Source: a virus (taxonomy: Duplodnaviria > Heunggongvirae > Uroviricota > Caudoviricetes). Taken from it: a stretch of DNA of 36,816 nt. The notes below the pieces were generated by a model that saw only the letters and a list, made by a program, of their open reading frames with translations, was not told where the DNA came from and did no database searches. How positions within the stretch are numbered: the stretch's first letter is position 1; every line of letters begins with the position of its first letter. The stretch is from positions 1 through 36,816 of IMG/VR virus record IMGVR_UViG_2563366829_000018. One strand, given 5' to 3'. A program made the position numbers and the translations under genes. Of this stretch, positions 1 through 36,816 are shown piece by piece.

Positions 1-687
1 GCCGCCGAACTGCTCCGCATCCACCTGCAGCCCCACAATGGCCGTGTTCGGGTAGCACTGTTTCACATCGATGATTTCAGTGTATGACGACCACAGCGTC
101 TTATTCTGCAGCTGGTCCGTGGTGCTGTCCGCCGTCTCCCTGACCATCCGGATGTTAAAGGGCCGGGGAGGCAGATTATCCAGAATCACCGAGGCCAGGA
201 ACTGCGAGGTGGTCTTGCCGTTAATGGTGACGTCCTTTTCCGTCACCCAGCGGCCATTACGCTGTAACTGAATCAGAATCCGGACAGAGGAAGGATTACG
301 GTCGCCCTTTGACGTGGTCTGCACCAGTGACTGCACTCCGAAGGTAACCCGCAGGCGGTCAATGTTCGCGGACGTAATGGTGCGCGTCACCGGTTTTGCC
401 TTCGTCACTTCCACGCCCAGTCCGGTTTCAGCACCGGAGGACTCAAAGCCTTCCGGTGGTGTCTGCTCCTGCTCCCCGGCACGCCAGACCGCAGTCACAC
501 CGTGTATCACGGGATTACCGTCCGTGTCCGTCAGCGGGGTTTTGTTCACCAGGATACTCTGCAGTCCCTTCACCGGACCTTCTATCGGTCCCTCACCAAT
601 CGCATCAATCACACTCATCATCTGCGTGGATTTGAGATTATCCTTCGCCTCGCGCGGTGTGTGCGCCTTACCGCCACCTTTACCCAC
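1..687 (-). CDS. J: Tail tip / host-specificity protein J, N-terminal 229 codons; gene continues past the left edge of the window
   Basis: GTG start at 687-685 preceded by GGGGGAG; translation MGKGGGKAHTPREAKDNLKSTQMMSVIDAI matches the lambda gpJ N-terminus; frame checked by eye and open from 687 to position 1; not in the ORF track because it has no stop inside the window. Confidence 0.85.
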   Translation of the reverse strand, partial: MGKGGGKAHTPREAKDNLKSTQMMSVIDAIGEGPIEGPVKGLQSILVNKTPLTDTDGNPVIHGVTAVWRAGEQEQTPPEGFESSGAETGLGVEVTKAKPVTRTITSANIDRLRVTFGVQSLVQTTSKGDRNPSSVRILIQLQRNGRWVTEKDVTINGKTTSQFLASVILDNLPPRPFNIRMVRETADSTTDQLQNKTLWSSYTEIIDVKQCYPNTAIVGLQVDAEQFGG

Positions 688-730
688 TCGCTCCCCCTCT
701 CCTGTCTGATGTCTGAATCTGTTTATGCCC

Positions 731-760
731 AAAAAACAACAGGCACCCCGGAGGATGCCT
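731..760 (-). terminator. Intrinsic terminator upstream of J (8-bp stem with one G-U pair, tetraloop, then GTTGTTTTTT on the minus strand)
   Basis: Minus-strand sequence AGGCATCC-TCCG-GGGTGCCT followed by a T-run, read directly. Confidence 0.45.
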
Positions 761-799
761 GTATCATGACTGAATAAAAATTCTGAATATCTTCACATT

Positions 800-827
800 T
801 TCACAAACTGACTGTGGCGCGTATAAT
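800..827 (+). promoter_or_regulatory. Sigma70-like promoter on the plus strand (-35 TTCACA at 800-805, 16-bp spacer, -10 TATAAT at 822-827)
   Basis: Hexamers read directly; sits 65 bp upstream of a plus-strand terminator with no ORF in between. Confidence 0.4.
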
Positions 828-833
828 TTCTCT

Positions 834-930
834 GCGTTAATTTTTTTGTCGTGATATAAGAATAATTCCTTACACTTAATCTTCGTAACTCTCCCGCAGT
901 TCCTGTCCGCGATCACTGCGGGATTTTTTT
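834..930 (+). ncRNA. Candidate small non-coding RNA (~95 nt) in the I-J intergenic region, antisense to the tail operon
   Basis: Predicted +1 about 7 nt after the TATAAT; no ATG-initiated ORF; ends in an intrinsic terminator. Confidence 0.3.
892..930 (+). terminator. Intrinsic terminator on the plus strand (CCCGCAGT...ACTGCGGG stem followed by ATTTTTTT)
   Basis: 8-bp stem with a 14-nt loop and a 7-T run, read directly. Confidence 0.5.
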
Positions 931-937
931 ATTCTTT

Positions 938-1618
938 TTACCCCTGCCGCCCGATAACCACGACCTTTCCGCCCCCGCCTTCATCACGGGTGCTGATGTC
1001 CTGGGATATACGGCGGGAGCCAACCAGCATTTCCCCGTAAGGCACCGGCATCGGGTTCCCCTGGGCAATCATGTTATCCAGCGAGGAAAAGTACGTGTTC
1101 TGTCTGCCGTTATCCGTTGCGCGGTAATCCGGTGTTTTTGCCTTCGGGGCCAGCATCTGGGCCACACCGCCCAGTATCATGCTGGCCCCCAGTGAAAACA
1201 GCATCGTGGTGGCAGAAAAACCACCGGCACTCAGGGCTGTACCCCATAACGCCATCGAGGCACCGGCCGTGAAGAAAGAGCCCACGATGGCTGCCGCCCC
1301 CAGCACAATCTGCAGTCCACCCTTTCCGGCCCCGGCCAGTCGCGGCACAATGTGGATGACCGTTCCCTCACCCAGCTGTTCGTGAAGACGGGCGTACACC
1401 GCCTCCGGTGCCGTGTCATAACCGGCAATACGTATCTGGTACCAGCCTTCGTTCATCTGACGGCGAAAGCCCGGCATCTGCATCGACAGGGCGCGAATGG
1501 CTTCCGCTGCCGTGTTCACATACAGGCTGAGGCGGCGGCCAAATCGTTGTAAATCCCCGTGAAGGCAGATGCGTGCCAGTGGCGGTGACGCCAGACAGAA
1601 TGCGTTCGTCGTTGCCAT
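938..1618 (-). CDS. I: Tail assembly protein I
   Basis: 226 aa; ARICLHGDLQRFGRRLSLYVNTAAEAIRAL matches lambda gpI; correct position between K and J. Confidence 0.85.
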   Translation of the reverse strand: MATTNAFCLASPPLARICLHGDLQRFGRRLSLYVNTAAEAIRALSMQMPGFRRQMNEGWYQIRIAGYDTAPEAVYARLHEQLGEGTVIHIVPRLAGAGKGGLQIVLGAAAIVGSFFTAGASMALWGTALSAGGFSATTMLFSLGASMILGGVAQMLAPKAKTPDYRATDNGRQNTYFSSLDNMIAQGNPMPVPYGEMLVGSRRISQDISTRDEGGGGKVVVIGRQG

Positions 1619-2259
1619 TTTTTGGAATACCTCTCCCGTTTACTCAGTTGTTCAGGAATATGGTGCAGCAGCTCGCCGTCACCACAGTAAATGGCGGCAT
1701 GATTCGGCACCGATGAACCAAAACAGCACAGCAGCACATCGCCCGGCTGCGCCGCTGACAACGGCACCTGATACAGCCCTGTGGCCTCCAGATTATCCAG
1801 ATAGAGATTCTGACCGTGACGCCACCAGTCATCCTCGCGATGAAAATCCGGCATCTCAGTCCCCGCCAGATGATAAGCATCCCGGAACAGCGTGTAACAG
1901 TCCGTCACCCCGTGCTCAAAGCGCCGTCCTGTCAGATGTGGCACACAGCGGAATTTGTGAATGTCACCCCGGCAGACCAGCCACCAGGGCAGTGCGCTTT
2001 TTATCTGCAGCCGCCGGTCAGCCTCGCTCAGCCAGGGCAGCCCACCGGGATGACTGTGGACCAGTGCCACAATCTCCCCCTGCATCTCTGCCCGCAGCCA
2101 GTCTTCCGGTGCGATACGAAAATACGCCTCCGGCTCTGCGGAAATATTCACACAAGGGATATACCGCTCCCCCTCCGGCGTGCTTATCACGAAGCCGCAC
2201 GACTCCGCAGGCGCACACCGCCGGGCATGCGCCAGAATCGCTGATTCAGTCTGTGTCAT
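1516..2259 (-). CDS. K: Tail assembly protein K (JAB/MPN plus NlpC/P60 type)
   Basis: Starts at internal Met MTQTESAILAHARRCAPAESCGF (lambda gpK N-terminus); HSHPGG JAB motif; the 3' end overlaps the start of I by about 100 nt. Confidence 0.8.
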   Translation of the reverse strand: MTQTESAILAHARRCAPAESCGFVISTPEGERYIPCVNISAEPEAYFRIAPEDWLRAEMQGEIVALVHSHPGGLPWLSEADRRLQIKSALPWWLVCRGDIHKFRCVPHLTGRRFEHGVTDCYTLFRDAYHLAGTEMPDFHREDDWWRHGQNLYLDNLEATGLYQVPLSAAQPGDVLLCCFGSSVPNHAAIYCGDGELLHHIPEQLSKRERYSKKWQRRTHSVWRHRHWHASAFTGIYNDLAAASACM

Positions 2260-2269
2260 AAACCGGGAT

Positions 2270-2968
2270 TTACTGCGAAAGTTTATTAATGGAAAGGAAA
2301 CCGCCAAAATTGCCGACATTCCTGCGCAGTTCACACCCGCGCATGCACTTGCTGCATCTGTCCTTACGGATATCCGTGGTGGGGTTGTCGAACTCATCCG
2401 CCACAGCCCCGCCCGTGTAACCACACTCATCAGAGCGGTAGGTCCACATACAGGTGTTCGCCAGCATGATACGACCGGGAAACAGCGCCCCGTCCGTCTC
2501 GGTCGGTGTGGCCAGCACAAACGAGGCCGTCATGGCTGTCAGCTGCGACATCTGCTCCACCACCCAGCGGTCACTCAGCTCCTGCTCCGGGTCCGCCTCC
2601 GGATTGCCCGCAACGAAATTCACCGCATCCAGAAAACGGGCATACACCCGGCGGCGGACCACCGTGGCCCCCACCAGACTCTGCAGGTCCTCCGCCATCC
2701 CGGTGACAAGGCCAAACAGATTGGACACCGTCAGCGACGGGCGGGCACTGCTGCCCCGACCGTTCATCTCAAAGCCGCTGCCGTCAATCGGGTATGCCTC
2801 ATACTTACGCCCCTGCCAGGTGACCGGCTCCCCTTTTTCATTCAGCTCATTACAGAAAAAATACCGCTCACCGCCCTGTACCGTCAGGTCGATTTCCCAG
2901 AGTACCACGCTGGCAGACTGCTCCGCACGGGTGCATTCATTCAGTGTTTCCTGTCGGATATCCTGCAT
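2270..2968 (-). CDS. L: Minor tail protein L
   Basis: 232 aa, same length as lambda gpL and recognisably similar; Cys-rich C-terminus. Confidence 0.9.
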   Translation of the reverse strand: MQDIRQETLNECTRAEQSASVVLWEIDLTVQGGERYFFCNELNEKGEPVTWQGRKYEAYPIDGSGFEMNGRGSSARPSLTVSNLFGLVTGMAEDLQSLVGATVVRRRVYARFLDAVNFVAGNPEADPEQELSDRWVVEQMSQLTAMTASFVLATPTETDGALFPGRIMLANTCMWTYRSDECGYTGGAVADEFDNPTTDIRKDRCSKCMRGCELRRNVGNFGGFLSINKLSQ

Positions 2969-3297
2969 CAGTTCACCACCTGCTTAAACTCCGCGCTGAA
3001 CTCAACGCGCAACATCCCGACCCGCGCAGACCACCCGGCACAGGTCACCTTTATCTGCCGGTAGCCATAAGGCGGCGTCCACAGAAAGGCCTTCCAGCCC
3101 CCGTGCTCAGCCAGAAACGACTCCAGCGCCGTGGCCTCCTCACGGGAGACAGACAGCGTCACGCTGTACGTTTTCAGGTCAGCGTTCAGCCCGGCAGGCG
3201 CACGCTGGGAATAGCCATCACCAAAGCGCACCTCCCTGACGGAAGGAGCCGATGTCACATCCATCCCGGGTTTCACTTTCCAGCGGAAGGTTTTCAT
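2968..3297 (-). CDS. M: Minor tail protein M
   Basis: 109 aa, same length as lambda gpM and similar; 1-nt overlap with L. Confidence 0.9.
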   Translation of the reverse strand: MKTFRWKVKPGMDVTSAPSVREVRFGDGYSQRAPAGLNADLKTYSVTLSVSREEATALESFLAEHGGWKAFLWTPPYGYRQIKVTCAGWSARVGMLRVEFSAEFKQVVN

Positions 3298-6200
3298 CGT
3301 CCACCTCCGGAGAACAGACCACCATCACGGGACTGCTGTTGCATAAAGTCCGCTGCTGCTTTTTTCCCGAGATCATAAACCACCTTCAGGGCAGCCGGAC
3401 CTATCTGCCCGTTCGTGCCATCGTTATTGATCTCGATGTTGTACTGCGGGGCAAACATCGCCATACCTGAACCACCAATATCCGCCACAACCCCCAGCTT
3501 ACCGTCAGCACCACGACGCAGAGGCAGAATGGCTTCAGGCCCAGCTTCCCCCATCACACCTGCACCTTTTGCAAAAGCAAAAAACGTCGGACGATTAACC
3601 ACCGTGCCACTGTAGCGACTCAAATCAGCAGACTGATAAACACCACCATCAGCATTGGGCGTCACACTGGCAGTTGCTGCACTCCCCCAGCCAAACGCCG
3701 AACCAATCCCCTTAACTGCCTGCATCATGGACATCTGAGCCATGATTTTTGCCAGATCAGAAAGGAGCGAGGCGGTAAAAGATTTGAAGTTCAGTTTTCC
3801 GGTAGTACAGAACGTTGCCAGTGCATTACCTGCACTGTTAAATGCCGCTGTAAGCATCTGCTCAGCAGTGCCTGCCGCATTATCCGCATCTGCCGTGAAA
3901 TTCTGAAACGCCCGCATAGCACCGTTTTTCCAGTTACCCTGAGCAATTTCAAGCTGTTGCCAGTAACGGTGATTCTCATTCAGTTGTCGGTTCAGGCTCT
4001 CCGTCAGCGCCTGCTCGGCCTTTCTGTAGTCATCCGTGTTATATGTCCCTTTCTGCTCACTATCCCGCCTCAACTGCTCCAGCTGTTGCTGGTATTTCTG
4101 GCGAAGACTCAGTTGTACCTGATATCGCTGCCGCTGCTGATCACCCATACCCACCGTGGCGATATCCAGGTCATGTTGCTGACGCTGAGCGCGCTCTTCT
4201 TCAGCCAGTTGACTGGTCAGCTGAATTGTTTTTTTCTTCAGATCGTTGAGTGCCGTCTGTTTCTGAAGCTCCTGCTGTTTTACATCCAGCAGCGTCAGTG
4301 CCTGAATCAGTTCATCTTTACGGGCCAGCACACTCTTTTCATCTGCCGTCAGTTTTTTCCCGTCCAGATCGCTGATGCGCTGCTGCAGAGCCAGAAGCTG
4401 TTTATGCGCTTCTGTCATCCTGTCAGTGGCAATGCCTGCTGACTGTCTTGCAGCAGCAATCTGTCCTTCCACCTGTGCCTGTTGCTGGCTGTACTGCAGC
4501 AATAACCGGGTGGCCTCATCATTACGGGTTTCGCGTGTTTTTTTCTTACCGGATGCCAGGGCTTTCTCGTAACGTTCATTTTCACGTTGTATCGCAGCAT
4601 CCCTGACAGCCTGATCGGCGTACTGCATGGCATTAATACGCGCAATTTCACGCTGATGTCGTGCAGCTTCCGTTTCATTCATCCGGTTCAGTGCAGCATT
4701 TTCAGCATTACGGCGTTTCTGTTGCTCCTGATAATTCCGCTCTGCCTGCTCTTTTGCATCCTGCAAATCCTTCTGGCGTTTTTTCTCCTGAAGATCGTTA
4801 AGACGCTGCTGATCGTATTCAACCTGAGAAGATGATGCCGTCCAGGGGAGTCTTTTCGCCCGCGACACTTTCTCCTGCAAAGTGGCAATCTGCGCATCCA
4901 GCGAATCTTCACGACCAATATTCATGGCCGCATCCCAGAACTGCTTCCACCAGTCAGACAAAGTTTGCAGCGTACTGCCCAGCGCATTGAGGTTATTATC
5001 AATATCCGCAGTACGCCGACCGGTTTCCTCTGCCAGTGCAGACATGGCTATCCGTGCCGCATCACTGGACCGCCCCTGCTCTCCAAGGACGCGTATCTGC
5101 TCAAGCTGAGTGGCAGTAAGAAAATGCAGCTCATTGTCCAGAGACTTCGCGGCATTTACAGGATCATCCTTCAGCCGCTTAAACTGATTTATGGTATCGC
5201 TGACCGACTGGCCAACCGATCGCTCCATCTGTGCGGCAGCTCTCGCCACCATACCGATATCGTTTCCACGAAATGCACCACTCCCCACCACCTGAGCCAG
5301 CGCACCGGCTGCAGCATGTTGCGTGATACCATTCCCGGAAATAGCACGACTGAGCGTCCACAGCTGCCCGGCAGTGACTCCGGCATAATGCCCCGTCAGC
5401 GACAGCTGGCGGTTAAATTCTTCCCCCTCCTTCTGACCGTCATACCAGGCTTTACCCAGGCCATAGACAGCCGCGGCAATACCGCCAATAACCCCGCCAA
5501 GCATCATGCCTTTCGGTGACATCAATGTGTCTATCCACCCGGCACGGTTAGCCAGCGTTATTCCGGATCCCCTCAGCGCACCTAAATTTCCGCGGGCCAG
5601 TTCACCTATCAGAACGCCTATCTCCTGACGGGCCGCTGCACTTTTCAGCCCCAGCGAATGCGTGGCTTTTCCTGCCTGCTCCATTTTGCGGATATACACT
5701 TCTGCAGCACTGCTTACCCCCAGCTGGGCAGCCTTAGCACGAAGCAACTCAGAAGAAGAAAGATTCTGGCGGGTTGCCTGCTCTTTAAGCTGACGGATAA
5801 ACGCCACTTTCTGTCGGGTAGCCTCTTCCTCAGCCTGTGTAAGAACACGGGTTTTCGCAGTAACCTCAGAAATCAGCGCCAGATAATCCTGCTGACCAAT
5901 CCCGCCACTGTTTCTGGCCTGTCGGATCTGCTGCTGAATACGCTGTAATTCCTGCAGCCCCGCACTGGCCTGTTTCACACTGTCAATCTGACGATAAAAC
6001 GCAGCAGCCGCTTTATCCTGAGCCTCCGCCAGAGCCATGGCCTGCGCCTGTTCCTCGCGCATTTTCTGGCTCAGTGCCTCCATGCGCTGGCGGGTTTTCT
6101 CCACCTCACGGGCCATGCGTTCATGAGCCTGTGCGTTCTTCTCCACCGTCTGCGCATGAACGGATGCGGCTGTTGCAGCCGAAGAAGCCGCCTGCGTTGT

Positions 6201-6368
6201 CTGCCGGGCGGCCTGAGTCTGACGCTCCATAAAACGCTGCATACGGGCAGAAGACCGTTCTGCATCGCTGGCTGCACCATTCAGAAGGTTTTTGATACGG
6301 GGAATTTCATTTTTAAACTCTGCCGCATCAATCCCCAAATCAATGACCAGGTTGGCTATCTGGTCCAT
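3294..6368 (-). CDS. H: Tail tape measure protein
   Basis: 1024 aa, Ala/Gln-rich coiled-coil; start set at MDQIANLV preceded by GGAGGT; position between T and M. Confidence 0.9.
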   Translation of the reverse strand: MDQIANLVIDLGIDAAEFKNEIPRIKNLLNGAASDAERSSARMQRFMERQTQAARQTTQAASSAATAASVHAQTVEKNAQAHERMAREVEKTRQRMEALSQKMREEQAQAMALAEAQDKAAAAFYRQIDSVKQASAGLQELQRIQQQIRQARNSGGIGQQDYLALISEVTAKTRVLTQAEEEATRQKVAFIRQLKEQATRQNLSSSELLRAKAAQLGVSSAAEVYIRKMEQAGKATHSLGLKSAAARQEIGVLIGELARGNLGALRGSGITLANRAGWIDTLMSPKGMMLGGVIGGIAAAVYGLGKAWYDGQKEGEEFNRQLSLTGHYAGVTAGQLWTLSRAISGNGITQHAAAGALAQVVGSGAFRGNDIGMVARAAAQMERSVGQSVSDTINQFKRLKDDPVNAAKSLDNELHFLTATQLEQIRVLGEQGRSSDAARIAMSALAEETGRRTADIDNNLNALGSTLQTLSDWWKQFWDAAMNIGREDSLDAQIATLQEKVSRAKRLPWTASSSQVEYDQQRLNDLQEKKRQKDLQDAKEQAERNYQEQQKRRNAENAALNRMNETEAARHQREIARINAMQYADQAVRDAAIQRENERYEKALASGKKKTRETRNDEATRLLLQYSQQQAQVEGQIAAARQSAGIATDRMTEAHKQLLALQQRISDLDGKKLTADEKSVLARKDELIQALTLLDVKQQELQKQTALNDLKKKTIQLTSQLAEEERAQRQQHDLDIATVGMGDQQRQRYQVQLSLRQKYQQQLEQLRRDSEQKGTYNTDDYRKAEQALTESLNRQLNENHRYWQQLEIAQGNWKNGAMRAFQNFTADADNAAGTAEQMLTAAFNSAGNALATFCTTGKLNFKSFTASLLSDLAKIMAQMSMMQAVKGIGSAFGWGSAATASVTPNADGGVYQSADLSRYSGTVVNRPTFFAFAKGAGVMGEAGPEAILPLRRGADGKLGVVADIGGSGMAMFAPQYNIEINNDGTNGQIGPAALKVVYDLGKKAAADFMQQQSRDGGLFSGGGR

Positions 6369-6669
6369 AACGCACACCTCCGGAAATACCTTCCCCAAGA
6401 TGCATCAGTTCTTCGTCCGTTCGCTCCGGTATCCCGTTCTCTTCCGGTAAAAGGCTGAAATCAGCCACCGCAGCATCACTGCTGCCGGACACCATTCTCA
6501 CGATCAATGCCTTCAGCGAGGCAAACTGCGCATCCATCCACACATCACTGAAGCTCTGCATCCGGAAATAATCGCCCCACTCACCAAGCTCAGTGGCCGA
6601 CATTTCCGACAGCATCCGCCGCCAGTCTGCCCGCCGGAACTCCCGGGCAAGCCGCATGACAAACTGCAT
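6340..6669 (-). CDS. T: T segment of the tail assembly chaperone, probably expressed as a G-T fusion by -1 frameshift
   Basis: ORF lies in the -1 frame relative to G and stays open upstream through the end of G (to about 6702); lambda G/GT organisation. Confidence 0.7.
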   Translation of the reverse strand: MQFVMRLAREFRRADWRRMLSEMSATELGEWGDYFRMQSFSDVWMDAQFASLKALIVRMVSGSSDAAVADFSLLPEENGIPERTDEELMHLGEGISGGVRYGPDSQPGH

Positions 6670-6677
6670 TTCCCGCG

Positions 6678-7064
6678 TCAGGACTTTTCCGGCGTCAGCG
6701 CCTCATGCTCATCATCCCCGGCATTATCAATGGCCCCCATACCGCTCAGCGACAGAACCATCTCCGCCCCCGCACCCAGGGCATCATACGACCATGTTGT
6801 AATAACGGATGCGCAAAGCGTCTCTACATCCTTAGACTGATCCGCATTCCACAGTGAGCGGGAAACCAGCCAGGCATTGATATCCATCCCCATCCGCAGA
6901 AAAGCAATCTGTCGTTCAGCCTCCGGCAGTTCTCCCTCACCGGCATCAAACTTTGCCGTTCGCTGCTGAACAAACGCCAGATATTCAATTCTCTGCAGCC
7001 CGGACAGCTCACTGAGCACCACGGACTGTTTTTCATAATTAAACGTGCCCTGTTTCAGAAACAT
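6678..7064 (-). CDS. G: Tail assembly chaperone G
   Basis: Starts MFLKQGTF like lambda gpG; GGTGGAG RBS; directly upstream of T. Confidence 0.8.
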   Translation of the reverse strand: MFLKQGTFNYEKQSVVLSELSGLQRIEYLAFVQQRTAKFDAGEGELPEAERQIAFLRMGMDINAWLVSRSLWNADQSKDVETLCASVITTWSYDALGAGAEMVLSLSGMGAIDNAGDDEHEALTPEKS

Positions 7065-7080
7065 CATGTTCTCCACCTGC

Positions 7081-7104
7081 AAAAAAGCCCCGGATAACCG
7101 GGGC
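7081..7104 (-). terminator. Stem-loop plus T-run between V and G (candidate partial terminator or attenuator)
   Basis: Minus-strand GCCCCGG-TTAT-CCGGGGC followed by TTTTTT. Confidence 0.4.
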
Positions 7105-7124
7105 AAATGATAAGTATCGTCCTG

Positions 7125-7868
7125 TTAACCTGCGGCGCTGACAGTCACCGCAGCCACAGCCACAAAATTCCCGTCAGCGGTCATGCCCACAATGCTGACA
7201 CTGCCCTGCTTCACGCCTTTCACCGTGGCTACAAGCCCGTTCAGGGTCACCGTGGCAGTCTGTGGATCTGACGAATGCACACTGATCGCTTTGTCACTGG
7301 CTCCGTCAGGTTTTACTGTAAAGGTCAGCGTGGTGGTTGCTCCCACTTTTACACTGGCAGATGCCGGTGCCACCGTCAGCCCGGTAACGCTCACTGTTTC
7401 AGTGCCTTCCTCTGCCAGATACGGACGCCCCACACCGCTGATTTTCACAGTGCGGGTCATCACGTCTTTTGAGGCAATGGTTTTACCCAGTGAACTCAGC
7501 CAGCCACGGAAAACATCAACAGTACCGTTGGGATATTTGATACGAAACGCGCAGACTTCACCGGAGTCGAACAACTGAACCAGTTTTTTCTGCCCGCTGT
7601 CACCCGGACGCCAGGCCAGCGTCGCCGAAGTATCACCGACTGATTTCTGCCCCTGGGTTGTCGTTTTCCAGTCTGCATCTTCATCATCGAGATAAGTATC
7701 ATCTTCTGCATCAGCGGTCATTTCGCCAGGTTGCAGATCCTTCACCATCGCAAGACGCAGCCAGTCAGTGTCCGACAAAGGGTTCGCAAATGCGTCGCCG
7801 TTGCCGGTATACATCCAGAACGTCGTCCCCGCACCTTTCGTCTTTGCCAGTGGATTTGGTGTGGTCAT
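7125..7868 (-). CDS. V: Major tail protein V with a C-terminal Ig-like domain
   Basis: Start MTTPNPLAKTKGAGTTFWMY preceded by AAGGAGG; repetitive Thr/Val/Ser beta-rich C-terminal region typical of Big_2-like tail decoration. Confidence 0.9.
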   Translation of the reverse strand: MTTPNPLAKTKGAGTTFWMYTGNGDAFANPLSDTDWLRLAMVKDLQPGEMTADAEDDTYLDDEDADWKTTTQGQKSVGDTSATLAWRPGDSGQKKLVQLFDSGEVCAFRIKYPNGTVDVFRGWLSSLGKTIASKDVMTRTVKISGVGRPYLAEEGTETVSVTGLTVAPASASVKVGATTTLTFTVKPDGASDKAISVHSSDPQTATVTLNGLVATVKGVKQGSVSIVGMTADGNFVAVAAVTVSAAG

Positions 7869-7878
7869 TGCCACCTCC

Positions 7879-8280
7879 TTAATTCGTGTACGTGATCTGG
7901 TACGTGATTTCCGCCATCGCCCAGGTGGCCATCTCATTATCACGTTGATAGTTAAAACCGAGTGGGATCAGGGTGTCGATGAGTCCGGAAAGTGCCGGTA
8001 CATCATTCAGGGCCGGGAAAATGGTGCTCTCCATCCACATATCCAGCTCTGAATCCGGTGCCTGTGCCCGGATGAAGACAGCAATATGCAGAACAGCCTG
8101 CCAGTCATCTTCATCCGTCATTTTTCCGGTGTACTGAGCATCACTCAGCCACACCGCCACGGCAGGCAGTTCCTGCGCATCAATAAATGCCGGAAGCCCG
8201 TCAAAAAACGTGGCGCTGTCTCCACACTGTTCCCGAAGGCGTGCCAGTACGACCTGGCGGATTTGTGTATGTCGGTTCAT
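7879..8280 (-). CDS. U: Tail terminator protein U
   Basis: Similar to lambda gpU (ATFFDG, PAVAV, PDSELD, ITY motifs); start overlaps the Z stop as ATGA. Confidence 0.85.
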   Translation of the reverse strand: MNRHTQIRQVVLARLREQCGDSATFFDGLPAFIDAQELPAVAVWLSDAQYTGKMTDEDDWQAVLHIAVFIRAQAPDSELDMWMESTIFPALNDVPALSGLIDTLIPLGFNYQRDNEMATWAMAEITYQITYTN

Positions 8281-8867
8281 CGGGTCAGCCATAATCTCAG
8301 TTGTTGTTTCAGTGCATACCCCAGCTGTTTCGGCATTTCCGCAGCAATGATGCGGTCGCGGGCATCTTCAAATGCCTGTGTCAGCGGTCCGGACAGCGGG
8401 ATTTTCACTACCTCCACAGGAAGACGATTTTTTCTTGGCCTGCCCTGATGGTCATGCCCTGTTGCAAAACGCGCTTCAGGAAGACGCCTCAGAACATGCC
8501 AGCGGCCATTCGCCAGTTGCTGAACAAATGCCCCCCGGAAAAAGTATTTTCCCACTCTCAGTCCTTCACCAGCACGCCGCCGTGTTGTGTTCAGTTTGAT
8601 GGCGGGCAGATTGCCCCGGTTAACGCGGATCCTGGCCGTCATTTTTCCTGACGGACTGGCTTTAAACACCCGGACACGCTGACGTACCAGTTTCAGGGGG
8701 ATCCCTTTCACCTGGTTATCTCCCGCAACGGTATTCCCGGCAACCTTCCGGGTGGCAACCGAGACCGCTTTCTGTGCCACACGGTTTATCGCCCATGCGC
8801 TGGCCTGTGGCACCATACGGGTATCAAGGCTGTTCAGATTGCGGATGGCATTCTCAAGCCCCTTCAT
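8277..8867 (-). CDS. Z: Tail completion protein Z
   Basis: 196 aa; position and size match lambda gpZ. Confidence 0.8.
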   Translation of the reverse strand: MKGLENAIRNLNSLDTRMVPQASAWAINRVAQKAVSVATRKVAGNTVAGDNQVKGIPLKLVRQRVRVFKASPSGKMTARIRVNRGNLPAIKLNTTRRRAGEGLRVGKYFFRGAFVQQLANGRWHVLRRLPEARFATGHDHQGRPRKNRLPVEVVKIPLSGPLTQAFEDARDRIIAAEMPKQLGYALKQQLRLWLTR

Positions 8868-8878
8868 CCCACACCTCT

Positions 8879-9154
8879 TTACTCAATAAAGATCATTGGT
8901 TTACCGTTAAAGCGTTCATGCCGTGTGACCGTCCATTGTTGTCCGTCATAAACAACGCGATCCCCGCGCCGTGGGCGGTATCCCGAAGAAAACACCACCA
9001 GAGAGACCGCAGGTCCGGACAGAGCATTCAGCTCTGCCAGTGTTTCTCCCGGGATCACAGTCATATCGACATCATTAATCGAGGCTGTCTTTCCCATCTT
9101 TCTGACCGTGATCGCATCCATACGCGCTGCCAGCCGGGAAAAGGGATCAGACAT
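8879..9154 (-). CDS. Head-tail joining protein, FII-like
   Basis: 91 aa; position between head and tail modules; loose similarity to gpFII. Confidence 0.55.
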   Translation of the reverse strand: MSDPFSRLAARMDAITVRKMGKTASINDVDMTVIPGETLAELNALSGPAVSLVVFSSGYRPRRGDRVVYDGQQWTVTRHERFNGKPMIFIE

Positions 9155-9470
9155 TGAGTTTTACCGGCACTTCTTCTGCACTGGTTCCGGCATCTGCCCA
9201 GACAACCCCGACCAGCGGATCAGAGCCGCTGTTAGTCAGCTGAACTTTTCCGGACTTCAGATAAACCTTCTTACCCGTTTTCATATCATCCGTTTTCAGC
9301 TTAGGCAGCATAAACACACCTTCGGTCATGCCGTCGCCTGTTTCACCCTGTGGAATATCGGTCAGCGCCACCGCAAAAACATCACCCACCTGCACCAGAT
9401 CTCCGCTGCTGATGGCTGCACTGGCAACAATCGCCACCGTTTTTCCTTCTTCTACAAAATTCTTTGCCAT
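9147..9470 (-). CDS. DUF2190-like phage head protein (putative decoration or assembly protein)
   Basis: Start MAKNFVEEGKTVAIVA preceded by GGAG; immediately downstream of the capsid gene. Confidence 0.55.
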   Translation of the reverse strand: MAKNFVEEGKTVAIVASAAISSGDLVQVGDVFAVALTDIPQGETGDGMTEGVFMLPKLKTDDMKTGKKVYLKSGKVQLTNSGSDPLVGVVWADAGTSAEEVPVKLNV

Positions 9471-9556
9471 AACTGTCTCCGCACAGCCCCGTTCAGGGGC
9501 TGATTTCAGGTACAAAAAAAGCCCTTACGGGCCATCAGAGTTGTTATCTGCGACGT

Positions 9557-11515
9557 TTACGCCGTACATTTCACCAGACCGCGGTGATCAACTGGCGCGA
9601 CACCGGCGTCAATACGCACTTTCGTTGTCACGCCATCCACACTGAAGCCCTCCATCTGATCAATATATGGCGTATCCACACCGTTGAGATAAGCCACTTC
9701 AATCGTATCGGAGCCTTTTGACGCAGCCAGGTAGAAGGTGGTCTGGCTGTTATCATCAAGACGAGGCTCTGCAATAACGGTCGCAAAATCTTTCACCGGG
9801 TTAATAATACCGGCGTTAATGTCAGCCCCCTTGACACTTGAGGAGCGAATGACCTGGTTAGCAACAGACTCCATCGCCGTCGGTACCAGTACGAACGCAG
9901 GACGAATATTCAGATGACGCTCCCCCTCTTTCTGAACGCGCATCAACTGGCGGGCTTTATCCAGCGATGCCACGTCCATTGCAGCGCTCTCCAGTACGTT
10001 TGCATGTTTCGCTTTATCGAACAGACTTACATTATCTGTGGAGATTTTCGGGTTAGACGTCAGAATGGCATAAACCAGATCGGCAATAGTGGATTTCGCC
10101 GCACGGCCCAGTTTCATCGGGACATCGGTCAGCATATTCAGATCATCATTGATAATGGCCTGACGGGTGATACTGAACAGCTCGCCATAGGTCGCCAGTG
10201 CAATAGTGGCCTGTTTATCTCCGGTGGTGACGTATTTATATTCCGCCCCTTCACGCACCTGACGCAGAGCACTGAAGCCCCCCATACCCACACGATGGGC
10301 AATTTTAAAATCAGACAACTGACCTTTCCGCGTCCACTGTTCATAGGTTTCAGGAGCATCTTCCCAGCCCTGCAGAATGGCTTTGTTCGCAACATCCAGC
10401 AGAATATTACCGAAGTCAGACGTACTGTGTGTGAACGCCGCACCGACCATCTGCATCGGGTTATAACTGGAAACCCCAATACCCCGTTCAGTCAGTGACA
10501 TACGGGCATATTCACGCAGGGTCATCCCGTTGTAGACATTATCACGTTCGGTTTTTTCAAATCCGGCACGCGCCATCAGCGCCTGGCGGATCCCGTCCCC
10601 CACAAAATTACCGTTACCGGCATAAATATGAGCCGGTGTATTTTTATTGGATGGCGTGGACTCGCGCCCCATCTCGTTCAACAGCTTTTCGCGGGCCTGC
10701 TCCAGCGAACATTCAGGATCGGCAAGACACTGAGCCTGCAGCGTCTGATAACGCCCGCCAAACATGGCAAACAGATCATTAATACCGTTTACACGCGCTT
10801 TTTGCTCTGCCAGTACCTGCGCACGGATACTGTTTTCATCCACCACGGGTGCTGCTGCCTGCACTGGCGTCCGGGAGGCTGCAGGTTCATCATCCTGTAC
10901 GCGTGGAGCACTGTTGCGTGGCGGAGTAATCATGTTTCGAATGGATTCCGGCATCTTTTTAAATTCCTCTGTACGTTTTGACTGAATACATGCCATTGCC
11001 TTAACGGCTGGCGTCACCTGATCAGCAAATCCATGTGCCAGACATTCGGCACCGGACATCCAGGTCTCATCCGCCAGCATGGCAGCAATTTCATCGGTGG
11101 TTTTCCCGGTTTTCTGTGCATAAGCGGGTAACAGAACCGCCTCAACCTTATCGAGCATGTCGGCATAGGTGCGCATGTCCTCCGCATCACCGCCCGTAAA
11201 GCCAAATGGTTTATGAATCATCATGAAGGTGTTTTCCGGCATAATGACCGGGTTTCCCACCATCGCAATGACCGACGCCATTGACGCCGCCACACCGTCG
11301 ACATAAACGGTAATGGACGCACCATGTGTTTTCAGCGCATTAAAAATGGCTATGCCTTCAAAGACATCGCCACCCGGTGAATTGATATGGAGATTAATGT
11401 GGGTGATATCGCCCAGTGCATTCAGATCACTGATAAACTGCTTCGCTGTAACACCCCAGAAACCAATCTCGTCATAAATATAAATATCCGCGTCACTCTG
11501 GTGACCAGCCTGCAT
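9557..11515 (-). CDS. Fused prohead protease (ClpP/S14 family) and major capsid protein (HK97 fold)
   Basis: N-terminal ClpP-like segment (INSPGGDVFEGIAIFNALK, AASMASVIAM), middle Ala/Gln-rich region, C-terminal capsid-like domain; start MQAGHQ overlaps the portal stop. Confidence 0.8.
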   Translation of the reverse strand: MQAGHQSDADIYIYDEIGFWGVTAKQFISDLNALGDITHINLHINSPGGDVFEGIAIFNALKTHGASITVYVDGVAASMASVIAMVGNPVIMPENTFMMIHKPFGFTGGDAEDMRTYADMLDKVEAVLLPAYAQKTGKTTDEIAAMLADETWMSGAECLAHGFADQVTPAVKAMACIQSKRTEEFKKMPESIRNMITPPRNSAPRVQDDEPAASRTPVQAAAPVVDENSIRAQVLAEQKARVNGINDLFAMFGGRYQTLQAQCLADPECSLEQAREKLLNEMGRESTPSNKNTPAHIYAGNGNFVGDGIRQALMARAGFEKTERDNVYNGMTLREYARMSLTERGIGVSSYNPMQMVGAAFTHSTSDFGNILLDVANKAILQGWEDAPETYEQWTRKGQLSDFKIAHRVGMGGFSALRQVREGAEYKYVTTGDKQATIALATYGELFSITRQAIINDDLNMLTDVPMKLGRAAKSTIADLVYAILTSNPKISTDNVSLFDKAKHANVLESAAMDVASLDKARQLMRVQKEGERHLNIRPAFVLVPTAMESVANQVIRSSSVKGADINAGIINPVKDFATVIAEPRLDDNSQTTFYLAASKGSDTIEVAYLNGVDTPYIDQMEGFSVDGVTTKVRIDAGVAPVDHRGLVKCTA

Positions 11516-11528
11516 CCTGAACCAGGAA

Positions 11529-13037
11529 TTATTCTTCGGACTGGTCGTCGGTGTGCTGCGGCTCCTGTCGTTTCGTTGCGGCACTGCTGCCTCCTTTATC
11601 ACTGGCCGGATCGGTATCAAATACCAGATCCAGCTTGCGGTTTTCATCAATTTCGGCCTTGCGCCGACGTTTGACATCATCCGGATTACGACCACCAGCA
11701 CGTACCCAATCTGATTCTGTCGCCGCTCCACCACGAATCTGGATTTTCCAGGCCTCAGCCTCCTTAACAGGGTCAATCCACGGCATCACTGGTCCGGAAT
11801 ACACCGCGGTATACAGTGAAGAACGGTCAAGATCGCGGGGTAGCCTGATAACACCGGATGCCACAGCCTGTTTCAGCCAGGCACGATACATCGGGCGGGT
11901 GACGGCACCAATAAACCAGTCCTGCAGGATCAGGTAGCCATCAGTAGATTCAACCAGCTCCTGACGCTGGGCGCTGTAAGTGCCGTTATAGTTGCGCGCT
12001 GTACTGGAAAAACTCAGACGACTGCCCGCCGCCACGGCACGCAACTGACCATTACGAAAAGTTTCAAGGTTAGAATTGGGGCGATCCGACTTCACCATTC
12101 CGATTTCTTCGCCGGGTTTCAGATCGTCGTAAATAATGCCTGGCTGAATGGTAAGCTCGCGTTCCTTATCCTTGCTGCCATTACCATCCGGTTCATAGCT
12201 CTGCCCGTCGCCTTTGCGGATGTACATCCCCAGAGCAGCGGCGATCCTTGCTGCAGTCAGCTCAGAATCTTCATACTCTTTCAGGGCACTGAGGCGGATC
12301 AGCACACCGGACAATAAAGACGTCCCGCGCATCTGGTGCAGACGGCGAACAAATTTAAGATGCAGCATTCGCTCTGCATCCACTTCTTTGGTTTCCATCT
12401 GCCGTCCGGATACAGGACGACTTTTATACACCAGATATTTTTCGGGACGCCCCCAGTCATCAACAAACACGCCCTGATTCAGCCTGTTGCTCTCATCACT
12501 GGTCATGGGAATAAAGTCTGGCTCGAGCGCCTCCAGCCAGAAATGAACACCGGCAGAAGGCGTCAGGCTGTTTATGCGCCCGGAAACCATCTGGGCAAAC
12601 ACCTCACCATCGCGCAGCCAGGTACGCAGCATCAGACGTTCCAGCATCGGACGGGTAAACTGCCCGGTGACTTCCGGGCTGACAGACCATTCACTCCATC
12701 GGGTGCGAATCTCCGCTGCCAGATCACGGGCAATGGCCCCATTGCGTAATACCGGATGTGGCTCGACAATAATCCCGTTTTTCCCCACCACCCGTTCTTC
12801 CAGCTTGTCAAATACACCAATAACCAGATCGTGGTTGTTATCAAGGTAACGGGCCTGCTCACGTAACGACACGGCCCCGTACTGGCTTAACTGGTCGGCA
12901 GTTCGGTTCTCCCGCCGGGCTTTGTGTGTCCGCGTCGTTTTTACGGCCTCATAAGCCTGGATCACCGCACGGGAACGCAGCCTTGCCGCTTTCCATCCTG
13001 GTGAAAAAACGCCAATCACATCATCAAGAATTGCCAT
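11529..13037 (-). CDS. Portal protein
   Basis: 502 aa; position between W and the protease/capsid gene; start overlaps the W stop. Confidence 0.85.
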   Translation of the reverse strand: MAILDDVIGVFSPGWKAARLRSRAVIQAYEAVKTTRTHKARRENRTADQLSQYGAVSLREQARYLDNNHDLVIGVFDKLEERVVGKNGIIVEPHPVLRNGAIARDLAAEIRTRWSEWSVSPEVTGQFTRPMLERLMLRTWLRDGEVFAQMVSGRINSLTPSAGVHFWLEALEPDFIPMTSDESNRLNQGVFVDDWGRPEKYLVYKSRPVSGRQMETKEVDAERMLHLKFVRRLHQMRGTSLLSGVLIRLSALKEYEDSELTAARIAAALGMYIRKGDGQSYEPDGNGSKDKERELTIQPGIIYDDLKPGEEIGMVKSDRPNSNLETFRNGQLRAVAAGSRLSFSSTARNYNGTYSAQRQELVESTDGYLILQDWFIGAVTRPMYRAWLKQAVASGVIRLPRDLDRSSLYTAVYSGPVMPWIDPVKEAEAWKIQIRGGAATESDWVRAGGRNPDDVKRRRKAEIDENRKLDLVFDTDPASDKGGSSAATKRQEPQHTDDQSEE

Positions 13038-13255
13038 CAGAACCTCGCCAGCCGGTACCCGGGATGCCCCCGTCGTCGTGTAATCAGAGCCGCAAGGCGG
13101 CGCTCCCACTCCTGCCGTCCCTGCCGGATCTCAGATAAGTTTTCCATGGTCATCTGCTGACCATTAAAGGTGACGGATTTTCCGTCCAGCACCGCCATTT
13201 CAGCTTCCGTATAACGCTGAATCATGGCTTCGATATCATTCTGGTTCATAACCAT
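13037..13255 (-). CDS. W: Head completion / head-tail joining protein W
   Basis: 72 aa; similar to lambda gpW (C-terminal RRRG.PGY); located between terminase and portal. Confidence 0.7.
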   Translation of the reverse strand: MVMNQNDIEAMIQRYTEAEMAVLDGKSVTFNGQQMTMENLSEIRQGRQEWERRLAALITRRRGHPGYRLARF

Positions 13256-15345
13256 CCTCCGGAAGTCAGCCAGGGGTTAACATCGTCAGTTACTGTTTTC
13301 TTCCGTTTTTGTTTTTTAACAGGCGTGGATACCGGTTCCGGTGAGGGTGACGGTTCGGTACTGTCTGGGACACACTCCAGCCAGGTTTCCCGGCTCGCCC
13401 ACTCCGGTGCATCCGGCCAGCGGATCTTTTCGTATCCATGCAGAATGACCAGCGCCTCGGCATACACCATCAGGTCAAAAGCTTCGTTGGCACCGCGACC
13501 CGGCTTACTCCATTTCCCGTCACTGCTCCGCTCTTCATACGTCAGTTCGTCGTAAAACCAGCTCCCCAGCCAGTCAGGGAAATGCACATAGCCTGGACCT
13601 GGCGAGTCACGCCATAACGCGTTATTCACCCGGTCTTTCAGGGCATCCGTCTGAAGAAGCCAGAGCGGCACATCACCTGCGGCCTGCGCCCGGCGGCCCG
13701 TTCGTCCGGTGTTATCAGGGAATGTACGGCTGATCAGTTTTGCGCGCCGGATGCTGTCGCCCTTAAACAGGTAAATACGTTTACCAAGGCCATCACGACG
13801 GCAACGACGCCAGAATTTATAGGCATTATCAGTGACCCCGTCTTCACCGCCGGAGTCCACCGCCATTGCCATCAGTCGCATTTGTTGAGAAGGATCGGAG
13901 GCCAGCGGCCAGCTTTTATGAAAAACATCCGTCAGCAGGACATCCCAGTCTTCCGGATAGCTGGCCGGATCAATTCGCTGGCTCTCCCCGTCGCAGTCAC
14001 TGCGCAATGACTGCGTGATGTTGTAACGATCAATAATCCAGCGTTCGCCACGGCTGCCATAGCCCGTTACCTGAACCACAAAACGGCGATGACGTCCCGC
14101 CTGCACATCCACTGTCGCCACAAGGAAATTAACGCCATCCGGAACACTGCGGGAAGGAACTGGCTCTGCCCGCTGCTCAAGCAGTTCACTTTTTCGTTGC
14201 TCCATGCTGGCACGAGGAAGATAAGGCAATCCCCAGTCGGTGTTGATAACCGCCCTGAGTGTTTCTTCGCTTCCTGTCGCTTCATACTCCTGTTCTGCAG
14301 TCAGTAATTTGTAAACCAGTTGCGCCCAGGTCTGATACGCAGCAGCTGGCCCTTCCATCCAGAAACTGGCGATACGGGAGCGGCGCGGTTCACCGGAAAC
14401 GTTGCCGTTACGATCAATGACCTGACCTTCACGCAACCAGACTCCTGCACTATTGAGCTCACGCTTTTTCTCCGCAGTGATAATGCCGCTGCAGTGCGGG
14501 CAAAGTAGATACGCCGCCTCACTAGCTTTAAAGGGATCCGGTTCATTACGGTAGCCGGTCATGGCATCCATAGCTGGCTGAAAATATTCACCGCAGTGCG
14601 GACATGGCCAGTACCAGCGGCGGCGGTCACCACGATTGTAAAGGGAAAGAATACCAGTCGTCGGTGGCGCTTCATGAGGCGACTTACGTCGCCATTTGCT
14701 GTCGCAGATGTCACGTCCCGGCGAGCTCTCCACCAGAGTCATCCCGGCGGACATAAATGTGGTGGTACGTTTTGAGGCCAGGGAAAAACCATCACCCTCG
14801 CTGTCGATATTCTCCGGAAAACGGTCGTAATCGGTTAAGGCGACAAACCGGTAATCCGACGACGACATAATGTTGACCGAGGGCCAACCAATTTTAAGGA
14901 ACGAGCCATCCCTGAACGTCTTATCATGGACATTATTGTCGTTACGACGTGGACTCATTCTTTTCTTTACCGCCGCACTGCTTCTGAACGTTCTGTCGAG
15001 GCGCTTTTTAGAATGCTCGCGGGCCTTATCTTCGGTCATCTGCACAACGAGCATGTCCGAAGGATCGCAAACGATGGTATAGACAATCCATCCATCGATC
15101 AGACCAATGGTCTTCCCTGTTCGCGCAGGACCAACAAAAATCACCGCATCGTATTCACGCGATGCCAGGCAGTTCATGGGCTCAATGATGTAGGGTGTCA
15201 GTTCAGGATCCCATGGCACCGAGTTACCAGCCCCCTTGGGAACACGCATGAATTTTTTAACAGCCTCCGAAATCGGCATGCGACGTGGTGGGGAAAATCC
15301 TGCCGATATGTCCCTTCCCAAATTTCGGGCTGATGAAAAACCCAT
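13246..15345 (-). CDS. Terminase large subunit (lambda gpA-like)
   Basis: 699 aa; Walker A VGPARTGKT; AGGAGG RBS 5 nt upstream of the ATG. Confidence 0.9.
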   Translation of the reverse strand: MGFSSARNLGRDISAGFSPPRRMPISEAVKKFMRVPKGAGNSVPWDPELTPYIIEPMNCLASREYDAVIFVGPARTGKTIGLIDGWIVYTIVCDPSDMLVVQMTEDKAREHSKKRLDRTFRSSAAVKKRMSPRRNDNNVHDKTFRDGSFLKIGWPSVNIMSSSDYRFVALTDYDRFPENIDSEGDGFSLASKRTTTFMSAGMTLVESSPGRDICDSKWRRKSPHEAPPTTGILSLYNRGDRRRWYWPCPHCGEYFQPAMDAMTGYRNEPDPFKASEAAYLLCPHCSGIITAEKKRELNSAGVWLREGQVIDRNGNVSGEPRRSRIASFWMEGPAAAYQTWAQLVYKLLTAEQEYEATGSEETLRAVINTDWGLPYLPRASMEQRKSELLEQRAEPVPSRSVPDGVNFLVATVDVQAGRHRRFVVQVTGYGSRGERWIIDRYNITQSLRSDCDGESQRIDPASYPEDWDVLLTDVFHKSWPLASDPSQQMRLMAMAVDSGGEDGVTDNAYKFWRRCRRDGLGKRIYLFKGDSIRRAKLISRTFPDNTGRTGRRAQAAGDVPLWLLQTDALKDRVNNALWRDSPGPGYVHFPDWLGSWFYDELTYEERSSDGKWSKPGRGANEAFDLMVYAEALVILHGYEKIRWPDAPEWASRETWLECVPDSTEPSPSPEPVSTPVKKQKRKKTVTDDVNPWLTSGGWL

Positions 15346-15353
15346 TATTCCTC

Positions 15354-15881
15354 CTAGAGACTCTCTCCTTCCTCATCAGGAATTAATTCAGCAGCACAAG
15401 CCTCGTAGGATTTTTCCTGAAGAGTGTATCGCAGGTCATCAATGGCCTGCTGTACAACGCCGACGGCCTGAGGAGTCAGGGCGCAATCGCGTTCAAGAAC
15501 ATCCGGAATTGTCTCCAGAACCTGGACGACAGCCTTTCTCATGGACGAATAGACGATGACTACTTCATCAACTGGGATGAGTTTTCGCTGCTCCTTTTCC
15601 AGCTTGATCCTTTCATTTTCAGACTGGTACCAGTCCTTTCTCTCTTTCGGCTCCATACGGGATGGATCATGAACAGAGTCTGCTGCCTCATGCTTCACAC
15701 TAAACAGGGCGGGCCCGACATGCTGCAGGGCGTAAACGGGGTTCCCCCTGACAGTCGCAGCCACAGGAGTGTTGGCCGCGAGGAGCCGTTTTTTTACTGT
15801 GTCCCGGTGAAGCCCAAAGGCCTCGGCGATTTTAAAAACACTCCAGTAATAAGCATCACCGATCCCGCTCACATTTGACAT
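15354..15881 (-). CDS. Terminase small subunit (Nu1-like)
   Basis: N-terminal HTH, acidic C-terminus; immediately upstream of the large subunit; start could instead be 15893. Confidence 0.75.
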   Translation of the reverse strand: MSNVSGIGDAYYWSVFKIAEAFGLHRDTVKKRLLAANTPVAATVRGNPVYALQHVGPALFSVKHEAADSVHDPSRMEPKERKDWYQSENERIKLEKEQRKLIPVDEVVIVYSSMRKAVVQVLETIPDVLERDCALTPQAVGVVQQAIDDLRYTLQEKSYEACAAELIPDEEGESL

Positions 15882-16039
15882 AAGCAACTCCATCTGGCAG
15901 GTGAAAATAAAGTTTATTTATATATTTCAATTAATTGCAAACTGATCTAATGACAGGGAGAAAAAAATATTGTACAGGTGAAAAGAGAAATAACTTTTAA
16001 TTATCAATAAATTACCAAACATGCTGCCGCCGCCATGGA

Positions 16040-16090
16040 AATGCAAAAACTAGTCTTTTTCCGCGACGCTCCCGCCCCGTGGCAGGCCAC
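16040..16090. other. Candidate cos site (cosN-like)
   Basis: Minus-strand ACGGGGCGGGAGCGTCGCGG closely resembles lambda cosN (ACGGGGCGGCGACCTCGCGGG); about 180 bp upstream of the terminase small subunit, as in lambda. Confidence 0.45.
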
Positions 16091-16401
16091 CCCACCGGGA
16101 GGACCCGTCAGCCTGACAGCTCTGACGAACGTCTGATACAACGCCTTGCATGAATGGCATCGGGATAATCCAGAAAGGCATAGCATCGTGCCCACAAGAA
16201 TCTGTGTAAGTGTCCTGTTTCTTCCACCCCCGCACAGGACTGGCGAGCATGAGAGACAAACCCGCGAACCATAAACGCGGTAAAAACCCGGTGTGCATCG
16301 TTTTTGATTATTCCCGCACACTCGCGCAGAGGAGTCTCCCTGTCGGGCTGCGGTCTCTGTTAATGCAGGAATACGGCGACAATACCGCGCATCAGCAAAA
16401 C

Positions 16402-16869
16402 TTATTTCAGGCACTGAGTGCGGATATATTCCTGCGCCACTTCCAGCTGCTTCTGCATCAGCATCAACCGCTCTCTGAGAGTGAAATAATCCCGTTCAGC
16501 GGTGTCTGCCAGTCGGGGGCCGGTTGCATTATCCACGCCGGAGGTGCCGGTGGCTTCACGCACGGTACCGGAGCAGGTGGCGTTGATCCGCAGGCGCTTA
16601 CGACCAGCGGCAACATCAGCACGCAGAGTTTCATTTTCAGCTCTCGCATCGGCTAATTCCCTCGAGTATTTTGCATCGAGCGCAGCAACATCACGCTGAC
16701 GCTGCTGCATGTCAGCGATGGTGGCGTTCGCCTGCTTCAGCTCACTGACTTTTTTATCACGCTGTTCTTTGTAGGCAATGGCGTTATCACGGTAATGATT
16801 GACCGCCCACGACAGGCAGACGATGGTGCAGATAACCAGAGCATAAATAATCGCGGCGACTCTGCTCAC
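16402..16869 (-). CDS. Rz: Spanin inner-membrane subunit Rz
   Basis: GTG start gives [34 protein letters not shown], near-identical to lambda Rz; GTGA overlap with the endolysin stop. Confidence 0.9.
16464..16649 (-). CDS. Rz1: Spanin outer-membrane lipoprotein Rz1, embedded in the +1 frame of Rz
   Basis: [10 protein letters not shown] lipobox and proline-rich [27 protein letters not shown] match lambda Rz1. Confidence 0.85.
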
Positions 16870-17399
16870 TGCTCTATCCCCCAACAGGCTAATGCGCTTT
16901 CCTGGTCACGACGAATAACTTGCCCATAGCAGTTATTTGAACGTATGCGGCAATCGCGCCCACCATCCTTAATCCACCAGCGAATCGCTTCGCATGCCCC
17001 CTTACGATCACCGGCATTCAGCCGCTTATAAAACGTCGACGGGAAACACTTACCGGGGCCAATGTTGTACGGACAGAATGACGCGATCCCCGCTTTCTGG
17101 GGTTCGGTCAGCGGCACTCTGATGTTTTTCTCCACCCACGCCAGCGCTTTATCACGCTCAATGGCGTTAACCTGGTCGCATTTTTCCTTCGACAACTTCA
17201 TGCCCGGAACGACAGGTTTGCCATCCACCATGATGGCACCACGGCAGATGGTCCAGATGCCGGAACCATCGCGGTATGCCGTTGTGTGGTTACCTTCTTT
17301 TTCATCCAGAAACTGGTCGAGAATATCAGGCGCGGGCGCACCGACGGCAATCAGTGCCAGAACGGCAGCCGACAGGCCGTATCTGATTTTTGCGTTCAT
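16866..17399 (-). CDS. R: Endolysin, T4-lysozyme-like (GH24) with an N-terminal signal-arrest-release segment
   Basis: Weakly hydrophobic Gly/Ala-rich N-terminus followed by a lysozyme-like domain; pairs with the S21-type pinholin. Confidence 0.85.
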
Positions 17400-17462
17400 G
17401 GATATTTATCAGGATTTATCGGTTTCTGCCCACGGACAGGTTTATCTGTTCTGGTCAGTGAC

Positions 17463-17813
17463 TTAAGGTTGTGATTCCGGAGGAGTCTTCAGAGAACCAG
17501 TAATTCTTCCTGGTAGCTTTCCTTTGTAGGTTATCCACACATTCTGCGCCTCTAAAATTACGGGGCGCTTTTCCGGCGACTGCTCATCCCCTTCACATAA
17601 CCCGGCAGCAACATCCAGGAAGACCTGTCTGATGCTCCTTCTGGCTGCTGCCTCATAAAACCCCAGCGCGGCACCTTCAACACGGTCCAGCGAGATGTCC
17701 AGGTCAAAAATTTCACCGTCAAAGCGTTTTTTGTCCCGTAACGCTAAAGTTACCGTAACTTTATTCTCAAAATTGCGGATCCCTTTCACAATCAGTTCAT
17801 AGTTTTGAATCAT
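17463..17813 (-). CDS. DUF1327-like protein (YdfR-like) encoded between holin and endolysin
   Basis: 116 aa; same position as ydfR in the Qin prophage lysis cassette; no recognisable catalytic motif. Confidence 0.5.
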   Translation of the reverse strand: MIQNYELIVKGIRNFENKVTVTLALRDKKRFDGEIFDLDISLDRVEGAALGFYEAAARRSIRQVFLDVAAGLCEGDEQSPEKRPVILEAQNVWITYKGKLPGRITGSLKTPPESQP

Positions 17814-17817
17814 TGAA

Positions 17818-18033
17818 TTACTCTCCCCGCGCAGCCTTACGACGGTCCTCTCTGATTTTGAAATACAGGTTAGTCAGATATGTCAGGAAGCCCAGAACCA
17901 GACTCCCCAGTACACCAATCGCAGCCCACTGTGACGGACTGACCTGATCAAGCCACTGTAAAAACCAGTAGCCAGCACTGCCTGCGGAGGTGCCGTAGGC
18001 AATGCCCGTTGAAATTTTATCCATGGATTTCAT
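17818..18033 (-). CDS. S: Pinholin, S21 family, with dual-start motif MKSMDK
   Basis: [71 protein letters not shown] matches phage 21 S; GGAGGTGAGG RBS. Confidence 0.85.
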
Positions 18034-18170
18034 AGCCTCACCTCCGCAGCGAACGGATGGCGTAGTTATAAGGGGAGCGAAAAAGAAAGAATGCGCGATT
18101 GCGCAATATGGTAACGTCAGGGTATTATCCACTGGCTGAATAGATCACTTCACGTTTTTTGTTCCTTGCC

Positions 18171-18198
18171 GCCCGTATCCATATGCGGGCTTTTTTTT
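18171..18198 (+). terminator. Plus-strand-oriented hairpin with an 8-T run (GCCCGTAT..ATGCGGGC TTTTTTTT)
   Basis: Read directly; lies back-to-back with a minus-strand terminator. Confidence 0.4.
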
Positions 18199-18203
18199 GC
18201 ATG

Positions 18204-18235
18204 TAAAAAGGCCCCAACACATGTGCGTGGGGCCT
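18204..18235 (-). terminator. Intrinsic terminator upstream of the lysis cassette (7-bp GGCCCCA stem, then TTTTT on the minus strand)
   Basis: Read directly. Confidence 0.45.
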
Positions 18236-18434
18236 GAGAGTATACATGGTTTCAGTCAACTGCATGGTGCCGTGTGCCTCCCGGTGAATTCAGTACCAGC
18301 ACCTGAATCCGCGATTATCCCATATACCTACTCGCTGATTGCCCCTCCGCACAGGGGGATTCACCATGCCAGTTTCTTTTGACAAACTCCCCGCAAAACA
18401 GACAACTGTCAACCGTCTGAATTGTGAGACATTT

Positions 18435-18459
18435 AAAAAAAGGCCCGCAAAAGCGAGCC
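18435..18459 (-). terminator. Intrinsic terminator just downstream of the tRNA cluster (GGCUCGC-UUUU-GCGGGCC followed by UUUUUUU)
   Basis: Read directly on the minus strand. Confidence 0.5.
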
Positions 18460-18473
18460 GGGAAAAATAAGTC

Positions 18474-18550
18474 TGGCGCGTTGTACTGGATTCGAACCAG
18501 TGACCGATTGCTTAGAAGGCAATTGCTCTGTCCGGTTGAGCTAACAACGC
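18474..18550 (-). tRNA. tRNA-Arg, anticodon UCU
   Basis: 77-nt cloverleaf folded by hand: GCGTTGT acceptor, anticodon loop CTTCTAA, TTCGAAT T-loop, encoded CCA. Confidence 0.85.
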
Positions 18551-18563
18551 AGGGTACAGATAA

Positions 18564-18640
18564 TGGACCACCATCGAGGACTCGAACCCCGCGCAACCAG
18601 CTTCGAAGGCTGGTGCTCTATCCTGATGAGCTAATGGCGG
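18564..18640 (-). tRNA. tRNA-Arg, anticodon UCG
   Basis: 77-nt cloverleaf folded by hand: anticodon loop CTTCGAA, TTCGAGT T-loop, encoded CCA. Confidence 0.8.
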
Positions 18641-18647
18641 TATGTGA

Positions 18648-18723
18648 TGGTGGCCCTTGCTGGATTTGAACCAGCGACCTGGCGATTATGAGTCGCTCGC
18701 TCTCACCACTGAGCTAAAGGGCC
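18648..18723 (-). tRNA. tRNA with CAU anticodon, ileX-like (Ile2 via lysidine, or Met)
   Basis: GGCCCTTTAGCTCAGTGGTGAGAGCGAGCGACTCATAATCGCC...CCA closely resembles E. coli ileX. Confidence 0.85.
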
Positions 18724-18751
18724 GAGCCAAAAAATAATAATCAGATGAAAA

Positions 18752-19465
18752 TCAATAATCAAGCCCTTGCCTGGATACATATCTGTCTGGCGGGAAGCCA
18801 TAATAGCGGTGAAATACAGAAATAAAGTAGGACCTGCTTGAATAACCGCATTTTTCTGCTATAGCCTGTCCATATCCATGCCGGGAACATAACATATTTA
18901 CAGCAACACGCATCCGCTCTTCCAGCAACAAGCGACTGAACATGCCCCCTTCATTTTTCAGTTTTGTCTTTAACAAACTCTCACTCATATGCAACTGTAG
19001 AGCAATCGCACCAAGCGTCCAGCTTGCTGATATATCTGTCTGAATTATCGCCCTGACTTTGGCACTTATGCTGGATAAACATCCACTTAAAAACAATGAC
19101 ATCCGTTCATCTGTTTCAAACAGAGACAGGCAGGCCATCATAAGAAACATATCCGTGGCCTCTCCGGAAAATCCCTGGCTGGTAATTAAAGCCGCAGCCA
19201 ACGCAGGATTGTTGGGTTCCAGCAACAGGTAAAGCGGAATGTCAGTCAGACGAGTCCTCGTCAGCTTATGCTGACTTTCCAGATATTGACTTACGACGGA
19301 TTCGCTTATATCGACAATTTTAACTTTGCCATAATGCATAAGGAAAAGCTCCCTGATGCATTTGGTGGCCAGAACAACTGAGCCTGGCTTAAGTGACAAC
19401 GTATCCTTTTCAAGAAAAATATTAATTGGGGAGCAAACCATGATAACTGAACAGACAACAGCCAT
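18752..19465 (-). CDS. AraC-family transcriptional regulator (prophage cargo, PatE-like)
   Basis: C-terminal AraC-type HTH (SESLLKTKLKNEGGMFSRLLLEERMRVAVNML ... GYSSRSYFISVFHRYYGFPP); AT-rich gene; start may be the internal Met at 19441. Confidence 0.75.
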   Translation of the reverse strand: MAVVCSVIMVCSPINIFLEKDTLSLKPGSVVLATKCIRELFLMHYGKVKIVDISESVVSQYLESQHKLTRTRLTDIPLYLLLEPNNPALAAALITSQGFSGEATDMFLMMACLSLFETDERMSLFLSGCLSSISAKVRAIIQTDISASWTLGAIALQLHMSESLLKTKLKNEGGMFSRLLLEERMRVAVNMLCSRHGYGQAIAEKCGYSSRSYFISVFHRYYGFPPDRYVSRQGLDY

Positions 19466-19587
19466 TATAATTTTACTTTCATTAGCAATTGGTTAGCTCA
19501 ATTATAGCCCCAAAAGGTAAATTATCATCAACACATAAGCAAAGGACTGACAGGTGTCGCCCCCCCACCAGCCGCCCATTCACCACA

Positions 19588-19613
19588 AATAAAAAGCCTT
19601 CAGGACTGAAGGC
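19588..19613 (-). terminator. Intrinsic terminator overlapping the 3' end of the 65-aa ORF
   Basis: Palindrome GCCTTCAGGACTGAAGGC followed by TTTTTATTT on the minus strand. Confidence 0.4.
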
Positions 19614-19797
19614 GTCTGTAACAACCGCACTGATAGTCTGCCAGACCCGCCATAACAAGCTGGGTCAGTATTAACTGGCAGCGTTCGCGTGAAAGGTAAG
19701 TATTCTGCGCAATCTCCCCGACTGTCGCCGGTTCGGTAACGCTTAATTCATCAAACACAACTCTGGCGGTTTCTGTCATATCCTGCTGTTTCAGCAT
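19600..19797 (-). CDS. Hypothetical small protein (65 aa), possible HTH
   Basis: ORF only; lies between two terminator-like hairpins. Confidence 0.35.
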   Translation of the reverse strand: MLKQQDMTETARVVFDELSVTEPATVGEIAQNTYLSRERCQLILTQLVMAGLADYQCGCYRRLQS

Positions 19798-19920
19798 GTC
19801 TTTTTACCCTTTCCGGTTAACGTGACATACCAATAACTCTTGTCTAAAAAGCCAGCAAGATAAAAAGCCAGTATTCACGACCACCAGCGTGTTTACTGTA
19901 CTGCACCAAGTTTACAGGTA

Positions 19921-19943
19921 CAAAAAACCCGCTCAGTGGCGGG
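19921..19943 (-). terminator. Intrinsic terminator downstream of the 205-aa cargo gene (AAACCCGC-CACUGA-GCGGGUUUUUUU)
   Basis: Read directly on the minus strand. Confidence 0.5.
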
Positions 19944-20075
19944 TTTAAGTTGTGTGGCGAAGTAACCACTCTTAACACACTAATAGCATTTTTGTTATAA
20001 CACAAGTAGCTCATTCAGTATTTTTAGAATCTTGACTTTCTTAAGCACGGCGAACTCTGAATACCAAACATAAAA

Positions 20076-20693
20076 TCAATTATCTTCCAGGCCGGATGCT
20101 ATCAACGAAAGCCTCTCAAAAAACGCTGTAGCAGCCTTGTCCAAAGTTGAATAAGTACTGTATTCTCCGTGTTCGGGACCAACCACTACCCATGGTCGTC
20201 TTTTTGGGATTCGGGACTTCTCAGAAATCACTGTTCCAGATATACCAATATCAATTGTTACACCTGTTATTATTTTCTCTTCATCTCTTTCCCTGAACTC
20301 AATTGCCATAAATGCCGTTTTTTTTCGTTTCCCGTTTTTAAAAAAATCAAATAAAGCAAAGCGATGCTCATTAAAATCAACACCCCATCGTCCTTCAGGA
20401 TAAAGGGCATGAAAGTTGTCATTTACGCTCTGCATCGTCTCATAAGCTTTAACTTCTAAATCTCCATAGTGCATAGATACCGCGCAGGAGTCACTGGGTA
20501 ACTGTATTTTCCCAAGATTGAAAACCTTTACTGCTCCAGAACTATGGCATCTTGCCCGCAATTTATCCCCATTTATACTAATCGGAGAAATATTCCTTAA
20601 TGTTCCGGGCTGGCTCCCTCCTAAGTAAACGACTGTTAAAGATTGCTTATTTTCAATTGCATCAACTAATACATGCTCTACATTTTTATCCAT
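20076..20693 (-). CDS. Hypothetical protein (205 aa), AT-rich cargo gene immediately downstream of Q
   Basis: Strong RBS GGGAGG 6 nt upstream of ATG (MDKNVEHV); no domain recognisable by eye. Confidence 0.6.
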   Translation of the reverse strand: MDKNVEHVLVDAIENKQSLTVVYLGGSQPGTLRNISPISINGDKLRARCHSSGAVKVFNLGKIQLPSDSCAVSMHYGDLEVKAYETMQSVNDNFHALYPEGRWGVDFNEHRFALFDFFKNGKRKKTAFMAIEFRERDEEKIITGVTIDIGISGTVISEKSRIPKRRPWVVVGPEHGEYSTYSTLDKAATAFFERLSLIASGLEDN

Positions 20694-20768
20694 AATAACC
20701 TCCCAATGAACAGGTATCATCAGGAGGTTATAATAAAATATGATTATTTACTTTGATTGAATTTATTA

Positions 20769-21140
20769 CTATATGTAACAATCAATTTCTAAAGATACCC
20801 CCAACATTGCCAGACAACCGTCAATAAACCCTTCAGCTTTCTGCAGTCTGATAACAACCTGATTAAGTGATATCCCCAGTTTTACCCCCAACACCCGTAA
20901 TGTAACCCCATACACATAATACATTTCCAGTAATTCGTATTGATACGGTTCCTTTTTCTTAAGAACTGTCATCGCAGAGCTAATGATCAGGCCATCGTCA
21001 TCGCTACATTGCGGGCGGGATTTTACTTTCGAAGGAATTAATCCCTTAAAACCTGCAGCAACAGATGACCATTCCACATCCTCGTGATTATTTGCCACCC
21101 ATGCCCCCCAACGTTCAAGAACCATTTGAATATCACGCAT
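20769..21140 (-). CDS. Q: Late-gene antiterminator Q (QuuD/phage-82 type)
   Basis: MRDIQMVLERWGAWVANNHEDVEWSSVAAGFKGL matches the QuuD-family N-terminus as I recall it; GGAG RBS; position upstream of the lysis module. Confidence 0.75.
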   Translation of the reverse strand: MRDIQMVLERWGAWVANNHEDVEWSSVAAGFKGLIPSKVKSRPQCSDDDGLIISSAMTVLKKKEPYQYELLEMYYVYGVTLRVLGVKLGISLNQVVIRLQKAEGFIDGCLAMLGVSLEIDCYI

Positions 21141-21157
21141 CAACTTTCTCCACAAAA

Positions 21158-22153
21158 TCAGGCCAGCACGCCTATTGCCAGCGCACGATCGATAAAACGA
21201 AATATCAGCTCCAGCTGGGAGCCATACTTCTCTTCAAATGCCACGGTATCCGCATGCAGCTCGTCGTGATGCTTTCTGCACAAAGGCAGCACGAAGAGGT
21301 CATGCGCTTTTGTACCCATTCCCCCCTGACCGTGGCCTATCAGGTGGTGGGGATCATCAGCAGGCTTTCCACAACATGCACACGGCTGCGTCTTAACCCA
21401 GCGCGTGTACTTTTCATTAACCCAGCGGCGACGTTTGGGGCGTAACATAAAAGACTCCGGCGACTCCGGATCCACTTTCAGCGCCAGCACCTTTTTCGCT
21501 TTATCCTGGATGATGCTGGTGGCAGGAACCGAAGGCACAAGGTCACTTTCCCGGGTGACAGACGGCACAACAGGCTTCGGTAATCTCAGTGCCTTACGGG
21601 CTGCACTTTCCGGTAAGGCATCCGCCAGGTCATTACGAATCAGCCACCAGCACAGTTCCGGCATTGTCACAACGTGACTGTCATCAAAACCGAGATCCCG
21701 ACGCACAACAGACAACACCCAGCGGGCACAGTTATCCGTTGCCATTGATTCCAGCCGTTCCGTGAACTGATCGCGCAGCTGGTTATCGCAGTGCCAGCAC
21801 AGACGGATTGCACCCGGAGCGTGTCGCATTGTGGTCATGTTCTCGCTGTGCCATCCGGAATGAGGCCACTGGCAGCCTTTTTCACGAAGTAACCAGCTTT
21901 CAAGACATTCCACGCCACCAGCACGACGGATCACTGCCTCATGGCGGAACACGGCCCGAACGGCAGGATCATCCGCCAGCGGTTGTGATGCCGCCGGAAC
22001 GGCACCACTGGCGAAAGATGAATAACGCTCCGGCTCAGGCTCCAGCAGGACACGCCCCTGCATAAACAGGGGCATCAGCTCTGAACCTGGCCTGAACAAT
22101 ACGATCCCCATACGCGGGGCAATTTCAGGGGTCAGTAGTGCTCTCACAGTCAC
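21158..22153 (-). CDS. DUF968-family protein (YdfU-like) with a C-terminal Cys/His cluster
   Basis: CACCGKPADDPHHLIGHGQGGMGTKAHDLFVLPLCRKHHDELH; sits immediately upstream of Q as ydfU does in Qin. Confidence 0.75.
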   Translation of the reverse strand: MTVRALLTPEIAPRMGIVLFRPGSELMPLFMQGRVLLEPEPERYSSFASGAVPAASQPLADDPAVRAVFRHEAVIRRAGGVECLESWLLREKGCQWPHSGWHSENMTTMRHAPGAIRLCWHCDNQLRDQFTERLESMATDNCARWVLSVVRRDLGFDDSHVVTMPELCWWLIRNDLADALPESAARKALRLPKPVVPSVTRESDLVPSVPATSIIQDKAKKVLALKVDPESPESFMLRPKRRRWVNEKYTRWVKTQPCACCGKPADDPHHLIGHGQGGMGTKAHDLFVLPLCRKHHDELHADTVAFEEKYGSQLELIFRFIDRALAIGVLA

Positions 22154-22154
22154 C

Positions 22155-22970
22155 TCAATGAACGGTATCGAGCAGCTTTAACAGCTCAGGAAATCGGGAT
22201 TCGAAGAAATGCGGCTGCGTCTCGCGCGGATTTGCAGGACTGGTGATGTTCTTGCCGAACATGCAGCCTTTCGCGGTCAGCGACCAGAATTTTTTGATGT
22301 TGTTAATCGCGGTACGGCTGTATCGTTCGCGTTGTTCAACGATCCCCAGCTTCGCCATCTGGTGATATGCCTGATTAGCCGTCAGGCGGATACCATACTG
22401 CTTCAGCAGTGCACTCAGCGACAGCGTAGGGCGGCTTGAACCATCTGGCGCATCAGCAGGTGCATCAATGGCATAGATCGGCATAAGTTCAGGAAGACCA
22501 GCTACCTTTGATAATTTCTGGTATGCACCAAGTTTCGAGGAGTTTGACAGATTTAGAGTCTTTGCTGCTGATTCAAGCAGAATGACCCCGGATTTAATTT
22601 TGTCGGATGTGGTTTCTTCTGGTGATGAATTATGAAGCGCATCAAAAGTACGTATCACTTTTAAGCTGAATGCCGGGCTGATCCACATTGCATATGCATA
22701 GACCAGCTCTTTACAGACATACGTCCCACCATTGCGCCCCTGAATGGTGATGACAGGAATACTACGGGAATCTCCCGTAGTTTCTTCTTCCAATAATTCC
22801 ACAAGAGCCTTCGTTTCAGGACGACGCATAAACTCGTGAACTTCCAGCGAACGGGAGGAGCGATTCTCACCAGCGGCAAGAAGAGCAGCTTTCTGAAGGT
22901 CGTTAAGACAGTAGTTAGATTCGAAGTACTGGCGCACAGAAACGCCATCAATTACAAGCAACTGATTCAT
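22155..22970 (-). CDS. KilA-N domain protein (antirepressor-like)
   Basis: N-terminal KilA-N-like segment; start MNQLLVIDG preceded by GGAG. Confidence 0.6.
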   Translation of the reverse strand: MNQLLVIDGVSVRQYFESNYCLNDLQKAALLAAGENRSSRSLEVHEFMRRPETKALVELLEEETTGDSRSIPVITIQGRNGGTYVCKELVYAYAMWISPAFSLKVIRTFDALHNSSPEETTSDKIKSGVILLESAAKTLNLSNSSKLGAYQKLSKVAGLPELMPIYAIDAPADAPDGSSRPTLSLSALLKQYGIRLTANQAYHQMAKLGIVEQRERYSRTAINNIKKFWSLTAKGCMFGKNITSPANPRETQPHFFESRFPELLKLLDTVH

Positions 22971-23132
22971 TGGTTTCTCCACAAATTTTTATCCACGAGC
23001 GGGACTGCACTCCCTTTTCGTTGATGCAGGATGAACTTACTGCGATTTTTAATAGTTATCAAGGATACACTGTTCATAAATACAGTATCTTTAACGAGGT
23101 AATACCCAAATTTAGGGTGTTGCTCAATTCCG

Positions 23133-23528
23133 TTACCGAGTTGCTAATTTGCAACTCGCTTTTTCGTACTTACTGATAGTGATCTCGACCTTCCCCTCCG
23201 GGATAACCGGTCCCCACTCCACCAGCATTCTTTTCACCTGACTGTCGTCTTCCCACACACCCGCGTGGGTCAGGGCGTCAAACAGCGCCTTGTTATAGTT
23301 GTCCAGATCGCGGATCCGGTTATCCGGAGGAAACAACACGATCTCCACTGAAGCAGGTGCCGACGTTGGTTTCGGCAGACGACGTAACTGCTCAACTATT
23401 GCTGCACACGCCGCGCTCTGGAATTTTCGCCCCGCCGCGCTTATCAGGCTCTTACCAGCAAACGCCCCTTTGTTGGGGTGTCGCCAGTACGTGTTCACGC
23501 TGGGCGGAAAAGGCAGTATTAGCTTCAT
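23133..23528 (-). CDS. rusA: Holliday junction resolvase RusA
   Basis: RDLDNYNKALFDALTHAGVWEDDSQV matches the RusA catalytic core (RRRDLDN...FDAL). Confidence 0.85.
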   Translation of the reverse strand: MKLILPFPPSVNTYWRHPNKGAFAGKSLISAAGRKFQSAACAAIVEQLRRLPKPTSAPASVEIVLFPPDNRIRDLDNYNKALFDALTHAGVWEDDSQVKRMLVEWGPVIPEGKVEITISKYEKASCKLATR

Positions 23529-23851
23529 ACTTTCAGGCCCCTCTCATGTAACCAGTGGGTTGCACGCAGCCTTGCGTTTTCCTCACCGGCAAGCAGTGCG
23601 CGGATAATCCCGACCGCCTCGCTGTCGTCGTCCTTCATCGCAGTATGAAGCGTTATCCCCCGGGCCACGCCACGCTTTATCGTGATGACGCCTTTTTTCT
23701 CCAGTGCGCGAAGATGCTCCACCGCTGCATTCACCGAACGGTATCCCAGCATGGTTGCCACCTCCTGATTGGTTGGCGGGAAGCCACGTTCTTTCTGATA
23801 AGAAATCAGCATATCCAGCACCTGCTGCTGGCATTGAGTTAACGTCGTCAT
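23525..23851 (-). CDS. LexA N-terminal DNA-binding-domain protein without a peptidase domain
   Basis: LTQCQQQVLDMLISYQKERGFPPTNQEVATMLGYRSVNAAVEHLRALEKKGVI parallels the LexA winged-HTH; only 108 aa. Confidence 0.65.
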   Translation of the reverse strand: MTTLTQCQQQVLDMLISYQKERGFPPTNQEVATMLGYRSVNAAVEHLRALEKKGVITIKRGVARGITLHTAMKDDDSEAVGIIRALLAGEENARLRATHWLHERGLKV

Positions 23852-24501
23852 GCCGCCATCTCCCTGACCAGTTTTTCCGCCTGCTGGCGAACCTGCGCCA
23901 GAAACGCCTCACCACATGCCTCAAGTTCATCGCGCCCTATGTAGCTGATTGCCGGTCCCTTCCAGGTCTTGTCGAAAACAGCAATAGCACCAGCGAAGAA
24001 AGCACCTGTTGGCACCTGCTTTTCGTCTTTCGGGATAAACCAGGCAGGCAGTTCAAAACCAATACGCCCGCGAATAAAAGCAATATGATCTGCATCTTCC
24101 GGCCACCACACTTCGCTGGTGGCAGCTTTGATCAGGAAAACATAGCGCCCGCCTTTATCACGCATGGCACTGGCATGTTTCATGATGTAACGCATGCCGG
24201 TGATGTATTGCCCCTCATGCTGACTGGCGCGGCTGTACGGGGGATTACCAAAGGCAGCACCTTTAAGCTCCGCAAGACGTTCAGACCAGTCATGCGCCAG
24301 CGCGTTGTCTTCCGCAGTGTAATACGCAGCACATTTGGCGTTATCACCGTCAGTGAACAGATCCAGAACAAACGGGCCAAACAGGGTGTTAATTCCCCAG
24401 AAAATGTTGTCCGGCGTGCGCCACTGATCGCCCACTTCCTTCAGTTCATGGGCTGGTTTGTTCCGCAGTTCCACCAGCGCCTGGCAATATTTATTACTCA
24501 T
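23848..24501 (-). CDS. Phage DNA N6-adenine methyltransferase (Dam-like), orphan
   Basis: NPPY catalytic motif (FGNPPYSRAS); no adjacent restriction gene; start set at MSNKYCQ. Confidence 0.8.
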   Translation of the reverse strand: MSNKYCQALVELRNKPAHELKEVGDQWRTPDNIFWGINTLFGPFVLDLFTDGDNAKCAAYYTAEDNALAHDWSERLAELKGAAFGNPPYSRASQHEGQYITGMRYIMKHASAMRDKGGRYVFLIKAATSEVWWPEDADHIAFIRGRIGFELPAWFIPKDEKQVPTGAFFAGAIAVFDKTWKGPAISYIGRDELEACGEAFLAQVRQQAEKLVREMAA

Positions 24502-24995
24502 TAAGCCCCCACGAAATTCCCTGACAGATACCACTCTTCACCCGATGCAGCGCGCTTGCTGCTTTTCCGTAAGCACCGCTCACGACGTGCCAGAAAATTG
24601 TTTCGTTCTGGCTGGGAGTGGCTTTCACGGAATGCCGCCATCCACACCGTTGCAGCACGACGGTATAAGCCCCTGGACTCCAGTTCTTCAGCCTGGCGGG
24701 TCAGGCACAAAATCACACGGGGATCGTTAGTGCCGACATAGAAATTGCGCACAGGTCTGGTTTCACGAACTGGTTGTGGTTCCGGATCCTGCGCTCTCTC
24801 AGTCAGGCGTGGGAAATGTCTGCGTGTATCTCCTTCACAACGGTGAGCCACACGCCCACTCTGACGTAACTTGCTTGCTGACTGCAGAACGCGCTGCCGT
24901 GAGTAACCAGCAAAAGCATCCGCAATGTCTCCGGAAGTACAGCCCGGATGGGCTTCAATGAATTTCTGAACTTCATTCAAAAGACTCATGATCAC
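24501..24995 (-). CDS. Hypothetical protein with a PerC-like C-terminal region
   Basis: LESRGLYRRAATVWMAAF resembles the PerC/Pch signature (GLWRRAA..W); ATGA coupling with the upstream gene. Confidence 0.45.
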   Translation of the reverse strand: MIMSLLNEVQKFIEAHPGCTSGDIADAFAGYSRQRVLQSASKLRQSGRVAHRCEGDTRRHFPRLTERAQDPEPQPVRETRPVRNFYVGTNDPRVILCLTRQAEELESRGLYRRAATVWMAAFRESHSQPERNNFLARRERCLRKSSKRAASGEEWYLSGNFVGA

Positions 24996-25810
24996 CCCCT
25001 GAATCCTTCCGGGATCTGGCTGTAGTCCACGTTGTCGTAACTGGCTTTGAAGTACGGGTCCTCGCGTCTGACTGCAGATACCGCAGGAACTTCCCAGGAT
25101 TCTTCGAAATGACGATCCGGGCCAAAGAACGTGACAGCCTGTTTCACAAATTGTGTGCCGCTGTTACCCATCGCAGATACCCAGCCCGCGTAGCGTTTCA
25201 CACCTTCCAGCATGGTTTCGGGGTTTACCCCCTCATTCAAACGGGCTTTCCAGGCTTTGAAGGCTGCAGATTTTGAATTGCCACCAGCACGTTTTGGATA
25301 GGCCAGCCATGCCTGCTCAAACTCCGGAGAGTATTCCGGTCGGTTTGAACGAACTCGCACAGACTCATCAGCAGATGCACCAACAGCTATTGGTTCATTG
25401 ACTGGTTCTTTGACTGGTTCAAAAGAGTGACTGGTTCTGGGTGAATCTCCTGCACTACCCCCTGGTGCAACTCCTGCACTACCTGGTGAATTTGCTGCAC
25501 CAGATAGTGAATTATTTGCACTACCCCCTAGTGAATCTCCTGCACCATCAAGATGAAGGAGATAGATATTACTTGAGTTACCTTTTTCACCTTTCCGGGT
25601 GACTTTTTTTACCAGCCCGGACTCACAAAGGGCCGCAATATGATTCATCACAGAACGTTTGCTAATCTCGCACTGGTCAGCAATATGCTGGTAGCTGGGC
25701 CAGCACTCACCCTGATCGCTGGCATTATCAGCCAGCTTAATCAGAACCAGTTTTCGCAATGGATTTCCCACTCGAATTTTCATCGCTTTAACCATCAACT
25801 CCATACTCAT
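24992..25810 (-). CDS. Replication initiator (O-like, N-terminal winged HTH) with a repetitive linker encoded by iterons
   Basis: N-terminal HTH (SYQHIADQCEISKRSVMNHIAALCESGLV); Gly/Ser/Ala-rich repeat region coinciding with DNA direct repeats. Confidence 0.6.
   Translation of the reverse strand: MSMELMVKAMKIRVGNPLRKLVLIKLADNASDQGECWPSYQHIADQCEISKRSVMNHIAALCESGLVKKVTRKGEKGNSSNIYLLHLDGAGDSLGGSANNSLSGAANSPGSAGVAPGGSAGDSPRTSHSFEPVKEPVNEPIAVGASADESVRVRSNRPEYSPEFEQAWLAYPKRAGGNSKSAAFKAWKARLNEGVNPETMLEGVKRYAGWVSAMGNSGTQFVKQAVTFFGPDRHFEESWEVPAVSAVRREDPYFKASYDNVDYSQIPEGFRG
25390..25550. repeat. Candidate replication origin iterons inside the O-like gene
   Basis: Three copies of TGACTGGTTC (25399-25438), two exact copies of GTGAATCTCCTGCAC (25441 and 25531), repeated TGCACTACC units. 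Confidence 0.55.
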
Positions 25811-26031
25811 GCAGCACCTCCGAGATGCTTCATGTTTTTTCCGGAGCGAAAGGCTATAAGCGGCATACTGACGCGGTAATTACGGCCCAGCGGTTCACAA
25901 ATCACCTTCTGACATTCACGGTCAACCAGGCTAACACGTAGAACATGCCCTGCAGGCGTGGTGTACCACTGACCCGGACGAGGACAACGGAAAGTATGAT
26001 TGGTAAACCGTTTGAAAATATTCCGGATCAT
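25807..26031 (-). CDS. Hypothetical small protein (74 aa)
   Basis: ORF translationally coupled to the O-like gene; no recognisable domain. Confidence 0.3.
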   Translation of the reverse strand: MIRNIFKRFTNHTFRCPRPGQWYTTPAGHVLRVSLVDRECQKVICEPLGRNYRVSMPLIAFRSGKNMKHLGGAA

Positions 26032-27188
26032 TTACGCCCCCTTACCTCTGAAGGGTTCAGCGACAAATTTATGAGACTGGCCAGTAGCGCCGCGTCGTTG
26101 ATGCGGTCATACAGACTTACAGCCAGCGGGGATTCGGCTTTTGCCAACATGGGATAAAGCTGCTGCAGCCAGACCTTGTGGATTACCGACAGGTGGGAGT
26201 AAAGCACGCTGGCGTTATCTGCGGCATCGCTCAGCGTGGATGGCTTTGAAAGCAGTTTTTCCATCTGGTTAAAGGCATTGATGTATGCCTCTTTGAACCG
26301 GGCAGCACGTTTACCCGTGAAACCCATAGCAAGAAACGCAAAACCGTCTCGTGTGATTTGATAGCAAAGGAGCTTGCGTGTACCACCGTTCGGTTGATTT
26401 ACCGAAATCGATGTCTCCGCAAAATTGCGGGCACAAAACTCAGGGGAACAATCCAGAGTGCGGATCTTTTTCAGCACATCGTCGTGACGCTTGGAGAAGA
26501 AGTTGGCAACAGCCAAAGAAGTGGTAACGGCCTGGCCGTTGTCAATGGTGATTTCAGGTTGAGTGAGGGCTGGGATCGTAGCCATGATGGCAGCCTCCGT
26601 TGACAGTGAAAAACTTCCACCACCGGAAACGCCAATTTCACTGGTGGTGAACTGGACGGGGTTGGCGTAACCGGCGTCAACGGAGACCGGCGCACCTTTC
26701 GGTGCCCCCGCCCAGCCCACCATAATCTGGATGTGAGCAAATGCGGACGATAAAAAAGACGCTGGCGCGTCATACATCGCCGTTGACAATTTCAGGACGC
26801 CAATCCCGGCACCCGCTTTATAAGGTGCCTGAACAGTGTAACGTCCCGGAATTGCAGAATCAATATGCTGGTGGTCCTTCACACTCAACAAAATCACGCC
26901 TGAATTTCCACAAAGGACTAAAGCACTCATGCGGGTAGTCTTTGCGAAGATAGATAACGCGCTGTGTTTCTGGCTCCCAACGAATAACATGGACATAAAG
27001 CCCTCTTCCGTCACGAAACCAGCGGTTAAGTTCCTGCACAACTCGCCCCCCACAGTCAGGTAAAGTTCTCTGTGGTTACTTACAGCCAGGTGATTTGGTA
27101 ATCTGCATTCATGCCGTAACAACAGGTGTTCAGCGACGCTGACCACCAGCTGTTGCGACAAACGGTTATTTGCCGTTAAACTATTCAT
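26028..27188 (-). CDS. Rha-family phage regulatory protein with a ~200-aa N-terminal extension
   Basis: Rha-like core (ITIDNGQAVTTSLAVANFFSKRHDDVLKKIRTL) at residues ~210-300; ATGA coupling with the CII-like gene supports the long form; an alternative start at 26585 has a GGAGG RBS. Confidence 0.55.
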   Translation of the reverse strand: MNSLTANNRLSQQLVVSVAEHLLLRHECRLPNHLAVSNHRELYLTVGGELCRNLTAGFVTEEGFMSMLFVGSQKHSALSIFAKTTRMSALVLCGNSGVILLSVKDHQHIDSAIPGRYTVQAPYKAGAGIGVLKLSTAMYDAPASFLSSAFAHIQIMVGWAGAPKGAPVSVDAGYANPVQFTTSEIGVSGGGSFSLSTEAAIMATIPALTQPEITIDNGQAVTTSLAVANFFSKRHDDVLKKIRTLDCSPEFCARNFAETSISVNQPNGGTRKLLCYQITRDGFAFLAMGFTGKRAARFKEAYINAFNQMEKLLSKPSTLSDAADNASVLYSHLSVIHKVWLQQLYPMLAKAESPLAVSLYDRINDAALLASLINLSLNPSEVRGRK

Positions 27189-27742
27189 GCGTTAGTTTCT
27201 CCACAACCAGAAGCAATCGACGCCACGACGCCCGGAGCTGCACACTCGCGGGCGTTACTCTTTTCTGGAGCGCAGAAGATTTTGTAGACCAGTGCTGCAT
27301 GCTCCTGGAGCTTCGAAATTGAAAGATACAGTTCGTCGTTAATTGCTGTCTTCTCATGCGGTTCCACTACACCGTCTTCGATTGCTGAACGAATCTGTCT
27401 GGAATAACTGCCGATCTGTTCAATGACTTCCAGCAGGCGCTGGTTTATATCGGCGTTCTCTACTGCCTCAATTTCAGGAAGCGATACGAACACCCCACCA
27501 GCAGACTGTGCGACAGCATCCGCAATGTAGTGAGTGCCAGCCGCACGCTGTAAAACCATTGCCCATCCCAGCGGGAAAATCTGATCGCCATCTGCACGAA
27601 GGCGGTTGAATAATGCGTTCTCTGTTACATCCAGCCACTCAGCAGCTTCAGCGTAACCCCCCGGCAACGCCGCGATAGTTTTTCTGACAGCTTTCACGTA
27701 CCACTCAGGCTGTTTTTCCACTTTCCAGTGATGATTACCCAC
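27185..27742 (-). CDS. Putative CII-like regulatory protein
   Basis: Position immediately downstream of cro; assignment is by position and weak resemblance only. Confidence 0.4.
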   Translation of the reverse strand: MGNHHWKVEKQPEWYVKAVRKTIAALPGGYAEAAEWLDVTENALFNRLRADGDQIFPLGWAMVLQRAAGTHYIADAVAQSAGGVFVSLPEIEAVENADINQRLLEVIEQIGSYSRQIRSAIEDGVVEPHEKTAINDELYLSISKLQEHAALVYKIFCAPEKSNARECAAPGVVASIASGCGETNA

Positions 27743-27995
27743 GGCTTACCTCCTGTTCCTGTGGTTTAAACCCATTCTGGTTTTGGCTAGATTGAAAACG
27801 TGCCGGATAAAGAATCTGCATTTCGCTGATTTCACCCTTAAAAAAATTGGCCAGACGTTCTGCAAGATCGATAGATGGAATTTGTTCCAGTCTTTCAATA
27901 CGACTCAGCGTCGCTGGATTGACCTGAACGCCCGCAGCAACATGCTGCAAAGTAAATCCGTGCGCCTTACGCACATTCCGTAATGGTGATTGCAT
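27735..27995 (-). CDS. cro: Cro-like repressor (XRE-family HTH)
   Basis: HTH (HGFTLQHVAAGVQVNPATLSRIE); divergent from cI; GGAGG RBS. Confidence 0.8.
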   Translation of the reverse strand: MQSPLRNVRKAHGFTLQHVAAGVQVNPATLSRIERLEQIPSIDLAERLANFFKGEISEMQILYPARFQSSQNQNGFKPQEQEVSRG

Positions 27996-28092
27996 ATAAC
28001 CTCCACATATTGCGTGATGAGCATATTATTTCACGCAAATATTTTGCGCAAGTTGATTTGCTTAACGCGCAATAAAGAAATGTAATAAACGC
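27996..28092. promoter_or_regulatory. Right operator / divergent promoter region between cro and cI
   Basis: Repeated palindromic half-sites (TTGCGTGA...TCACGCAA, CGCAAATATTTTGCG, TTGCGCAA) in the 97-bp cI-cro intergenic region. Confidence 0.6.
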
Positions 28093-28785
28093 ATGAACAT
28101 AGGAAACCGAGTCAGACAACTTCGCCAGGCGAAGAACATGAAAATCGCCGATCTCGCTGAAGCAATAGGAGTGGATGCGGCGAATATCTCACGCCTGGAA
28201 ACAGGTAAGCAGAAACAATTCACTGAACAAGCCCTGAGTAATATTGCCAGGAGCTTAGGTGTTGATATCGCTGATCTCTTTACCTCAGACGTCAAAAGTA
28301 ATACTGTATGTAAAAACAGTATTGGTGAGGATGTTGCGCAGGTGAAGGATGTATTCCGTATTGAAATGCTGGATGTCAGTGCCAGTGCGGGAAATGGCCT
28401 TATCCAGGGCGGTGATGTCATTGATGTGATTCATGCCATTGAATACAGAACTGATAATGCTGTATCGATGTTTGGCGGACGGCCAGCCAATCACATTAAA
28501 GTTATCAACGTTCGTGGGGACAGTATGTGTCCAACCATTGAGCCAGGAGATCTCATCTTCGTTGATATCAGTATCAATCAGTTTGATGGGGATGGTATAT
28601 ATGTATTTGGTTTTGATGATAAAATTTACGTCAAACGACTGCAAATGATACCTGATAAACTGCTGGTAATTTCTGATAATCAGATTTACCGCGAATGGGG
28701 AATTACCAGCGAAAACGAACATCGGTTTATGGTCTTTGGAAAGGTCTTAATCAGTCAGTCACAAACCCTTAAGCGACACAATTAA
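28093..28785 (+). CDS. cI: CI-type prophage repressor (XRE HTH plus S24 LexA-like autopeptidase domain)
   Basis: N-terminal HTH; C-terminal S24-like domain (VRGDSMCPTIEPGDLIFVD ... KIYVKRL); no Shine-Dalgarno sequence upstream of the ATG. Confidence 0.9.
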   Translation: MNIGNRVRQLRQAKNMKIADLAEAIGVDAANISRLETGKQKQFTEQALSNIARSLGVDIADLFTSDVKSNTVCKNSIGEDVAQVKDVFRIEMLDVSASAGNGLIQGGDVIDVIHAIEYRTDNAVSMFGGRPANHIKVINVRGDSMCPTIEPGDLIFVDISINQFDGDGIYVFGFDDKIYVKRLQMIPDKLLVISDNQIYREWGITSENEHRFMVFGKVLISQSQTLKRHN

Positions 28786-28805
28786 CCCCTACCTCAACAT
28801 CAATT

Positions 28806-28830
28806 AGCCACCAGAAGGTGGCTTTTCATT
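28806..28830 (+). terminator. Intrinsic terminator downstream of cI (AGCCACC-AGAA-GGTGGCT followed by TTTTCATT)
   Basis: Read directly. Confidence 0.5.
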
Positions 28831-28839
28831 ACCCACCAA

Positions 28840-28900
28840 ATTGCATATCTCGCAATAAAAACACTTGCATAATGCGCAACTTCATTTTATCTTTCTTTCC
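28840..28900 (+). promoter_or_regulatory. Candidate left operator / pL region
   Basis: Operator-like repeats TTGCATATCTCGCAA and TTGCATAATGCGCAA resembling the half-sites of the right operator. Confidence 0.35.
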
Positions 28901-29487
28901 AGACATACAAACAAGGTACTAACAAAATTTGGTTGTAACACGGCGTATGGCACATGCGTCGTTAGCGGTCTGGTGACGTTAAAGGGGACAATCCACTCCT
29001 TGCTCGGGCAAACAAACCAGGTAGCCGGAATGTGCAAGTCAATGATGATGCTGATAAGACGCCTAACCAGCGTGGCGATCCGGTTTGACGCCTGGGAAGA
29101 GACCAGGGTGCAACGATGAGGGCATTTATGGAACCGCGACAAAGTGTGGTGCCGTAACTGGCTAAGTGCTCTCAGCGTTGTGGTAATCCGCGAAATGGCG
29201 CGGCGGTAAGTATGGCGGGGTTACTCTTTCCCCGTTGAGGACACCGGATTGTCAGGTTGACCATACGCCTGAGTGACAACCCCACCACAACAGCCACTGC
29301 TTTGGCGGTACCAGTTTGTACCCTTGCTTCCGGCTGGTACCGCTCTTTTTACAAAACAGAGAAGAGCATCACCGGACGACGGGCTCATAACCCAATCCAT
29401 CCGGGCGGCTGTCACCGCAGGTGTTCTTCTCTGTTTTGTGGAGAAACCAACCGACCTTGCAGGGTCGGTATGATGAGGAGCAGCAAA

Positions 29488-29850
29488 ATGGCTAGCGTAC
29501 GCAGTACTGATGTGCAGGTATTTATCGTAGAACTGGACGGCGGCGTATTTGAAACCAAACTCGGCGCAGTTCTCAGTGAAGTCGCTTCCGGTGTGATGAA
29601 CACGAAAAACAAAGGTAAAGTCTCGGTCAATCTGGACATCGAACCGTTTGATGAGAACCGTGTGAAAATCAAACACAAACTCTCATATGTTCGCCCGACT
29701 AACCGCGGGAAAATCTCCGAAGAAGACACCACCGAAACGCCGATGTATGTCAATCGAGGTGGTCGCCTGACTATTCTGCAGGAAGACCAGGGACAATTAC
29801 TGACTCTTGCCGGTGAACCTGACGGAAAACTCCGCGCAGCAGGTCGTTAA
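29488..29850 (+). CDS. YfdP-like hypothetical protein (120 aa)
   Basis: GAGGAG RBS; size and position match the yfdP-yfdQ-yfdR-yfdS module of prophage CPS-53. Confidence 0.55.
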   Translation: MASVRSTDVQVFIVELDGGVFETKLGAVLSEVASGVMNTKNKGKVSVNLDIEPFDENRVKIKHKLSYVRPTNRGKISEEDTTETPMYVNRGGRLTILQEDQGQLLTLAGEPDGKLRAAGR

Positions 29851-29915
29851 TATCGTTCGTAATAAACTGATTATTTATCTCATCACTGAATATCTTTATA
29901 TAGTGAGGACTTATT

Positions 29916-30740
29916 ATGTCTCAGAACTTAGACGCAACCGCAATTAATCAAATCCATGCCCTTATTTCTGCTCAGGGTGTTAATGAAATTATCAGTAAGA
30001 TTGGTGCCGATGCTGTGGCATTGCCTGAGAATTTCCGCATTCATGATCTGGAAAAATTTAATTTAAATCGCTTCCGTTTCCGTGGTGCACTTTCCACTGC
30101 CAGCATCGATGATTTTACCCGTTATTCTAAAGATCTTGCAGATGAAGGCACCCGCTGCTTTATCGATGCCGATAATATGCGTGCCGTCAGTGTGCTTAAC
30201 CTGGGTACTATTGATGAGCCAGGTCACGCAGATAACACTGCCACTCTCAAACTGAAAAAGACAGCACCGTTCTCTGCTCTGTTGTCTGTTAACGGCGAGC
30301 GTAACTCCCAGAAGTCACTGGCAGAATGGATCGAAGACTGGGCCGACTACCTTGTGGGCTTTGATGCTAATGGTGACGCTATTCAGGCAACAAAAGCGGC
30401 TGCGGCAGTCCGTAAAATCACGATTGAAGCAAACCAGACCGCTGATTTTGAAGATAATTACTTCAGCGGCAAACGCTCCCTGATGGAGTCTGTCGAAGCG
30501 AAGACCAAAGACATTATGCCAGTGGCATTTGAATTTAAATGCGTTCCGTTTGAAGGTCTGAAAGAACGTCCGTTTAAATTACGCCTCAGCATTATCACTG
30601 GCGATCGTCCTGTACTGGTTCTGCGCATTATTCAGCTGGAAGCGGTGCAGGAAGAAATGGCTAACGAATTTCGTGATCTGCTTGTTGAGAAATTCAAAGA
30701 CAGCAAAGTAGAAACCTTTATTGGTACTTTCACCGCCTGA
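29916..30740 (+). CDS. YfdQ-like DUF2303 protein (274 aa)
   Basis: Length and gene order match yfdQ. Confidence 0.65.
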
Positions 30741-30867
30741 TTTCATTACTGCAAATGCCCCTGCGGGGGCATTTATGGAAACGTAATTAACTCAATAATC
30801 ACCGGATGGTGAGGGCTTCCTTTTACCAGAATTCAGCGCGGTGCAGTGCATATACGTGGAGAACAAA

Positions 30868-31404
30868 ATGTCATTTATTAAAACTTTTTCCGGGAAGCAT
30901 TTTTATTATGACAAGATAAATAAAGACGACATCGATATTAACGATATCGCGGTTTCCCTTTCAAATATCTGTCGCTTTGCCGGTCATCTTTCGCACTTCT
31001 ACAGCGTCGCCCAACATGCGGTTCTTTGCAGCCAGCTGGTGCCGCAGGAATTTGCTTTTGAAGCGTTAATGCATGATGCAACAGAAGCGTATTGCCAGGA
31101 CATTCCCGCACCACTGAAACGCCTTCTTCCTGACTATAAACGGATGGAAGAAAAAATAGACGCCGTAATCCGTGAGAAATACGGGTTACCCCCAGTTATG
31201 AGTACACCCGTGAAATATGCCGATCTCATCATGCTGGCAACCGAACGCCGCGATCTCGGGCTTGATGATGGCTCTTTCTGGCCTGTACTGGAAGGCATCC
31301 CGGCAACAGAGATGTTCAACGTGATTCCACTGGCACCGGGTCATGCCTACGGGATGTTTATGGAACGTTTTAACGATTTATCGGAGTTACGCAAATGCGC
31401 ATGA
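30868..31404 (+). CDS. HD-domain phosphohydrolase (YfdR-like 5'-deoxynucleotidase, 178 aa)
   Basis: HD motif context (SVAQHAVLCSQL ... ALMHDATEAYCQDIPAPLK). Confidence 0.7.
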   Translation: MSFIKTFSGKHFYYDKINKDDIDINDIAVSLSNICRFAGHLSHFYSVAQHAVLCSQLVPQEFAFEALMHDATEAYCQDIPAPLKRLLPDYKRMEEKIDAVIREKYGLPPVMSTPVKYADLIMLATERRDLGLDDGSFWPVLEGIPATEMFNVIPLAPGHAYGMFMERFNDLSELRKCA

Positions 31405-31757
31405 ATGTTTTCGAAATGGAAGGGTTTCTTCGCGGGAAATGTGTACCGCGAGATCTGAAAGTGAATGAAACAAATGCTGAGTACCTGTTACGTAAATTCG
31501 ACGCGCTTGAAGCTAAATGTGCGGCACTGGAAAACAAAATAATACCAGTGTCAGCTGAACTGCCACCAGCAAATGAAAGTGTTCTGTTATTTGATGCTAA
31601 CGGAGAAGGCTGGCTAATTGGCTGGCGTTCTCTCTGGTACACCTGGGGACAAAAAGAAACCGGAGAATGGCTGTGGACATTTCAGGTCGGGGACCTTGAA
31701 AACGTCAATATCACTCACTGGGCAGTAATGCCGAAAGCACCGAAGAATAAAAAATGA
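31395..31757 (+). CDS. DUF551-like protein (YfdS-like, 120 aa)
   Basis: ELPPANESVLLFDANGEGWLIGW motif; size and order match yfdS. Confidence 0.6.
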   Translation: MRMNVFEMEGFLRGKCVPRDLKVNETNAEYLLRKFDALEAKCAALENKIIPVSAELPPANESVLLFDANGEGWLIGWRSLWYTWGQKETGEWLWTFQVGDLENVNITHWAVMPKAPKNKK

Positions 31758-31957
31758 GCGTGATAAAAACTCATACAGGAATTGTTATCACCCGAGACGG
31801 TCCGCAGGTAAAAAAACTGCACCAGACAAAGCGGATGTGGGTCGTCGGAAAAAACGAGTTTTACCACAAAGAAACCGGACGCCGCCACTTTGCAGAAAAT
31901 ACTCGCCGCCGACTGCTGATCGATACCATCAAGCCTATCGAGGTGAAGCATGTTTAA
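31754..31957 (+). CDS. Hypothetical small protein (67 aa)
   Basis: ORF with overlapping stop/start in the operon. Confidence 0.35.
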   Translation: MSVIKTHTGIVITRDGPQVKKLHQTKRMWVVGKNEFYHKETGRRHFAENTRRRLLIDTIKPIEVKHV

Positions 31958-32189
31958 ACAGAACGAAAAATCTATCGCTCAAATTGCTGAGTATATCCCG
32001 CGTGCGTGCCGGGATATGCAGTTGCAGGAAGCCAAAGCACGCCTGGAGAAAAAAATTGCGCTCTATATCGATGACGGCTGTGATGCCGCCGTTCTTAACG
32101 CGGCGTTCGCGCCAGCTCTTAACAGTCATACGCGAAAGTCTTTTTTTTCGTGCATCGCAGCGCAGATCCGTAAAGGAGGCAACCAGTGA
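31950..32189 (+). CDS. Hypothetical small protein (79 aa)
   Basis: ORF with overlapping stop/start in the operon. Confidence 0.35.
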   Translation: MFKQNEKSIAQIAEYIPRACRDMQLQEAKARLEKKIALYIDDGCDAAVLNAAFAPALNSHTRKSFFSCIAAQIRKGGNQ

Positions 32190-32785
32190 GCAACATTAAC
32201 TATCAGGTACTGCGTGAAAAGGCAGAGAAAGCAACTAAAGGAAGCTACATCGTAGGGCATACATCTGTTAACCAACACGGCAATTTAACAGGAGTTTTTG
32301 TTTGTCAAAAATGGAAAGGAGAACCCGGTGGCGTAATTGCAGAATGTCACGTTAACTGCCTGGTTGAAACAGATGCTCAGGCTTATGCAAACGCTGAATT
32401 CATAGCAGAGGCTAACCCGGCTACCGTGCTGGCACTGCTGGATGAACAGGAAAGAAACCAGCAATACATCAAACGCCGCGACCAGGAGAACGAGGATATT
32501 GCGCTAACGGTAGGGAAGCTGCGCGTTGAGCTTGAGGAGACAAAATCAAAACTCAACGAGCAGCGCGAGTATTATGAGGGAGTTATCTCTGATGGGTGCA
32601 AGCGTATTGCTGAACTGGAAGCGCGGGAAGTTCAATTACCGACTCGCTACGACCTTCGATATGGACACCCCATAAATGCAGATGAGCGACAAGTCATGAT
32701 ACCTAAAGAAAATGGCAGTTGGCTTTACCTGATTGACCTAGAACACGCATTACGCGTCGCTGACATTCGCATCAAAGGAGAGTGA
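32186..32785 (+). CDS. Ead/Ea22-like protein
   Basis: N-terminus MSNINYQVLREKAEKATKG and central coiled-coil typical of Ea22-like early-left proteins. Confidence 0.6.
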   Translation: MSNINYQVLREKAEKATKGSYIVGHTSVNQHGNLTGVFVCQKWKGEPGGVIAECHVNCLVETDAQAYANAEFIAEANPATVLALLDEQERNQQYIKRRDQENEDIALTVGKLRVELEETKSKLNEQREYYEGVISDGCKRIAELEAREVQLPTRYDLRYGHPINADERQVMIPKENGSWLYLIDLEHALRVADIRIKGE

Positions 32786-32786
32786 T

Positions 32787-33302
32787 ATGGCGTTAACACA
32801 CCACGAACTCTGTCAGATTGCGTACAAGTTCCTTAAGCGCAACGGGTTCAAGGTTTGCTTTCATGACCGCTTTGTTGCTGTAACCAGTACCGGAGAACAG
32901 CCAGATGCTATGGGATTCAGAAATTCAGCATCATGCCTGATAGAGGCGAAGTGTTCTCGTGCTGACTTGTTGGCAGATAGAAAAAAGCGTTTCCGTAAAA
33001 ATCCCTCACTTGGCATGGGCGACTGGCGATTCTTTATTAGTGAGCCGGAAATTATTTCAGTTGAGGATTTACCTCCCGGCTGGGGATTACTTCACGTTGT
33101 TAACGGAAGAGTACGGAAAGTACATGGATGGCCCAGGGGTAATTGCTGTTGGGGTAATCCTGACGATAAGCCATTTACCGGGAATAAGCAGGTTGAATGC
33201 GATTACATGTTATCTGCATTAAGGCGCATGGAGTTGAGAGGGCACCTTAATGAAATATATGACGGTGTAATTGTTAATAAGAAAGAAGGAAACGCGGCAT
33301 GA
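32787..33302 (+). CDS. Putative PD-(D/E)xK-type nuclease (171 aa)
   Basis: Candidate catalytic triad in EQPDAMGF ... CLIEAKCS. Confidence 0.45.
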   Translation: MALTHHELCQIAYKFLKRNGFKVCFHDRFVAVTSTGEQPDAMGFRNSASCLIEAKCSRADLLADRKKRFRKNPSLGMGDWRFFISEPEIISVEDLPPGWGLLHVVNGRVRKVHGWPRGNCCWGNPDDKPFTGNKQVECDYMLSALRRMELRGHLNEIYDGVIVNKKEGNAA

Positions 33303-33817
33303 TCACTATTACCAAAGAGCGACTGCTGACAATCAAGCAGTGGCGCGAAACATACGGACCGGGTAGCAACGTTGTACTGCCAGCAGAAGAAGCGGAAGAA
33401 CTGGCACGAATTGCTCTGGCATCGCTGGAAGCAGAGCCGATAGGTTTCCGTTGCAGGCGCAATGATAACCTTGGTGATTGGAGTTACGTATATCATCGAG
33501 AGCCAGATGATTTTGAGCGCAAACATTTAGTGATAGAGGGCATTTACGCCGCCCCTCCAGCGCCGGTAGTGCCGGAAGAAATGTATTGGCAGGATGCGCC
33601 AGTTGAAGGCAGCAGCAAAGCGGCTGCATACGCTACAGGCTGGAACGATTGCCGCGAAGCCATGCTTCAGTCCGGAAACTTTCGGGAAAATAAAGATTCG
33701 TCAACCAATAATTTTCGGAAAATCCCGGAAGCGTCAACCAGCTCTCCGGTAACTCCGGATGGTTGGATAAGCTGTAGTGAGCGAATGCCGGACGACAGGC
33801 AGGAGGTGAATCAATGA
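33299..33817 (+). CDS. Hypothetical protein (172 aa) with a DUF551-like C-terminal motif
   Basis: C-terminal DGWISCSERMPDD resembles the DUF551 core. Confidence 0.45.
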   Translation: MITITKERLLTIKQWRETYGPGSNVVLPAEEAEELARIALASLEAEPIGFRCRRNDNLGDWSYVYHREPDDFERKHLVIEGIYAAPPAPVVPEEMYWQDAPVEGSSKAAAYATGWNDCREAMLQSGNFRENKDSSTNNFRKIPEASTSSPVTPDGWISCSERMPDDRQEVNQ

Positions 33818-33897
33818 GCTGGCCTGATGCAATCGTAACTCTGGGGGTGGTATTCGCAGCAGCGTTTGTTGTGTTCTCGATTTGTCGATGGGGATAA
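33814..33897 (+). CDS. Candidate small hydrophobic peptide (27 aa, single transmembrane helix)
   Basis: AGGAGG 7 nt upstream; ATGA overlap with the preceding stop; MSWPDAIVTLGVVFAAAFVVFSICRWG. Confidence 0.3.
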   Translation: MSWPDAIVTLGVVFAAAFVVFSICRWG

Positions 33898-33901
33898 CCA
33901 C

Positions 33902-34144
33902 ATGTTCGCTTTGATTCAACGCGGTCAGATATACACGGACAGAGCTGGATACCCCGTGGTGATTACTCGCATCACTGAGCACTCAGTGTTCTTTCGACGG
34001 ATGGACGGACGATCCGGGCGGGTACGCATTGGTGAGTTAAACTGCCTGTTCGAACATATTGACCACCAGGAGTACCGCAAAATTCTCGCGGACACTGAGC
34101 AGGAAAAGCACCTGAAAAAATTACGAGCCATAAAAAGGAAGTAA
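33902..34144 (+). CDS. Hypothetical protein (80 aa)
   Basis: ORF upstream of xis; start taken at the internal Met. Confidence 0.4.
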   Translation: MFALIQRGQIYTDRAGYPVVITRITEHSVFFRRMDGRSGRVRIGELNCLFEHIDHQEYRKILADTEQEKHLKKLRAIKRK

Positions 34145-34146
34145 AG

Positions 34147-34293
34147 AATGAATAAAGCATTTGAACGATGGGTCCACCAGCGTTACTGCAATCGCTATGA
34201 CCTGACGCGAGATGTTGACGGCTTCTACTGTCGTGAAGTTGTGAAGCGAATGTTTGAAGTGTGGTGCCACTGCCGTGGGCTGAGTGTTGTGTG
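34147..34293 (+). CDS. Hypothetical Cys-rich small protein (48 aa)
   Basis: GGAAG RBS; tightly packed between neighbouring ORFs. Confidence 0.3.
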
Positions 34294-34302
34294 AGGTAAT
34301 AC

Positions 34303-34539
34303 ATGGGCAATGTGATTCAACTGGCTCCCAATGAATGGGTTTGTGAAAGCGTTCTTATCGCAATTACCGGGCTCAAACCAGGCACAATTCTTCGGGCCCG
34401 GAAAGAATGCTGGATGGTTGGAAGAGAGTATATTCACGTATCACCAGACGGTAATCCAAAGCCTTCCAGTGAATGTATGTATAACAGAAAAGCAATAGAT
34501 GCCTGGGTCGCCTCAATGAAAAACAAACAACCCAGGTGA
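34303..34539 (+). CDS. xis: Excisionase
   Basis: 78 aa, immediately upstream of int; resembles e14/DLP12-type excisionases. Confidence 0.65.
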   Translation: MGNVIQLAPNEWVCESVLIAITGLKPGTILRARKECWMVGREYIHVSPDGNPKPSSECMYNRKAIDAWVASMKNKQPR

Positions 34540-34594
34540 TTTAATATCATGAAATATGTAAGCTCGTATCGCTCTTGGGCGTCTGGAGGTATCG

Positions 34595-35908
34595 ATGGAT
34601 AAAGTCAAATATCCAACAGGCGTCGAAAACCACGGCGGCACATTACGCATCTGGTTTAATTTTAAAGGTAAACGTGTCAGGGAAAATCTTGGTGTCCCTG
34701 ACACTGCCAAGAACAGGAAGATCGCCGGGGAACTGCGGACATCAGTATGTTTTGCCATCCGCACAGGAAGCTTTGATTATGCTGCACAGTTCCCTGACTC
34801 CCCCAACCTTCAGGCTTTTGGGGTAAGTAAAAAAGAAATTACGGTGAAGGAACTTGAAGAAAAGTGGCTGGATCTGAAACGAATGGAAATCTCTGCAAAT
34901 GCATTCAATCGCTATGAATCCGTTGCAAGAACGATGGTTCCGAAAATTGGAGGCAGTAGACTGGTGTCATCGGTAACCAAAGAGGAATTGCTGTATATCA
35001 GGAAAGATTTGCTGACCGGGTATCAGAATTCAACGAAAAACAAAGCAGCAGCAAAAGGACGGAGCGTCGTTACTGTAAATTATTACATGACGACAATCGC
35101 TGGAATGTTTCAGTTTGCTGCAGATCACGGTTACTTAGAAGCAAATCCCTTCCAGGGAATTAAGCCTCTTAAAAGAGCCAGGGCAGAGCCAGATCCGCTA
35201 ACTCGTGACGAATTTATTCGCCTGATAGATGCTTGCCGACATCAGCAGACGAAAAACCTGTGGTCATTGGCTGTGTACACAGGAATGCGTCACGGTGAAC
35301 TGGTCTCCCTGGCCTGGGAAGATATCGATCTGAAGGCAGGAACAATTACCATCAGGCGCAATTATACGAAACTTGGTGAGTTCACTCTACCGAAAACTGA
35401 AGCAAGCACAAACAGGGTTGTGCACCTTATCCAGCCCGCTATCAGTGTCCTGAAAAATCAGGCTGAAATGACAAGACTGGGTAAGCAGTACAACATCAAG
35501 GTGCAACTACGTGAATATGGACGTTCAGTGAACCATGAATGTACTTTCGTGTTTAACCCTCAAGTGGTTAGAAAAAGCGAACAGGTAGGTTTTGTCTACA
35601 AAGTCGATTCTGTAGGTGACTCATGGGAAACAGCCATTAAGCGTGCAGGGATCAGGCATCGAAAGGCATACCAGTCACGACACACTTATGCGTGCTGGTC
35701 ATTATCTGCCGGAGCAAACCCAAGCTTCATTGCCAGCCAGATGGGCCATGCAAGTGCCCAGATGGTATTCAATGTATACGGAGCATGGATGACTGACAGC
35801 AATGCAGAACAGATCGCAATGCTGAATCAGAAGCTGACAGATTATGTCCCAATGATGCCCCATAGTCACCAAAGTGACACCAGAGGCTTATTAAAATCAG
35901 TAAGTTAA
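34595..35908 (+). CDS. int: Tyrosine-type site-specific integrase
   Basis: C-terminal catalytic motifs (R...HxxR...Y: MRHGELVSL, YQSRHTYACW, VFNVYG); GGAGG RBS; at the prophage end. Confidence 0.9.
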   Translation: MDKVKYPTGVENHGGTLRIWFNFKGKRVRENLGVPDTAKNRKIAGELRTSVCFAIRTGSFDYAAQFPDSPNLQAFGVSKKEITVKELEEKWLDLKRMEISANAFNRYESVARTMVPKIGGSRLVSSVTKEELLYIRKDLLTGYQNSTKNKAAAKGRSVVTVNYYMTTIAGMFQFAADHGYLEANPFQGIKPLKRARAEPDPLTRDEFIRLIDACRHQQTKNLWSLAVYTGMRHGELVSLAWEDIDLKAGTITIRRNYTKLGEFTLPKTEASTNRVVHLIQPAISVLKNQAEMTRLGKQYNIKVQLREYGRSVNHECTFVFNPQVVRKSEQVGFVYKVDSVGDSWETAIKRAGIRHRKAYQSRHTYACWSLSAGANPSFIASQMGHASAQMVFNVYGAWMTDSNAEQIAMLNQKLTDYVPMMPHSHQSDTRGLLKSVS

Positions 35909-35934
35909 TCCTTAATACCCGTCATGTTAACTGC

Positions 35935-36438
35935 GTGGAGGGCAACACCACGCTTTACGCCCTGCCGAAACCCGAGGTTGTCCTGCGCTGGCGTGAGCAG
36001 ACCACAGATGACTTCCGCTTCTGTTTTAAGTTTCCGGCGACCATTTCGCATCAGGCAGCATTACGGCATTGCGATGATTTAGTGACTGAATTTTTGACCC
36101 GCATGTCACCGTTGGCTCCGCGCATTGGGCAATACTGGCTGCAACTGCCTGCCACATTCGGCCCACGGGAGCTGCCTGCGCTTTGGCATTTTCTCGATTC
36201 TCTTCCTGGCGAATTTAATTATGGCGTGGAAGTCCGCCATCCACAGTTTTTCGCCAAAGGAGAAGAGGAACAAACGCTTAATCGCGGTTTACATCAGCGC
36301 GGCGTTAATCGGGTGATTTTAGACAGCCGCCCGGTTCATGCAGCACGTCCACACAGTGAAGCTATTCGCGACGCTCAACGAAAAAAACCTAAAGTTCCGG
36401 TACATGCTGTACTGACGGCGACAAATCCGCTGATCTGA
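35935..36438 (+). pseudogene. Truncated host gene fragment (possibly yecE, DUF72 family), cut at the 5' end by the prophage junction and at the 3' end by the IS element
   Basis: Reading frame is open upstream into int; stop codon is supplied by the first bases (TGA) of the IS inverted repeat. Confidence 0.45.
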
Positions 36439-36816
36439 ACCGCCCCGGGAATCCTGGAGACTAAACTTCCTGAGAAAGAGGTAAACAGGATGACTAAAAA
36501 TACTCGTTTTTCCCCCGAAGTCCGTCAACGGGCAGTCCGTATGGTTCTGGAAAGTCAGGGCGAATATGACTCACAATGGGCGACAATTTGTTCCATTGCT
36601 CCAAAGATTGGCTGTACGCCGGAGACTCTGCGTGTCTGGGTTCGCCAGCATGAGCGGGATACCGGGGGCGGTGATGGAGGGCTCACCACCGCTGAACGTC
36701 AGCGTCTGAAAGAGCTGGAACGTGAAAATCGTGAACTGCGCCGCAGTAACGATATCCTTCGCCAGGCTTCCGCTTATTTTGCGAAGGCGGAGTTCGACCG
36801 CCTCTGGAAAAAATGA
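36436..36816 (+). mobile_element. IS3-family insertion sequence (IS629/IS1203-like), left end and orfA; continues past the window
   Basis: Terminal repeat TGAACCGCCCCGGGAATCCTGGAGACT followed by orfA. Confidence 0.8.
36490..36816 (+). CDS. IS3-family transposase OrfA (HTH and leucine zipper)
   Basis: [41 protein letters not shown] matches IS629/IS1203 OrfA as I recall it. Confidence 0.85.

Follow-up and report, generated by a model that had tools for sequence, protein, structure and literature searches.

The question raised by this locus is what a lambdoid prophage does with a protein that resembles the DNA-binding half of LexA and lacks the protease. The window, the whole stretch of 36,816 nucleotides that was analysed (IMG/VR record IMGVR_UViG_2563366829_000018, Caudoviricetes), holds an ATG-started open reading frame on the minus strand at exactly the positions where a preliminary description had placed a 108-residue protein of this kind. 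The name LexN is used here for this LexA-DNA-binding-domain protein. As things stand, lexN is an ordinary prophage gene that already carries an annotation, its function being predicted from sequence: public databases annotate the LexA DNA-binding domain protein exactly so, a point missed by the preliminary description, RefSeq lists the identical protein (a cluster of 2,527 members) as "LexA family transcriptional regulator", and PHROG 362 (phrog_362) matches residues 1-108 on positions 1-106 of 106 (E = 1.2e-59). LexN corresponds to SfV orf42 and mEp460 gp46 and is 96-99% identical to proteins of SfV, SfII, cdtI, mEp460 and Stx2 phages; a literature search on the enterobacterial LexN family found no experimental paper. 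New here are the pattern of contact residues, the conserved two-helix tail, the coupling to dam and rusA, the two SOS boxes, and a link between LexN relatives and dinI operons headed by SOS boxes. The preferred reading, to which a probability of about 40% is given, is that LexN is a RecA-insensitive, LexA-like operator binder, a LexA stand-in made by the phage, its binding being a prediction. The gene and its parts are placed as follows.

23525..23851, minus strand: lexN coding sequence, stop codon included, 108 aa (open reading frame listing, ATG start; PF01726, PHROG 362)
23636..23851, minus strand: LexA-type winged helix-turn-helix, codons 1-72 (LexA alignment, AlphaFold2 model, 3JSO superposition)
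23696-23737, minus strand: recognition helix of lexN, residues 39-52
23528..23635, minus strand: two-helix tail specific to the LexN family, codons 73-108 (AlphaFold2 model)

The first part of LexN is the LexA N-terminal winged helix. The preliminary description had proposed this and had pointed to alignment with the LexA N-terminal domain as the check; in phmmer against PDB that alignment runs without a gap from residue 2 to 70 in both LexN and E. coli LexA (1LEA, E = 6e-16). The Pfam family LexA_DNA_bind (PF01726) matches residues 1-65 on profile positions 1-65 of 65 (E = 2.9e-19), and BLASTP against full-length E. coli LexA gives 43% identity over 90 residues (E = 1e-21), with no similarity past residue 86. 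The AlphaFold2 model (mean pLDDT 83) places helices at residues 6-22, 28-35 and 40-52 and strands at 56-58 and 66-68, and its top Foldseek matches are chains of the LexA-DNA complex 3JSO, with an rmsd of 1.0 A over 67-68 residues at 50-51% identity. The absence of an S24 peptidase domain, also claimed by that description, is borne out: a Pfam search of LexN for Peptidase_S24 (PF00717) gave no match, the protein ends at residue 108, and the NCBIfam lexA equivalog TIGR00498 is matched at model positions 1-91 of 203 only, its 70.4 bits lying below the cut-off of 110.95. The lexN stop overlaps the start of the next open reading frame, rusA, in an ATGA, and therefore no S24 remnant lies downstream. 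LexN is shown to be the LexA winged-helix domain, without the S24 protease and without a conserved cleavage site. More specifically, LexN shares with E. coli LexA (1LEA, 3JSO) the winged-helix fold, S39, N41, A42, E45 and the wing residues R64-G65; unlike LexA, it lacks an S24 domain, Ser119/Lys156 and a conserved Ala-Gly cleavage site, has valine in place of Glu44 and a 36-residue two-helix tail in place of the C-terminal dimerization domain, and is encoded by a prophage within a lytic operon.

With half of LexA missing, lexN might be taken for a decaying, functionless remnant of a captured lexA. This reading has next to no probability and is refuted by the selection signal, pN/pS being 0.08 overall among 43 distinct alleles (0.04 for residues 1-72 and 0.18 for residues 73-108). 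Further against decay, the tail is conserved and the length stays at 104-118 aa in relatives down to 39% identity, the ATGA coupling is precise at both ends, and the prophage gene is found in 2233 of 5426 complete E. coli genomes (41%). lexN is a genuine gene, and purifying selection on it is strong.

Residues 73-108, which the preliminary description missed, form a separate conserved domain. AlphaFold2 predicts them as two helices, 73-88 and 93-103; relatives at 39-66% identity conserve them, and A97 and L101 never vary. We infer that this tail is a dimerization module that replaces the C-terminal dimerization domain of LexA. HMMER and BLASTP alignments reach LexA residue 86 and lay LLAGE over VAAGE (LexA Ala84-Gly85), which would suit a tail acting as pseudo-substrate or decoy, with Ala88-Gly89 either cut in trans or occupying the catalytic site of one of two S24 proteins, host LexA or the phage repressor. 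A role of this sort is highly improbable: the Ala-Gly of this allele is AK, VG or AN in close relatives and gives way to unrelated residues in distant ones, and the region is predicted by AlphaFold2 to be helical, not an extended strand. The cleavage-site decoy was rejected on the ground that the Ala-Gly aligned with the LexA site is not conserved, and the tail, judged by its sequence, is no match to a LexA cleavage site or hinge.

The residues that would touch DNA are largely those of LexA. Its base contacts are made by Ser39, Asn41, Ala42, Glu44 and Glu45 (PMC3091678, PMC13416735); four of these five (S39, N41, A42 and E45) are identical in LexN, as is the wing pair Arg64-Gly65, and Glu44 is replaced by valine. 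The helix thus reads RSVNAAVEHL against RSPNAAEEHL in LexA, a difference at two positions. Glu44 is found in none of 53 LexN family members, which carry Val, Ala or Phe instead; genuine LexA proteins retain it in 75 of 80 cases, the sample being the host lexA genes returned by a genome-contig scan with the LexN family alignment. That scan gave host lexA genes only, because its pattern was derived from the recognition helix; a scan of viral contigs with the relative P0209 gave no match. Glu45 is also lost in some clades that lie behind strong SOS boxes (NAVALHL in L265, NTVFIHL in P0209). Since Glu44 is never kept and Glu45 is lost in some clades, the family as a whole is not bound to the LexA contact set.

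The gene lies among others of the early lytic region, all on the same strand.

23848..24534, minus strand: dam, phage N6-adenine methyltransferase, upstream in the lexN operon (PF05869 E = 1e-45; TIGR01712 255 bits)
23848..23851, minus strand: dam stop / lexN start, ATGA overlap (read from the sequence)
23525..23528, minus strand: lexN stop / rusA start, ATGA overlap (read from the sequence)
23133..23528, minus strand: rusA, RusA Holliday-junction resolvase, downstream in the lexN operon (PF05866 E = 6e-15)
22155-22970, minus strand: KilA-N protein gene (Pfam match; RefSeq annotation of a 99.9% identical locus)
21158-22153, minus strand: DUF968/HNH gene (Pfam match; same RefSeq annotation)
20769-21155, minus strand: antiterminator Q gene (Pfam match; same RefSeq annotation)

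By these overlaps lexN is coupled in translation to both dam and rusA; the three genes belong to the early lytic (nin-region) operon of a lambdoid prophage. The dam/lexN ATGA is also annotated in SfV, Stx2a_WGPS2 and mEp460. The window map, 80 of 80 close loci and the distant contexts agree in placing lexN in the nin region, on the same strand, upstream of rusA and/or DUF968 and Q. Such a setting raises the possibility that LexN is no regulator but a DNA-binding accessory of RusA, the DUF968/HNH nuclease and Dam, which it might target to phage DNA or restrain there. Several observations speak for it: rusA begins at offset 0 from the lexN end in all 80 close loci and is coupled to it in each, it directly follows lexN in 5 of 8 distant contexts examined and lies within two genes in 2 more, DUF968 is downstream wherever the contig extends far enough, and methylase genes stand a short way upstream in most of those distant contexts. 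The accessory role is nevertheless improbable. Lambdoid nin gene order is conserved by lineage and is therefore weak evidence for joint function, a Klebsiella clade has lexN without rusA, two loci have dam-rusA without lexN, and the recognition helix is conserved as in a sequence-specific binder. A PADLOC search gave no meaningful defence-system match.

If LexN binds operators as LexA does, the prophage offers two sites of the appropriate form.

23068..23087, minus strand: canonical SOS box TACTGTATTTATGAACAGTG, differing from the 20-mer consensus at 4 positions; a candidate operator that host LexA, and perhaps LexN, would occupy
28302..28321, no strand assigned: near-consensus SOS box TACTGTATGTAAAAACAGTA, 3 mismatches, inside the open reading frame of the cI-like XRE+S24 repressor; second candidate operator

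These are the two boxes with at most 4 mismatches in the window, and none of 1000 shuffles gave even one. When CTGT/ACAG palindromes are sorted by spacer length (0-16 nt), that of 8 nt is enriched, and no other length has the AT-rich spacers typical of SOS boxes. Of the other CTGT-Nx-ACAG spacings, N15 alone was above chance, and it was set aside, its three sites being GC-rich and inside genes. The first box lies 45 nt past the rusA stop and 97 nt ahead of the KilA-N ATG, so that the KilA-N, DUF968/HNH and Q genes (20769..22970, minus strand) are downstream of it; it is present in 41 of 41 loci with the same KilA-N allele and absent in 38 of 38 with other alleles. A consensus promoter scan around it returned none that passes. 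The second box recurs in the repressor gene of mEp460, and 25 of the 80 close loci have it as well; the prophage's own repressor is a self-cleaving S24 protein. No SOS box lies within 6 kb in 33 of the 80 close loci.

The only characterised phage LexA-domain protein is gp6 of GIL01, a tectivirus of Bacillus thuringiensis. This truncated LexA homologue binds a palindrome of its own, GaCACAnnTGTGaC, which overlaps the -35 element of the late promoter P3, and activates that promoter (PMC6182141). [quoted passage not shown] However, gp6 has 66 aa and no tail, whereas LexN has the additional 36 residues, and BLASTP of gp6 against LexN gave no alignment at an E of 100 or less. gp6 derives from a Gram-positive LexA and therefore looks like a capture independent of LexN.

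The precedent of gp6 suggests that LexN may be a phage-specific transcription factor with an operator other than the SOS box, LexA ancestry having supplied only a borrowed fold; it might then activate or repress a phage promoter, for instance that of KilA-N, DUF968/Q or lysis-lysogeny genes. This alternative is possible, though we regard it as doubtful. It is consistent with the divergence from LexA at recognition-helix position 44 family-wide, and at 45 in some clades, with the constant place of lexN in an operon leading to DUF968 and in most contexts to Q, and with the 33 close loci that have no nearby box. On the other side, no other conserved palindrome is conspicuous in the regulatory regions of the window (an inverted-repeat scan of 18000-29500 yielded the immunity operators and the SOS box only, with no other candidate operator), the helix is only two positions from that of LexA, and lambdoid late expression depends on Q and not on an activator.

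In sister clades the LexN family is tied to SOS circuitry. In a Klebsiella-type clade an SOS box lies 250-1500 bp upstream of lexN in 27 of 28 loci, at a density of 1.00 per kb there versus 0.025 per kb elsewhere and with 19 different box sequences, and it often heads an operon dinI-phrog_1813-lexN-phrog_1212-DUF968-Q. This arrangement indicates that the family has been repeatedly wired into SOS circuitry, beside the SOS damper DinI. What the boxes upstream of lexN prove for these relatives is regulation by host LexA; they are no proof that LexN binds them. Gifsy prophages have a LexA-controlled dinI-antirepressor-irsA operon (PMC3121763), and the Klebsiella-type layout is similar (terminator, promoter, LexA box, dinI, small open reading frame, lexN, phrog_1212, nuclease, Q), being met in relatives L251, L254, L256-L282, L289 and L292. 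The analogy is positional only, phrog_1813 having no similarity to the Gifsy antirepressor GftA. The gene next after the antirepressor in Gifsy-2 encodes a DUF1367 protein and not a LexA-domain protein; IrsA, considered as a LexN homologue, was rejected as being this DUF1367 protein. The window itself was checked for dinI, phrog_1813 and phrog_1212 and contains none of them; unlike the Gifsy-type layout, its lexN is fed by the pR operon. DinI homologues and GIL01 gp7 are likewise small proteins through which phages tune the SOS switch of the host, and dinI shares an operon with lexN in the Klebsiella clade; these proteins act on RecA or LexA protein, whereas LexN would act on DNA.

An engineered counterpart of the proposed LexA stand-in also exists. 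Hybrids of LexA(1-87) with the Jun zipper reportedly behave like dimerizing LexA two-hybrid fusions. Such fusions join the LexA DNA-binding domain to a foreign dimerizing module, repress the SOS-box promoter of sulA and are unresponsive to RecA, features that LexN may share; they consist of authentic LexA residues, whereas LexN is about 50% identical, carries E44V and has a tail whose dimerization is inferred. [quoted passage not shown]

As a LexA stand-in, LexN would be dimerized by its tail, and the dimer would bind operators resembling SOS boxes, with inverted repeats of the CTGT type. LexN has nothing that can be cleaved and could for that reason re-impose LexA-type repression once induction has destroyed host LexA, or add to repression during infection. 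Likely targets would be the phage's own SOS boxes, ahead of KilA-N-DUF968-Q and within the repressor gene; LexN may also act on SOS promoters of the host and on genes that LexA controls in rival elements. The net effect would be to damp SOS-dependent expression or limit it in time. Supporting this proposal are the gapless LexA alignment with four of five contacts and R64-G65 kept, at 1.0 A from DNA-bound LexA; the pN/pS of 0.04 in the winged helix; the conserved tail with its two predicted helices, which could give the dimerization missing from the bare LexA DNA-binding domain; the two-hybrid precedent (PMC7595419); and the two near-consensus SOS boxes, the N8 spacing and the SOS-wired dinI operons of relatives. 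It is weakened by the family-wide absence of Glu44 and the loss of Glu45 in some clades, by the 33 of 80 close loci without a box within 6 kb, by the lack of a promoter passing the scan near the 23068 box, and by the analogue gp6, which recognizes a different palindrome and activates transcription (PMC6182141). The idea of the preliminary description, that LexN binds SOS boxes uncleavably and affects the SOS response or prophage induction, is plausible. Its strongest form, a RecA-proof surrogate on canonical SOS boxes that re-silences the host SOS regulon and the LexA-controlled genes of the phage, rival prophages and plasmids during induction or infection, is conceivable but on the unlikely side.

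Should LexN have an operator of its own, it would join GIL01 gp6 as a second instance in which a phage has adapted the LexA fold for regulation of its own. If instead SOS boxes are what it binds, a large fraction of E. coli strains, among them lysogens of Shiga-toxin phages and of Shigella serotype-converting phages, harbours an SOS-regulon repressor that is not removed by DNA damage, with consequences for mutagenesis, prophage induction by antibiotics, Stx release and the competition between prophages sharing a host. Were the RecA-proof surrogate to prove true, LexN would be modifying SOS dynamics, prophage cross-induction and toxin release on a wide and so far unrecognised scale, from prophages found in 41% of E. 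coli genomes, Stx2 phages included.

The lexN gene (window 23525-23851, - strand, in the ORF listing) starts with ATG and encodes LexN, a protein of 108 aa. The Pfam profile LexA_DNA_bind aligns to residues 1-65 along all of its 65 positions (E = 2.9e-19), and Pfam gives no Peptidase_S24 match in LexN. The NCBI lexA equivalog model aligns over the first 91 of its 203 positions and scores 70 bits, where the cut-off is 111 bits. The best PDB sequence matches are E. coli LexA entries, with residues 2-70 lying without gaps on LexA 2-70, and BLASTP against full-length LexA (a sequence in agreement with the PDB alignment) gives 43% identity (E = 1e-21) up to residue 86. An AlphaFold2 model built with 20 family members (mean pLDDT 83) comprises three helices, a wing of two strands and, beyond these, helices 73-88 and 93-103; Foldseek places residues 1-68 on DNA-bound LexA (3JSO) with an rmsd of 1.0 A at 50-51% identity. 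Pfam, the gapless PDB alignment, the model and Foldseek all agree with the LexA N-terminal winged helix claimed in the preliminary description, and the absence of an S24 peptidase domain that it also claimed is borne out by Pfam and by the point at which the equivalog match stops.

The window is an E. coli prophage of the lambdoid type, and a prophage next to mlrA in strain B20123 is 99.9% identical to it over 7 kb. The early-right operon contains lexN in the following order, with two further regulators listed last.

First in the operon, - strand: cro-like gene
27185-27742, - strand: CII-like CP76
26028-27188, - strand: Rha/Ash
24992-25810, - strand: replication protein
24501-24995, - strand: PerC-like regulator, two genes upstream of lexN
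23848-24534, - strand: Dam
23525-23851, - strand: LexN
23133-23528, - strand: RusA
22155-22970, - strand: KilA-N protein
21158-22153, - strand: DUF968/HNH
20769-21155, - strand: Q
18752-19465, - strand: AraC-type regulator gene, downstream of Q
28093-28785, + strand: divergent cI-like repressor, XRE-HTH and S24

Downstream of Q, the AraC-type regulator is followed by three tRNAs and then by lysis and structural genes; regulator and tRNA genes span 18474-19465 (- strand), the tRNAs being Arg-tct, Arg-tcg and one with a CAT anticodon (Met by ARAGORN, Ile in RefSeq). Because the repressor is an XRE-HTH and S24 protein, prophage induction by repressor self-cleavage is expected. The dam stop and lexN start overlap in ATGA, as do the lexN stop and rusA start. 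Early-operon expression signals are present for lexN, and gene order and the two overlaps lead us to expect that LexN is made from the pR transcript upon induction or infection. Since the lexN stop lies within the rusA start, no S24-like sequence can come after lexN. Decay to a dead remnant is a less likely explanation of the short protein, given a pN/pS of 0.08 overall (winged helix 0.04, tail 0.18; 43 distinct alleles, 82 loci) and a size and tail kept in relatives down to 39% identity. Rather than a broken lexA, lexN is a gene in working order.

Canonical SOS boxes, the LexA operators with a CTGT-N8-ACAG core, occur in LexN's own prophage. The window contains three CTGT-N8-ACAG sites (0.43 expected), and among its CTGT/ACAG palindromes spacers of 8 nt are enriched, and sites with this spacing are the sole ones whose spacers are AT-rich. 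Two sites are near-consensus 20-mers, and none of 1000 dinucleotide shuffles of the window yielded even one equally good.

23068-23087, - strand: SOS box TACTGTATTTATGAACAGTG, 4 mismatches to the 20-mer consensus
28302-28321, inside the repressor ORF 28093-28785 (+ strand): SOS box TACTGTATGTAAAAACAGTA, 3 mismatches to the 20-mer consensus

The third site, with a GC-rich spacer, falls within the Rha/Ash gene (26028-27188) at 27070-27085; SfV, Stx2a_WGPS2 and mEp460 have it in their homologous genes too, and it is probably merely conserved coding sequence. The box at 23068-23087 stands 45 nt past the rusA stop and 97 nt ahead of the KilA-N start and occurs at every locus with this KilA-N allele (41 of 41) and at none with another allele (0 of 38); two loci have it without lexN. 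It suggests a LexA-controlled entry point ahead of KilA-N-DUF968-Q, which would be a route to the late-gene antiterminator without the phage repressor, on weak promoter evidence: a consensus scan flags no promoter near the box, and weak -35/-10 candidates flank it. The box at 28302-28321 lies in the linker that joins the HTH domain to the S24 domain, contains a perfect palindrome with 8-nt arms (AATACTGT-N8-ACAGTATT), and is also found in the mEp460 repressor gene and at 25 of 80 related loci, and absent from SfV cI.

SOS boxes within 6 kb at the 80 close loci (types non-exclusive; a locus may have more than one)
In or near the repressor gene: 25/80
At the start of a methylase gene downstream of Q: 22/80
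In the rusA/KilA-N intergenic region: 20/80
No SOS box within 6 kb: 33/80

Between Q and the lysis genes, a DNA methyltransferase gene has its start overlapped by a recurrent box, TACTGTAAAAATAAACAGTG (SfV, L002, 8907-8926; mEp460, L004, 9597-9616; 22 of the 80 loci, L007-L086).

Synteny was sampled in eight contexts of relatives with 39-66% identity. rusA directly follows lexN in five (mEp390 and those of proteins P0126, P0086, P0160 and P0209), lies at most two genes after it in two (P0139 and P0123) and is missing from the eighth, which is a Klebsiella phage; DUF968 is downstream in every context whose contig extends so far, with Q next in most, and methylase genes are just upstream in most. 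That LexN is an accessory of one of these neighbours, RusA or DUF968, is less likely than a regulatory role. In the relatives' loci L251 and L254, phrog_1813, lexN, (phrog_1212), rusA, DUF968 and Q come after a terminator, a good promoter and an SOS box; the L251 promoter reads TTGCAA-17-AATAAT. SOS-box-headed operons were located as follows.

L251, 4560-7413
L254, 4561-7195
L265, 4320-7174
L292 (Klebsiella phage Kp4865-4), 2302-4900

In L251 an RNase_A_bac/CdiI_2 toxin-immunity-like pair (2863-4232) is encoded on the other strand, a short way upstream of the SOS box, and in L254 an AcrVA2-like gene and cas1 (8794-10357) adjoin the prophage.

Among 34 viral contigs in a scan with P0139, 28 have a phrog_1813-lexN-phrog_1212-DUF968 block, and in 27 of these 28 one or more SOS boxes lie 250-1500 bp upstream of lexN; box density is 1.00 per kb in that interval, compared with 0.025 per kb over the rest of these loci. 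This clade has 19 different SOS-box sequences, and in many of its loci dinI (PF06183, E = 8e-22) follows the box by about 20 nt, in an operon of overlapping reading frames (SOS box-dinI-phrog_1813-lexN-phrog_1212-DUF968-Q) whose named carriers are Klebsiella phages Kp4865-4 and ST846-OXA48phi9.1. dinI, phrog_1813 and phrog_1212 are absent from the window. The LexN family is thus repeatedly embedded in host-LexA-controlled operons beside DinI; the boxes upstream of lexN in relatives prove host LexA control, not LexN binding. A LexA-controlled dinI-antirepressor-irsA operon induces Gifsy prophages (PMC3121763), and the SOS-box-headed dinI operon of lexN relatives has the same layout, the Gifsy-2 slots being dinI, gftA, a DUF1367 protein, phrog_1212, NinG and Q. 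Therefore, by position only, lexN is in the Gifsy "irsA" slot and phrog_1813 in the antirepressor slot, a parallel with no sequence similarity behind it. This layout suggests that phrog_1813 may be a candidate new antirepressor family and the operon a possible SOS-driven route to Q.

LexA touches DNA with Ser39, Asn41, Ala42, Glu44 and Glu45 (PMC3091678, PMC13416735). LexN retains most of these (S39, N41, A42 and E45, with Val at position 44) together with wing residues R64-G65. Across the 53 family members that have the tail, S39, N41 and G65 hardly vary, 47 carry E45, and position 44 is Val in 44, Ala in 3, Phe in 3 and another residue in 3, but never Glu. In 80 genuine LexA genes from gamma- and beta-proteobacteria, the recognition helix reads NAAEE in 57 and NAAED in 17, and Glu44 is present in 75; its loss is therefore a signature of the LexN family. 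Some clades without Glu45 stand behind perfect SOS boxes, and these losses, family-wide and clade-specific, argue for some change of specificity. They favor the main rival, a rather doubtful one, in which LexN would be a private regulator with its own operator; its precedent is gp6 of the Bacillus thuringiensis tectivirus GIL01, a 66-aa truncated LexA homologue that has GaCACAnnTGTGaC as its binding sequence and is an activator of the late promoter (PMC6182141).

The LexN tail keeps a common pattern from clade to clade (E-A-x-x-I/L-I/L-R-x-L-L ... A-x-x-R-A-x-x-W/F-L, A97 and L101 being invariant) and bears no resemblance to the LexA hinge. Aligners set Ala88-Gly89 over LexA Ala84-Gly85, but close relatives have AK, VG or AN there, which rules out a cleavage site and also counts against the less likely reading of the tail as a cleavage-site decoy. 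The reading preferred here, with a probability of about 0.4, is that LexN would dimerize via its tail, that the dimer would bind SOS-box-like sites and that, because it is uncleavable, LexN would re-establish LexA-type repression once host LexA is gone. In LexA two-hybrid systems the bare DNA-binding domain does not repress, and its fusion to a dimerizing partner represses sulA (PMC7595419). The proposal of the preliminary description, that LexN could bind SOS boxes non-cleavably and affect the SOS response or prophage induction, is reasonable.

LexN is close to known kinds, namely LexA itself, the broad and recognized class of LexA-domain-only phage proteins (BFVD) and gp6. Its match to PHROG 362 ("transcriptional repressor") runs the full length, and its cluster (2,527 members at 90%) bears the names "LexA family transcriptional regulator" and "repressor LexA", in agreement with the LexA-domain protein without protease first described. 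Its counterparts at 95-99% identity are SfV orf42, from a Shigella phage, and the protein annotated in mEp460 and SfII as "LexA DNA binding domain protein"; phage cdtI and many Stx2a and Stx2c phages have it too. Full-text literature searching found no experimental work on the enterobacterial LexN family; LexN is known as annotation, not as biology. Polypeptides of 140-350 aa with two tandem LexA_DNA_bind stretches (P0132, P0133, P0147, P0148, P0153-P0155, P0159, P0161-P0163, P0168) may represent the LexA domain as a covalent 'pseudo-dimer'.

An identical sequence occurs on at least 1000 contigs, and lexN is an ordinary, very common prophage gene: of 5426 complete E. coli genomes, 2233 (41%) have it, in up to four copies per genome. 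If SOS-box binding is true, lexN would matter more on account of this 41% share, with lysogens of Stx phages among the carriers.

Follow-up and report, generated by a model that had tools for sequence, protein, structure and literature searches.

Among the closest described systems to the locus analyzed here are PerC, encoded by the EAF plasmid of EPEC, and PchA/B/C, encoded by prophages of EHEC, all of which activate ler/LEE1. Pch proteins carry no known DNA-binding domain and act on LEE1 only by relieving the silencing exerted by H-NS, StpA, Hha, and YdgT, with a direct interaction between PchA and H-NS not seen in an unpublished observation of Fukui et al. (PMC4764244). Membership of the PerC family does not imply LEE activation. 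Indeed, PchD has no effect on ler and PchE activates it less than 2-fold (PMC5931665), PchE represses curli (PMC6265319), and, among the PerC-family proteins encoded by PICIs, EcCIMP1_025 represses LEE1 and copies with almost no effect are also known (PMC11773190). The ANR proteins have three helices, weigh less than 10 kDa, and directly bind AggR and the linkers of AraC-family regulators, as well as H-NS and Ler (PMC4983702, PMC5570504, PMC10148876).

Judged from its sequence, the open reading frame considered here, found in a viral window of 36,816 nucleotides (the whole stretch of DNA that was analyzed, IMGVR_UViG_2563366829_000018), is yfdN, an already annotated prophage gene whose placement in the PerC family was already known. 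The window copy is 100% identical at the nucleotide level to the K-12-type CPS-53/KpLE1 copy (WP_077466986.1) and to copies in other E. coli genomes, and its identical counterparts carry the NCBI pipeline name “yfdN: PerC family transcriptional regulator.” By megablast, yfdN is present in about half of the complete E. coli genomes (2,668 of 5,426, i.e., 49%), K-12 included. Phages SfV (orf40), SfII, SfIV, mEp460, Ayreon, ST64B (sb43), and F1055 also carry it, as do Stx2a, Stx2c, and Stx2k phages, with a protein identity to the window YfdN of 94–98% for the E. coli and Shigella phage copies and of 68.5% for ST64B Sb43. In K-12 CPS-53, yfdN stands intact between two truncated neighbors, yfdM (dam) and the O-like gene. 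YfdN has been termed “the K12 unique PerC homologue” (PMC5931665) and its UniProt entry was still that of an uncharacterized protein as late as 2025 (bioRxiv 10.1101/2025.05.07.652715); our literature search retrieved no functional study of it. The gene does surface in large-scale screens: a UTI89 region with “yfdN2” was scored in a filamentation screen at the level of the region, which was not assigned to one gene; yfdN is among the clones with altered glycogen in an ASKA screen, where no mechanism is given; and a urine-induced fragment touching yfdN in DFI-seq covers five genes. YfdN has no defense-system match in PADLOC.

The gene sits in the early-right (replication/nin) operon of a lambdoid prophage of the SfV/ST64B/mEp460 type, and the features of the locus are collected in table 1. 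The first-pass annotation, made from the DNA alone, had described a 164-aa protein of the nin region, and both elements of this description hold: the frame runs on the minus strand from a GTG, and its position between the replication gene and Q, near the genes for Dam, a LexA-DBD protein, RusA, KilA-N, and DUF968, agrees with a nin-region placement. The true start is nonetheless probably the ATG at 24989, which would give a protein of 162 aa, since residues M3-S4-L5 are kept in homologues when the preceding ones vary and since a Shine-Dalgarno sequence, AGGGGG, lies 5 nt upstream; the junction thus reads AGGGGG-TGATC-ATG, with a spacing well suited to this ATG. At the other end, the dam start within the TAATG junction is also where PGAP places it. 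yfdN is translationally coupled to both the upstream replication initiator and the downstream dam.

Table 1. Features of the yfdN locus, in order along the window (residues counted from the GTG at 24995).
Feature	Positions	Strand	Residues	Description	Basis
Q	20769-21155				Pfam/PHROG scan
Phage Dam N6-adenine methyltransferase	23848..24501	-		Downstream of yfdN; Pfam Dam E 9.7e-46; PADLOC MTase_II E 8e-159	Pfam, PADLOC
3' junction TAATG	24499..24503	-		yfdN stop TAA overlaps dam start ATG	Sequence reading
yfdN CDS	24501..24995	-	164 aa	From GTG 24995; TAA stop 24503-24501 within the coordinates	ORF list
Conserved tail W-x-L-[AS]-G-x-[YF]-x-G	24504..24545	-	aa 151-164	Not in PerC/Pch; low model confidence	
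PerC/ANR-type three-helix C-domain	24546..24725	-	aa 91-150	Helices 92-107, 111-124, 128-150; pLDDT 90-95	AlphaFold2
Motif LESRGLYRRAATVWMAAF of the first-pass annotation	24630..24683	-	aa 105-122	Helix 2 of the PerC-type hairpin, with the preceding turn and the end of helix 1	Alignment with PchA/D/E
Pro/Glu-rich variable linker	24726..24809	-	aa 63-90	Predicted disordered; pLDDT <50 at aa 65-81	
Predicted winged-helix domain	24810..24989	-	aa 3-62	Helices 5-15, 21-27, 33-46; beta-hairpin wing 49-62	
5' junction	24987..25000	-		AGGGGG 25000-24995; replication-gene stop TGA 24994-24992; yfdN ATG 24989-24987	Sequence reading
Replication initiator	24992..25810	-		Upstream of yfdN; O-like N-terminus (HTH_36/DnaD_N), DnaD-like/primosomal C-terminus	Pfam
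cI-like S24 repressor	28093-28785	+			Pfam/PHROG

The genes of this region follow one another in the order cI-like S24 repressor, cII/CP76-like, Ash/Rha, a 74-aa protein, replication initiator, yfdN, Dam, a protein reduced to a LexA DNA-binding domain, RusA, KilA-N, DUF968/HNH, and Q; no promoter-like site adjoining yfdN was detected in the window. This placement recurs. In the window, in phages ST64B and F1055, in lineage L001, and in three divergent metagenomic lineages with a visible upstream gene (L006-8, L010, and L012), yfdN or its relative directly follows a single replication gene, and 4-nt start/stop overlaps recur at the junction in several relatives. The contigs of lineages L009 and L015 begin at or near the yfdN-like gene and can be read in the downstream direction only, where their gene order agrees. 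The exception is L014, the most divergent relative, in which the gene comes after recT and not after a replication gene. On the downstream side, the next gene encodes Dam in the window, L001, L010, ST64B, and F1055 and MT-A70 in L009 and L015, and lineage L006-8 has no methyltransferase at this position.

YfdN is made of three conserved modules: a predicted winged helix, a predicted disordered linker leading to basic PerC/ANR-type helices, and a short tail. In an AlphaFold2 model built from 20 homologues (mean pLDDT 77.5), residues 5–62 adopt the helix–helix–helix–β-hairpin succession of a winged-helix fold with a pLDDT of 85–89, and residues 92–150 form three helices with a pLDDT of about 90, which reaches 90–95 (pTM 0.65) when the C-domain is modeled alone. 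The linker varies in length across the YfdN-like family and has the lowest mean conservation (0.17), compared with 0.46 for the N-domain, 0.51 for the C-domain, and 0.49 for the tail, in which G159 and G163 are nearly invariant and L157 is conserved at 0.82 across relatives of 25–47% identity. According to a charge calculation, the isoelectric point is 10.0 for the whole protein and 11.1 for the C-domain, its most basic part. Phrog_1324, annotated as “transcriptional activator,” matches YfdN over its full length (aa 2–163, E 1.9e-78), and winged helix, linker, PerC hairpin, and conserved tail are all present in it, as expected for a member of this YfdN-like subfamily. Likewise, an exhaustive search of representatives recovered about 18 divergent full-length relatives (25–47% identity, 139–165 aa) with all the YfdN modules. 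We discarded as spurious a 462-aa repeat protein with six hairpin-like stretches (P0201), whose composition is unrelated, and did not retain as natural architectures six proteins (P0026, P0106, P0063, P0121, P0122, and P0179) in which part of YfdN is fused to neighbors or unrelated genes, as these are probably deletion or frameshift chimeras. That the tail might be a mere by-product of the dam Shine-Dalgarno embedded in its codons was also rejected, since it is kept in lineages without dam.

The prediction of a winged helix draws on several comparisons. Foldseek related the N-domain to ArsR/SmtB, MarR-type, and BlaI/MecI domains at a probability of 1.0, but with E-values of only 0.03–0.1. No Pfam family of winged helix-turn-helix domains matched the window YfdN above threshold, and weak matches of this type were found to phrog_1687 (MarR, E 8e-5) and BilQ (E 0.004). 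Among relatives, the MarR_2 cutoff of 27 bits is exceeded by P0186 (32.5 bits), with scores of 25.0 for P0202 and 23.3 for P0210. P0186 and P0210, which are more distant from YfdN, join a MarR_2-type winged helix to a PerC hairpin, so the association of a winged helix and a PerC hairpin is a recurrent architecture. For the C-domain alone, Foldseek returned nothing significant (best E 0.5), the nearest shapes being TPR/MIT-like hairpins, a generic resemblance to protein-interaction modules and not to DNA-binding folds. A search of PDB sequences with the family profile gave no match at E-values up to 10, so that no solved structure of PerC, ANR, or YfdN was available from it.

At the level of sequence comparison, the C-domain resembles PerC/Pch to a degree far above what chance would give. 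Pfam PF06069 (PerC) matches YfdN at aa 100–151 (nt 24543–24698) with 36.1 bits (E 7.9e-9), above the gathering cutoff of 22.6 bits, and BLASTP against the Pch proteins of the O157 Sakai chromosome aligns YfdN most closely with PchE (40% identity over 52 aa, E 5e-10), then with PchA (41% over 44 aa, E 1e-7) and PchD (33% over 46 aa, E 1e-5). Residues A102, L105, E106, G109, R112, R113, A114, W118, R131, R138, and C141 are invariant in the alignment of YfdN with PchA/D/E, so that the PerC signature (A..LE..G..RRA...W ... R..C) is intact, and a core of these (A102, L105, G109, R113, A114, R138, and C141) is invariant or nearly so in YfdN-like relatives down to 25% identity. The first-pass annotation had tentatively noted this resemblance, in a protein larger than the PerC/Pch regulators and extended at its N-terminus, and had proposed a PerC-family HMM search as a check; run here, that search returned the above-threshold match just given, and the NCBI pipeline had independently applied the same family label. 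The motif itself was said to be C-terminal, which is right as to the half of the protein in which it lies but not as to its extreme C-terminus. With regard to size, PchA, PchD, and PchE, at 104, 89, and 90 aa, consist of the PerC domain alone, when YfdN, at 164 (or 162) aa, is not a small single-domain protein of about 90–105 aa and has an extra winged helix and linker.

The match is moreover a partial one. The alignment of YfdN spans positions 5–56 of the 90 of the PF06069 profile and not the complete domain of about 90 residues, and YfdN-type proteins in general cover positions ~5–56 with 26–38 bits (26–32 bits for the divergent relatives), compared with 149, 124, and 153 bits over positions 1–89 for PchA, PchD, and PchE. 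In the direct alignment, nothing in YfdN corresponds to the second half of the Pch domain, in place of which comes the W-x-L-[AS]-G-x-[YF]-x-G tail. Since half of the PerC domain is absent, a Pch-like activity may be lost or changed in YfdN.

On this basis, we put forward a composite reading in which YfdN, targeted by its winged helix, would modulate complexes of nucleoid proteins or of transcription factors during lytic growth and would not be a dedicated LEE activator, a reading to which we give even chances as a whole; within it, the identity and architecture of the protein are close to certain, and its mode of action stands no better than even. The product of yfdN would appear together with those of the delayed-early genes, once the prophage is induced or a cell is infected. 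Its winged helix, if the predicted fold is right, would tether the protein to DNA, and the PerC/ANR-type module would then contact the H-NS/StpA/Hha silencers or a transcription factor, in the manner of Pch and ANR proteins, the outcome being a local change of transcription in phage or host genes. In this regard, the window has a GC content of 51% and is not AT-rich, so that a silencing of the phage by H-NS is not self-evident.

A neighboring interpretation makes the helical module a repressing one. As an anti-activator of the ANR type (Aar/Rnr), YfdN would inactivate an AraC/XylS-family regulator, H-NS, or Ler through this module, with net repression as a result, and its winged helix would serve for targeting or dimerization. 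The NCBIfam model of ANR (NF033650, ANR_neg_reg) does match YfdN over nearly its whole length (positions 5–51 of 54, 23.4 bits, E 3.8e-5), on the same ~50 residues as the PerC match, and it does so better than for PchA, PchD, and PchE (13.6–17.9 bits); the best relative, P0176, reaches 25.1 bits. The C-domain also has the three-helix plan of ANR proteins (PMC4983702), the curli repression by PchE (PMC6265319) provides an example of a repressing family member, and the authors who found that a PICI-encoded PerC-family protein represses LEE1 noted themselves a similarity to ANR (PMC11773190). However, the scores of both YfdN and P0176 are under the curated cutoff of 32 bits, and YfdN scores higher on PerC than on ANR. 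Furthermore, YfdN has two domains and a mass of about 18.8 kDa (a figure taken from the note on b2357 in the ST64B Sb43 record), when ANR proteins have a single domain of less than 10 kDa and are typically encoded beside an AraC-family gene; in the early-operon genes examined, neither the annotation nor the scans showed one. We thus regard an ANR-type function for YfdN as doubtful. The fact that the ANR resemblance falls on the same half of PerC that YfdN retains nonetheless suggests that one interaction module of about 50 residues lies behind two families of virulence regulation that have been treated separately.

The position of yfdN invites another interpretation, namely that of an accessory of the replication module occupying the slot of lambda P/ren, which might for instance help the O/DnaD-like initiator to recruit the helicase or to remodel the origin. 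As a matter of fact, yfdN-like genes are found directly behind the initiator, and coupled to it, wherever the upstream gene is readable except in L014, and this with three different types of initiator across lineages. In the modules sampled, each with a single replication gene, no separate helicase or loader gene was found, and the N-domain has a weak PHROG match to Ren-like proteins (E 0.009). Yet, replication modules with a single initiator are a recognized class, and the initiator of the window (phrog_270, E 3e-88) has a DnaD-like/primosomal C-terminal domain of its own, with matches to phrog_1701, “DnaD-like helicase loader,” at aa 147–252 and to phrog_9327. The significant homology of YfdN is to modulators of transcription and none is to a replication protein, yfdN remains intact in K-12 beside a truncated O-like gene, and the L014 relative lies after recT. 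Since each sampled module has one replication gene, co-occurrence cannot discriminate against a replication role, which we consider improbable in view of the other observations. The paper on Eru replication regions does not treat a module of the yfdN type.

The composite reading also has to be set against the most direct extrapolation from the family name, according to which YfdN would be a functional equivalent of Pch/PerC that, in attaching-effacing E. coli, turns on ler/LEE1 together with other virulence genes silenced by H-NS. The above-threshold PF06069 match with its conserved signature residues and the presence of yfdN on Stx2a, Stx2c, and Stx2k phages of EHEC would be in line with such a role, and Uhlich et al. 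tested Pch proteins in an MG1655 ler::lacZ reporter strain from which they had first deleted yfdN (PMC5931665). Against this, YfdN covers little more than the first half of the profile, at 36 bits compared with 124–153 for Pch; even with a full-length domain, PchD leaves ler unactivated and PchE activates it less than 2-fold (PMC5931665); and the PICI members are inert or repressing (PMC11773190). The gene is furthermore as common as described above in complete E. coli genomes, K-12 among them, and found in Salmonella phages, from which we infer that most of the hosts carrying it lack LEE, and its early-operon position is unlike the cargo position of pch genes. A dedicated LEE/ler activator is thus very unlikely, given that half of the PerC domain is missing, that the gene occurs in about half of the complete E. 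coli genomes, and that full-domain Pch proteins can be inactive on ler. Finally, a functional link of YfdN with the N6-adenine methyltransferase encoded next to it, which YfdN would regulate or whose adenine-methylated DNA it would read through its winged helix, is hardly credible: an m6A methyltransferase of either of two unrelated families (Dam and MT-A70) does come next in most lineages and some prokaryotic winged-helix domains are reported to sense 6mA (PMC11037411), but L006-8 has no methyltransferase, K-12 yfdN is intact beside a truncated yfdM, YfdN shows no specific similarity to the DpnI-type winged helix, and being neighbors in a conserved operon backbone says little.

As a finding, yfdN in itself matters little, for it is already named and already filed under PerC in the NCBI pipeline and in PHROGs; it is nonetheless not trivial, since K-12, several model temperate phages, and about one in two complete E. 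coli genomes carry it. For annotators, the practical consequence is that the “PerC family” label on yfdN is not to be taken as “LEE activator.” The analysis further provides three handles on the gene: the combination of a winged helix and half a PerC domain, the ANR-like character of the shared half, and the fixed, coupled place behind the initiator. A broader and more tentative proposal, which we see as possible without favoring it, is that YfdN-like proteins may form a distinct and widespread class of phage early proteins, in which the winged helix would bring a minimal PerC/ANR-type module to specific DNA sites, there to remodel H-NS/StpA/Hha complexes locally or to sequester a host regulator during lytic development. 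If this were true, an ancestral phage module would have given rise to the PerC/Pch activators and to the ANR anti-activators as free-standing derivatives, and both families would have the same functional unit in the shared hairpin of ~50 residues.

Among known systems, and first with respect to the winged-helix domains of MarR, ArsR, and BlaI, YfdN lacks the MarR-type dimerization helices, and its DNA binding is predicted from the fold. The ANR family (Aar, Rnr, and Cnr) is like its C-domain in the three-helix plan and in the near-complete coverage of the model, but its members, which are below 10 kDa, have one domain where YfdN has two, and their genes usually come with one of the AraC family. 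With PerC and PchA/B/C, it shares a homologous hairpin and the signature A-x2-L-E-x2-G-x2-R-R-A-x3-W ... R-x2-C, from which the added winged helix and the different conserved tail of YfdN set it apart, as these regulators are single-domain proteins of 89–104 aa; pch genes, moreover, lie in cargo regions and yfdN in the early operon. PchD, PchE, and EcCIMP1_025, as members of the PerC family with no real LEE activation, offer a possible parallel, although PchD and PchE have a full PerC domain in 89–90 aa and neither they nor the PICI proteins have the winged helix of YfdN. The closest counterparts remain the K-12 YfdN and its orthologues SfV Orf40, ST64B Sb43, and those of mEp460, SfII, and SfIV, which represent the same gene with the same neighbors: the window copy lies within a complete-looking prophage, whereas that of K-12 stands beside truncated genes, and otherwise nothing of substance differs.

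The yfdN copy of the K-12-type CPS-53 remnant is intact and matches that of the window at 100% identity, and the genes that flank it there, dam (yfdM) and an O-like replication gene, are truncated pseudogenes. At the position directly 3' of yfdN-like genes, we found an N6-adenine methyltransferase that is drawn from two unrelated families, namely Dam in the window and MT-A70 in two metagenomic loci with divergent yfdN-like genes (L009 and L015), this slot being vacant in one lineage. This pattern looks like a case of non-orthologous replacement, with the position in the operon staying fixed.

The LexA DNA-binding domain is the sole domain of the 108-aa protein encoded further along the operon, the S24 peptidase being absent, and this protein could act as a putative non-cleavable LexA mimic at SOS boxes. 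Its gene is kept one to two genes 3' of yfdN-like genes in most sampled lineages, including L006, L009, L010, and L015 and the most divergent metagenomic ones; among the sampled yfdN-like loci, those of phages ST64B and F1055 are without it. Upstream of yfdN, the replication gene is the only one in the window's replication module, which lacks a separate gene for a helicase or a loader.

Features of the window and of related yfdN loci
Feature	Location	Strand	Assignment
tRNA-Met(cat)-Arg(tcg)-Arg(tct), then STnc100 sRNA	18199-18723	-	STnc100, 128.9 bits
LexA DNA-binding-domain protein	23525-23851	-	Pfam E 2.9e-19; phrog_362 "transcriptional repressor"
Dam	23848-24501	-	PF05869
Replication gene	24992-25810	-	O-like/HTH_36 initiator N-terminus, DnaD-like/primosomal C-terminus (phrog_1701, phrog_9327)
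Ash+Rha ORF	26028-27188	-	386 aa
C4 antisense RNA	26640-26727	-	Rfam, 81 bits
IsrK Hfq-binding sRNA	26752-26828	-	Rfam, 62 bits
MT-A70	L009 485-1144		PF05063
MT-A70	L015 577-1239		PF05063
K-12-type CPS-53 yfdN with flanking dam (yfdM) and O-like pseudogenes	L017 5735-7199		

In public protein sets, partial YfdN is also found in chimeric ORFs (P0026, P0106, P0063, P0121, P0122, and P0179), fused to an O-like HTH_36 N-terminus, an HTH_3 domain, Dam, a baseplate J protein, or a portal fragment. These chimeras, some of which bear the name "PerC family transcriptional regulator," probably come from decaying prophages, through deletion, frameshift, or misassembly.

Two Rfam RNA matches (26640-26828) fall within the Ash+Rha ORF of the early-right operon, and the upstream portion of this ORF call may be spurious. 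Together, the C4 and IsrK matches resemble an antirepressor control module of the P1 c4/ant type or of the Gifsy isrK type. Elsewhere in the window, a tRNA cluster and the STnc100 sRNA lie 3' of Q, and this cluster is arranged in the same way as ileZ-argN-argO in Sakai prophage Sp4.

Follow-up and report, generated by a model that had tools for sequence, protein, structure and literature searches.

From its sequence, we suggest that a 160-bp segment of this lambdoid prophage (positions 25390-25550 of the window, by which we mean the whole 36.8-kb stretch of DNA analysed) is the replication origin, lying inside the prophage's own initiator gene, and we propose a three-step mechanism for its use. 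We put the probability of this reading at about 80%. By its features, the segment would be a lambda-type intragenic origin in an initiator that has no detectable homology to lambda O. The direct repeats that the initial annotation described in this segment are present, they lie inside a coding sequence (the gene at 24992-25810 on the minus strand), and they encode the Gly/Ser/Ala-rich linker that it mentioned. However, this part of the linker holds two separate elements, an iteron array and a low-GC block. The short GAACCAGTCA repeats, which had been grouped with the iterons, belong to the block, an element of its own that is invariant across the family.

The initiator gene and its iterons

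The initiator gene (24992..25810, minus strand, from the ORF listing) encodes a protein of 272 residues, for which AlphaFold2 and Pfam give an N-terminal winged helix, then a disordered linker, and then a helical C-terminal domain. The protein matches PHROG 270, 'replication initiation protein', with E = 3e-88, and its residues 17-67 match Pfam HTH_36 (PF13730) with E = 1.8e-11 and 44.1 bits, above the gathering threshold of 25. The predicted winged-helix DNA-binding domain spans residues 1-88 (25547..25810, minus strand), as delimited by Pfam, the structure model, and fold matches; it has a pLDDT of 75-88, and its recognition helix reads ISKRSVMNHI. A Foldseek search with the model gave just generic winged-helix matches to this domain, all with E > 0.001, and these weak matches include the winged helices of plasmid Rep proteins and DnaD. 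Residues 91-165 have a pLDDT of 31-36, and the helices of the C-terminal domain have values of 54-63, too low a confidence for a fold search with that part of the model to be meaningful. This last domain, at about residues 158-240 (25091..25339, minus strand, EFEQAWLAYPKRAGGNSK...GTQFVKQAVTFFGPDRHF), is presumed to recruit the helicase or its loader, given the partner genes of its relatives and a match to PHROG 1701, 'DnaD-like helicase loader' (E = 1e-32). It matches no Pfam family and has no solved relative by sequence. Searching the PDB by sequence with the complete initiator returned noise only, and NCBIfam has no family that matches it. The names DnaD and 'primosomal protein I' found for this gene in databases are annotation transfers, not evidence. 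The winged helix has a weak match to DnaD_N (24.3 bits, below the cut-off of 27), and Pfam gives no match to a DDBH2/DnaB_2 domain in the initiator.

The initiator family comprises 5,424 proteins at E ≤ 1e-5. The same gene is present in Stx2c-converting phages, with 97-98% identity, and also in the cytolethal-distending-toxin phage cdtI, in the serotype-converting phage SfV, and in Salmonella ST64B. The region is found in many E. coli genomes.

The array consists of five 19-nt dyad-symmetric units, which read RTRGTGCAnnnnnTKCACY on the gene strand, with a 15-nt core GTGCA-N5-T(G/T)CAC. All were located with the motif pattern on the minus strand. The unit farthest from the block is iteron 1 (ATGGTGCAGGAGATTCACT, 25530..25548, core 25531-25545), followed by iteron 2 (GTAGTGCAAATAATTCACT, 25506..25524, core 25507-25521), iteron 3 (CTGGTGCAGCAAATTCACC, 25485..25503, core 25486-25500), iteron 4 (GTAGTGCAGGAGTTGCACC, 25464..25482, core 25465-25479), which is a perfect GTGCA/TGCAC dyad and is found by the pattern on both strands, and iteron 5 (GTAGTGCAGGAGATTCACC, 25440..25458, core 25441-25455), which abuts the conserved block. 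The spacings of the units are 24, 21, 21, and 24 nt. The repeat-finder check proposed in the initial annotation agrees with this, since Tandem Repeats Finder reports a period of 24, 4.6 copies, and a score of 77. The iteron pattern is matched at the five array sites and at one lone site, compared with 0.40 matches expected per window, and none of 100 dinucleotide shuffles reached the observed number. The lone extra dyad site is at 3821-3835.

Of the gene's 272 codons, the array occupies 88-124; this stretch follows the winged helix and precedes the C-terminal domain, and its pLDDT is 31-36. The encoded peptide, residues 89-123, reads GAGDS LGGSANNS LSGAANS PGSAGVA PGGSAGDS. Could the repeats in the DNA simply follow from this peptide? 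Among 20,000 synonymous re-codings of the protein segment, none contained more than two matches to the iteron pattern, compared with the five observed, and none contained more than two copies of GAAYCAGTCA, compared with the three observed. Thus, the encoded peptide does not account for the repetition in the DNA.

The gene was compared with 189 homologs from genera that include Escherichia, Salmonella, Aeromonas, Vibrio, Pseudomonas, and Shewanella. Repeats were found in every homolog examined, with 1-7 units per gene among the 189, and with 8 units in cdtI, which is outside this set. Perfect dyads are seen in many homologs, for example GGTGACacagaGTCACC and GGGGCAGgagCTGCCCC, and 571 of the 617 intervals between units measure 21-24 nt. 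Conservation in homologs had been named beforehand as the point on which the reading of the repeats as lambda-like origin iterons within an initiator gene could fail. The repeats are conserved, so this reading stands, and both the conservation of synonymous sites and the covariation with the recognition helix described below strongly support it.

In 67 of the 189 genes, one unit is out of frame and is read as GVVQEIHQG instead of GSAGDS, and spacings of 23 and 22 nt then bring the frame back. When the window was paired with homologs, nucleotide identity exceeded amino-acid identity in the repeats and the block. Where an amino acid is shared, its codon is shared too in 92-100% of cases within the repeats and block for four of five divergent pairs, compared with 33-48% in the flanking N- and C-terminal domains; the exception is the block in the pair with L118, with 77% identical codons. 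This pattern indicates that selection acts on the units at the DNA level rather than at the protein level. Furthermore, the iteron sequence tracks the recognition helix, with a Mantel r of 0.70 for 116 distinct N-domains. The partial Mantel r, controlling for the rest of the N-domain, is 0.60 (0 of 2000 permutations), and the reverse partial is 0.15. There are five helix/iteron classes among the homologs; the window initiator has the helix ISKRSVMN, and the helix DRSTVRK goes with TGTAGGCC-type units. The number of units varies among near-identical genes, with 1, 2, 5, 6, 7, 8, or 9 found, in a comparison that drew on viral contigs whose N-domains are 100% identical to that of the window and hold no diversity information.

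The low-GC block and competing explanations

The second element is a conserved low-GC block of 51 nt (CCCAGAACCAGTCACTCTTTTGAACCAGTCAAAGAACCAGTCAATGAACCA, 25391..25441, minus strand), which was recognised by motif statistics and conservation. It contains three copies of GAACCAGTCA, at 25428-25437, 25411-25420, and 25399-25408, together with a degenerate fourth; only 0.19 copies would be expected. One of the three copies sits in a different reading frame, since the spacings of 17 and 12 nt cause one copy to be read as PRTSH and the others as EPVK or EPVN. The block is present in 75 of 81 family genes, in the same frame. Single-codon use in it is 99%, compared with 55% at the invariant residues of the N-domain, and 12 of 12 block codons are fixed from Pseudomonas through Vibrio hosts. 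The block goes exclusively with this N-domain, downstream of which it lies in 113 of 114 loci, and the family comparison shows that the last iteron is always at a spacing of 24 nt, adjoining the block.

The block is the GC minimum within ±400 nt (0.37-0.43), even where the genes are 60-69% GC. At about 40% GC across some 50 nt, with flanks of up to 0.69, it is only moderately AT-rich, and many unwinding elements are much longer and more extreme. Melting alone would not call for so strict a conservation of sequence. We propose that the block is the site of unwinding and helicase entry, and that it is also a mosaic joint. More tentatively, the block of roughly 38 nt that reads AGAAYCAGTCAC-TCTYYT-GAAYCAGTCA-(N2)-GAAYC might be a sequence-specific origin core, common to the initiator family in at least 12 gammaproteobacterial genera. 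Either a conserved replication protein of the host or the invariant portion of the N-domain might recognise such a core, maybe as single-stranded DNA. The core might then be the helicase entry point for any C-domain delivery system, be it lambda P, a DnaC-like plus a DnaB-like protein, DnaB alone, or the host's own, and also the joint between the origin-specificity and helicase-delivery modules, with the 24-residue tail shared with SfIV gp41 capturing host DnaB–DnaC in the initiator-only phages. We regard this wider proposal as possible rather than probable.

Alternatively, the block may be conserved mainly as a recombination joint, at which N-domain and iteron modules are placed onto different C-domains, or as a functional peptide, PRTSHSFEPVNEP, rather than as an unwinding element. 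The class of C-terminal domain switches directly after the block, and in P0067 a phi24B-type N-domain with its iterons is fused at the block to a window-type C-domain. DNA similarity to the initiator genes of Stx1a phages likewise begins at 25386, 5 nt past the block. However, selection for future recombination is weak, and yet the block codons are fixed across such distant hosts. The changes that do occur in the block are non-synonymous (T/I, H/N, F/L/S, N/K/I), showing that the peptide is under less constraint than the DNA, and the peptide lies in a region with a pLDDT of about 35. In addition, the internal repeat GAAYCAGTCA varies at the same position in each copy, as would a repeated binding or recognition site. 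A joint or peptide role is compatible with the origin-core reading; as the main reason for the conservation, we consider it unlikely.

Might the sites bound by the initiator instead be an operator or a copy-control ('handcuffing') array, with the true origin elsewhere? RepE, pi, and TrfA are plasmid initiators whose iterons also serve autorepression and handcuffing. The computed data here do not separate initiation from regulation, and the lone dyad site outside the array would suit a regulatory role. Indeed, autoregulation or copy control could be a function of the binding sites, either in place of initiation or alongside it. However, the array is 260 nt into the gene and not at a promoter; a scan of 24400-28200 for promoters and terminators found no more than chance would give, and nothing, a sigma-70-like promoter included, in the array itself. 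The array is always joined to the low-GC block at the fixed distance of 24 nt, no other cluster of the motif is present in the 36.8-kb window, and the arrangement is the same as that of the experimentally proven lambda origin (PMC7466680). An operator or handcuffing array with an origin elsewhere is therefore quite improbable. Finally, replication slippage, by which a low-complexity Gly/Ser/Ala linker would grow and shrink with the DNA repetition as a side effect of no DNA function, fits a predicted disordered linker and a copy number that is polymorphic among near-identical genes, as slippage-prone tandem repeats would give, but it is hardly credible for a pattern that synonymous re-coding never recreates, whose units give unrelated peptides in two reading frames, have nearly invariant synonymous sites and higher nucleotide than amino-acid identity, show dyad symmetry and helical-turn spacing, and co-vary with the recognition helix of the same protein.

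Helicase and loader genes

The downstream gene, in the position of lambda P (24501..24995, minus strand), matches Pfam PerC (E = 8e-9), PHROG 1324, 'transcriptional activator', and NCBIfam ANR. By these matches, it is a PerC/ANR-like regulator and not a helicase loader. Pfam identifies the neighbouring genes as PerC-like, Dam, LexA-DBD, and RusA, with no helicase, loader, or primase among them. HMM searches at E ≤ 1, with HMMs built from the partner genes of relatives and including six-frame ORFs, gave no match to a P-, DnaC-, or DnaB-like gene in the window, which is part of a prophage, so that this copy might still have such a gene farther away. These searches of the window and its neighbouring genes agree with the initial annotation, which saw no P or DnaC-like loader nearby. 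However, it had suggested that the replication module may be unusual or incomplete, and incompleteness is not borne out by the relatives. The complete cdtI genome has no helicase or loader among its 60 annotated genes, the early-right region of Ayreon, a phage of E. coli K-12, has no helicase or loader, and ST64B has no helicase or loader genes in the approximately 3 kb downstream that were inspected. Since cdtI and Ayreon are viable relatives with the same initiator, the module is better described as initiator-only than as incomplete. Modules with only an initiator are nothing unusual in principle, and what is new here is the invariant block.

Other members of the family are followed by helicase-delivery genes. 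Where relatives have a C-domain with 40-75% identity, a DnaC/IstB-like gene is next, usually with a DnaB-like gene after it. Some family members precede true lambda P homologues, with 44% identity, and the initiator family thus takes the O position of O–P modules. The window initiator ends in a 24-residue tail (REDPYFKASYDNVDYSQIPEGFRG, 24995..25066, minus strand), which was recognised by DNA identity to the ends of other initiators. The tail DNA is 96-97% identical to the ends of otherwise different initiators, namely SfIV gp41 and those of phages Kati and SKA5. It is restricted to initiators without a helicase gene and with a PerC-like gene next, and relatives with DnaC/DnaB partners have ...LPVSGFSEQDYGxSDCNW in its place. 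The idea that the initiator-only state tracks hosts with DnaC was rejected as a clean rule: DnaC-like and DnaB-like genes are kept by the enterobacterial relatives L117, L124, L165, and the Stx1a phage but are absent from Vibrio phage D67.

Proposed mechanism and comparison with known origins

In the first step of the proposed mechanism, dimers of the N-terminal winged helix would bind the five dyad iterons GTGCA-N5-TKCAC, as suggested by the covariation, the dyad symmetry, and the spacing. At their spacing of about two helical turns, the iterons and the bound dimers should assemble into a nucleoprotein complex similar to the O-some of lambda. In the second step, strain in this complex would open the adjacent low-GC GAACCAGTCA block, to which the position, composition, and DNA-level conservation of the block point; the block would correspond to lambda's AT-rich region, which lies to the right of its iterons. 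In the third step, the C-terminal domain would deliver the replicative helicase. As there are no phage helicase or loader genes here, in cdtI, in Ayreon, or in the approximately 3 kb of ST64B, the initiator would have to recruit host DnaB. This would probably be as a DnaB–DnaC complex, via the C-terminal domain, the 24-residue tail, or both. The order of the rightward early operon is cro, cII-like, Rha/Ash, a 74-aa gene, and rep, and, as in lambda, any production of the initiator would entail transcription of an origin inside this operon. Furthermore, because the peptide of the iterons and block is a disordered linker, the origin signals would be carried at little protein cost.

The skew check that had been suggested gave no independent origin signal. 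Cumulative GC and AT skew turns at about 28-29 kb, with the sign change at the divergent cI/cro promoters; the skew follows gene orientation and is thus uninformative as an origin marker. Our literature search found no experimental report of binding, unwinding, or origin activity for this initiator family, although an earlier description elsewhere is possible, and a search on ST64B and SfV origins, on HTH_36 with iterons, and on the block sequence found nothing relevant.

How similar is the proposed origin to that of lambda? As with lambda ori in gene O, it sits midway along the initiator gene, in the linker between a DNA-binding N-domain and a helicase-recruitment C-domain. Lambda-type origins, including those of the Stx phages 933W and P27, also have four to six dyad iterons of 18-19 bp, 20-24 bp apart. 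In lambda, an AT-richer tract is next in the direction of transcription, a place held here by the moderately AT-rich block; in both, the number of iterons is polymorphic and adds residues to the protein, and the gene is in a pR-type early operon downstream of cro and cII. In the annotated lambda origin, codons 117-145 of O hold four 18-bp iterons with 20-24 nt spacing and are followed by the AT-rich tract, and lambda-type Stx phages have either 4 or 6 iterons (PMC7466680). Unlike lambda, the window has an iteron sequence of an unrelated type and no P gene next. Instead of a generic AT-rich tract, it has a low-GC block of specific, conserved sequence that includes a 10-nt repeat of its own. The initial description of the gene as O-like is thus apt for its role and layout, but it does not extend to homology. 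The N-domain is HTH_36 and has no Pfam match to Phage_rep_O (PF04492) at E ≤ 0.01, and hhalign of the family N-domain with lambda O gave a probability of 2.6%, showing no homology. BLASTP of lambda O matched only the C04-class members L090, L092, and L142 and SfIV gp41, and the window-type C-domain was unmatched.

Modules of the P22 gene 18/gene 12 type consist of an O-like initiator and a phage DnaB-like helicase. Like these and the Eru2/Eru3 units of Stx phages, some relatives of the window gene (in AsXd-1, L117, L124, L165, and Stenotrophomonas phage BUCT709) have a phage DnaB-like helicase as partner to the N-domain and origin seen here, and a DnaC-like loader may or may not accompany it. 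The window phage, unlike P22-type modules, has neither DnaB-like nor DnaC-like genes. The initiators of iteron plasmids (F RepE, R6K pi, RK2 TrfA, and pPS10 RepA) recruit host DnaB without a plasmid-encoded loader. These plasmids are also known to have a winged-helix initiator, initiator-specific repeats on the same helix face, and an adjacent unwinding element with short repeats, much as proposed for the window. However, plasmid iterons are usually asymmetric, bound by monomers, and outside the rep gene, whereas the window units are dyads within a coding sequence. Also unlike those plasmids, the window has no DnaA box near the initiator gene, and the two in the window as a whole are at chance level.

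The Eru6 type of 'EHEC phage replication unit' consists of a Rha-family protein and an HTH_36 protein beside cI. Among phages classified by their early genes, the Eru6-type unit resembles the window in gene order, by which the two were compared, with a repressor, a Rha/Ash protein, and an HTH_36 protein (PMC8951638). Eru2A was reported to have a Phage_rep_O motif, not HTH_36 (PMC8044961). The Eru classification is based on gene content; the replication of Eru phages was stated to be unknown, and no origin was described (PMC8951638).

If our proposal is correct, sequence alone has sufficed to locate the probable origin of a class of prophages that is very common in enterobacteria. The initiator genes of this family should then carry an origin feature in their annotation, and their length polymorphism reflects the number of iterons. 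The five classes are a natural set of matched recognition-helix/iteron pairs for studies of winged-helix specificity. The family also shows cleanly how several helicase-delivery systems can be combined with a single origin module, and the nucleotide-invariant block is a directly testable candidate for the site of unwinding and helicase entry.

The repeats and the gene that contains them

The repeats at 25390-25550 lie inside a 272-residue ORF on the minus strand (24992-25810). Its N-terminus matches the Pfam HTH_36 winged helix (E = 1.8e-11), and the protein matches PHROG 270, 'replication initiation protein', with E = 3e-88; further PHROG matches are named 'replication initiation O-like'. The gene is set in a lambdoid early-right operon, with a cI-like repressor on the plus strand (28093-28785), a cro-like gene (27735-27995), a CII/CP76-like gene (27185-27742), a gene for a 386-residue Rha/Ash-domain protein (26028-27188), and a gene for a conserved 74-residue protein of PHROG 1153 (25807-26031). 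The initiator gene stands between this last gene and a PerC-like gene, which is followed by genes for a Dam methylase, a LexA DNA-binding-domain protein, and RusA. This initiator gene recurs with 97-100% identity in phages cdtI, 1720a-02, mEp460, SfV, Ayreon, and Stx2c-converting phages, and with 88% and 76% identity in Salmonella phage ST64B and Aeromonas phage AsXd-1, respectively. Of 5426 complete E. coli genomes, 3383 contain parts of the 6-kb region.

The Rha/Ash and 74-residue genes (25807-27188) separate the cII-like gene from the initiator, and gene overlaps across this interval suggest translational coupling. The pair also occurs in cdtI and Ayreon, and ST64B has the Rha/Ash gene, with a 74-residue counterpart not annotated; the order of the pair and the initiator matches the 'Eru6-type' arrangement of Stx phages. 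The 108-residue LexA-type protein (23525-23851), encoded downstream of the Dam methylase in the nin-like region, is a DNA-binding domain alone, without the S24 peptidase domain, and has counterparts in cdtI, SfIV, and Ayreon. E. coli genomes also carry deleted or fused initiator derivatives (proteins P0026, P0040, and P0047-P0050), among them in-frame rep::RusA and rep::PerC fusions and a 247-residue form from which the last iteron and the entire low-GC block are missing; these are presumably decaying prophages.

The initial annotation had noted direct repeats encoding a Gly/Ser/Ala-rich peptide, and both points held. Five iterons with the gene-strand core GTGCA-N5-T(G/T)CAC lie at 25441-25455, 25465-25479, 25486-25500, 25507-25521, and 25531-25545, spaced by 24, 21, 21, and 24 nt, and the peptide is the translation of these five units. 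In dinucleotide shuffles, the pattern occurred on average 0.40 times per window, and the observed count was reached in 0 of 100. The adjoining low-GC block (25391-25441) contains three copies of the 10-mer GAACCAGTCA (25428-25437, 25411-25420, and 25399-25408), where 0.19 are expected; the 17-nt spacing puts one copy out of frame with the other two, so that it is read as PRTSH vs. EPVK. When residues 86-141 were re-coded synonymously 20 000 times with local codon usage, no segment had more than two iterons or more than two 10-mers, compared with the five and three observed. Thus, the DNA repetition is not a consequence of the peptide.

Far from the initiator gene, at 3821-3835, the iteron pattern has one more, isolated match, the perfect dyad GTGCATTACCTGCAC. 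With 0.4 matches expected per window, chance can account for it, although it could be a secondary binding site. Just before the iterons, antisense to the wing-coding part of the gene, a terminator-like hairpin, TCACCTTTCCGGGTGA, is followed by a T run (25587-25602, plus strand); it is not conserved in AsXd-1.

Iterons and low-GC block in related genes

Scanning one genome for each species gave 80 loci with N-domains 65-86% identical, in Pseudomonas, Enterobacter, Marinomonas, Aeromonas, Shewanella, Vibrio, Xenorhabdus, Erwinia, and other genera, and viral contigs scanned for the conserved block added 120 more. All the related genes share one architecture: a conserved winged helix (MSMxLMxKAMxIKVGNPLRKLVLIKLADNAxDxGECWPSYQHIADQCE...), a direct-repeat zone whose sequence varies by subgroup, the nearly invariant DNA block CCCAGAACCAGTCACTCTTTTGAACCAGTCAATGAACC, and a C-terminal domain of one of several mutually unrelated kinds.

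The units are dyads, many of them perfect, such as GGTGACacagaGTCACC, TAGTGACAaatTGTCACTA, GGTGCAaatgcTGCACC, GGGGCAGgagCTGCCCC, and CTGTAGGCccacGCCTACAG. The repeats proved to be conserved in homologs: across 189 genes there are 1-7 units per gene (8 in cdtI, outside that set), with 571 of 617 intervals at 21-24 nt and the remainder about double. A unit is out of frame in 67 of the 189 genes, where its DNA translates as GVVQEIHQG in place of GSAGDS, and spacings of 23 and then 22 nt bring the frame back. When the window is compared with divergent homologs, the repeat zone is more alike in nucleotides (identity 0.68-0.94) than in amino acids (0.40-0.82), and identical residues have identical codons in 93-100% of cases, compared with 33-48% in the N- and C-domains. 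These comparisons indicate that the repeat units are selected as DNA. Near-identical E. coli genes have 1, 2, 5 (the common form), 6, 7, 8, or 9 units; in lambda-type Stx phages, the iteron number likewise varies, from 4 to 6 (PMC7466680).

The iteron sequence is paired with the recognition helix. Helix [KR]RSV[MI]xH goes with GTG[CA]A...T[GT]CAC, ..MRH with GTGAC...GTCAC, DRSTVR[KR]H with TGTAGGCC, [SA]KS[AT]VRxH with TATGCCG...GGCAC, and [ASG]RSTVKxH with GGGGC[AG]G...CCC. Among 116 distinct N-domains, helix distance correlates with iteron distance (Mantel r = 0.70), and the partial correlation is 0.60 with the rest of the N-domain controlled (0/2000 permutations), while the rest of the N-domain, given the helix, contributes merely 0.15. 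This correlation is what an initiator and the sites it binds would be expected to show.

The block is an element separate from the iterons. Of 81 family genes, 75 carry it, without exception in one frame. At each of its 12 codons, the majority amino acid has the same codon in 99% of cases (Arg always the rare AGA, Ser always AGT or TCT, Pro always CCC or CCA); at 35 invariant N-domain residues, the top codon is used just 55% of the time. The variable positions are nonsynonymous and fall at the same place in each GAAYCAGTCA copy. Within ±400 nt, GC content is lowest in the block (0.37-0.43), even where the flanks are 0.60-0.69, and highest in the adjoining iterons. The peptide it encodes lies in a region with predicted pLDDT of 31-36. 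In the block-anchored sample, the N-domain is in frame upstream at 113 of 114 evaluable loci, and the block is absent from initiators sharing the C-domain alone, such as the Stx1a-phage 'O'. The block is also a mosaic joint: the C-domain class switches directly after it, protein P0067 joins a phi24B-type N-domain to a window-type C-domain there, and DNA similarity to the Stx1a-phage gene begins 5 nt past it.

Likeness to lambda and supply of the helicase

As described in the literature, a lambdoid origin lies midway in O and is made up of iterons and an AT-rich region (PMC7466680). The lambda record has four annotated 18-bp iterons in codons 117-145 of O, spaced by 20, 24, and 23 nt, with the AT-rich tract next in the gene direction. 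The window shares this order of elements and their interdomain-linker position, but its initiator is HTH_36 rather than Phage_rep_O. The proteins are not detectably related: in a profile comparison, the family N-domain and lambda O gave 2.6% probability, and the lambda O C-domain matched only other family members and SfIV gp41, not the window-type C-domain. The likeness thus lies in mechanism and layout and not in membership of one family. True lambda P homologs, up to 44% identical, follow some members, and the family thus occupies the O slot in real O-P modules. SfIV gp41 (locus L169, 2501-3442) has an HTH_36-like N-domain and in-gene repeats of its own (TCTGACCCGTCAAAATCTGA...), and its C-domain is a homolog of the lambda O C-domain (BLASTP E = 1e-25). 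The phi24B 'O' (locus L004, 1-2005) is a family member with GGGGCAGGAGCTGCCCC iterons and the block, and its 'P' is a large helicase of the Gp4D type and no homolog of lambda P, so these names in the record are misleading.

How would this phage obtain its helicase? Four kinds of genes most commonly come next after the initiator in the family: a DnaC/IstB-like AAA+ protein (PF01695), usually with a DnaB-like helicase (PF03796) after it; a lambda P homolog (PF06992); a DnaB-like helicase directly; or an uncharacterized protein of about 250 or 170 residues. The C-domain class largely, though imperfectly, tracks the partner, since one class (C02) occurs with both P-like and DnaC-like partners. A DnaC-like gene is present in each of the closest partner-bearing C-domain relatives (40-75% identity), namely AsXd-1, loci L117, L124, L165, and L152, and the Stx1a phage, and it precedes a DnaB-like helicase gene in all except L152, where no helicase gene was detected.

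No six-frame ORF of the window matched HMMs of any partner family, in line with the absence of a nearby P or DnaC-like loader first noted. The suggestion that the module is incomplete is not supported. The complete 47-kb cdtI genome has no helicase, loader, or primase among its 60 annotated genes, and none of them is in the early-right operon that Ayreon (recorded host E. coli K-12) has in common with this phage, so the module is an initiator-only form and not a broken one. Such solo initiators end in a distinct 24-residue tail, REDPYFKASYDNVDYSQIPxGFRG, which also ends SfIV gp41, where a PerC-like gene lies downstream and no P gene was found. The tail may be a host-helicase capture peptide or merely a mosaic joint. 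The final 24 codons (24995-25066; REDPYFKASYDNVDYSQIPEGFRG) recur with 96-97% DNA identity at the ends of otherwise different initiators, those of SfIV (L169, 2501-2576) and phages Kati and SKA5; the PerC-like gene and lack of a helicase gene were seen in SfIV, the sole one inspected.

E. coli DnaC is a member of the IstB-like family. Given this and the DnaC-like partners of the relatives, we infer that the initiator C-domain and/or the tail would recruit the host DnaB-DnaC complex, and that the phage would depend on its host for helicase.

Together, the conservation at the DNA level, the helix pairing, and the lambda-like layout support the initial comparison with the lambda origin. On the best explanation, the segment is a lambda-type origin that lies within the gene of a nonhomologous winged-helix initiator; it would comprise five dyad iterons specific to the initiator and a low-GC block, invariant across the family, that is probably the site of duplex opening and helicase entry. 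The system is of a classical kind, and the finding is unsurprising in principle. In the literature searched, three aspects are apparently undescribed, although older reviews may treat some of this: that the block is invariant at the nucleotide level across many genera, that recognition helix and iteron sequence are clearly paired, and that the family stands in a plug-in relation to several helicase-delivery systems.

Follow-up and report, generated by a model that had tools for sequence, protein, structure and literature searches.

We analyzed a 36,816-nt stretch of prophage DNA (the window) and found that the interval between its cI-like repressor gene and yfdP carries an ordered series of conserved RNA structures: a multi-helix module A, a pseudoknotted domain B, a DicF-type intrinsic terminator T, and a long stem C. 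On balance, we favor the view that this interval serves the repressor-controlled early-left (pL) operon as its untranslated leader and, jointly, forms a small non-coding-RNA operon at its head, with a terminator that attenuates transcription and with processing by RNase III. The initial annotation had described an ORF-free leader where lambda carries rexAB and N, and had suggested a structured RNA, a put-like antitermination element, or a deletion scar. The structured-RNA suggestion proved stronger than claimed: two multi-helix domains show compensatory changes across unrelated phage backbones, and a conserved terminator and a long stem are also present.

The prophage is of the lambdoid SfV/mEp460/cdtI type, and BLAST showed the interval to be 100% identical to E. 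coli O104:H4 chromosomes. Exact TTGC-N7-GCAA sites occur four times in the 36.8-kb window, and three of the four flank cI, at 28058 (OR) and at 28841 and 28865 (OL), in agreement with the placement relative to cI proposed at the outset; therefore, the interval starts at OL/pL. The mosaic boundary relative to phages of other immunity lies at ~28921, just 3' of the OL operators. As a consensus promoter scan left the pL candidate below threshold, marking it as weak, the pL promoter and the start near 28900 were read by eye and are treated as putative. Downstream of yfdP lie yfdQ, yfdR, yfdS, and more genes, up to int. The features of the region are as follows.

27735-27995, minus strand: cro-like gene, diverging from the cI-like gene
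28093-28785, plus strand: cI-like S24/XRE repressor gene
28806-28823, plus strand: intrinsic terminator of the cI-like gene, a 7-bp GC-rich stem followed by TTTTC (the homologous SfII record annotates a terminator)
28841-28855 and 28865-28879, plus strand: OL operators, two exact TTGC-N7-GCAA sites
28865-28893, plus strand: pL candidate, TTGCAT, 17 nt, TATCTT
28941-29178, plus strand: module A, a ~235-nt structured RNA of seven helices including a pseudoknot, from covariation and nhmmer
28941-28961, plus strand: hairpin Ha of A, with the invariant 11-nt loop UAUGGCACAUG
28950-28955 with 29030-29035, plus strand: pseudoknot of A, GCACAU/AUGUGC, joining the Ha loop to a downstream strand
28966-28973 with 29017-29027, plus strand: irregular arm Hb of A
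29059-29073, plus strand: hairpin Hd of A, loop YUCACCA
29091-29107, plus strand: hairpin He of A, loop GAAGAGA
29113-29127 with 29164-29178, plus strand: helix Hf of A, closing a variable insert
29177-29291, plus strand: module B, a 115-nt pseudoknotted domain, from covariation and covariance model R2
29177-29184 with 29284-29291, plus strand: helix P1 of B
29188-29203, plus strand: helix P2 of B
29210-29215 with 29261-29266, plus strand: helix P3 of B
29216-29234, plus strand: helix P4 of B
29246-29254 with 29274-29282, plus strand: helix P5 of B
29304-29350, plus strand: module T, DicF-type intrinsic terminator, stem GGCGGUACCAG / CUGGUACCGC, then UCUUUUU
29351-29439, plus strand: module C, a 21-bp stem capped by two hairpins (dG -47.3, z -6.6)
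29450-29469, plus strand: small hairpin ACCGACC-TTGCAG-GGTCGGT
29475-29480, plus strand: Shine-Dalgarno sequence GAGGAG of yfdP (ATG at 29488, the RefSeq start of the YfdP family protein)

The plus strand from 28895 to 29490 folded better than 100 of 100 shuffled sequences (z -5.1). Taken by themselves, A (MFE z-score -1.4) and B (-1.1) were unremarkable; therefore, the support for these two modules is comparative rather than thermodynamic. Module A was aligned with distant homologs from Klebsiella, Enterobacter, and Salmonella phages and from mEp390, many of which had been fished with an invariant 24-mer of the A region, and the helices were drawn from those sequences. The share of paired cells was 98.3% for the A model (alignment A6, 12 sequences) versus 32-40% in slid controls, and 94.8% for B (alignment A5, 20 distinct homologs) versus 34-55% with slid partners, both percentages being inflated because the homologs had partly been fished with invariant anchors and also supplied the drawn helices. 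Double-sided changes were present at 10 pairs (30 cells) of A and double changes at 8 pairs of B. The covariation check in homologs that had been proposed for this interval thus found conserved structure, with the score reached by 0 of 500 shuffles for A and likewise for B. The pseudoknot of A and part of Hb are invariant and are therefore neither supported nor contradicted by covariation.

Module B consists of a closing helix, two hairpins, and two crossing helices, which form a pseudoknot. Compensatory changes in B converted GUAUGG/CCAUAC to GCAUGG/CCAUGC and CGGGG/CCCCG to CUGGG/CCCAG and, for B in P1, UUGUCA/UGACAA to UUGCCA/UGGCAA. Because many G.U pairs of the B closing helix would become A.C on the opposite strand, the plus strand was taken as the RNA strand; more generally, the structures of A and B contain many G.U pairs that would read A.C there. 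Each module was detected once in the window, A at 150 bits with nhmmer and B at 141 bits with model R2. A genome-contig scan for a 24-mer of A was uninformative, yielding one locus. Against Rfam 15, modules A, B, and C had no match in the window (at gathering thresholds and at E<=10) or in 13 homologous loci (at gathering); the scans of the window and these loci returned only tRNA, C4, isrK, STnc100, and int-alpA, all elsewhere. A tRNA-like reading of B was rejected: ARAGORN found nothing, and a CCA-type 3' end is not conserved.

Elsewhere in the window, the Rfam C4 antisense RNA (81 bits) and IsrK (62 bits) matched at 26640-26828 (minus strand), inside the ORF at 26028-27188 (minus strand) and within the N-terminal ~200 codons of the RefSeq 'Rha family phage regulatory protein'. 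The true start of this protein is probably near 26590, with a P1 immI-like RNA block before it, and mEp460 has the same C4/IsrK-Rha arrangement. An STnc100 sRNA match (129 bits) at 18199-18723 (minus strand) adjoins the tRNA genes Met-cat, Arg-tcg, and Arg-tct.

Relatives of A and B recur in unrelated backbones. Positions 28940-29183 are ~82% identical to intergenic DNA of the epsilon15-like phages TL-2011b and phiV10, directly 5' of tRNA-Arg, and the first part of A is ~79% identical to the tRNA-Ile-ban interval of P1-like plasmids; further carriers of A are P1/P7 and phages of the epsilon15-like, Klebsiella, and Enterobacter groups. B (29177-29283) is ~89-93% identical to positions 2501-2607 of the Qin locus (L009), in the ydfC-dicB spacer directly 5' of dicF, and 75% identical to P1 sequence just 3' of the C1-controlled Pban promoter. 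The 12-mer TCTGGTGACGTT, identical to the 5' seed of the 53-nt DicF, is present within arm Hb of A (28969-28980) and could be there by chance or as a recurring RNase E/seed motif. In P1-like plasmids (L008 ~3195-3215), ATTTTCTGGTGA lies 3' of module A, just before ban. In the Salmonella phage SPN1S (L240 ~1610-1720), the Hf-closed insert contains the tRNA-like T-arm sequences GGTTCAATTCC and GTTCGATTC, and a tRNA lies at 1726-1799.

Module T starts 13 nt 3' of B. The hairpin GGTACCAG...CTGGTACC named in the initial annotation exists, at 29304-29343 (dG -22 kcal/mol, z -3.2). The boxA-like string GCTCTTTTTACAA (29342-29354) reported with it is also present, but it is the 3' arm of the T hairpin plus the U-tract and is not conserved as a boxA in the homologous Qin, P1, and F1055 loci; the boxA reading was dropped for these reasons. 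Nor was a boxA found with a boxB ~8 nt later that has a 5-nt GNRA-like loop, as the 21-bp stem C follows GCTCTTTTTACAA. Among ~130 B-containing loci, an intrinsic terminator followed B, at a distance of ~15-60 nt, in nearly every distinct downstream context. The terminator was canonical DicF, one of several DicF-like variants in which stem changes compensate one another, or, for P1, a hairpin of unrelated sequence. T was the only strong intrinsic terminator found on the plus strand of the early-left region through int. The T loop UUUGUACCCUUGCUUCC (29315-29333) is CU-rich, as in other DicF-like variants (UUCCCUU), and by eye it is partly complementary to the yfdP RBS region GGAGCAGCAA (29475-29487); anti-SD pairing between the two sequences, in cis or in trans, is possible. 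T was also considered as an AgvB/AsxR-type anti-sRNA or as HnrS, and these readings were rejected, since those RNAs sit in late or moron regions.

Conservation of stem C extends over 32 distinct sequences, of which the most divergent (L167) carries a compensatory change. By analogy, C is presumed to be an RNase III processing site. Its Qin counterpart, a 27-bp stem, starts directly 3' of the DicF U-tract and is complete just ahead of the dicB RBS. Of the smaller hairpin ACCGACC-TTGCAG-GGTCGGT, which had been listed among the stable ones, the existence was borne out and the stability was not: it is real, yet weak (dG -13, z -2.2).

BLAST against phages and E. coli genomes showed that sub-segments of the interval recur in unrelated backbones. 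Of 5426 complete E. coli genomes, 999 carry 80% or more of the interval, which is also found in infective phages (mEp460, cdtI, Stx2c phages, and Ayreon). The order of A, a slot, a DicF-like terminator, a long stem, and an ORF is kept in lambdoid leaders and in epsilon15-like phages. Counted in non-redundant contexts, the slot after A holds B (34), cassette D (~26), or a genuine tRNA-Arg (29), with a terminator hairpin after every one of these that was examined. Because a tRNA can occupy the slot, its contents are probably stable-RNA cargo released by processing. Cassette D, ~130 nt in length (GTTGTGGTGAATGCGCAGGCTGATGCGCG...CACCACAAC), has the same closing stem, GUUGUGG/CCACAAC. D replaces B in mEp460 (L001 ~3395-3530) and follows A in Enterobacter phage Tyrion (L241 ~1650-1800); in Tyrion, an int-alpA RNA (RF02996, 44 bits; L241 2598-2662) is located 3' of the A-D unit in the same island. 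In Qin (L009 ~2705-2735), a D-like start is found within the long stem after DicF.

The K-12 counterpart of B+T has probably been seen as an RNA. Northern blots revealed a stable 190-nt DicF that extends from an RNase III-made 5' end to the DicF terminator and that RNase E turns into the 53-nt DicF (Ragunathan et al., 10.1101/2023.04.14.536235), and the RNase III cut giving the 3' end of the 72-nt DicF was placed in the Qin stem after DicF (PMC5069750). Counting 190 nt back from the DicF 3' end leads to L009 ~2500, the first base of B (nhmmer hit 2498-2618). This length match suggests that B plus DicF is the published 190-nt RNA, and B+T of the window (~176 nt) would therefore be a variant of the long DicF form. 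As in that long form, a B domain with a conserved fold is joined to a terminator hairpin in the window (R2, 141 bits). T also holds the genomic position of DicF, 3' of the B block and 5' of a long stem in a repressor-controlled prophage operon (alignment A1; folds), and keeps the DicF 5' terminator arm UUUGGCGGUAUCAGUUU, as UUUGGCGGUACCAGUUU, and the U-tail, with the stem and UCUUUUU following. The single-stranded 5' seed of DicF made by RNase E, UUUCUGGUGACG, is missing, and a 19-nt gap relative to Qin falls exactly there (alignment A1). RF00039 (DicF) had no match in 28700-29600 even at E<=10, in a search that scored the positive control, K-12 DicF, at 76.7 bits. In Qin, a long duplex is predicted 5' of B that takes in the first strand of the B closing helix, and this duplex is a plausible RNase III substrate. 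Helix Hf of A holds its position in the window, where it is a candidate duplex for a putative RNase III-made 5' end of B+T.

In the non-coding-RNA operon that we favor, RNA polymerase would start near 28900 once the cI-like repressor leaves OL, and would transcribe A and then B. A share of the transcripts would stop at T, as RNAs ~450 nt long. If these are processed like the Qin dicBF transcript, RNase III would cut the Hf duplex at the A/B junction and thereby free A (~270 nt) and B+T (~176 nt), the latter as the counterpart of the 190-nt DicF. The roles given to RNase III and RNase E are borrowed from the Qin literature, and the length of Hf, only ~11-15 bp, is short for RNase III and counts against the model. 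Because the 19 nt with the RNase E site and the 5' seed are missing, B+T may be the mature form; it would end in a hairpin and U-tail typical of Hfq-binding sRNAs, with a CU-rich loop, and with the DicF 5' seed lost it could be inert. A and B would then act in trans as stable RNAs. Polymerases reading through T would continue into yfdPQRS and on to int; since T would terminate a share of the transcripts while the rest read on, it would also attenuate early-left expression. In the readthrough RNA, stem C would form from the U-tract onward and would probably be cut by RNase III, parting the RNA part from the mRNA.

We consider it rather unlikely that A and/or B instead replace N as cis-acting, protein-independent processive antiterminators with a put-like function and an unrelated sequence, modifying RNA polymerase so that it passes T and any later terminators in this N-less lambdoid group. 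Casjens and colleagues described related yfdPQR-type phages without N and speculated on a put-like mechanism (PMC12315714). Consistent with this idea, there is no N-like ORF in the leader or among the ten early-left ORFs through int, in which a PHROGs scan found no antiterminator; A and B lie just 3' of promoters under repressor control, namely pL here and in mEp390 and Pban in P1, and an intrinsic terminator follows B within ~15-60 nt. However, put family membership, as initially suggested, did not hold: a covariance model (R1) built from 8 put RNAs (alignment A4) and searched with filters off had no hit in 28831-29487, its best match in the window (9 bits, E 0.23) being at 27095-27192 on the minus strand, at the ymfL/Rha junction of the pR operon. 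The put two-stem motif CGAACGGC...GUCGG...GGCGGG.UCAGGAUGA..GGCAAU was absent from the stretch, and BLAST of put RNAs returned only 7-9-nt chance words. No putL/putR-type pair was found, as A and B are single copies in the window and neither has a second copy on the pR side, unlike putL/putR and nutL/nutR. The antiterminator reading is further weakened by the replacement of B in its slot by tRNA-Arg or cassette D, by the epsilon15-like phages, in which the A-slot-T unit is a small island with no long operon 3' of it, and by K-12, in which termination after B is efficient, to judge from the accumulation of B+DicF as a terminated 190-nt RNA.

At a similarly low level of confidence, A and B may be regarded as new structured phage RNA classes that act on host machinery, forming an RNA-only antitermination or anti-Rho device unrelated to put; alternatively, A may be expressed together with phage tRNAs as a large decoy or a ribozyme-like RNA. 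If A and B did form an antitermination or anti-Rho device, the N-less SfV, mEp460, cdtI, and Stx2c phages would use it to express genes past a built-in terminator, and the P1 ban operon and the epsilon15-like morons would do likewise.

Markedly less probable is a riboswitch-like role, in which B (or A) senses a ligand or host factor that decides whether T forms and thus gates early-left expression. B is a compact pseudoknot with a terminator directly after it in four phage types, and by eye its GGCGGUA resembles the T 5' arm and could compete for the T 3' arm. In P1, though, this alternative pairing cannot form, the terminator sequence being unrelated. Nor was a conserved antiterminator helix found; a tRNA can take the B slot, and B persists within a stable processed RNA, all of which argue against a sensor.

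A protein gene concealed in the stretch, whether for an N-like protein or for a small leader peptide with a non-canonical start, is highly improbable. Five mechanical ORFs of 66-151 aa lie in or overlap the stretch, and 'hypothetical proteins' have been placed here, on one strand or the other, in several phage records. These annotated ORFs disagree in strand and length between records, however, and the five mechanical ORFs have no Pfam match, the sole hit being at chance level (E=0.065). As the initial annotation had stated, 28786-29487 contains no credible ORF, only mechanical ones without a Pfam match or arginine-rich motif, and no arginine-rich N-like segment is present within the stretch. 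RefSeq/PGAP places zero features in the ~700 bp separating cI from yfdP. Moreover, homologs are separated by frame-breaking indels, mostly not multiples of three in the first 190 alignment columns, and base-pairing rather than codons governs conservation. More improbable still is a deletion scar or decaying junk after loss of a rex- or N-type gene, for which the position matching lambda rexAB and N might speak; it is refuted by the conservation pattern, as the modules are conserved in ~1000 E. coli genomes and many phages, with 100% identity in many O104:H4 genomes, persist in infective phages, and retain compensatory changes down to 71-82% identity. Hidden coding and a deletion scar are thus essentially excluded.

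These results reassign a widespread 'empty' interval, present in Stx2c, cdtI, and SfV-type phages, to conserved RNA genes. The K-12 region 5' of dicF becomes a conserved pseudoknotted domain common to P1, and the 190-nt DicF, so far treated only as a processing intermediate, gains a structural identity. A ~235-nt multi-helix module is defined in the well-studied phages P1/P7, phiV10, TL-2011b, and SPN1S, together with a cassette slot in which tRNA-Arg, B, and D interchange. Early-left control in N-less lambdoid phages is thereby made testable as attenuation at a DicF-type terminator, with or without RNA-mediated readthrough. The dicF locus type and the 'dicF-like region' of the P1 annotators were already known. 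The fold of B and its place as the 5' domain of the 190-nt DicF were not found in the searchable literature (older structural drawings may exist), nor were module A and the cassette slot, and the interval apparently contains at least one undescribed structured RNA family.

Among known systems, the Qin dicBF operon shares several elements with the window. B adjoins dicF there, the terminator position is equal, and UUUGGCGGUAyCAGUUU and a U-tail are common to both; in both, a long stem starts from the U-tract and closes before the next RBS, in a repressor-controlled early-left-type operon. In contrast to Qin, the window does not have the 19 nt UAUCAAUUUUCUGGUGACG, comprising the RNase E site and 5' seed of the 53-nt DicF, and the loop and 3' arm of T are unlike those of DicF. 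The unit of the window directly follows pL and is preceded by A, whereas that of Qin follows ydfABC. Phage P1 also carries the B domain, with compensatory changes in B helices P1, P3, P4, and P5, and has it under phage-repressor control: B begins ~26 nt from the Pban start, which C1 controls, and together with the intrinsic terminator that comes next makes up a complete unit of ~180 nt. The P1 terminator, however, has no DicF-like sequence, and A lies apart from B, 2 kb downstream, between tRNA-Ile and ban. The annotated 'dicF-like region' of P1 (NC_005856 misc_feature 68791-68892) covers only part of B plus the terminator and names a sequence similarity, with no structure or function.

Like the put RNAs of HK022 and HK639, the modules described here are structured RNAs just 3' of pL in N-less lambdoid phages. 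The put RNAs differ in being ~70 nt long, with two stems, and in occurring in both early operons, whereas A and B (235 and 115 nt) are pseudoknotted, single-copy, and without a sequence or structure match to put. The put RNAs suppress termination in cis, working on RNA polymerase by way of its beta' zinc-binding domain. Phage T4 produces species 1 and 2, or RNAs C and D, which are stable RNAs in phage tRNA clusters. A lies directly 5' of tRNA-Arg in epsilon15-like phages and 3' of tRNA-Ile in P1, and a likeness to these non-tRNA structured RNAs, which are co-transcribed and co-processed with phage tRNAs, is drawn by analogy only, a relationship in sequence not being expected. In lambda, a long untranslated pL leader carries nutL and an RNase III hairpin before N. 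The window resembles it in having a long untranslated pL leader with an RNase III-type stem just 5' of the first gene's RBS, and He (CCUGG-GAAGAGA-CCAGG) is superficially like boxB (GCCCU-GAAGA-AGGGC). Unlike lambda, it has no N protein, its boxA-like string is the tail of a terminator, and the He loop is 7 nt long and lies inside a larger fold. At the position of the lambda N gene, the phage described here would thus carry an RNA-producing leader.

Follow-up and report, generated by a model that had tools for sequence, protein, structure and literature searches.

Genes and regulatory elements at the locus

The window (the whole 36,816-nucleotide stretch of viral DNA that was analyzed) contains four open reading frames on the plus strand at 29488-31757, exactly at the limits proposed in an initial annotation. 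The first gene, yfdP (29488-29850, 120 aa), has an ATG start with GAGGAG located 6 nt upstream. It is followed by yfdQ (29916-30740, 274 aa; a DUF2303 protein according to Pfam), yfdR (30868-31404, 178 aa; an HD-domain phosphohydrolase, also readable from a GTG at 30841) and yfdS (31395-31757, 120 aa; assigned by phrog_583), which consists of an N-terminal region and a DUF551-like C-terminus. These genes had been described as overlapping, but this was true only of yfdR and yfdS, which share 10 nt; yfdP and yfdQ are separated by 65 nt, and yfdQ and yfdR by 127 nt. The co-directional string continues past yfdS and stays compact up to 33817. ORFs of 67 and 79 aa, an Ead/Ea22-like ORF (199 aa; Pfam Ead_Ea22, E 1e-40), a 171-aa ORF and a DUF551-start ORF (172 aa) occupy plus-strand positions 31754-33817, with spacings of -4 nt between yfdS and the next gene and then -8, -4, +1 and -4 nt. 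Each of these downstream ORFs had PHROG matches. From there the string leads on to the integrase gene (34595-35908, plus strand).

A hairpin of the form AAAUGCCCC-UGCG-GGGGCAUUU was found by folding in the gap between yfdQ and yfdR (30753-30774, plus strand), and it may serve as a terminator or attenuator. Its fold z-score was -3.1, with 1 of 200 shuffled sequences as stable, and it carries a terminator annotation in phage Ayreon; the consensus terminator scan did not call it because its T tract is weak. Considering this hairpin, the description of yfdPQ as a separate unit in K-12 work (PMC9181523) and the presence of at least five more genes beyond yfdS, the four genes probably do not form one closed operon.

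Upstream of the block is a cI-like repressor gene (28093-28785, plus strand) with HTH families and a Peptidase_S24 domain (Pfam, E 6e-19). The minus strand carries a cro-like ORF divergent from the repressor (27735-27995) and a CII-like gene (27185-27742). Directly after the repressor gene, the consensus scan detected a terminator-like hairpin (28806-28823, plus strand) that has a 7-bp stem with five G-C pairs and the tail TTTCATTACC, and a terminator is annotated at the equivalent place in Ayreon. A pattern search for TTGC-N7-GCAA found only four such 15-mers in the whole window. Two of these operator-like sites are located at 28841-28855 and 28865-28879 (plus strand), and a third is in the cro-cI intergenic region (28058-28072). 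Judging from these sequences, 28841-28879 is likely the oL/pL region, and a promoter is annotated at its equivalent in Ayreon. The designation of the block as early-left was correct because the genes are located downstream of the cI-like repressor and the two operator-like sites; they also share the strand of the repressor gene, lie beyond the terminator-like hairpin and point from the putative pL to the integrase, with all these elements on the plus strand. Here the module is in its native setting, as the first genes of a repressor-controlled early-left string in a lambdoid prophage of the SfV/mEp460/LLS type. With regard to an N-type antiterminator gene or nut site following pL, no consistent ORF was found in 28880-29487 and the annotations of relatives conflict; this interval holds a structured RNA in place of an N-type gene. 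The replication region of the window contains only an O/DnaD-like HTH gene and lacks a helicase loader.

Identity and occurrence of the block

Megablast showed that all 2270 nt of the block were 100% identical to several E. coli chromosomes. Positions 1-2255 of the block were also 100% identical to a K-12-like chromosome carrying CPS-53, on which the genes are arranged as in K-12 (intS...yfdP-yfdQ-yfdR-yfdS-yfdT-torI-dsdC). YfdP (WP_001555122), YfdQ (WP_000081287) and YfdR (WP_000008165) were common to the CPS-53 chromosome and the full-length 100% matches. The proposed correspondence to the yfdP-yfdQ-yfdR-yfdS arrangement of CPS-53, for which homology searches had been suggested as a check, was thus borne out in nucleotide identity, gene order and common strand, and we regard the assignment of 29488-31757 (plus strand) as nearly certain. 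The module is already known and named, and the finding is an ordinary one. Matches came from 3025 of the 5426 complete E. coli genomes and from 49 phage records, among them SfV, SfIV, mEp460 and Stx2c phages. The prophage in the window is integrated beside a DUF72 gene; the chromosomes with 100% matches carry theirs adjacent to mlrA instead. The leader sequence from 28921 onward moves with the module (98.9% identity) while the repressor changes.

Leader region upstream of yfdP

Folding revealed a strong hairpin followed by UCUUUUU at 29304-29351 (plus strand), which resembles an intrinsic terminator (-21.2 kcal/mol, z -3.5; none of 200 shuffles was equally stable). It overlaps the published sRNA-17 locus, which we placed using the alignment in the supplementary material of PMC7719688. 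Reverse-complemented, 29283-29349 equals the first ~67 nt of sRNA-17 as given there. Deletion of sRNA-17 in strain RS218 raised yfdP reads approximately 95-fold from a wild-type level near zero (PMC7719688). The phenotypes published for sRNA-17 may thus have arisen in cis, through the yfdP operon.

Immediately before the ribosome-binding site of yfdP, at 29344-29470 (plus strand), we identified by covariation a conserved structured RNA composed of a long closing helix, a conserved hairpin with GGGCUCAUAACCCAAUCC, a hairpin of variable length and a 3' hairpin. RNAalifold gave 37 pairs, 14 of them with compensatory changes. Cells were paired in 97.9% of cases, versus 36-55% when the partners were slid, and none of 500 shuffles reached the covariation score. 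A covariance model scored 121 bits on the plus strand versus 37 on the minus strand. No Rfam family matched the leader at gathering score, and none matched anywhere in 28700-29600 even at E<=1. Two other interpretations of this region were rejected. A put-like pair of sites did not fit, as the element occurs as a single copy in the window and is absent from the rightward operon. A coding sequence was rejected on the basis of insert lengths that vary by other than multiples of three, many strand-specific G-U pairs, and conflicting ORFs and strands assigned by annotators. This previously undescribed RNA is the most novel by-product of the analysis. In viral contigs, it was followed by YfdP-YfdQ in 79 cases, by an RdgC homologue in 16 and directly by YfdR in 8; wherever the contig extended far enough, YfdR came after the RdgC homologue.

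YfdP and YfdQ

YfdP matched phrog_204 (E 2.5e-48), and the closest of its 288 homologues, named "protein YfdP", was 93% identical. Precomputed annotation placed PF27127 on every YfdP homologue among the matches listed; our own Pfam search with YfdP gave no matches, and the copy of Pfam searched did not include the PF27127 model. The C-terminal tail of YfdP (residues 76-110) is conserved, yet disorder is predicted for it. YfdQ scored 307 bits against DUF2303 (PF10065; cut-off 26.6, E 1.2e-91), with residues 7-272 covering positions 2-269 of the 269-position profile. It also matched PDB 9o7m, "YfdQ Protein", a structure with 36 chains (profile E 1e-58) whose sequence has counterparts at 93-99% identity in Xanthomonas podophages of the CP2 type. 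We found no paper naming the code 9o7m; the protein plays no part in a preprint that describes the virion structure of a CP2 relative, and the CP2 homologue of YfdP has no PDB entry.

In 79 of 80 species-level loci the gene immediately before yfdQ was yfdP, and the two also occur together in the virulent Xanthomonas podophage CP2, which makes them an obligate pair. Distant pairs (39-45% identity) were present in Marinobacter, Photobacterium and Kistimonas. The gene that follows is more variable: YfdR came after the pair in 59 of the 80 loci, and among the 11 of 21 YfdR-less loci that were scanned, a DEDD 3'-5' exonuclease was downstream in four and an SSB in two. The pair also comes first in a CP2 gene string that includes Erf, exonuclease, endonuclease and SSB genes.

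Such neighbors raise the question of a cryptic recombination function, in which YfdP-YfdQ and the adjacent nuclease or HD enzyme would form an unrecognized annealing or recombination system that replaces the Rec module in lambdoids classified as having "no Rec module". No exo/bet/gam-type recombination genes were recognizable in the window. Chi sites occurred 13 times on one strand and 3 times on the other, compared with 0.44 expected per strand, and this Chi-rich character resembles the LLS class. The 36-chain structure, which suggests a large oligomer, and the weak MMS sensitivity of a yfdQ deletion strain, which was reported along with weak H2O2 sensitivity in work cited in PMC4776307, would also fit. 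[quoted passage not shown] We consider a substitute Rec module very improbable.

Neither sequence profiles nor fold comparison revealed likeness of YfdP or YfdQ to phage annealases, RdgC or HU/IHF, and RdgC and RexA were absent from the fold matches; the predicted models were of moderate confidence (pLDDT 75 and 69). The hhalign probability was 0.7% for YfdP against HupA and 0.1% for YfdQ against RdgC, and YfdQ as a remote RdgC homologue was rejected.

The position of RdgC homologues behind the same leader is also relevant to a different proposal, namely that the block, or at least yfdP-yfdQ, benefits the lysogen by stress tolerance or by superinfection exclusion similar to that of lambda rexAB. 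RdgC, found left of cI, is reported to be structurally similar to RexA (PMC12315714). Deletions of CPS-53, yfdQ and yfdS increased sensitivity to H2O2 or acid, according to the account of Wang 2010 given in PMC4776307, and the cluster is kept in more than half of E. coli genomes, including as part of the defective CPS-53. On the other hand, the block is located downstream of the cI terminator, the operator-like sites and a further terminator-like hairpin, an arrangement that predicts no expression in a lysogen. Reads of yfdP were near zero in wild-type RS218. Besides, YfdP-YfdQ occurs in a virulent Xanthomonas podophage that has no lysogeny. When the nine proteins from 29488-33817 were searched with PADLOC, 0 families were matched, and membership of the block in a defence system was rejected. 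Overall, a primary benefit to the lysogen appears improbable.

YfdR and YfdS

The HD nature of YfdR proposed in the initial annotation was well supported. A comparison of 52 homologues (49-99% identity) showed at least 97% conservation of the catalytic H...HD...D residues (metal-binding H50, H69-D70 and D119, together with E73 and D78), and residues 18-175 aligned with PDB 2gz4 (E 3.7e-14). Against the Pfam families HD_3 and YfbR-like, YfdR scored 17 bits (cut-off 22.5) and 24.3 bits (cut-off 25.9), respectively. The annotation had also named this protein as a candidate for nucleotide-pool manipulation. If so, the main activity of YfdR would be that of a 5'-deoxynucleotidase altering the dNMP/dNTP pool early in infection, and its neighbors would be unrelated accessories. 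The intact catalytic site is consistent with this role, as are the phrog_318 label "deoxyribonucleoside 5' monophosphate phosphatase" (E 5e-110), the RefSeq gene label 5'-deoxynucleotidase and the spread of the family over 333 phage records from many hosts, lytic and jumbo phages included. In contrast, YfdR failed the NCBIfam YfbR equivalog NF003009 (19.9 bits, cut-off 122), which assigns it to an HD subfamily other than YfbR, and its YfbR-like score is below the Pfam cut-off. Its nucleotide affinity was much lower than that of YfbR, as the data of Zimmerman 2008 are summarized in PMC4776307. In addition, the proteins found in place of YfdR in six of the 11 loci scanned, DEDD exonuclease (four) and SSB (two), are not enzymes of nucleotide metabolism.

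The function best supported by published work is a different one. K-12 YfdR binds DnaA domain I (Noguchi & Katayama, PMC4776307), and its target is Phe46, the DiaA/DnaB site. According to the same paper, multicopy yfdQ and yfdR together with either yfdS or yfdT inhibited oriC initiation in vivo, extracts oversupplied with yfd proteins inhibited it in vitro, and yfdP was dispensable. The requirement for yfdQ and yfdS/T also argues against the nucleotide pool as the site of action. Initiation was unaffected by deletion of yfdQRST, and the authors allow for an overexpression artefact; binding of YfdQ, YfdS or YfdT to YfdR or DnaA was not seen in their pull-downs (PMC4776307). Nucleotide-pool manipulation as the main role of YfdR is unlikely. 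YfdR is the only protein of the cluster with any biochemical description, and the functional data on yfd proteins all come from multicopy expression in K-12.

YfdS matched phrog_583 (E 6e-81), and residues 50-117 scored 20.9 bits against DUF551 (PF04448), just below the cut-off of 22. The view of the remaining proteins as DUF-type held, with YfdQ in DUF2303 and YfdS close to DUF551. Only 6 of the 80 species loci had a YfdS-like gene beside the cluster.

A possible role in host DNA replication

We propose that the block is an early-expressed module whose targets are DNA replication and DNA transactions of the host; the probability of about 50% that we give this proposal concerns function, whereas gene identity is nearly certain. 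Once the prophage is induced or a cell infected, the YfdQ, YfdR and YfdS proteins would be supplied by pL-type transcription, and these may damp or redirect host initiation in favor of the phage replicon. YfdP-YfdQ could work as an obligate unit on DNA itself or on intermediates of recombination/replication, because its slot is shared with RdgC and because elsewhere it adjoins Erf/exonuclease/SSB, DEDD exonuclease or SSB genes. Such slot-sharing and adjacency are circumstantial, as accessory genes with no relation to one another are assembled in mosaic fashion in early-left regions. Since the HD site is conserved, an enzymatic step by YfdR, on a dNMP or another phosphoester, probably matters as well. 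Expression would be gated by the leader through its terminator-like hairpin and conserved structured RNA.

A more speculative extension, which we offer tentatively, is that the structured RNA gates a conserved cassette in which YfdP-YfdQ, interchangeable with RdgC, stands ahead of an HD enzyme. Given the 36-chain structure deposited for a YfdQ homologue, YfdP-YfdQ may form a large assembly. The cassette would be a new phage early system acting on host replication or recombination, and the RNA might be a switch responsive to a ligand or a protein, possibly bound by the cassette's own products.

New in this analysis are the obligate YfdP-YfdQ pair, the alternatives to YfdR downstream of it, the RdgC slot and the leader RNA. 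The block is present in more than half of complete E. coli genomes, plus Shiga-toxin, SfV-type serotype-converting and cdt phages. If the cluster indeed redirects DnaA/DnaB at induction, this would help explain the replication of lambdoid phages that have an O-like initiator and lack a helicase loader. The equivalence of YfdP-YfdQ and RdgC in one slot and a leader RNA absent from Rfam provide testable handles on a common, neglected prophage region.

Comparison with known systems

The closest known counterpart is CPS-53 (KplE1) of E. coli K-12, in which 2255 of 2270 nt, the YfdP, YfdQ and YfdR proteins, and gene order and spacing are identical. Identity stops 15 nt short of the end of yfdS; the C-terminus of YfdS differs and the protein has another accession. 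In CPS-53, yfdS is followed by yfdT, which is absent from the window, where the 67-aa and 79-aa ORFs (phrog_1226 and phrog_1344) stand instead. In K-12, a deletion has left only 18 nt ahead of the yfdP start codon, and a truncated O gene adjoins them; therefore, CPS-53 lacks the repressor, the operators, the leader terminator and the leader RNA. In the SfV, SfIV, mEp460, Stx2c and PhiR49 phages, the four genes recur as a block with nucleotide identities of 96.5-99%. The genes are known as orf29-32 in SfV, gp32-35 in mEp460 and gp37-39 in LLS, and are also found in the early-left region of ST64B. In these lambdoid relatives the block is likewise located left of the repressor, although their immunity regions vary from that of the window, and a three-gene set is common in lambdoid early-left operons (PMC12315714).

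The exact position of YfdP-YfdQ, from the same leader RNA to yfdR, is taken in other phages by RdgC homologues, which matched Pfam RdgC at E 1.5e-115 and 1.4e-30, with one protein replacing two. With regard to the enzyme, the HD-domain 5'-nucleotidases YfbR of E. coli and Atu1052 (the protein in PDB 2gz4) share the H...HD...D motif with YfdR. With regard to the proposed action, B. subtilis SirA and, in E. coli, the competition between Dps and DiaA also restrain initiation through binding at DnaA domain I, and lambda P inhibits DnaA; the analogy of YfdR to phage-encoded interference with host initiation was made in PMC4776307. YfdR differs from these systems in that it is an HD phosphohydrolase without sequence relation to SirA or lambda P, and in that it requires YfdQ and YfdS/T for its effect in vivo.

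Identity and organization of the yfd block

The block at 29488–31757 (+) contains yfdP (29488–29850; 120 aa, with an ATG start and GAGGAG 6 nt upstream), yfdQ (29916–30740; 274 aa), yfdR (30868–31404; 178 aa, counted from ATG) and yfdS (31395–31757; 120 aa), all on the + strand, exactly the limits and four ORFs proposed in the initial annotation. Of 5426 complete E. coli genomes searched with megablast, 3025 matched the 2270-nt block and 2446 of these covered at least 80% of it; in several strains the full-length block was 100% identical. In a K-12-like chromosome, identity was 100% over positions 1–2255 of the block, gene order was that of CPS-53, a cryptic prophage of K-12 (intS ... yfdP-yfdQ-yfdR-yfdS-yfdT-torI-dsdC), and the protein accessions of YfdP, YfdQ and YfdR were unchanged. 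Because nucleotide identity, layout and accessions all agree, the identity of the block as yfdP-yfdQ-yfdR-yfdS is certain, and these are four genes already known and named. Failure of homology searches to link the genes to the yfd proteins had been named as grounds for rejecting the likeness to CPS-53; the link was found, at 100% nucleotide identity. The block was also found in 49 phage records at 96.5–99% identity, including SfV, SfIV, mEp460, Stx2c phages and PhiR49.

The genes had been described as four overlapping ones, which holds for yfdR and yfdS (−10 nt) but not for yfdP-yfdQ (+65 nt) or yfdQ-yfdR (+127 nt). The tightly overlapping string extends beyond yfdS through five further ORFs up to 33817, followed by a DUF4222 gene and, at its end, a tyrosine integrase (34595–35908). 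A DUF72-family gene comes after the integrase (34595–36438, +, for the two). In chromosomes matching the block at 100%, the prophage adjoins mlrA/yohO instead, and therefore the same early-left module rides prophages at different attachment sites.

Early-left setting

The cI-like repressor gene (HTH and peptidase S24; 28093–28785, +) lies on the same strand as the yfd block, with cro-like and CII-like genes divergent from it. Directly 3′ of it is a terminator-like hairpin (28806–28823), and just beyond this are two TTGC-N7-GCAA 15-mers (28841–28855 and 28865–28879), candidate operators that likely mark oL/pL. A third candidate is in the cro-cI intergenic region (28058–28072, oR), and the whole window has four such sites. 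Phage Ayreon, which has the downstream DNA in common, carries an annotated terminator and promoter at equivalent positions. With the repressor, hairpin, operator-like sites and Ayreon annotation, and a string running towards the integrase, the earlier label of early-left operon is sound, its promoter activity being presumptive.

The rightward region encodes Rha/Ash, an O/DnaD-like HTH protein, PerC, a methylase, RusA, KilA-N and Q. Inside the Rha/Ash antirepressor-like gene (26028–27188), or adjoining it, we observed Rfam matches to C4 antisense RNA (81 bits; 26640–26727, −) and the Hfq-binding isrK RNA (62 bits; 26752–26828, −), which suggests a P1/P7-type antisense immunity layer besides cI. 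Downstream of the Q antiterminator gene (20769–21155), three tRNA genes (18477–18550, 18567–18640 and 18651–18723, all −) are clustered with an STnc100 sRNA match (129 bits; 18199–18398, −). Between Q and this cluster, the lowest G+C of the window (0.38 at 20001–21000) coincides with a 214-aa ORF (20076–20720, −), a possible moron or cargo gene for which Pfam gave no match.

A structured leader RNA upstream of yfdP

The repressor gene and yfdP are separated by 702 nt with no consistent ORF, and this interval folds far better than shuffles (z −5.2). From 28921 on, its conservation is 98.9% among phages whose immunity regions differ. It contains a strong terminator-like hairpin followed by UCUUUUU (29304–29351, +, within 29283–29351) and, directly after it, a conserved structured leader RNA (29344–29470, +), present in a single copy in the window. 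An alignment of 26 loci showed that the element is common to many enterobacterial genera; it has a three-way-junction-like fold with a closing helix of ~19 bp, a hairpin with a near-invariant GGGCUCAUAACCCAAUCC, a variable-length hairpin whose inserts (0–50 nt) are not multiples of three, and a 3′ hairpin preceding the ribosome-binding site. RNAalifold predicted 37 pairs, 14 of them with compensatory changes; 97.9% of cells were paired, versus 36–55% with slid partners, and the covariation score was reached by none of 500 shuffles. The covariance model scored 110–147 bits on the yfdP strand versus 27–42 on the other (121 versus 37 for the window copy), and picked up weaker matches in the equivalent position in Yersinia, Serratia, Rahnella, Chania, Symbiopectobacterium and Proteus. 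K-12 lost the element via a deletion in CPS-53. Rfam 15 gave no match for it even at E≤1. It may be a cis-regulatory leader, and may be new.

sRNA-17, described from E. coli K1 (PMC7719688), has its locus in this leader region. The 5′ end as printed is exactly complementary to the hairpin with its U tract (29283–29349), and CP014111, the closest relative of the window, is among the shorter sRNA-17 homologues listed in that study. Deletion of sRNA-17 in RS218 raised yfdP ~95-fold, and yfdR as well (PMC7719688). This derepression fits a cis effect of losing the leader terminator, and the reported sRNA-17 strand may deserve re-examination.

YfdR and DnaA-dependent initiation

[quoted passage not shown] Binding of purified YfdR to DnaA depended on Phe46, with YfdR competing moderately against DiaA and DnaB, and extracts oversupplied with yfd proteins inhibited replication from oriC in vitro; strains deleted for the yfd genes showed no phenotype, and the authors allowed for an overexpression artefact (PMC4776307). 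This is the sole direct functional evidence. We consider the most likely role in the phage early programme, at a probability of about one half, to be that YfdR, with YfdQ and YfdS/T, would interfere with DnaA-dependent initiation. The sole recognisable replication gene of the window encodes the O/DnaD-like protein (HTH_36, weak DnaD_N; 24992–25810, −), and no helicase loader or helicase was found in the window, a notable point given that YfdR binds DnaA on the face that recruits DnaB.

The initial annotation had taken the HD-domain protein as a candidate for nucleotide-pool manipulation. The HD assignment stood: by sequence YfdR is a predicted HD phosphohydrolase, aligning with Atu1052 (PDB 2gz4, E 3.7e-14) and showing at least 97% conservation of H50, H69, D70, E73, D78 and D119 across 52 homologues (49–99% identity). 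The family is represented in 333 phage records, covering many hosts. Because its score was under the Pfam YfbR-like threshold and far under the NCBIfam YfbR equivalog cut-off, YfdR is no YfbR orthologue. A primarily enzymatic role on the nucleotide pool is consistent with these residues but is unlikely as the leading function, the direct evidence pointing to DnaA-dependent initiation.

The YfdP-YfdQ pair and the slot shared with RdgC

We searched the ORFs of 80 loci that encode YfdQ, taking a single genome for each species. YfdP was immediately upstream of YfdQ in 79, the lone exception being cut by a contig end, and this order was kept at 39–45% identity in Marinobacter, Photobacterium, Kistimonas and Pontibacterium; this pairing rule may be new. 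YfdR followed YfdQ in 59 loci, and a YfdS-like gene was downstream in just six. Among 11 scanned of the 21 loci without YfdR, the downstream gene was a DEDD 3′-5′ exonuclease in four (Sodalis, an Enterobacterales MAG, Photobacterium and Marinobacter) and SSB in two (Proteus and Kistimonas). For example, a Photobacterium prophage (L079:3686–8172) has the order cII, cI-like, YfdP, YfdQ, DEDD exonuclease, integrase.

YfdQ is a full-length DUF2303 protein (Pfam, E 1.2e-91). PF27127 is assigned to all YfdP homologues listed, and the Pfam copy searched held no model for YfdP; the YfdS C-terminus is DUF551-like, with a score just under threshold. PDB 9o7m, a solved 36-chain structure entitled 'YfdQ Protein' for which we found no publication, matched by profile (E 1e-58); its YfdQ chain shares 93–99% identity with a protein from virulent, CP2-like podophages of Xanthomonas and is ~39% identical to the window YfdQ. 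These podophages also encode a homologue of YfdP (hhalign, 99.2% probability), and in CP2 YfdP-YfdQ head a string with DUF1351-like, Erf, exonuclease, endonuclease and SSB genes that adjoins the replication initiator. AlphaFold models (pLDDT 75 for YfdQ and 69 for YfdP, whose conserved C-terminal third is predicted to be disordered) gave no convincing structural relatives in fold libraries lacking 9o7m.

The core 16-mer of the leader RNA occurred 121 times in viral contigs (counts not dereplicated). It was followed ~91 nt downstream by YfdP in 79 instances, by an RdgC homologue in 16 (Pfam E 1.5e-115 and 1.4e-30) and directly by YfdR in 8; the non-YfdP instances checked were full-length leader-model matches (80–133 bits). 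YfdR came next after RdgC wherever the contig reached far enough. Since both occur behind the leader RNA and ahead of yfdR, YfdP-YfdQ and RdgC are alternative occupants of one slot, an equivalence that may be new; no homology between YfdQ and RdgC was detectable. From the obligate pairing, RdgC interchangeability and recurrent exonuclease, SSB and Erf neighbours, we infer that YfdP-YfdQ is a DNA-transaction unit. A role in benefiting the lysogen or in exclusion, after the manner of rexAB/RdgC, could be read from the shared slot; PADLOC defence models matched no protein among the nine of the string, and we regard such a role as unlikely, slightly more so than the enzymatic one.

Comparison with lambdoid phages lacking a Rec module

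The trio of yfdR-like, yfdQ and yfdP genes is common in lambdoid early-left operons, neither limited to Rec-less phages nor universal among them, and yfdQ and yfdP are without known function (PMC12315714). No exo/bet/gam-type genes were found in the leftward region or elsewhere in the window. A cryptic recombination system would accord with this and with the DEDD exonuclease or SSB neighbours in other taxa; against it stand the distribution of the trio and, in CP2, the Erf, exonuclease and SSB genes beside the pair, and we regard it as quite improbable. Interference with initiation by YfdR stays the preferred reading. Chi (GCTGGTGG) occurs 13 times on the − strand (11692, 16974, 19565, 19881, 21644, 21915, 23219, 24471, 25281, 27143, 27495, 31563 and 34174) versus three on the + strand (21515, 24115 and 26867), with 0.44 expected per strand. 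With Chi strongly enriched and strand-biased and exo/bet/gam-type genes absent, the window agrees with the 'no Rec module, Chi-rich' LLS class of lambdoid phages (PMC12315714).

Follow-up and report, generated by a model that had tools for sequence, protein, structure and literature searches.

MmcB-like proteins (DUF1052, PF06319) are chromosomally encoded, mainly in alpha-proteobacteria, and their family, which includes the structure 3dnx (SPO1766 of Ruegeria (Silicibacter) pomeroyi), is listed as member no. 92 of the PD-(D/E)XK superfamily (PMC3424549). A kinship of DUF1052 with archaeal junction resolvases had been noted already in 2005 (PMC1189080), and MmcB of Caulobacter is described as a PD-(D/E)XK endonuclease, encoded by an SOS-regulated gene, that protects against mitomycin C and cisplatin (PMC9578287). 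Our search of the literature found no usable account of MmcB-like proteins in phages. Lambdoid phages carry small, optional DNA-processing genes of their own that are expressed early and lie in the nin and exo-xis neighbourhoods, among them those for RusA, NinG/Rap, YbcO and lambda Exo, the last of which is a PD-(D/E)xK enzyme of the YqaJ/RecB-like branch.

What is encoded by a gene that shares these lambdoid neighbourhoods and would likewise be a small, optional and early-expressed DNA-processing gene, yet whose product is unrelated in sequence and fold to RusA, NinG and YbcO? The gene described here lies in a lambdoid prophage of 36,816 nucleotides (Caudoviricetes; IMG/VR record IMGVR_UViG_2563366829_000018), the whole of which is referred to as the window. 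It encodes a 171-residue protein that very probably possesses the PD-(D/E)xK nuclease fold with an intact active-site motif. The family to which it belongs is a remote sister of the MmcB-like proteins within the PD-(D/E)xK superfamily; it is a new, uncatalogued family inside a very well-known superfamily, and its nearest named relatives are the MmcB-like proteins and the junction resolvase Hjc.

An intact gene in the early-left operon

The plus strand of the window reads from a cI-like repressor gene (28093-28785) through a terminator-like hairpin and genes for YfdQ/DUF2303, a YfdR-like HD protein and a DUF551 protein to an Ead/Ea22-like ORF, the target gene, a DUF551 fragment, a DUF4222 gene, xis (34303-34539), int (34595-35908) and a DUF72 ORF. 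The preliminary description had placed the gene in the early-left region, and this run from the repressor to xis and int shows that the placement was correct. The gene and its immediate surroundings comprise the following features.

32186 to 32785, plus strand: Ead/Ea22-like ORF upstream of the target gene (Pfam PF13935, E 1e-40)
32775 to 32780, plus strand: Shine-Dalgarno sequence AAGGAG, a strong ribosome-binding site, 6 nt 5' of the target ATG, read directly from the sequence
32787 to 33302 including the stop codon, plus strand: intact gene of 171 codons for a protein with, very probably, the PD-(D/E)xK nuclease fold, of an uncatalogued phage family that is sister to MmcB-like/DUF1052
33299 to 33817, plus strand: downstream ORF, a truncated mosaic remnant in which DUF551 is represented by the first 16 profile positions only

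The reading frame extends without interruption from the ATG at 32787 to the TGA at 33300-33302. The stop codon of the upstream ORF (TGA, 32783-32785) falls between the AAGGAG and the target ATG and ends 1 nt before the latter, and the start codon of the downstream ORF overlaps the target stop codon as ATGA, so the gene is tightly packed in its operon. No promoter-like signal private to the gene was found above background. In RefSeq, the identical sequence of 516 nt is treated by PGAP as a pseudogene ("hypothetical protein, frameshifted") and annotated over its first 179 nt only; the label is found at positions 6001-6179 of locus L086, which is identical to the window gene, and at positions 6001-6179 of locus L087, which is 97% identical, one being a chromosome and the other a plasmid. 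A tblastn search against these "frameshifted" records returned an uninterrupted 171-residue match, the ORF is full length in L086 and L087, and full-length proteins of 171 amino acids form a cluster of 1,363 sequences. The ORF is real and intact, contrary to the frameshift label, and recognising an intact MmcB/Hjc-like nuclease here corrects the RefSeq pseudogene annotation.

Both ORFs that flank the gene look like recombination scars, and PGAP calls both incomplete. The Ea22-like ORF is a chimera that in blastn comparison matches ea22 of phage phi24B (vb_24B_6c) at 95% identity over its first ~348 nt and then diverges. Further upstream, the early-left operon contains genes for YfdQ (DUF2303) and a YfdR-like 5'-deoxynucleotidase (29916-31404); their homologues in a matching E. 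coli chromosome bear the PGAP names YfdQ family protein and yfdR (5'-deoxynucleotidase). Nothing in Pfam matched the ORF at 29257-29850, and neither exo, bet nor gam was detectable in the early-left operon of the window.

Predicted fold and active-site motif

The protein was modeled twice with AlphaFold, from 28 sequences (pLDDT 81.5) and from 63 sequences (pLDDT 93.0, pTM 0.86, all five models in agreement). Both models contain a helix (residues 5-18), strands at 23-25, 41-45 and 48-54, a second helix (58-65) and a strand at 80-85, and in the C-terminal part a hairpin (100-113) followed by a long helix (134-150). The core of the model is the alpha-beta-beta-beta-alpha-beta arrangement of the PD-(D/E)xK fold, in which D40 precedes strand 41-45, and E53 and K55 close strand 48-54. 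Among predicted viral structures (BFVD), the Foldseek matches included phage proteins that are named MmcB-like, with E-values from 1e-6 to 1e-4. Against the PDB, the better model gave nothing at E ≤ 0.001 and 3dnx was not among the matches listed; the top matches were mostly PD-(D/E)xK nucleases, but at E 0.02-0.5. The preliminary description had proposed this fold and had named a different predicted fold as the outcome that would speak against it; confronted with the AlphaFold models, the proposal survived.

The same description had taken the D...E.K spacing in EQPDAMGF (residues 37-44) and CLIEAKCS (residues 50-57) as the nuclease signature. In the loose form D-x(8-30)-[DE]-x-K this spacing is uninformative, being present in 24 of the 53 ORFs of the window and in 62% of shuffles of the target protein, whereas the strict form PD-x(8-20)-hydrophobic-hydrophobic-[DE]-x-K is unique to the target among the same 53 ORFs and arises in 0.6% of shuffles. 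The real support for the nuclease motif is its conservation across the family, not the loose spacing. The segments that matter are the following.

32895 to 32906, plus strand: E37-Q-P-D40, the "PD" half of the active-site motif, leading into beta-strand 2 (residues 41-45)
32934 to 32987, plus strand: C50-LIEAKCSRADLLADRK-K67, the hydrophobic strand 3 with E53-x-K55, then the helix 2 signature
33012 to 33092, plus strand: G76-MGDWRF (strand 4) to LPPGWGLL (start of the beta-hairpin), conserved non-catalytic core
33183 to 33236, plus strand: N133-KQVECDYMLSALRRME-L150, the C-terminal helix, with the near-invariant E137 and R146

The codons of the motif residues are at 32904-32906 (D40), 32943-32945 (E53) and 32949-32951 (K55). 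Conservation was counted over the 130 representatives of 50%-identity clusters that cover the core: D40 is present in all 130, E53 and K55 in 129 each, and the full triad in 129. Four other charged positions are kept to a similar extent, E37 in 129 of 130, D60 in 130 of 130, D64 in 128 of 130 and K67 in 129 of 129. Across the family D40, D60, G78 and R81 are invariant, and H5, E37, P39, E53, K55, S57, D64, K67, R70, P96, W99, G100, E137 and R146 are nearly so. Helix 2 bears the family signature S-R-x-D-(F/L)-x-x-D-x-x-K, and the segment from strand 4 to the hairpin holds G78, R81, P96, W99 and G100. The acidic residue that many relatives have in helix 1 is at a variable position (about 70% of sequences are acidic at position 7), and H5 of the same helix is near-invariant. 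For the C-terminal helix, N133 to L150, our guess would be a contact with DNA or between the subunits of a dimer. Virulent-phage homologues and fusion proteins likewise retain the D/E/K triad. One representative, P0148, has lost the ExK element (RVHVV in place of LIEAK) and has kept D40 and the SRSDF string; it may be an inactivated branch.

Relationship to MmcB-like proteins and Hjc

The target protein by itself matched no model in Pfam (even at E ≤ 1), NCBIfam or PADLOC, and a single-sequence search of PDB sequences found nothing significant. Its PHROGs matches, 9263 and 631, are both of "unknown function", and there was a weak match to a PHROG named "DNA repair protein". A profile of 28 sequences aligned the string D...IE-x-K-x-SR-x-DF-x-AD with 3dnx at a non-significant E of 0.3. 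A more diverse profile of 59 sequences matched 3dnx at E 3.1e-5 over ~100 residues, and when this profile was aligned with the 3dnx segment by hhalign, the probability was 97.6% across 84 columns. As judged by sequence profiles, the link to 3dnx, an established member of the superfamily, is statistically supported. The same 59-sequence profile reached Sulfolobus Hjc at E 0.2 and placed its PD and ExK opposite the PD...ExK of Hjc; the Hjc residues opposite D40, E53 and K55 are presumably the catalytic D42, E55 and K57. In a Pfam scan of the 59 family members, weak matches were to Hjc in 37 (best E 1.3e-4), MmcB-like PF06319 in 17 (best E 2.9e-4), AHJR-like in five, UPF0102 in two, and VRR_NUC and the CoiA nuclease domain in one each, while eight unrelated Pfam families were matched by one or two of the 59 members each at E 0.09-0.29. 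Lambda Exo was not among the matches in family scans of the target and its relatives, and a protein homologue search with a broad profile found only unnamed proteins without Pfam domains.

How does the protein compare with these relatives? It is of similar size to the MmcB-like proteins (about 150-170 amino acids), and the structural similarity to 3dnx spans the whole domain and goes with the ExKxSRxDFxxD signature. The two have in common D...(I/V)E-x-K-x-S-R-x-D-F-x-x-D, in which D40 aligns with the D of RVDVMG in 3dnx, and also R81, P96 and G100-L-L. In contrast, an insert K-x-F-R-x-x-P (residues ~67-73) is present in the target and absent from 3dnx, and GMGDWRF, GWGLL and the C-terminal NKQAE...ALRR are motifs of the target's own. 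The target is borne by phages of gamma-proteobacteria, unlike the chromosomal MmcB-like genes, and resides in a phage pL operon, unlike the SOS-regulated cellular mmcB. With Hjc (PF01870; 1hh1, 2eo0, 1ob8) the target shares the core fold and the PD...(hydrophobic)ExK arrangement, and both are small proteins without extra domains. However, every match to Hjc is below threshold (best E 1.3e-4 among relatives, E 0.2 by profile), the position of the helix 1 glutamate of Hjc is variable in the family, and the C-terminal halves differ. The target falls below the Pfam thresholds and by the Pfam criterion is a member of neither PF06319 nor PF01870. As an addition to a nuclease superfamily that is already very large and well known, the family brings only a modest conceptual gain.

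Distribution and genomic neighbourhoods

This is a common gene for one that lacks a Pfam, NCBIfam or PADLOC model and whose PHROGs are of "unknown function". At nucleotide identities of at least 90% it is found in 137 phage records, 136 of them at 95% or above, and the carriers are mostly Stx1a- and Stx2a-converting phages (102 of the 137 are named Stx-converting). It is carried by 928 of 5,426 complete E. coli genomes (17%). Of the E. coli copies 248, roughly one in five, reside on plasmids, P1-like phage-plasmids among them, and the three plasmids given as examples measure 94-98 kb. The sole plasmid inspected, NZ_CP123018.1 (93.9 kb), looks like a phage-plasmid; it encodes an S24 peptidase, a Phd/YefM antitoxin, a metallophosphoesterase and Ea22/DUF551 proteins. 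At the protein level, carriers include 643 phage records and 478 IMG/VR contigs, and an exhaustive profile search put the size of the family at 3,324 cluster representatives at 50% identity, from both temperate and strictly virulent phages.

No conserved partner gene emerged when the neighbours from -4 to +4 were clustered at about 70 loci: the largest neighbour cluster, without a Pfam domain, was present at 18 loci and the next, Ea22-like, at 11. Among 80 viral loci, int lies within a few kb 3' of the gene in 14, the left-arm arrangement of the window. In about 20 of the 80 the gene is instead in the nin region, after O-like/DnaB replication genes and before NinG, YbcO, RusA or Q, and prophages of Microbulbifer and Pseudohongiella have the same nin-region arrangement. 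Immediate neighbours elsewhere are genes for C5 methylases, SNF2/ResIII helicases, DnaB and dATP/dGTP pyrophosphohydrolase. Throughout, the setting is one of genes for replication, recombination and repair. A methylase gene is found within 7 kb upstream in about eight of the 80 loci and directly adjoins the gene in three (L070, L075, L077). In the Ackermannviridae phage FEC14 the stop codon of a 205-residue homologue (gp089; L089, 4480-5097) abuts the start of a DNA primase gene, and in the Guernseyvirinae phage AH01 the homologue, named "nuclease" by the depositors, overlaps a metallophosphatase/nuclease gene. FEC14 gp089 has an insert of ~30 residues before the C-terminal helix.

Two rare fusion proteins were seen. 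In P0135 (L005, 7086-8372; 428 aa) an N-terminal TniB-like ATPase precedes the nuclease domain, and in P0225 (243 aa) the nuclease domain is followed by a C-terminal dATP/dGTP pyrophosphohydrolase domain. The dATP/dGTP pyrophosphohydrolase gene was considered as a partner and rejected: going by domain coordinates, most of its matches are flanking DUF551-type segments, and a true PF04447 domain is adjacent in only three or four loci, apart from the one fusion protein.

Possible functions

What might such a protein do for a phage? We infer a catalytic activity, metal dependence, substrate, time of expression and biological role for it as follows. It would be a small DNA endonuclease with the PD-(D/E)xK (restriction-endonuclease-like) fold, probably dependent on metal, with D40, E53 and K55 as the catalytic centre, and would be transcribed with the early-left (pL, "exo-xis"-type) operon upon infection or induction. 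The substrate would most likely be branched or damaged DNA and not a specific sequence, a preference taken from distant relatives only. Cleavage would help the phage to replicate, recombine or repair its own genome, and the gene would be an optional accessory that works without a dedicated partner. We hold, with about even confidence, that the protein is a DNA endonuclease that is selective for DNA structure or damage and serves phage replication, recombination or repair. Of the roles first suggested for it, recombination, anti-defence and exclusion, the genomic context favours recombination- or repair-type processing over the other two. [quoted passage not shown] A replacement junction resolvase was considered and rejected: the window has both a RusA gene (23133-23528) and a DUF968/HNH gene (21158-22153), and RusA and NinG co-occur with the target elsewhere, so the protein is not simply a junction resolvase.

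A more specific version of the repair reading, which we regard as unlikely, is that of a phage-carried damage-tolerance nuclease that unhooks or incises crosslinked or otherwise damaged DNA and so lets damage-induced prophages copy a template that is itself damaged; Stx prophages are by standard practice induced with mitomycin C. If this version were true, there would be an effect on the induction yield and so on the output of toxin phages.

It is also rather unlikely that the protein is a host-takeover or anti-defence nuclease, which would be made early and break down the DNA of the host, of plasmids or of competitors, or the nucleic-acid part of a host defence. A patchily distributed accessory gene of an early operon (928 carriers among 5,426 E. 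coli genomes), with an intact catalytic motif and an occurrence in virulent phages, would suit such a role, and some of its neighbours, for example orphan methylases, are of the anti-restriction type. However, no likeness to a known anti-defence protein was seen, and the closest relatives are repair or junction nucleases. Nor is there a companion immunity gene, an inhibitor or a conserved partner, and the 171-residue core domain lacks an obvious targeting module.

Could the protein have lost catalysis and act as a silent DNA-binding protein? Homologues without activity do exist in the PD-(D/E)xK superfamily (PMC3424549), and the gene sits among exo-xis genes that bias lysogenization and induction (PMC8614690, PMC7093339). 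This is nevertheless very unlikely: the near-complete retention of the triad (129 of 130 representatives) argues for catalysis, and virulent phages, for which no lysogeny decision arises, carry the family too.

A prophage nuclease of exclusion, which was among the roles first suggested, or of abortive infection, protecting the lysogen from other phages, we consider very improbable. PADLOC-DB 2.0 returned zero families even at E ≤ 10, the gene is translationally packed in a repressed pL operon without a promoter-like signal of its own above background, and strictly virulent phages carry the family, next to a primase gene; together these argue against a defence that protects the lysogen. A sensor or partner gene is absent too.

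A selfish, free-standing homing-type endonuclease that spreads by cutting sites that lack the gene is improbable to the same extent. The gene occupies many unrelated positions and has no constant neighbour; in the window it is flanked by two truncated ORFs, one Ea22-like and one of DUF551, at a place where ea22 of phi24B is one continuous gene, and homology to another carrier, PhiR5_1, starts only about 23 nt before the ATG. The comparison with phi24B, however, reveals a mosaic replacement and not a precise insertion at a conserved site: window positions 32533-33738 (1206 nt) stand in place of 321 nt of ea22. A clean homing-type insertion was rejected on these grounds, as ~1.2 kb for ~0.32 kb is exchanged and includes sequence beyond the gene, and the junction is ordinary lambdoid mosaicism. 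The protein also lacks an extra DNA-recognition domain, and its nearest relatives are cellular repair nucleases. An "ea22 insertion" is mentioned for phage 933W (PMC8614690). The target was considered as that insertion and rejected: 933W and phi24B, two model Stx phages, have no homologue, and the insertion in 933W concerns other genes. Because both phages are without the gene, the exo-xis literature (PMC8614690) is silent on it, and their lack of it may explain why it has not been studied.

Least probable of all is a restriction endonuclease, or a Vsr-like mismatch nickase, that partners a DNA methyltransferase: a C5 cytosine methylase gene is directly upstream of the gene and overlaps it in L070, L075 and L077 and is near it in L056 and L064, but methylase association is seen in only about eight of 80 loci, no methylase adjoins the gene in the window, where the sole one found (Dam-type, 23848-24534) is on the other arm at a distance of ~8 kb, the Vsr family was absent from the matches, and the protein has no specificity domain.

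Other genes of the prophage

The nin-type region of the window is on the minus strand (20769-24995). Besides the RusA, DUF968/HNH and Dam-type methylase genes, it contains genes for a PerC-like protein, a KilA-N protein, a protein consisting of the LexA DNA-binding domain only (23525-23851) and Q (20769-21155). Downstream of Q on the same strand are a gene for an AraC-family regulator and an ORF of 214 aa with only a faint WYL match (18752-19465, 20076-20720). The two are at roughly the place where Stx phages carry stx, and they may be cargo genes.

At the other end, directly 3' of int, the DUF72-family ORF (35935-36438, E 8e-34) looks like host flank; the DUF72 protein of E. coli is YecE. In the best-matching RefSeq chromosome a related prophage adjoins mlrA, and with a DUF72 flank in one case and mlrA in the other, the target gene is common to prophages at different integration sites.

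Follow-up and report, generated by a model that had tools for sequence, protein, structure and literature searches.

The integrase-side end of a lambda-like, non-Stx prophage in yecE, with an adjoining insertion of IS629

The window analysed here, that is the whole stretch of 36,816 nucleotides, ends with the int-side extremity of a lambda-like, non-Stx prophage located in the host gene yecE, followed by a copy of IS629. A prophage of roughly 43 kb was almost certainly integrated in yecE at the sequence TTAACTGCGTG, and IS629 was probably inserted later into the severed gene. The feature belongs to already known biology, combining a known integration hot spot with a common IS. Its components, all of which lie on the plus strand, were the following:

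34303..34539 (+): xis, excisionase of 78 aa (Pfam DUF1233, 'putative excisionase', E = 9.5e-33)
34595..35908 (+): int, phiP27-type tyrosine integrase of 437 aa (Pfam domains and likeness to the Int of phiP27)
35855..35862 (+): ATGCCCCA, candidate arm-type Int-binding site in the 3' end of int (repeat encountered only in the att arms)
35878..36438 (+): chimeric open frame composed of phage codons, yecE codons 29-198 and a stop codon from the IS (translation and ORF list)
35915..35926 (+): phage-side flank of the core, ATACCCGTCATG (phage) versus ATGCCCGCCACT (yecE), 8 of 12 positions identical to yecE (alignment)
35927..35937 (+): att core TTAACTGCGTG, an 11-mer shared by the compared sites, at the int-proximal junction (attL in the convention of lambda and phiP27)
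35927..36435 (+): internal fragment of host yecE (DUF72), nt 86-594, approximately codons 29-198 of 272 (100% identity)
36432..36435 (+): GATC, the 4-bp target-site duplication on the left of IS629 (its right-hand counterpart falls beyond the window)
36436..36460 (+): left terminal inverted repeat of IS629, 25 nt (repeat comparison)
36436..36816 (+): left 381 nt of IS629 (IS3 family), with 2 mismatches in 381 to the feature in LC567824.1
36490..36816 (+): IS629 orfA, 108 aa (Pfam HTH_Tnp_1; OrfA protein 100% identical to that of annotated IS629)

The source of the window was scaffold KE137269.1 of assembly GCA_000408745.1, a draft at scaffold level with N gaps, to which the last 10,882 nt and the first 12,968 nt of the window were identical (100%). 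Measured from core to core on this scaffold, the prophage extended over ~43.1 kb, a length that is only approximate because a gap of 550 Ns (positions 12970-13519 of the far-end locus) interrupts gene J directly before base 1 of the window. The tail-tip gene J is cut at the window edge by this assembly gap and not by biology; the gpI gene was called as 193 aa in KE137269.1. Head and tail genes of the prophage were lambda-like. No stx genes were found in the prophage, and the interval from Q to the lysis genes contained only tRNA genes and STnc100. This slot (18199-18723, minus strand), which is the place where Stx phages carry stx, displayed one tRNA-Met, two tRNA-Arg and the sRNA STnc100. Rfam matches to C4 antisense RNA (81 bits) and isrK (62 bits) were located at 26640-26828 on the minus strand, inside or beside an ORF of the Rha/Ash family (26028-27188), and this region looks like a P1/P7-type immunity-like module residing in a lambdoid prophage.

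The host DNA enclosed between the core and the IS was 100% identical, over 509 nt, to nt 86-594 of the 819 nt of yecE from strain NT1F25 and also from other strains, and it matched Pfam DUF72 (E = 8e-34, profile positions 22-156 of 217). A megablast search with positions 35880-36440 gave matches in 5,424 of 5,426 complete E. coli genomes, under the annotation 'yecE: DUF72 domain-containing protein'. Intact yecE of NT1F25 is 819 bp long and lies between yecD and yecN-cmoA-cmoB. In KE137269.1, chromosomal yecD adjoined the tail-proximal junction (aspS, further beyond yecD, was seen only in other genomes), while the remainder of yecE followed the IS and was itself followed by yecN, cmoA, cmoB and torZ in their normal order. 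The gene was accordingly present in three pieces, with nt 1-96 at the far end of the prophage, nt 86-594 in the window and nt 591-819 beyond the IS. A few complete genomes matched only part of the yecE fragment, one of them with an adjacent phage bet gene, and yecE is therefore interrupted elsewhere or by other elements in other strains.

The core was defined by aligning the window, intact yecE and both junctions of the related prophage from O104:H4 2009EL-2071. The stretch common to the empty site and to both types of junction was exactly TTAACTGCGTG. It occupies nt 86-96 of intact yecE and recurs unchanged at the window junction, at the two junctions of 2009EL-2071 and at the tail-proximal junction of KE137269.1. 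At this last junction, which is the far end of the prophage, the scaffold read yecD - yecE nt 1-85 - TTAACTGCGTG - ATACGGAATTTTTAAAAATC..., the core being situated 7,163 nt before the first base of the window. The GenBank record of phiP27, AJ298298.1, annotates attL (1-11) and attR (42565-42575), which likewise read TTAACTGCGTG on the int-sense strand. The original prediction, made from the window itself, had proposed a prophage-chromosome junction, had tentatively recognized yecE in the host fragment and had called for a matching core at the other prophage end. Each of these proposals was confirmed, since the fragment is identical to annotated yecE with its usual neighbours downstream and the core, found at both ends, equals the att annotated for phiP27. 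The position suggested for the core, near 35910-35935, overlapped the true one and had to be corrected to 35927-35937. The core is not invariant among lysogens: the int-proximal end of the PhiR49_2 (ECOR13) record, at positions 1-20, reads TTAACTGTGTGGA, where a C-to-T change in the 11 bp leaves the yecE amino acid unaltered.

When the window was compared with intact yecE by megablast, some matches began at 35915 instead of 35927, thereby including the phage-side flank, which is a probable core-type Int-binding site. The core region of attB lies within an imperfect inverted repeat, GCCCGCCACT / CGTGGAGGGC (8 of 10 positions, by eye). Core-type recombinase sites typically look like this, and the repeat in attB may represent one.

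Int displayed the Pfam domains Arm-DNA-bind_2 (E = 9.8e-24) and Phage_integrase (E = 3.1e-18). Its amino acid identity was 100% to the integrase of PhiR49_2 (ECOR13), 95.6% to that of phiP27 and 76.4% to IntR of the O145:H28 Stx phages. The position-equivalent gene to xis in EC2 and in O104:H4 was annotated 'excisionase family protein'. The stop codon of int, TAA at 35906-35908, is separated from the core by a spacer of 18 nt only, which is why one att arm falls within the int coding sequence. The repeat ATGCCCCA occurs in this arm as a single copy for the entire 36.8-kb window, 72 nt before the core (start to start). Three further exact copies, in the same orientation, were found 128-176 nt from the far-end core (locus coordinates 19946-19994), and the 20.7-kb far-end locus contained none beyond those three; all four exact copies in the prophage DNA examined sit in the two att arms. 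The counterpart positions of phiP27 carry either ATGCCCCA or ATGTCCCA, a one-base variant. Judging from their sequence and placement, these repeats would be arm-type Int-binding sites and, together with the arm-binding domain of Int, they would fit a lambda-type attP architecture. Scans of 35600-36816 for promoters, terminators and short repeats revealed nothing above chance. We infer that the int/xis/att module is still active.

As had been noticed at the outset, the host-like reading frame remains open upstream into the 3' region of int. Translation showed it to be open from 35878, so that the final 31 nt of int are also covered in a different frame, while its first conventional start is a GTG at 35935 (167 aa). 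At the junction, the host peptide ...ARHFNCVEG is replaced by ...TRHVNCVEG on the phage side. The calculated chance of 16 stop-free codons upstream of the core is ~46%, and since such runs are common by chance the open frame is a weak clue to the position of the core. In prophage-bearing genomes without the IS, PGAP calls a 256-aa 'DUF72 domain-containing protein' (WP_044713004.1), which starts at a non-canonical ATT in the 3' end of int (equivalent of 35890) and overlaps int by 19 nt. Most of the substitutions that distinguish this phage from phiP27 in the overlap are silent when read in the int frame but alter the amino acid in the yecE frame. Since this pattern argues against selection on the fusion frame, the idea of a conserved int-yecE fusion peptide was rejected. 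Because the stop-free run is unremarkable and the substitutions change the fusion frame, the fusion ORF and the corresponding 256-aa DUF72 call are probably annotation by-products. It seems improbable that, in lysogens without the IS, the prophage supplies a new N-terminus as well as read-through transcription from int and that the resulting shortened YecE (the 256-aa DUF72 protein) is functional; if it were so, the insertion of IS629 would be the event that actually inactivated yecE in the source strain.

The left end of the IS, TGAACCGCCCC (opening bases TGAACCGCCCCGGG), begins at 36436, where similarity to intact yecE stops, and this position corresponds to the first base of the reference, a feature of LC567824.1 annotated 'insertion sequence: IS3 family IS629'. 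The complete element in KE137269.1 comprised 1,310 bp, of which 5 differed from this reference, and was bordered by imperfect 25-nt terminal inverted repeats of the form TG...CA, TGAACCGCCCCGGGAATCCTGGAGA / TCTCCAGGAAACCCGGGGCGGTTCA, of which only the left one is contained in the window. On the scaffold, the next frame after orfA, which it overlaps, was an rve orfB of 295 aa; relatives bear the annotation 'programmed frameshift'. The first three bases of the IS, TGA at 36436-36438, constitute the stop codon of the truncated yecE frame. The earlier expectation of an IS629-like element of the IS3 family, lying about 500 bp further in the same gene and supplying its stop codon, was thus accurate on all counts, the distance from core to IS being 509 bp and the element being IS629 according to both its nucleotide sequence and its OrfA protein.

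GATC was found on both sides of the IS in KE137269.1, versus a single GATC at nt 591-594 of intact yecE. A 4-bp duplication is also annotated for IS629 in LC567824.1, and the target duplications of IS629 have been reported as 3-4 bp (PMC3271280). Megablast matches of the IS extended 13-18 nt into the flank, and another IS boundary or target motif was considered on this basis; it was discarded, as alignment sets the boundary at TGAACC, and the resemblance of the flanks results from ranking or selection among ~30,000 IS copies.

Given the full-length element, the GATC duplication and the presence of the rest of yecE with its normal downstream genes, a simple transposition of IS629 was retained. 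IS629 and prophages are both drivers of rearrangements, the IS runs past the end of the window, and E. coli EC2 combines an identical int-yecE junction with a prophage whose other end lies at ompW; these points would speak for IS629 marking an IS-mediated deletion, inversion or other rearrangement, in which case the rest of yecE would not lie beyond the IS. Such an event is nevertheless very improbable and was refuted for the deposited assembly, where the IS is followed by GATC, yecE nt 595-819, yecN, cmoA, cmoB and torZ, and where the 4-bp target duplication is perfect.

The int-yecE junction was present in 326 of the 5,426 complete E. coli genomes (251-nt query, at least 80% covered). The yecE::IS629 junction was present in none of these 5,426 genomes (junction query, at least 80% covered) and was seen solely together with the prophage. 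An exact-match scan for the 40-nt yecE-IS629 junction GCGACAAATCCGCTGATCTGAACCGCCCCGGGAATCCTGG gave no match in a collection with one genome per species, a composition owing to which this result says little. Two further contigs that seemed to encode the same 167-aa product ended 2 nt past the site, in sequence of intact yecE (GATCCG); as intact yecE continues there, they provide no evidence for the IS junction. By contrast with these contigs, a unitig assembled independently from run SRR639975 and seen in 4 samples extended 28 nt across the left yecE-IS629 junction and matched the window without a mismatch over 2,235 nt.

The absence of the junction from all complete genomes, together with the scaffold-level status of a source containing N gaps, in which a repeated IS assembled from short reads could be misplaced, raised the question of a draft-assembly artefact resulting from a collapsed or misplaced repeat. 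This is highly unlikely, for the SRR639975 unitig reads across the junction in exact agreement with the window and the GATC duplication flanking a full-length IS is the trace of a real transposition.

yecE is a published integration site of Stx phages, first reported for phiP27 (PMC8065619, PMC6256387), and is heavily used as such in O145:H28 (PMC8112680). The Stx2e phage phiP27 (AJ298298.1) resembles the present prophage in the 11-bp att TTAACTGCGTG at both ends, in its Int (95.6% identical), in the xis-int layout with an int stop ~18 nt from the core, and in the ATGCCCCA-related repeats of both arms; it differs in that the present prophage is devoid of stx and possesses head and tail genes that are lambda-like and not phiP27-like. 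The closest overall relative was the yecE prophage of O104:H4 (97.3% over 96% of the last 10.4 kb), and PhiR49_2 of ECOR13 was the closest relative for int only. An integrase with arm-binding and catalytic domains, an adjacent Xis, a short shared core and repeats restricted to the arms are all reminiscent of lambda-type recombination. In contrast to it, this prophage targets a protein-coding gene at a point 86 nt from the start of that gene, which it does not restore; moreover, the int stop is 18 nt from the core, with one arm inside the int coding sequence. The IS itself conformed to IS629 from E. coli O157:H7 and relatives (1,310 bp, OrfA, TG...CA repeats and 4-bp duplication), whereas its site, yecE nt 591-594, distinguished it from known IS629 insertions, being occupied in 0 of 5,426 complete E. 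coli genomes.

The Stx phages of O145:H28 (Nakamura et al. 2021, PMC8112680) which sit at yecE and at 'attB-in-PPompW', share the use of yecE as integration site, but they rely on a different integrase, IntR, and their att is reported to be 21 bp long, as opposed to an identical core of 11 bp here. E. coli EC2 (NZ_CP058571.1) displayed a 100% identical int-yecE junction, while at the tail end of its prophage the place of yecD was taken by an S6 peptidase gene, an IS3-family element and an ompW remnant, a layout which suggests an inversion between prophages or the use of the yecE-like 'attB in PPompW' (PMC8112680). That the yecE-like stretch of the window would be a phage-borne copy or an 'attB-in-prophage' segment, and not a prophage end, is extremely improbable: ompW prophages do contain 100-bp yecE-like segments with an internal attB (PMC8112680), but these are ~87% identical over 100 bp, versus 509 bp at 100% here, and the chromosomal genes on both sides (yecD; yecN-cmoA-cmoB) refute this possibility.

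Under the preferred reading, namely integration of the prophage in yecE followed by insertion of IS629, a phiP27-type integrase would have catalyzed site-specific recombination into the 5' part of chromosomal yecE, with strand exchange taking place within the 11-bp core (yecE nt 86-96). On this core assignment, attP would read ...ACCCGTCATG-TTAACTGCGTG-ATACGGAATTT.... IS629 would later have transposed into the already severed gene at nt 591-594, in the orientation of yecE and with duplication of GATC, after which its terminal TGA would end the residual yecE frame. The anatomy of the region, both junctions, the core, the identity of the IS and the target duplication can be read directly in the DNA. 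We infer that the prophage came first and the IS second because the yecE::IS629 junction was seen solely with the prophage, and the insertion fits that of an IS into an already dead gene.

The only particular feature is the position of IS629 (yecE nt 594); its absence from 5,426 complete genomes makes it a lineage-specific marker, usable for strain typing and of little wider interest. The exact end of the prophage is now fixed by the core at 35927-35937, which matters little beyond annotation. yecE is doubly disrupted in the source strain, so that excision of the prophage would not restore the gene, and the insertion described here is a further example of IS629 accumulating in DNA already inactivated by a prophage.
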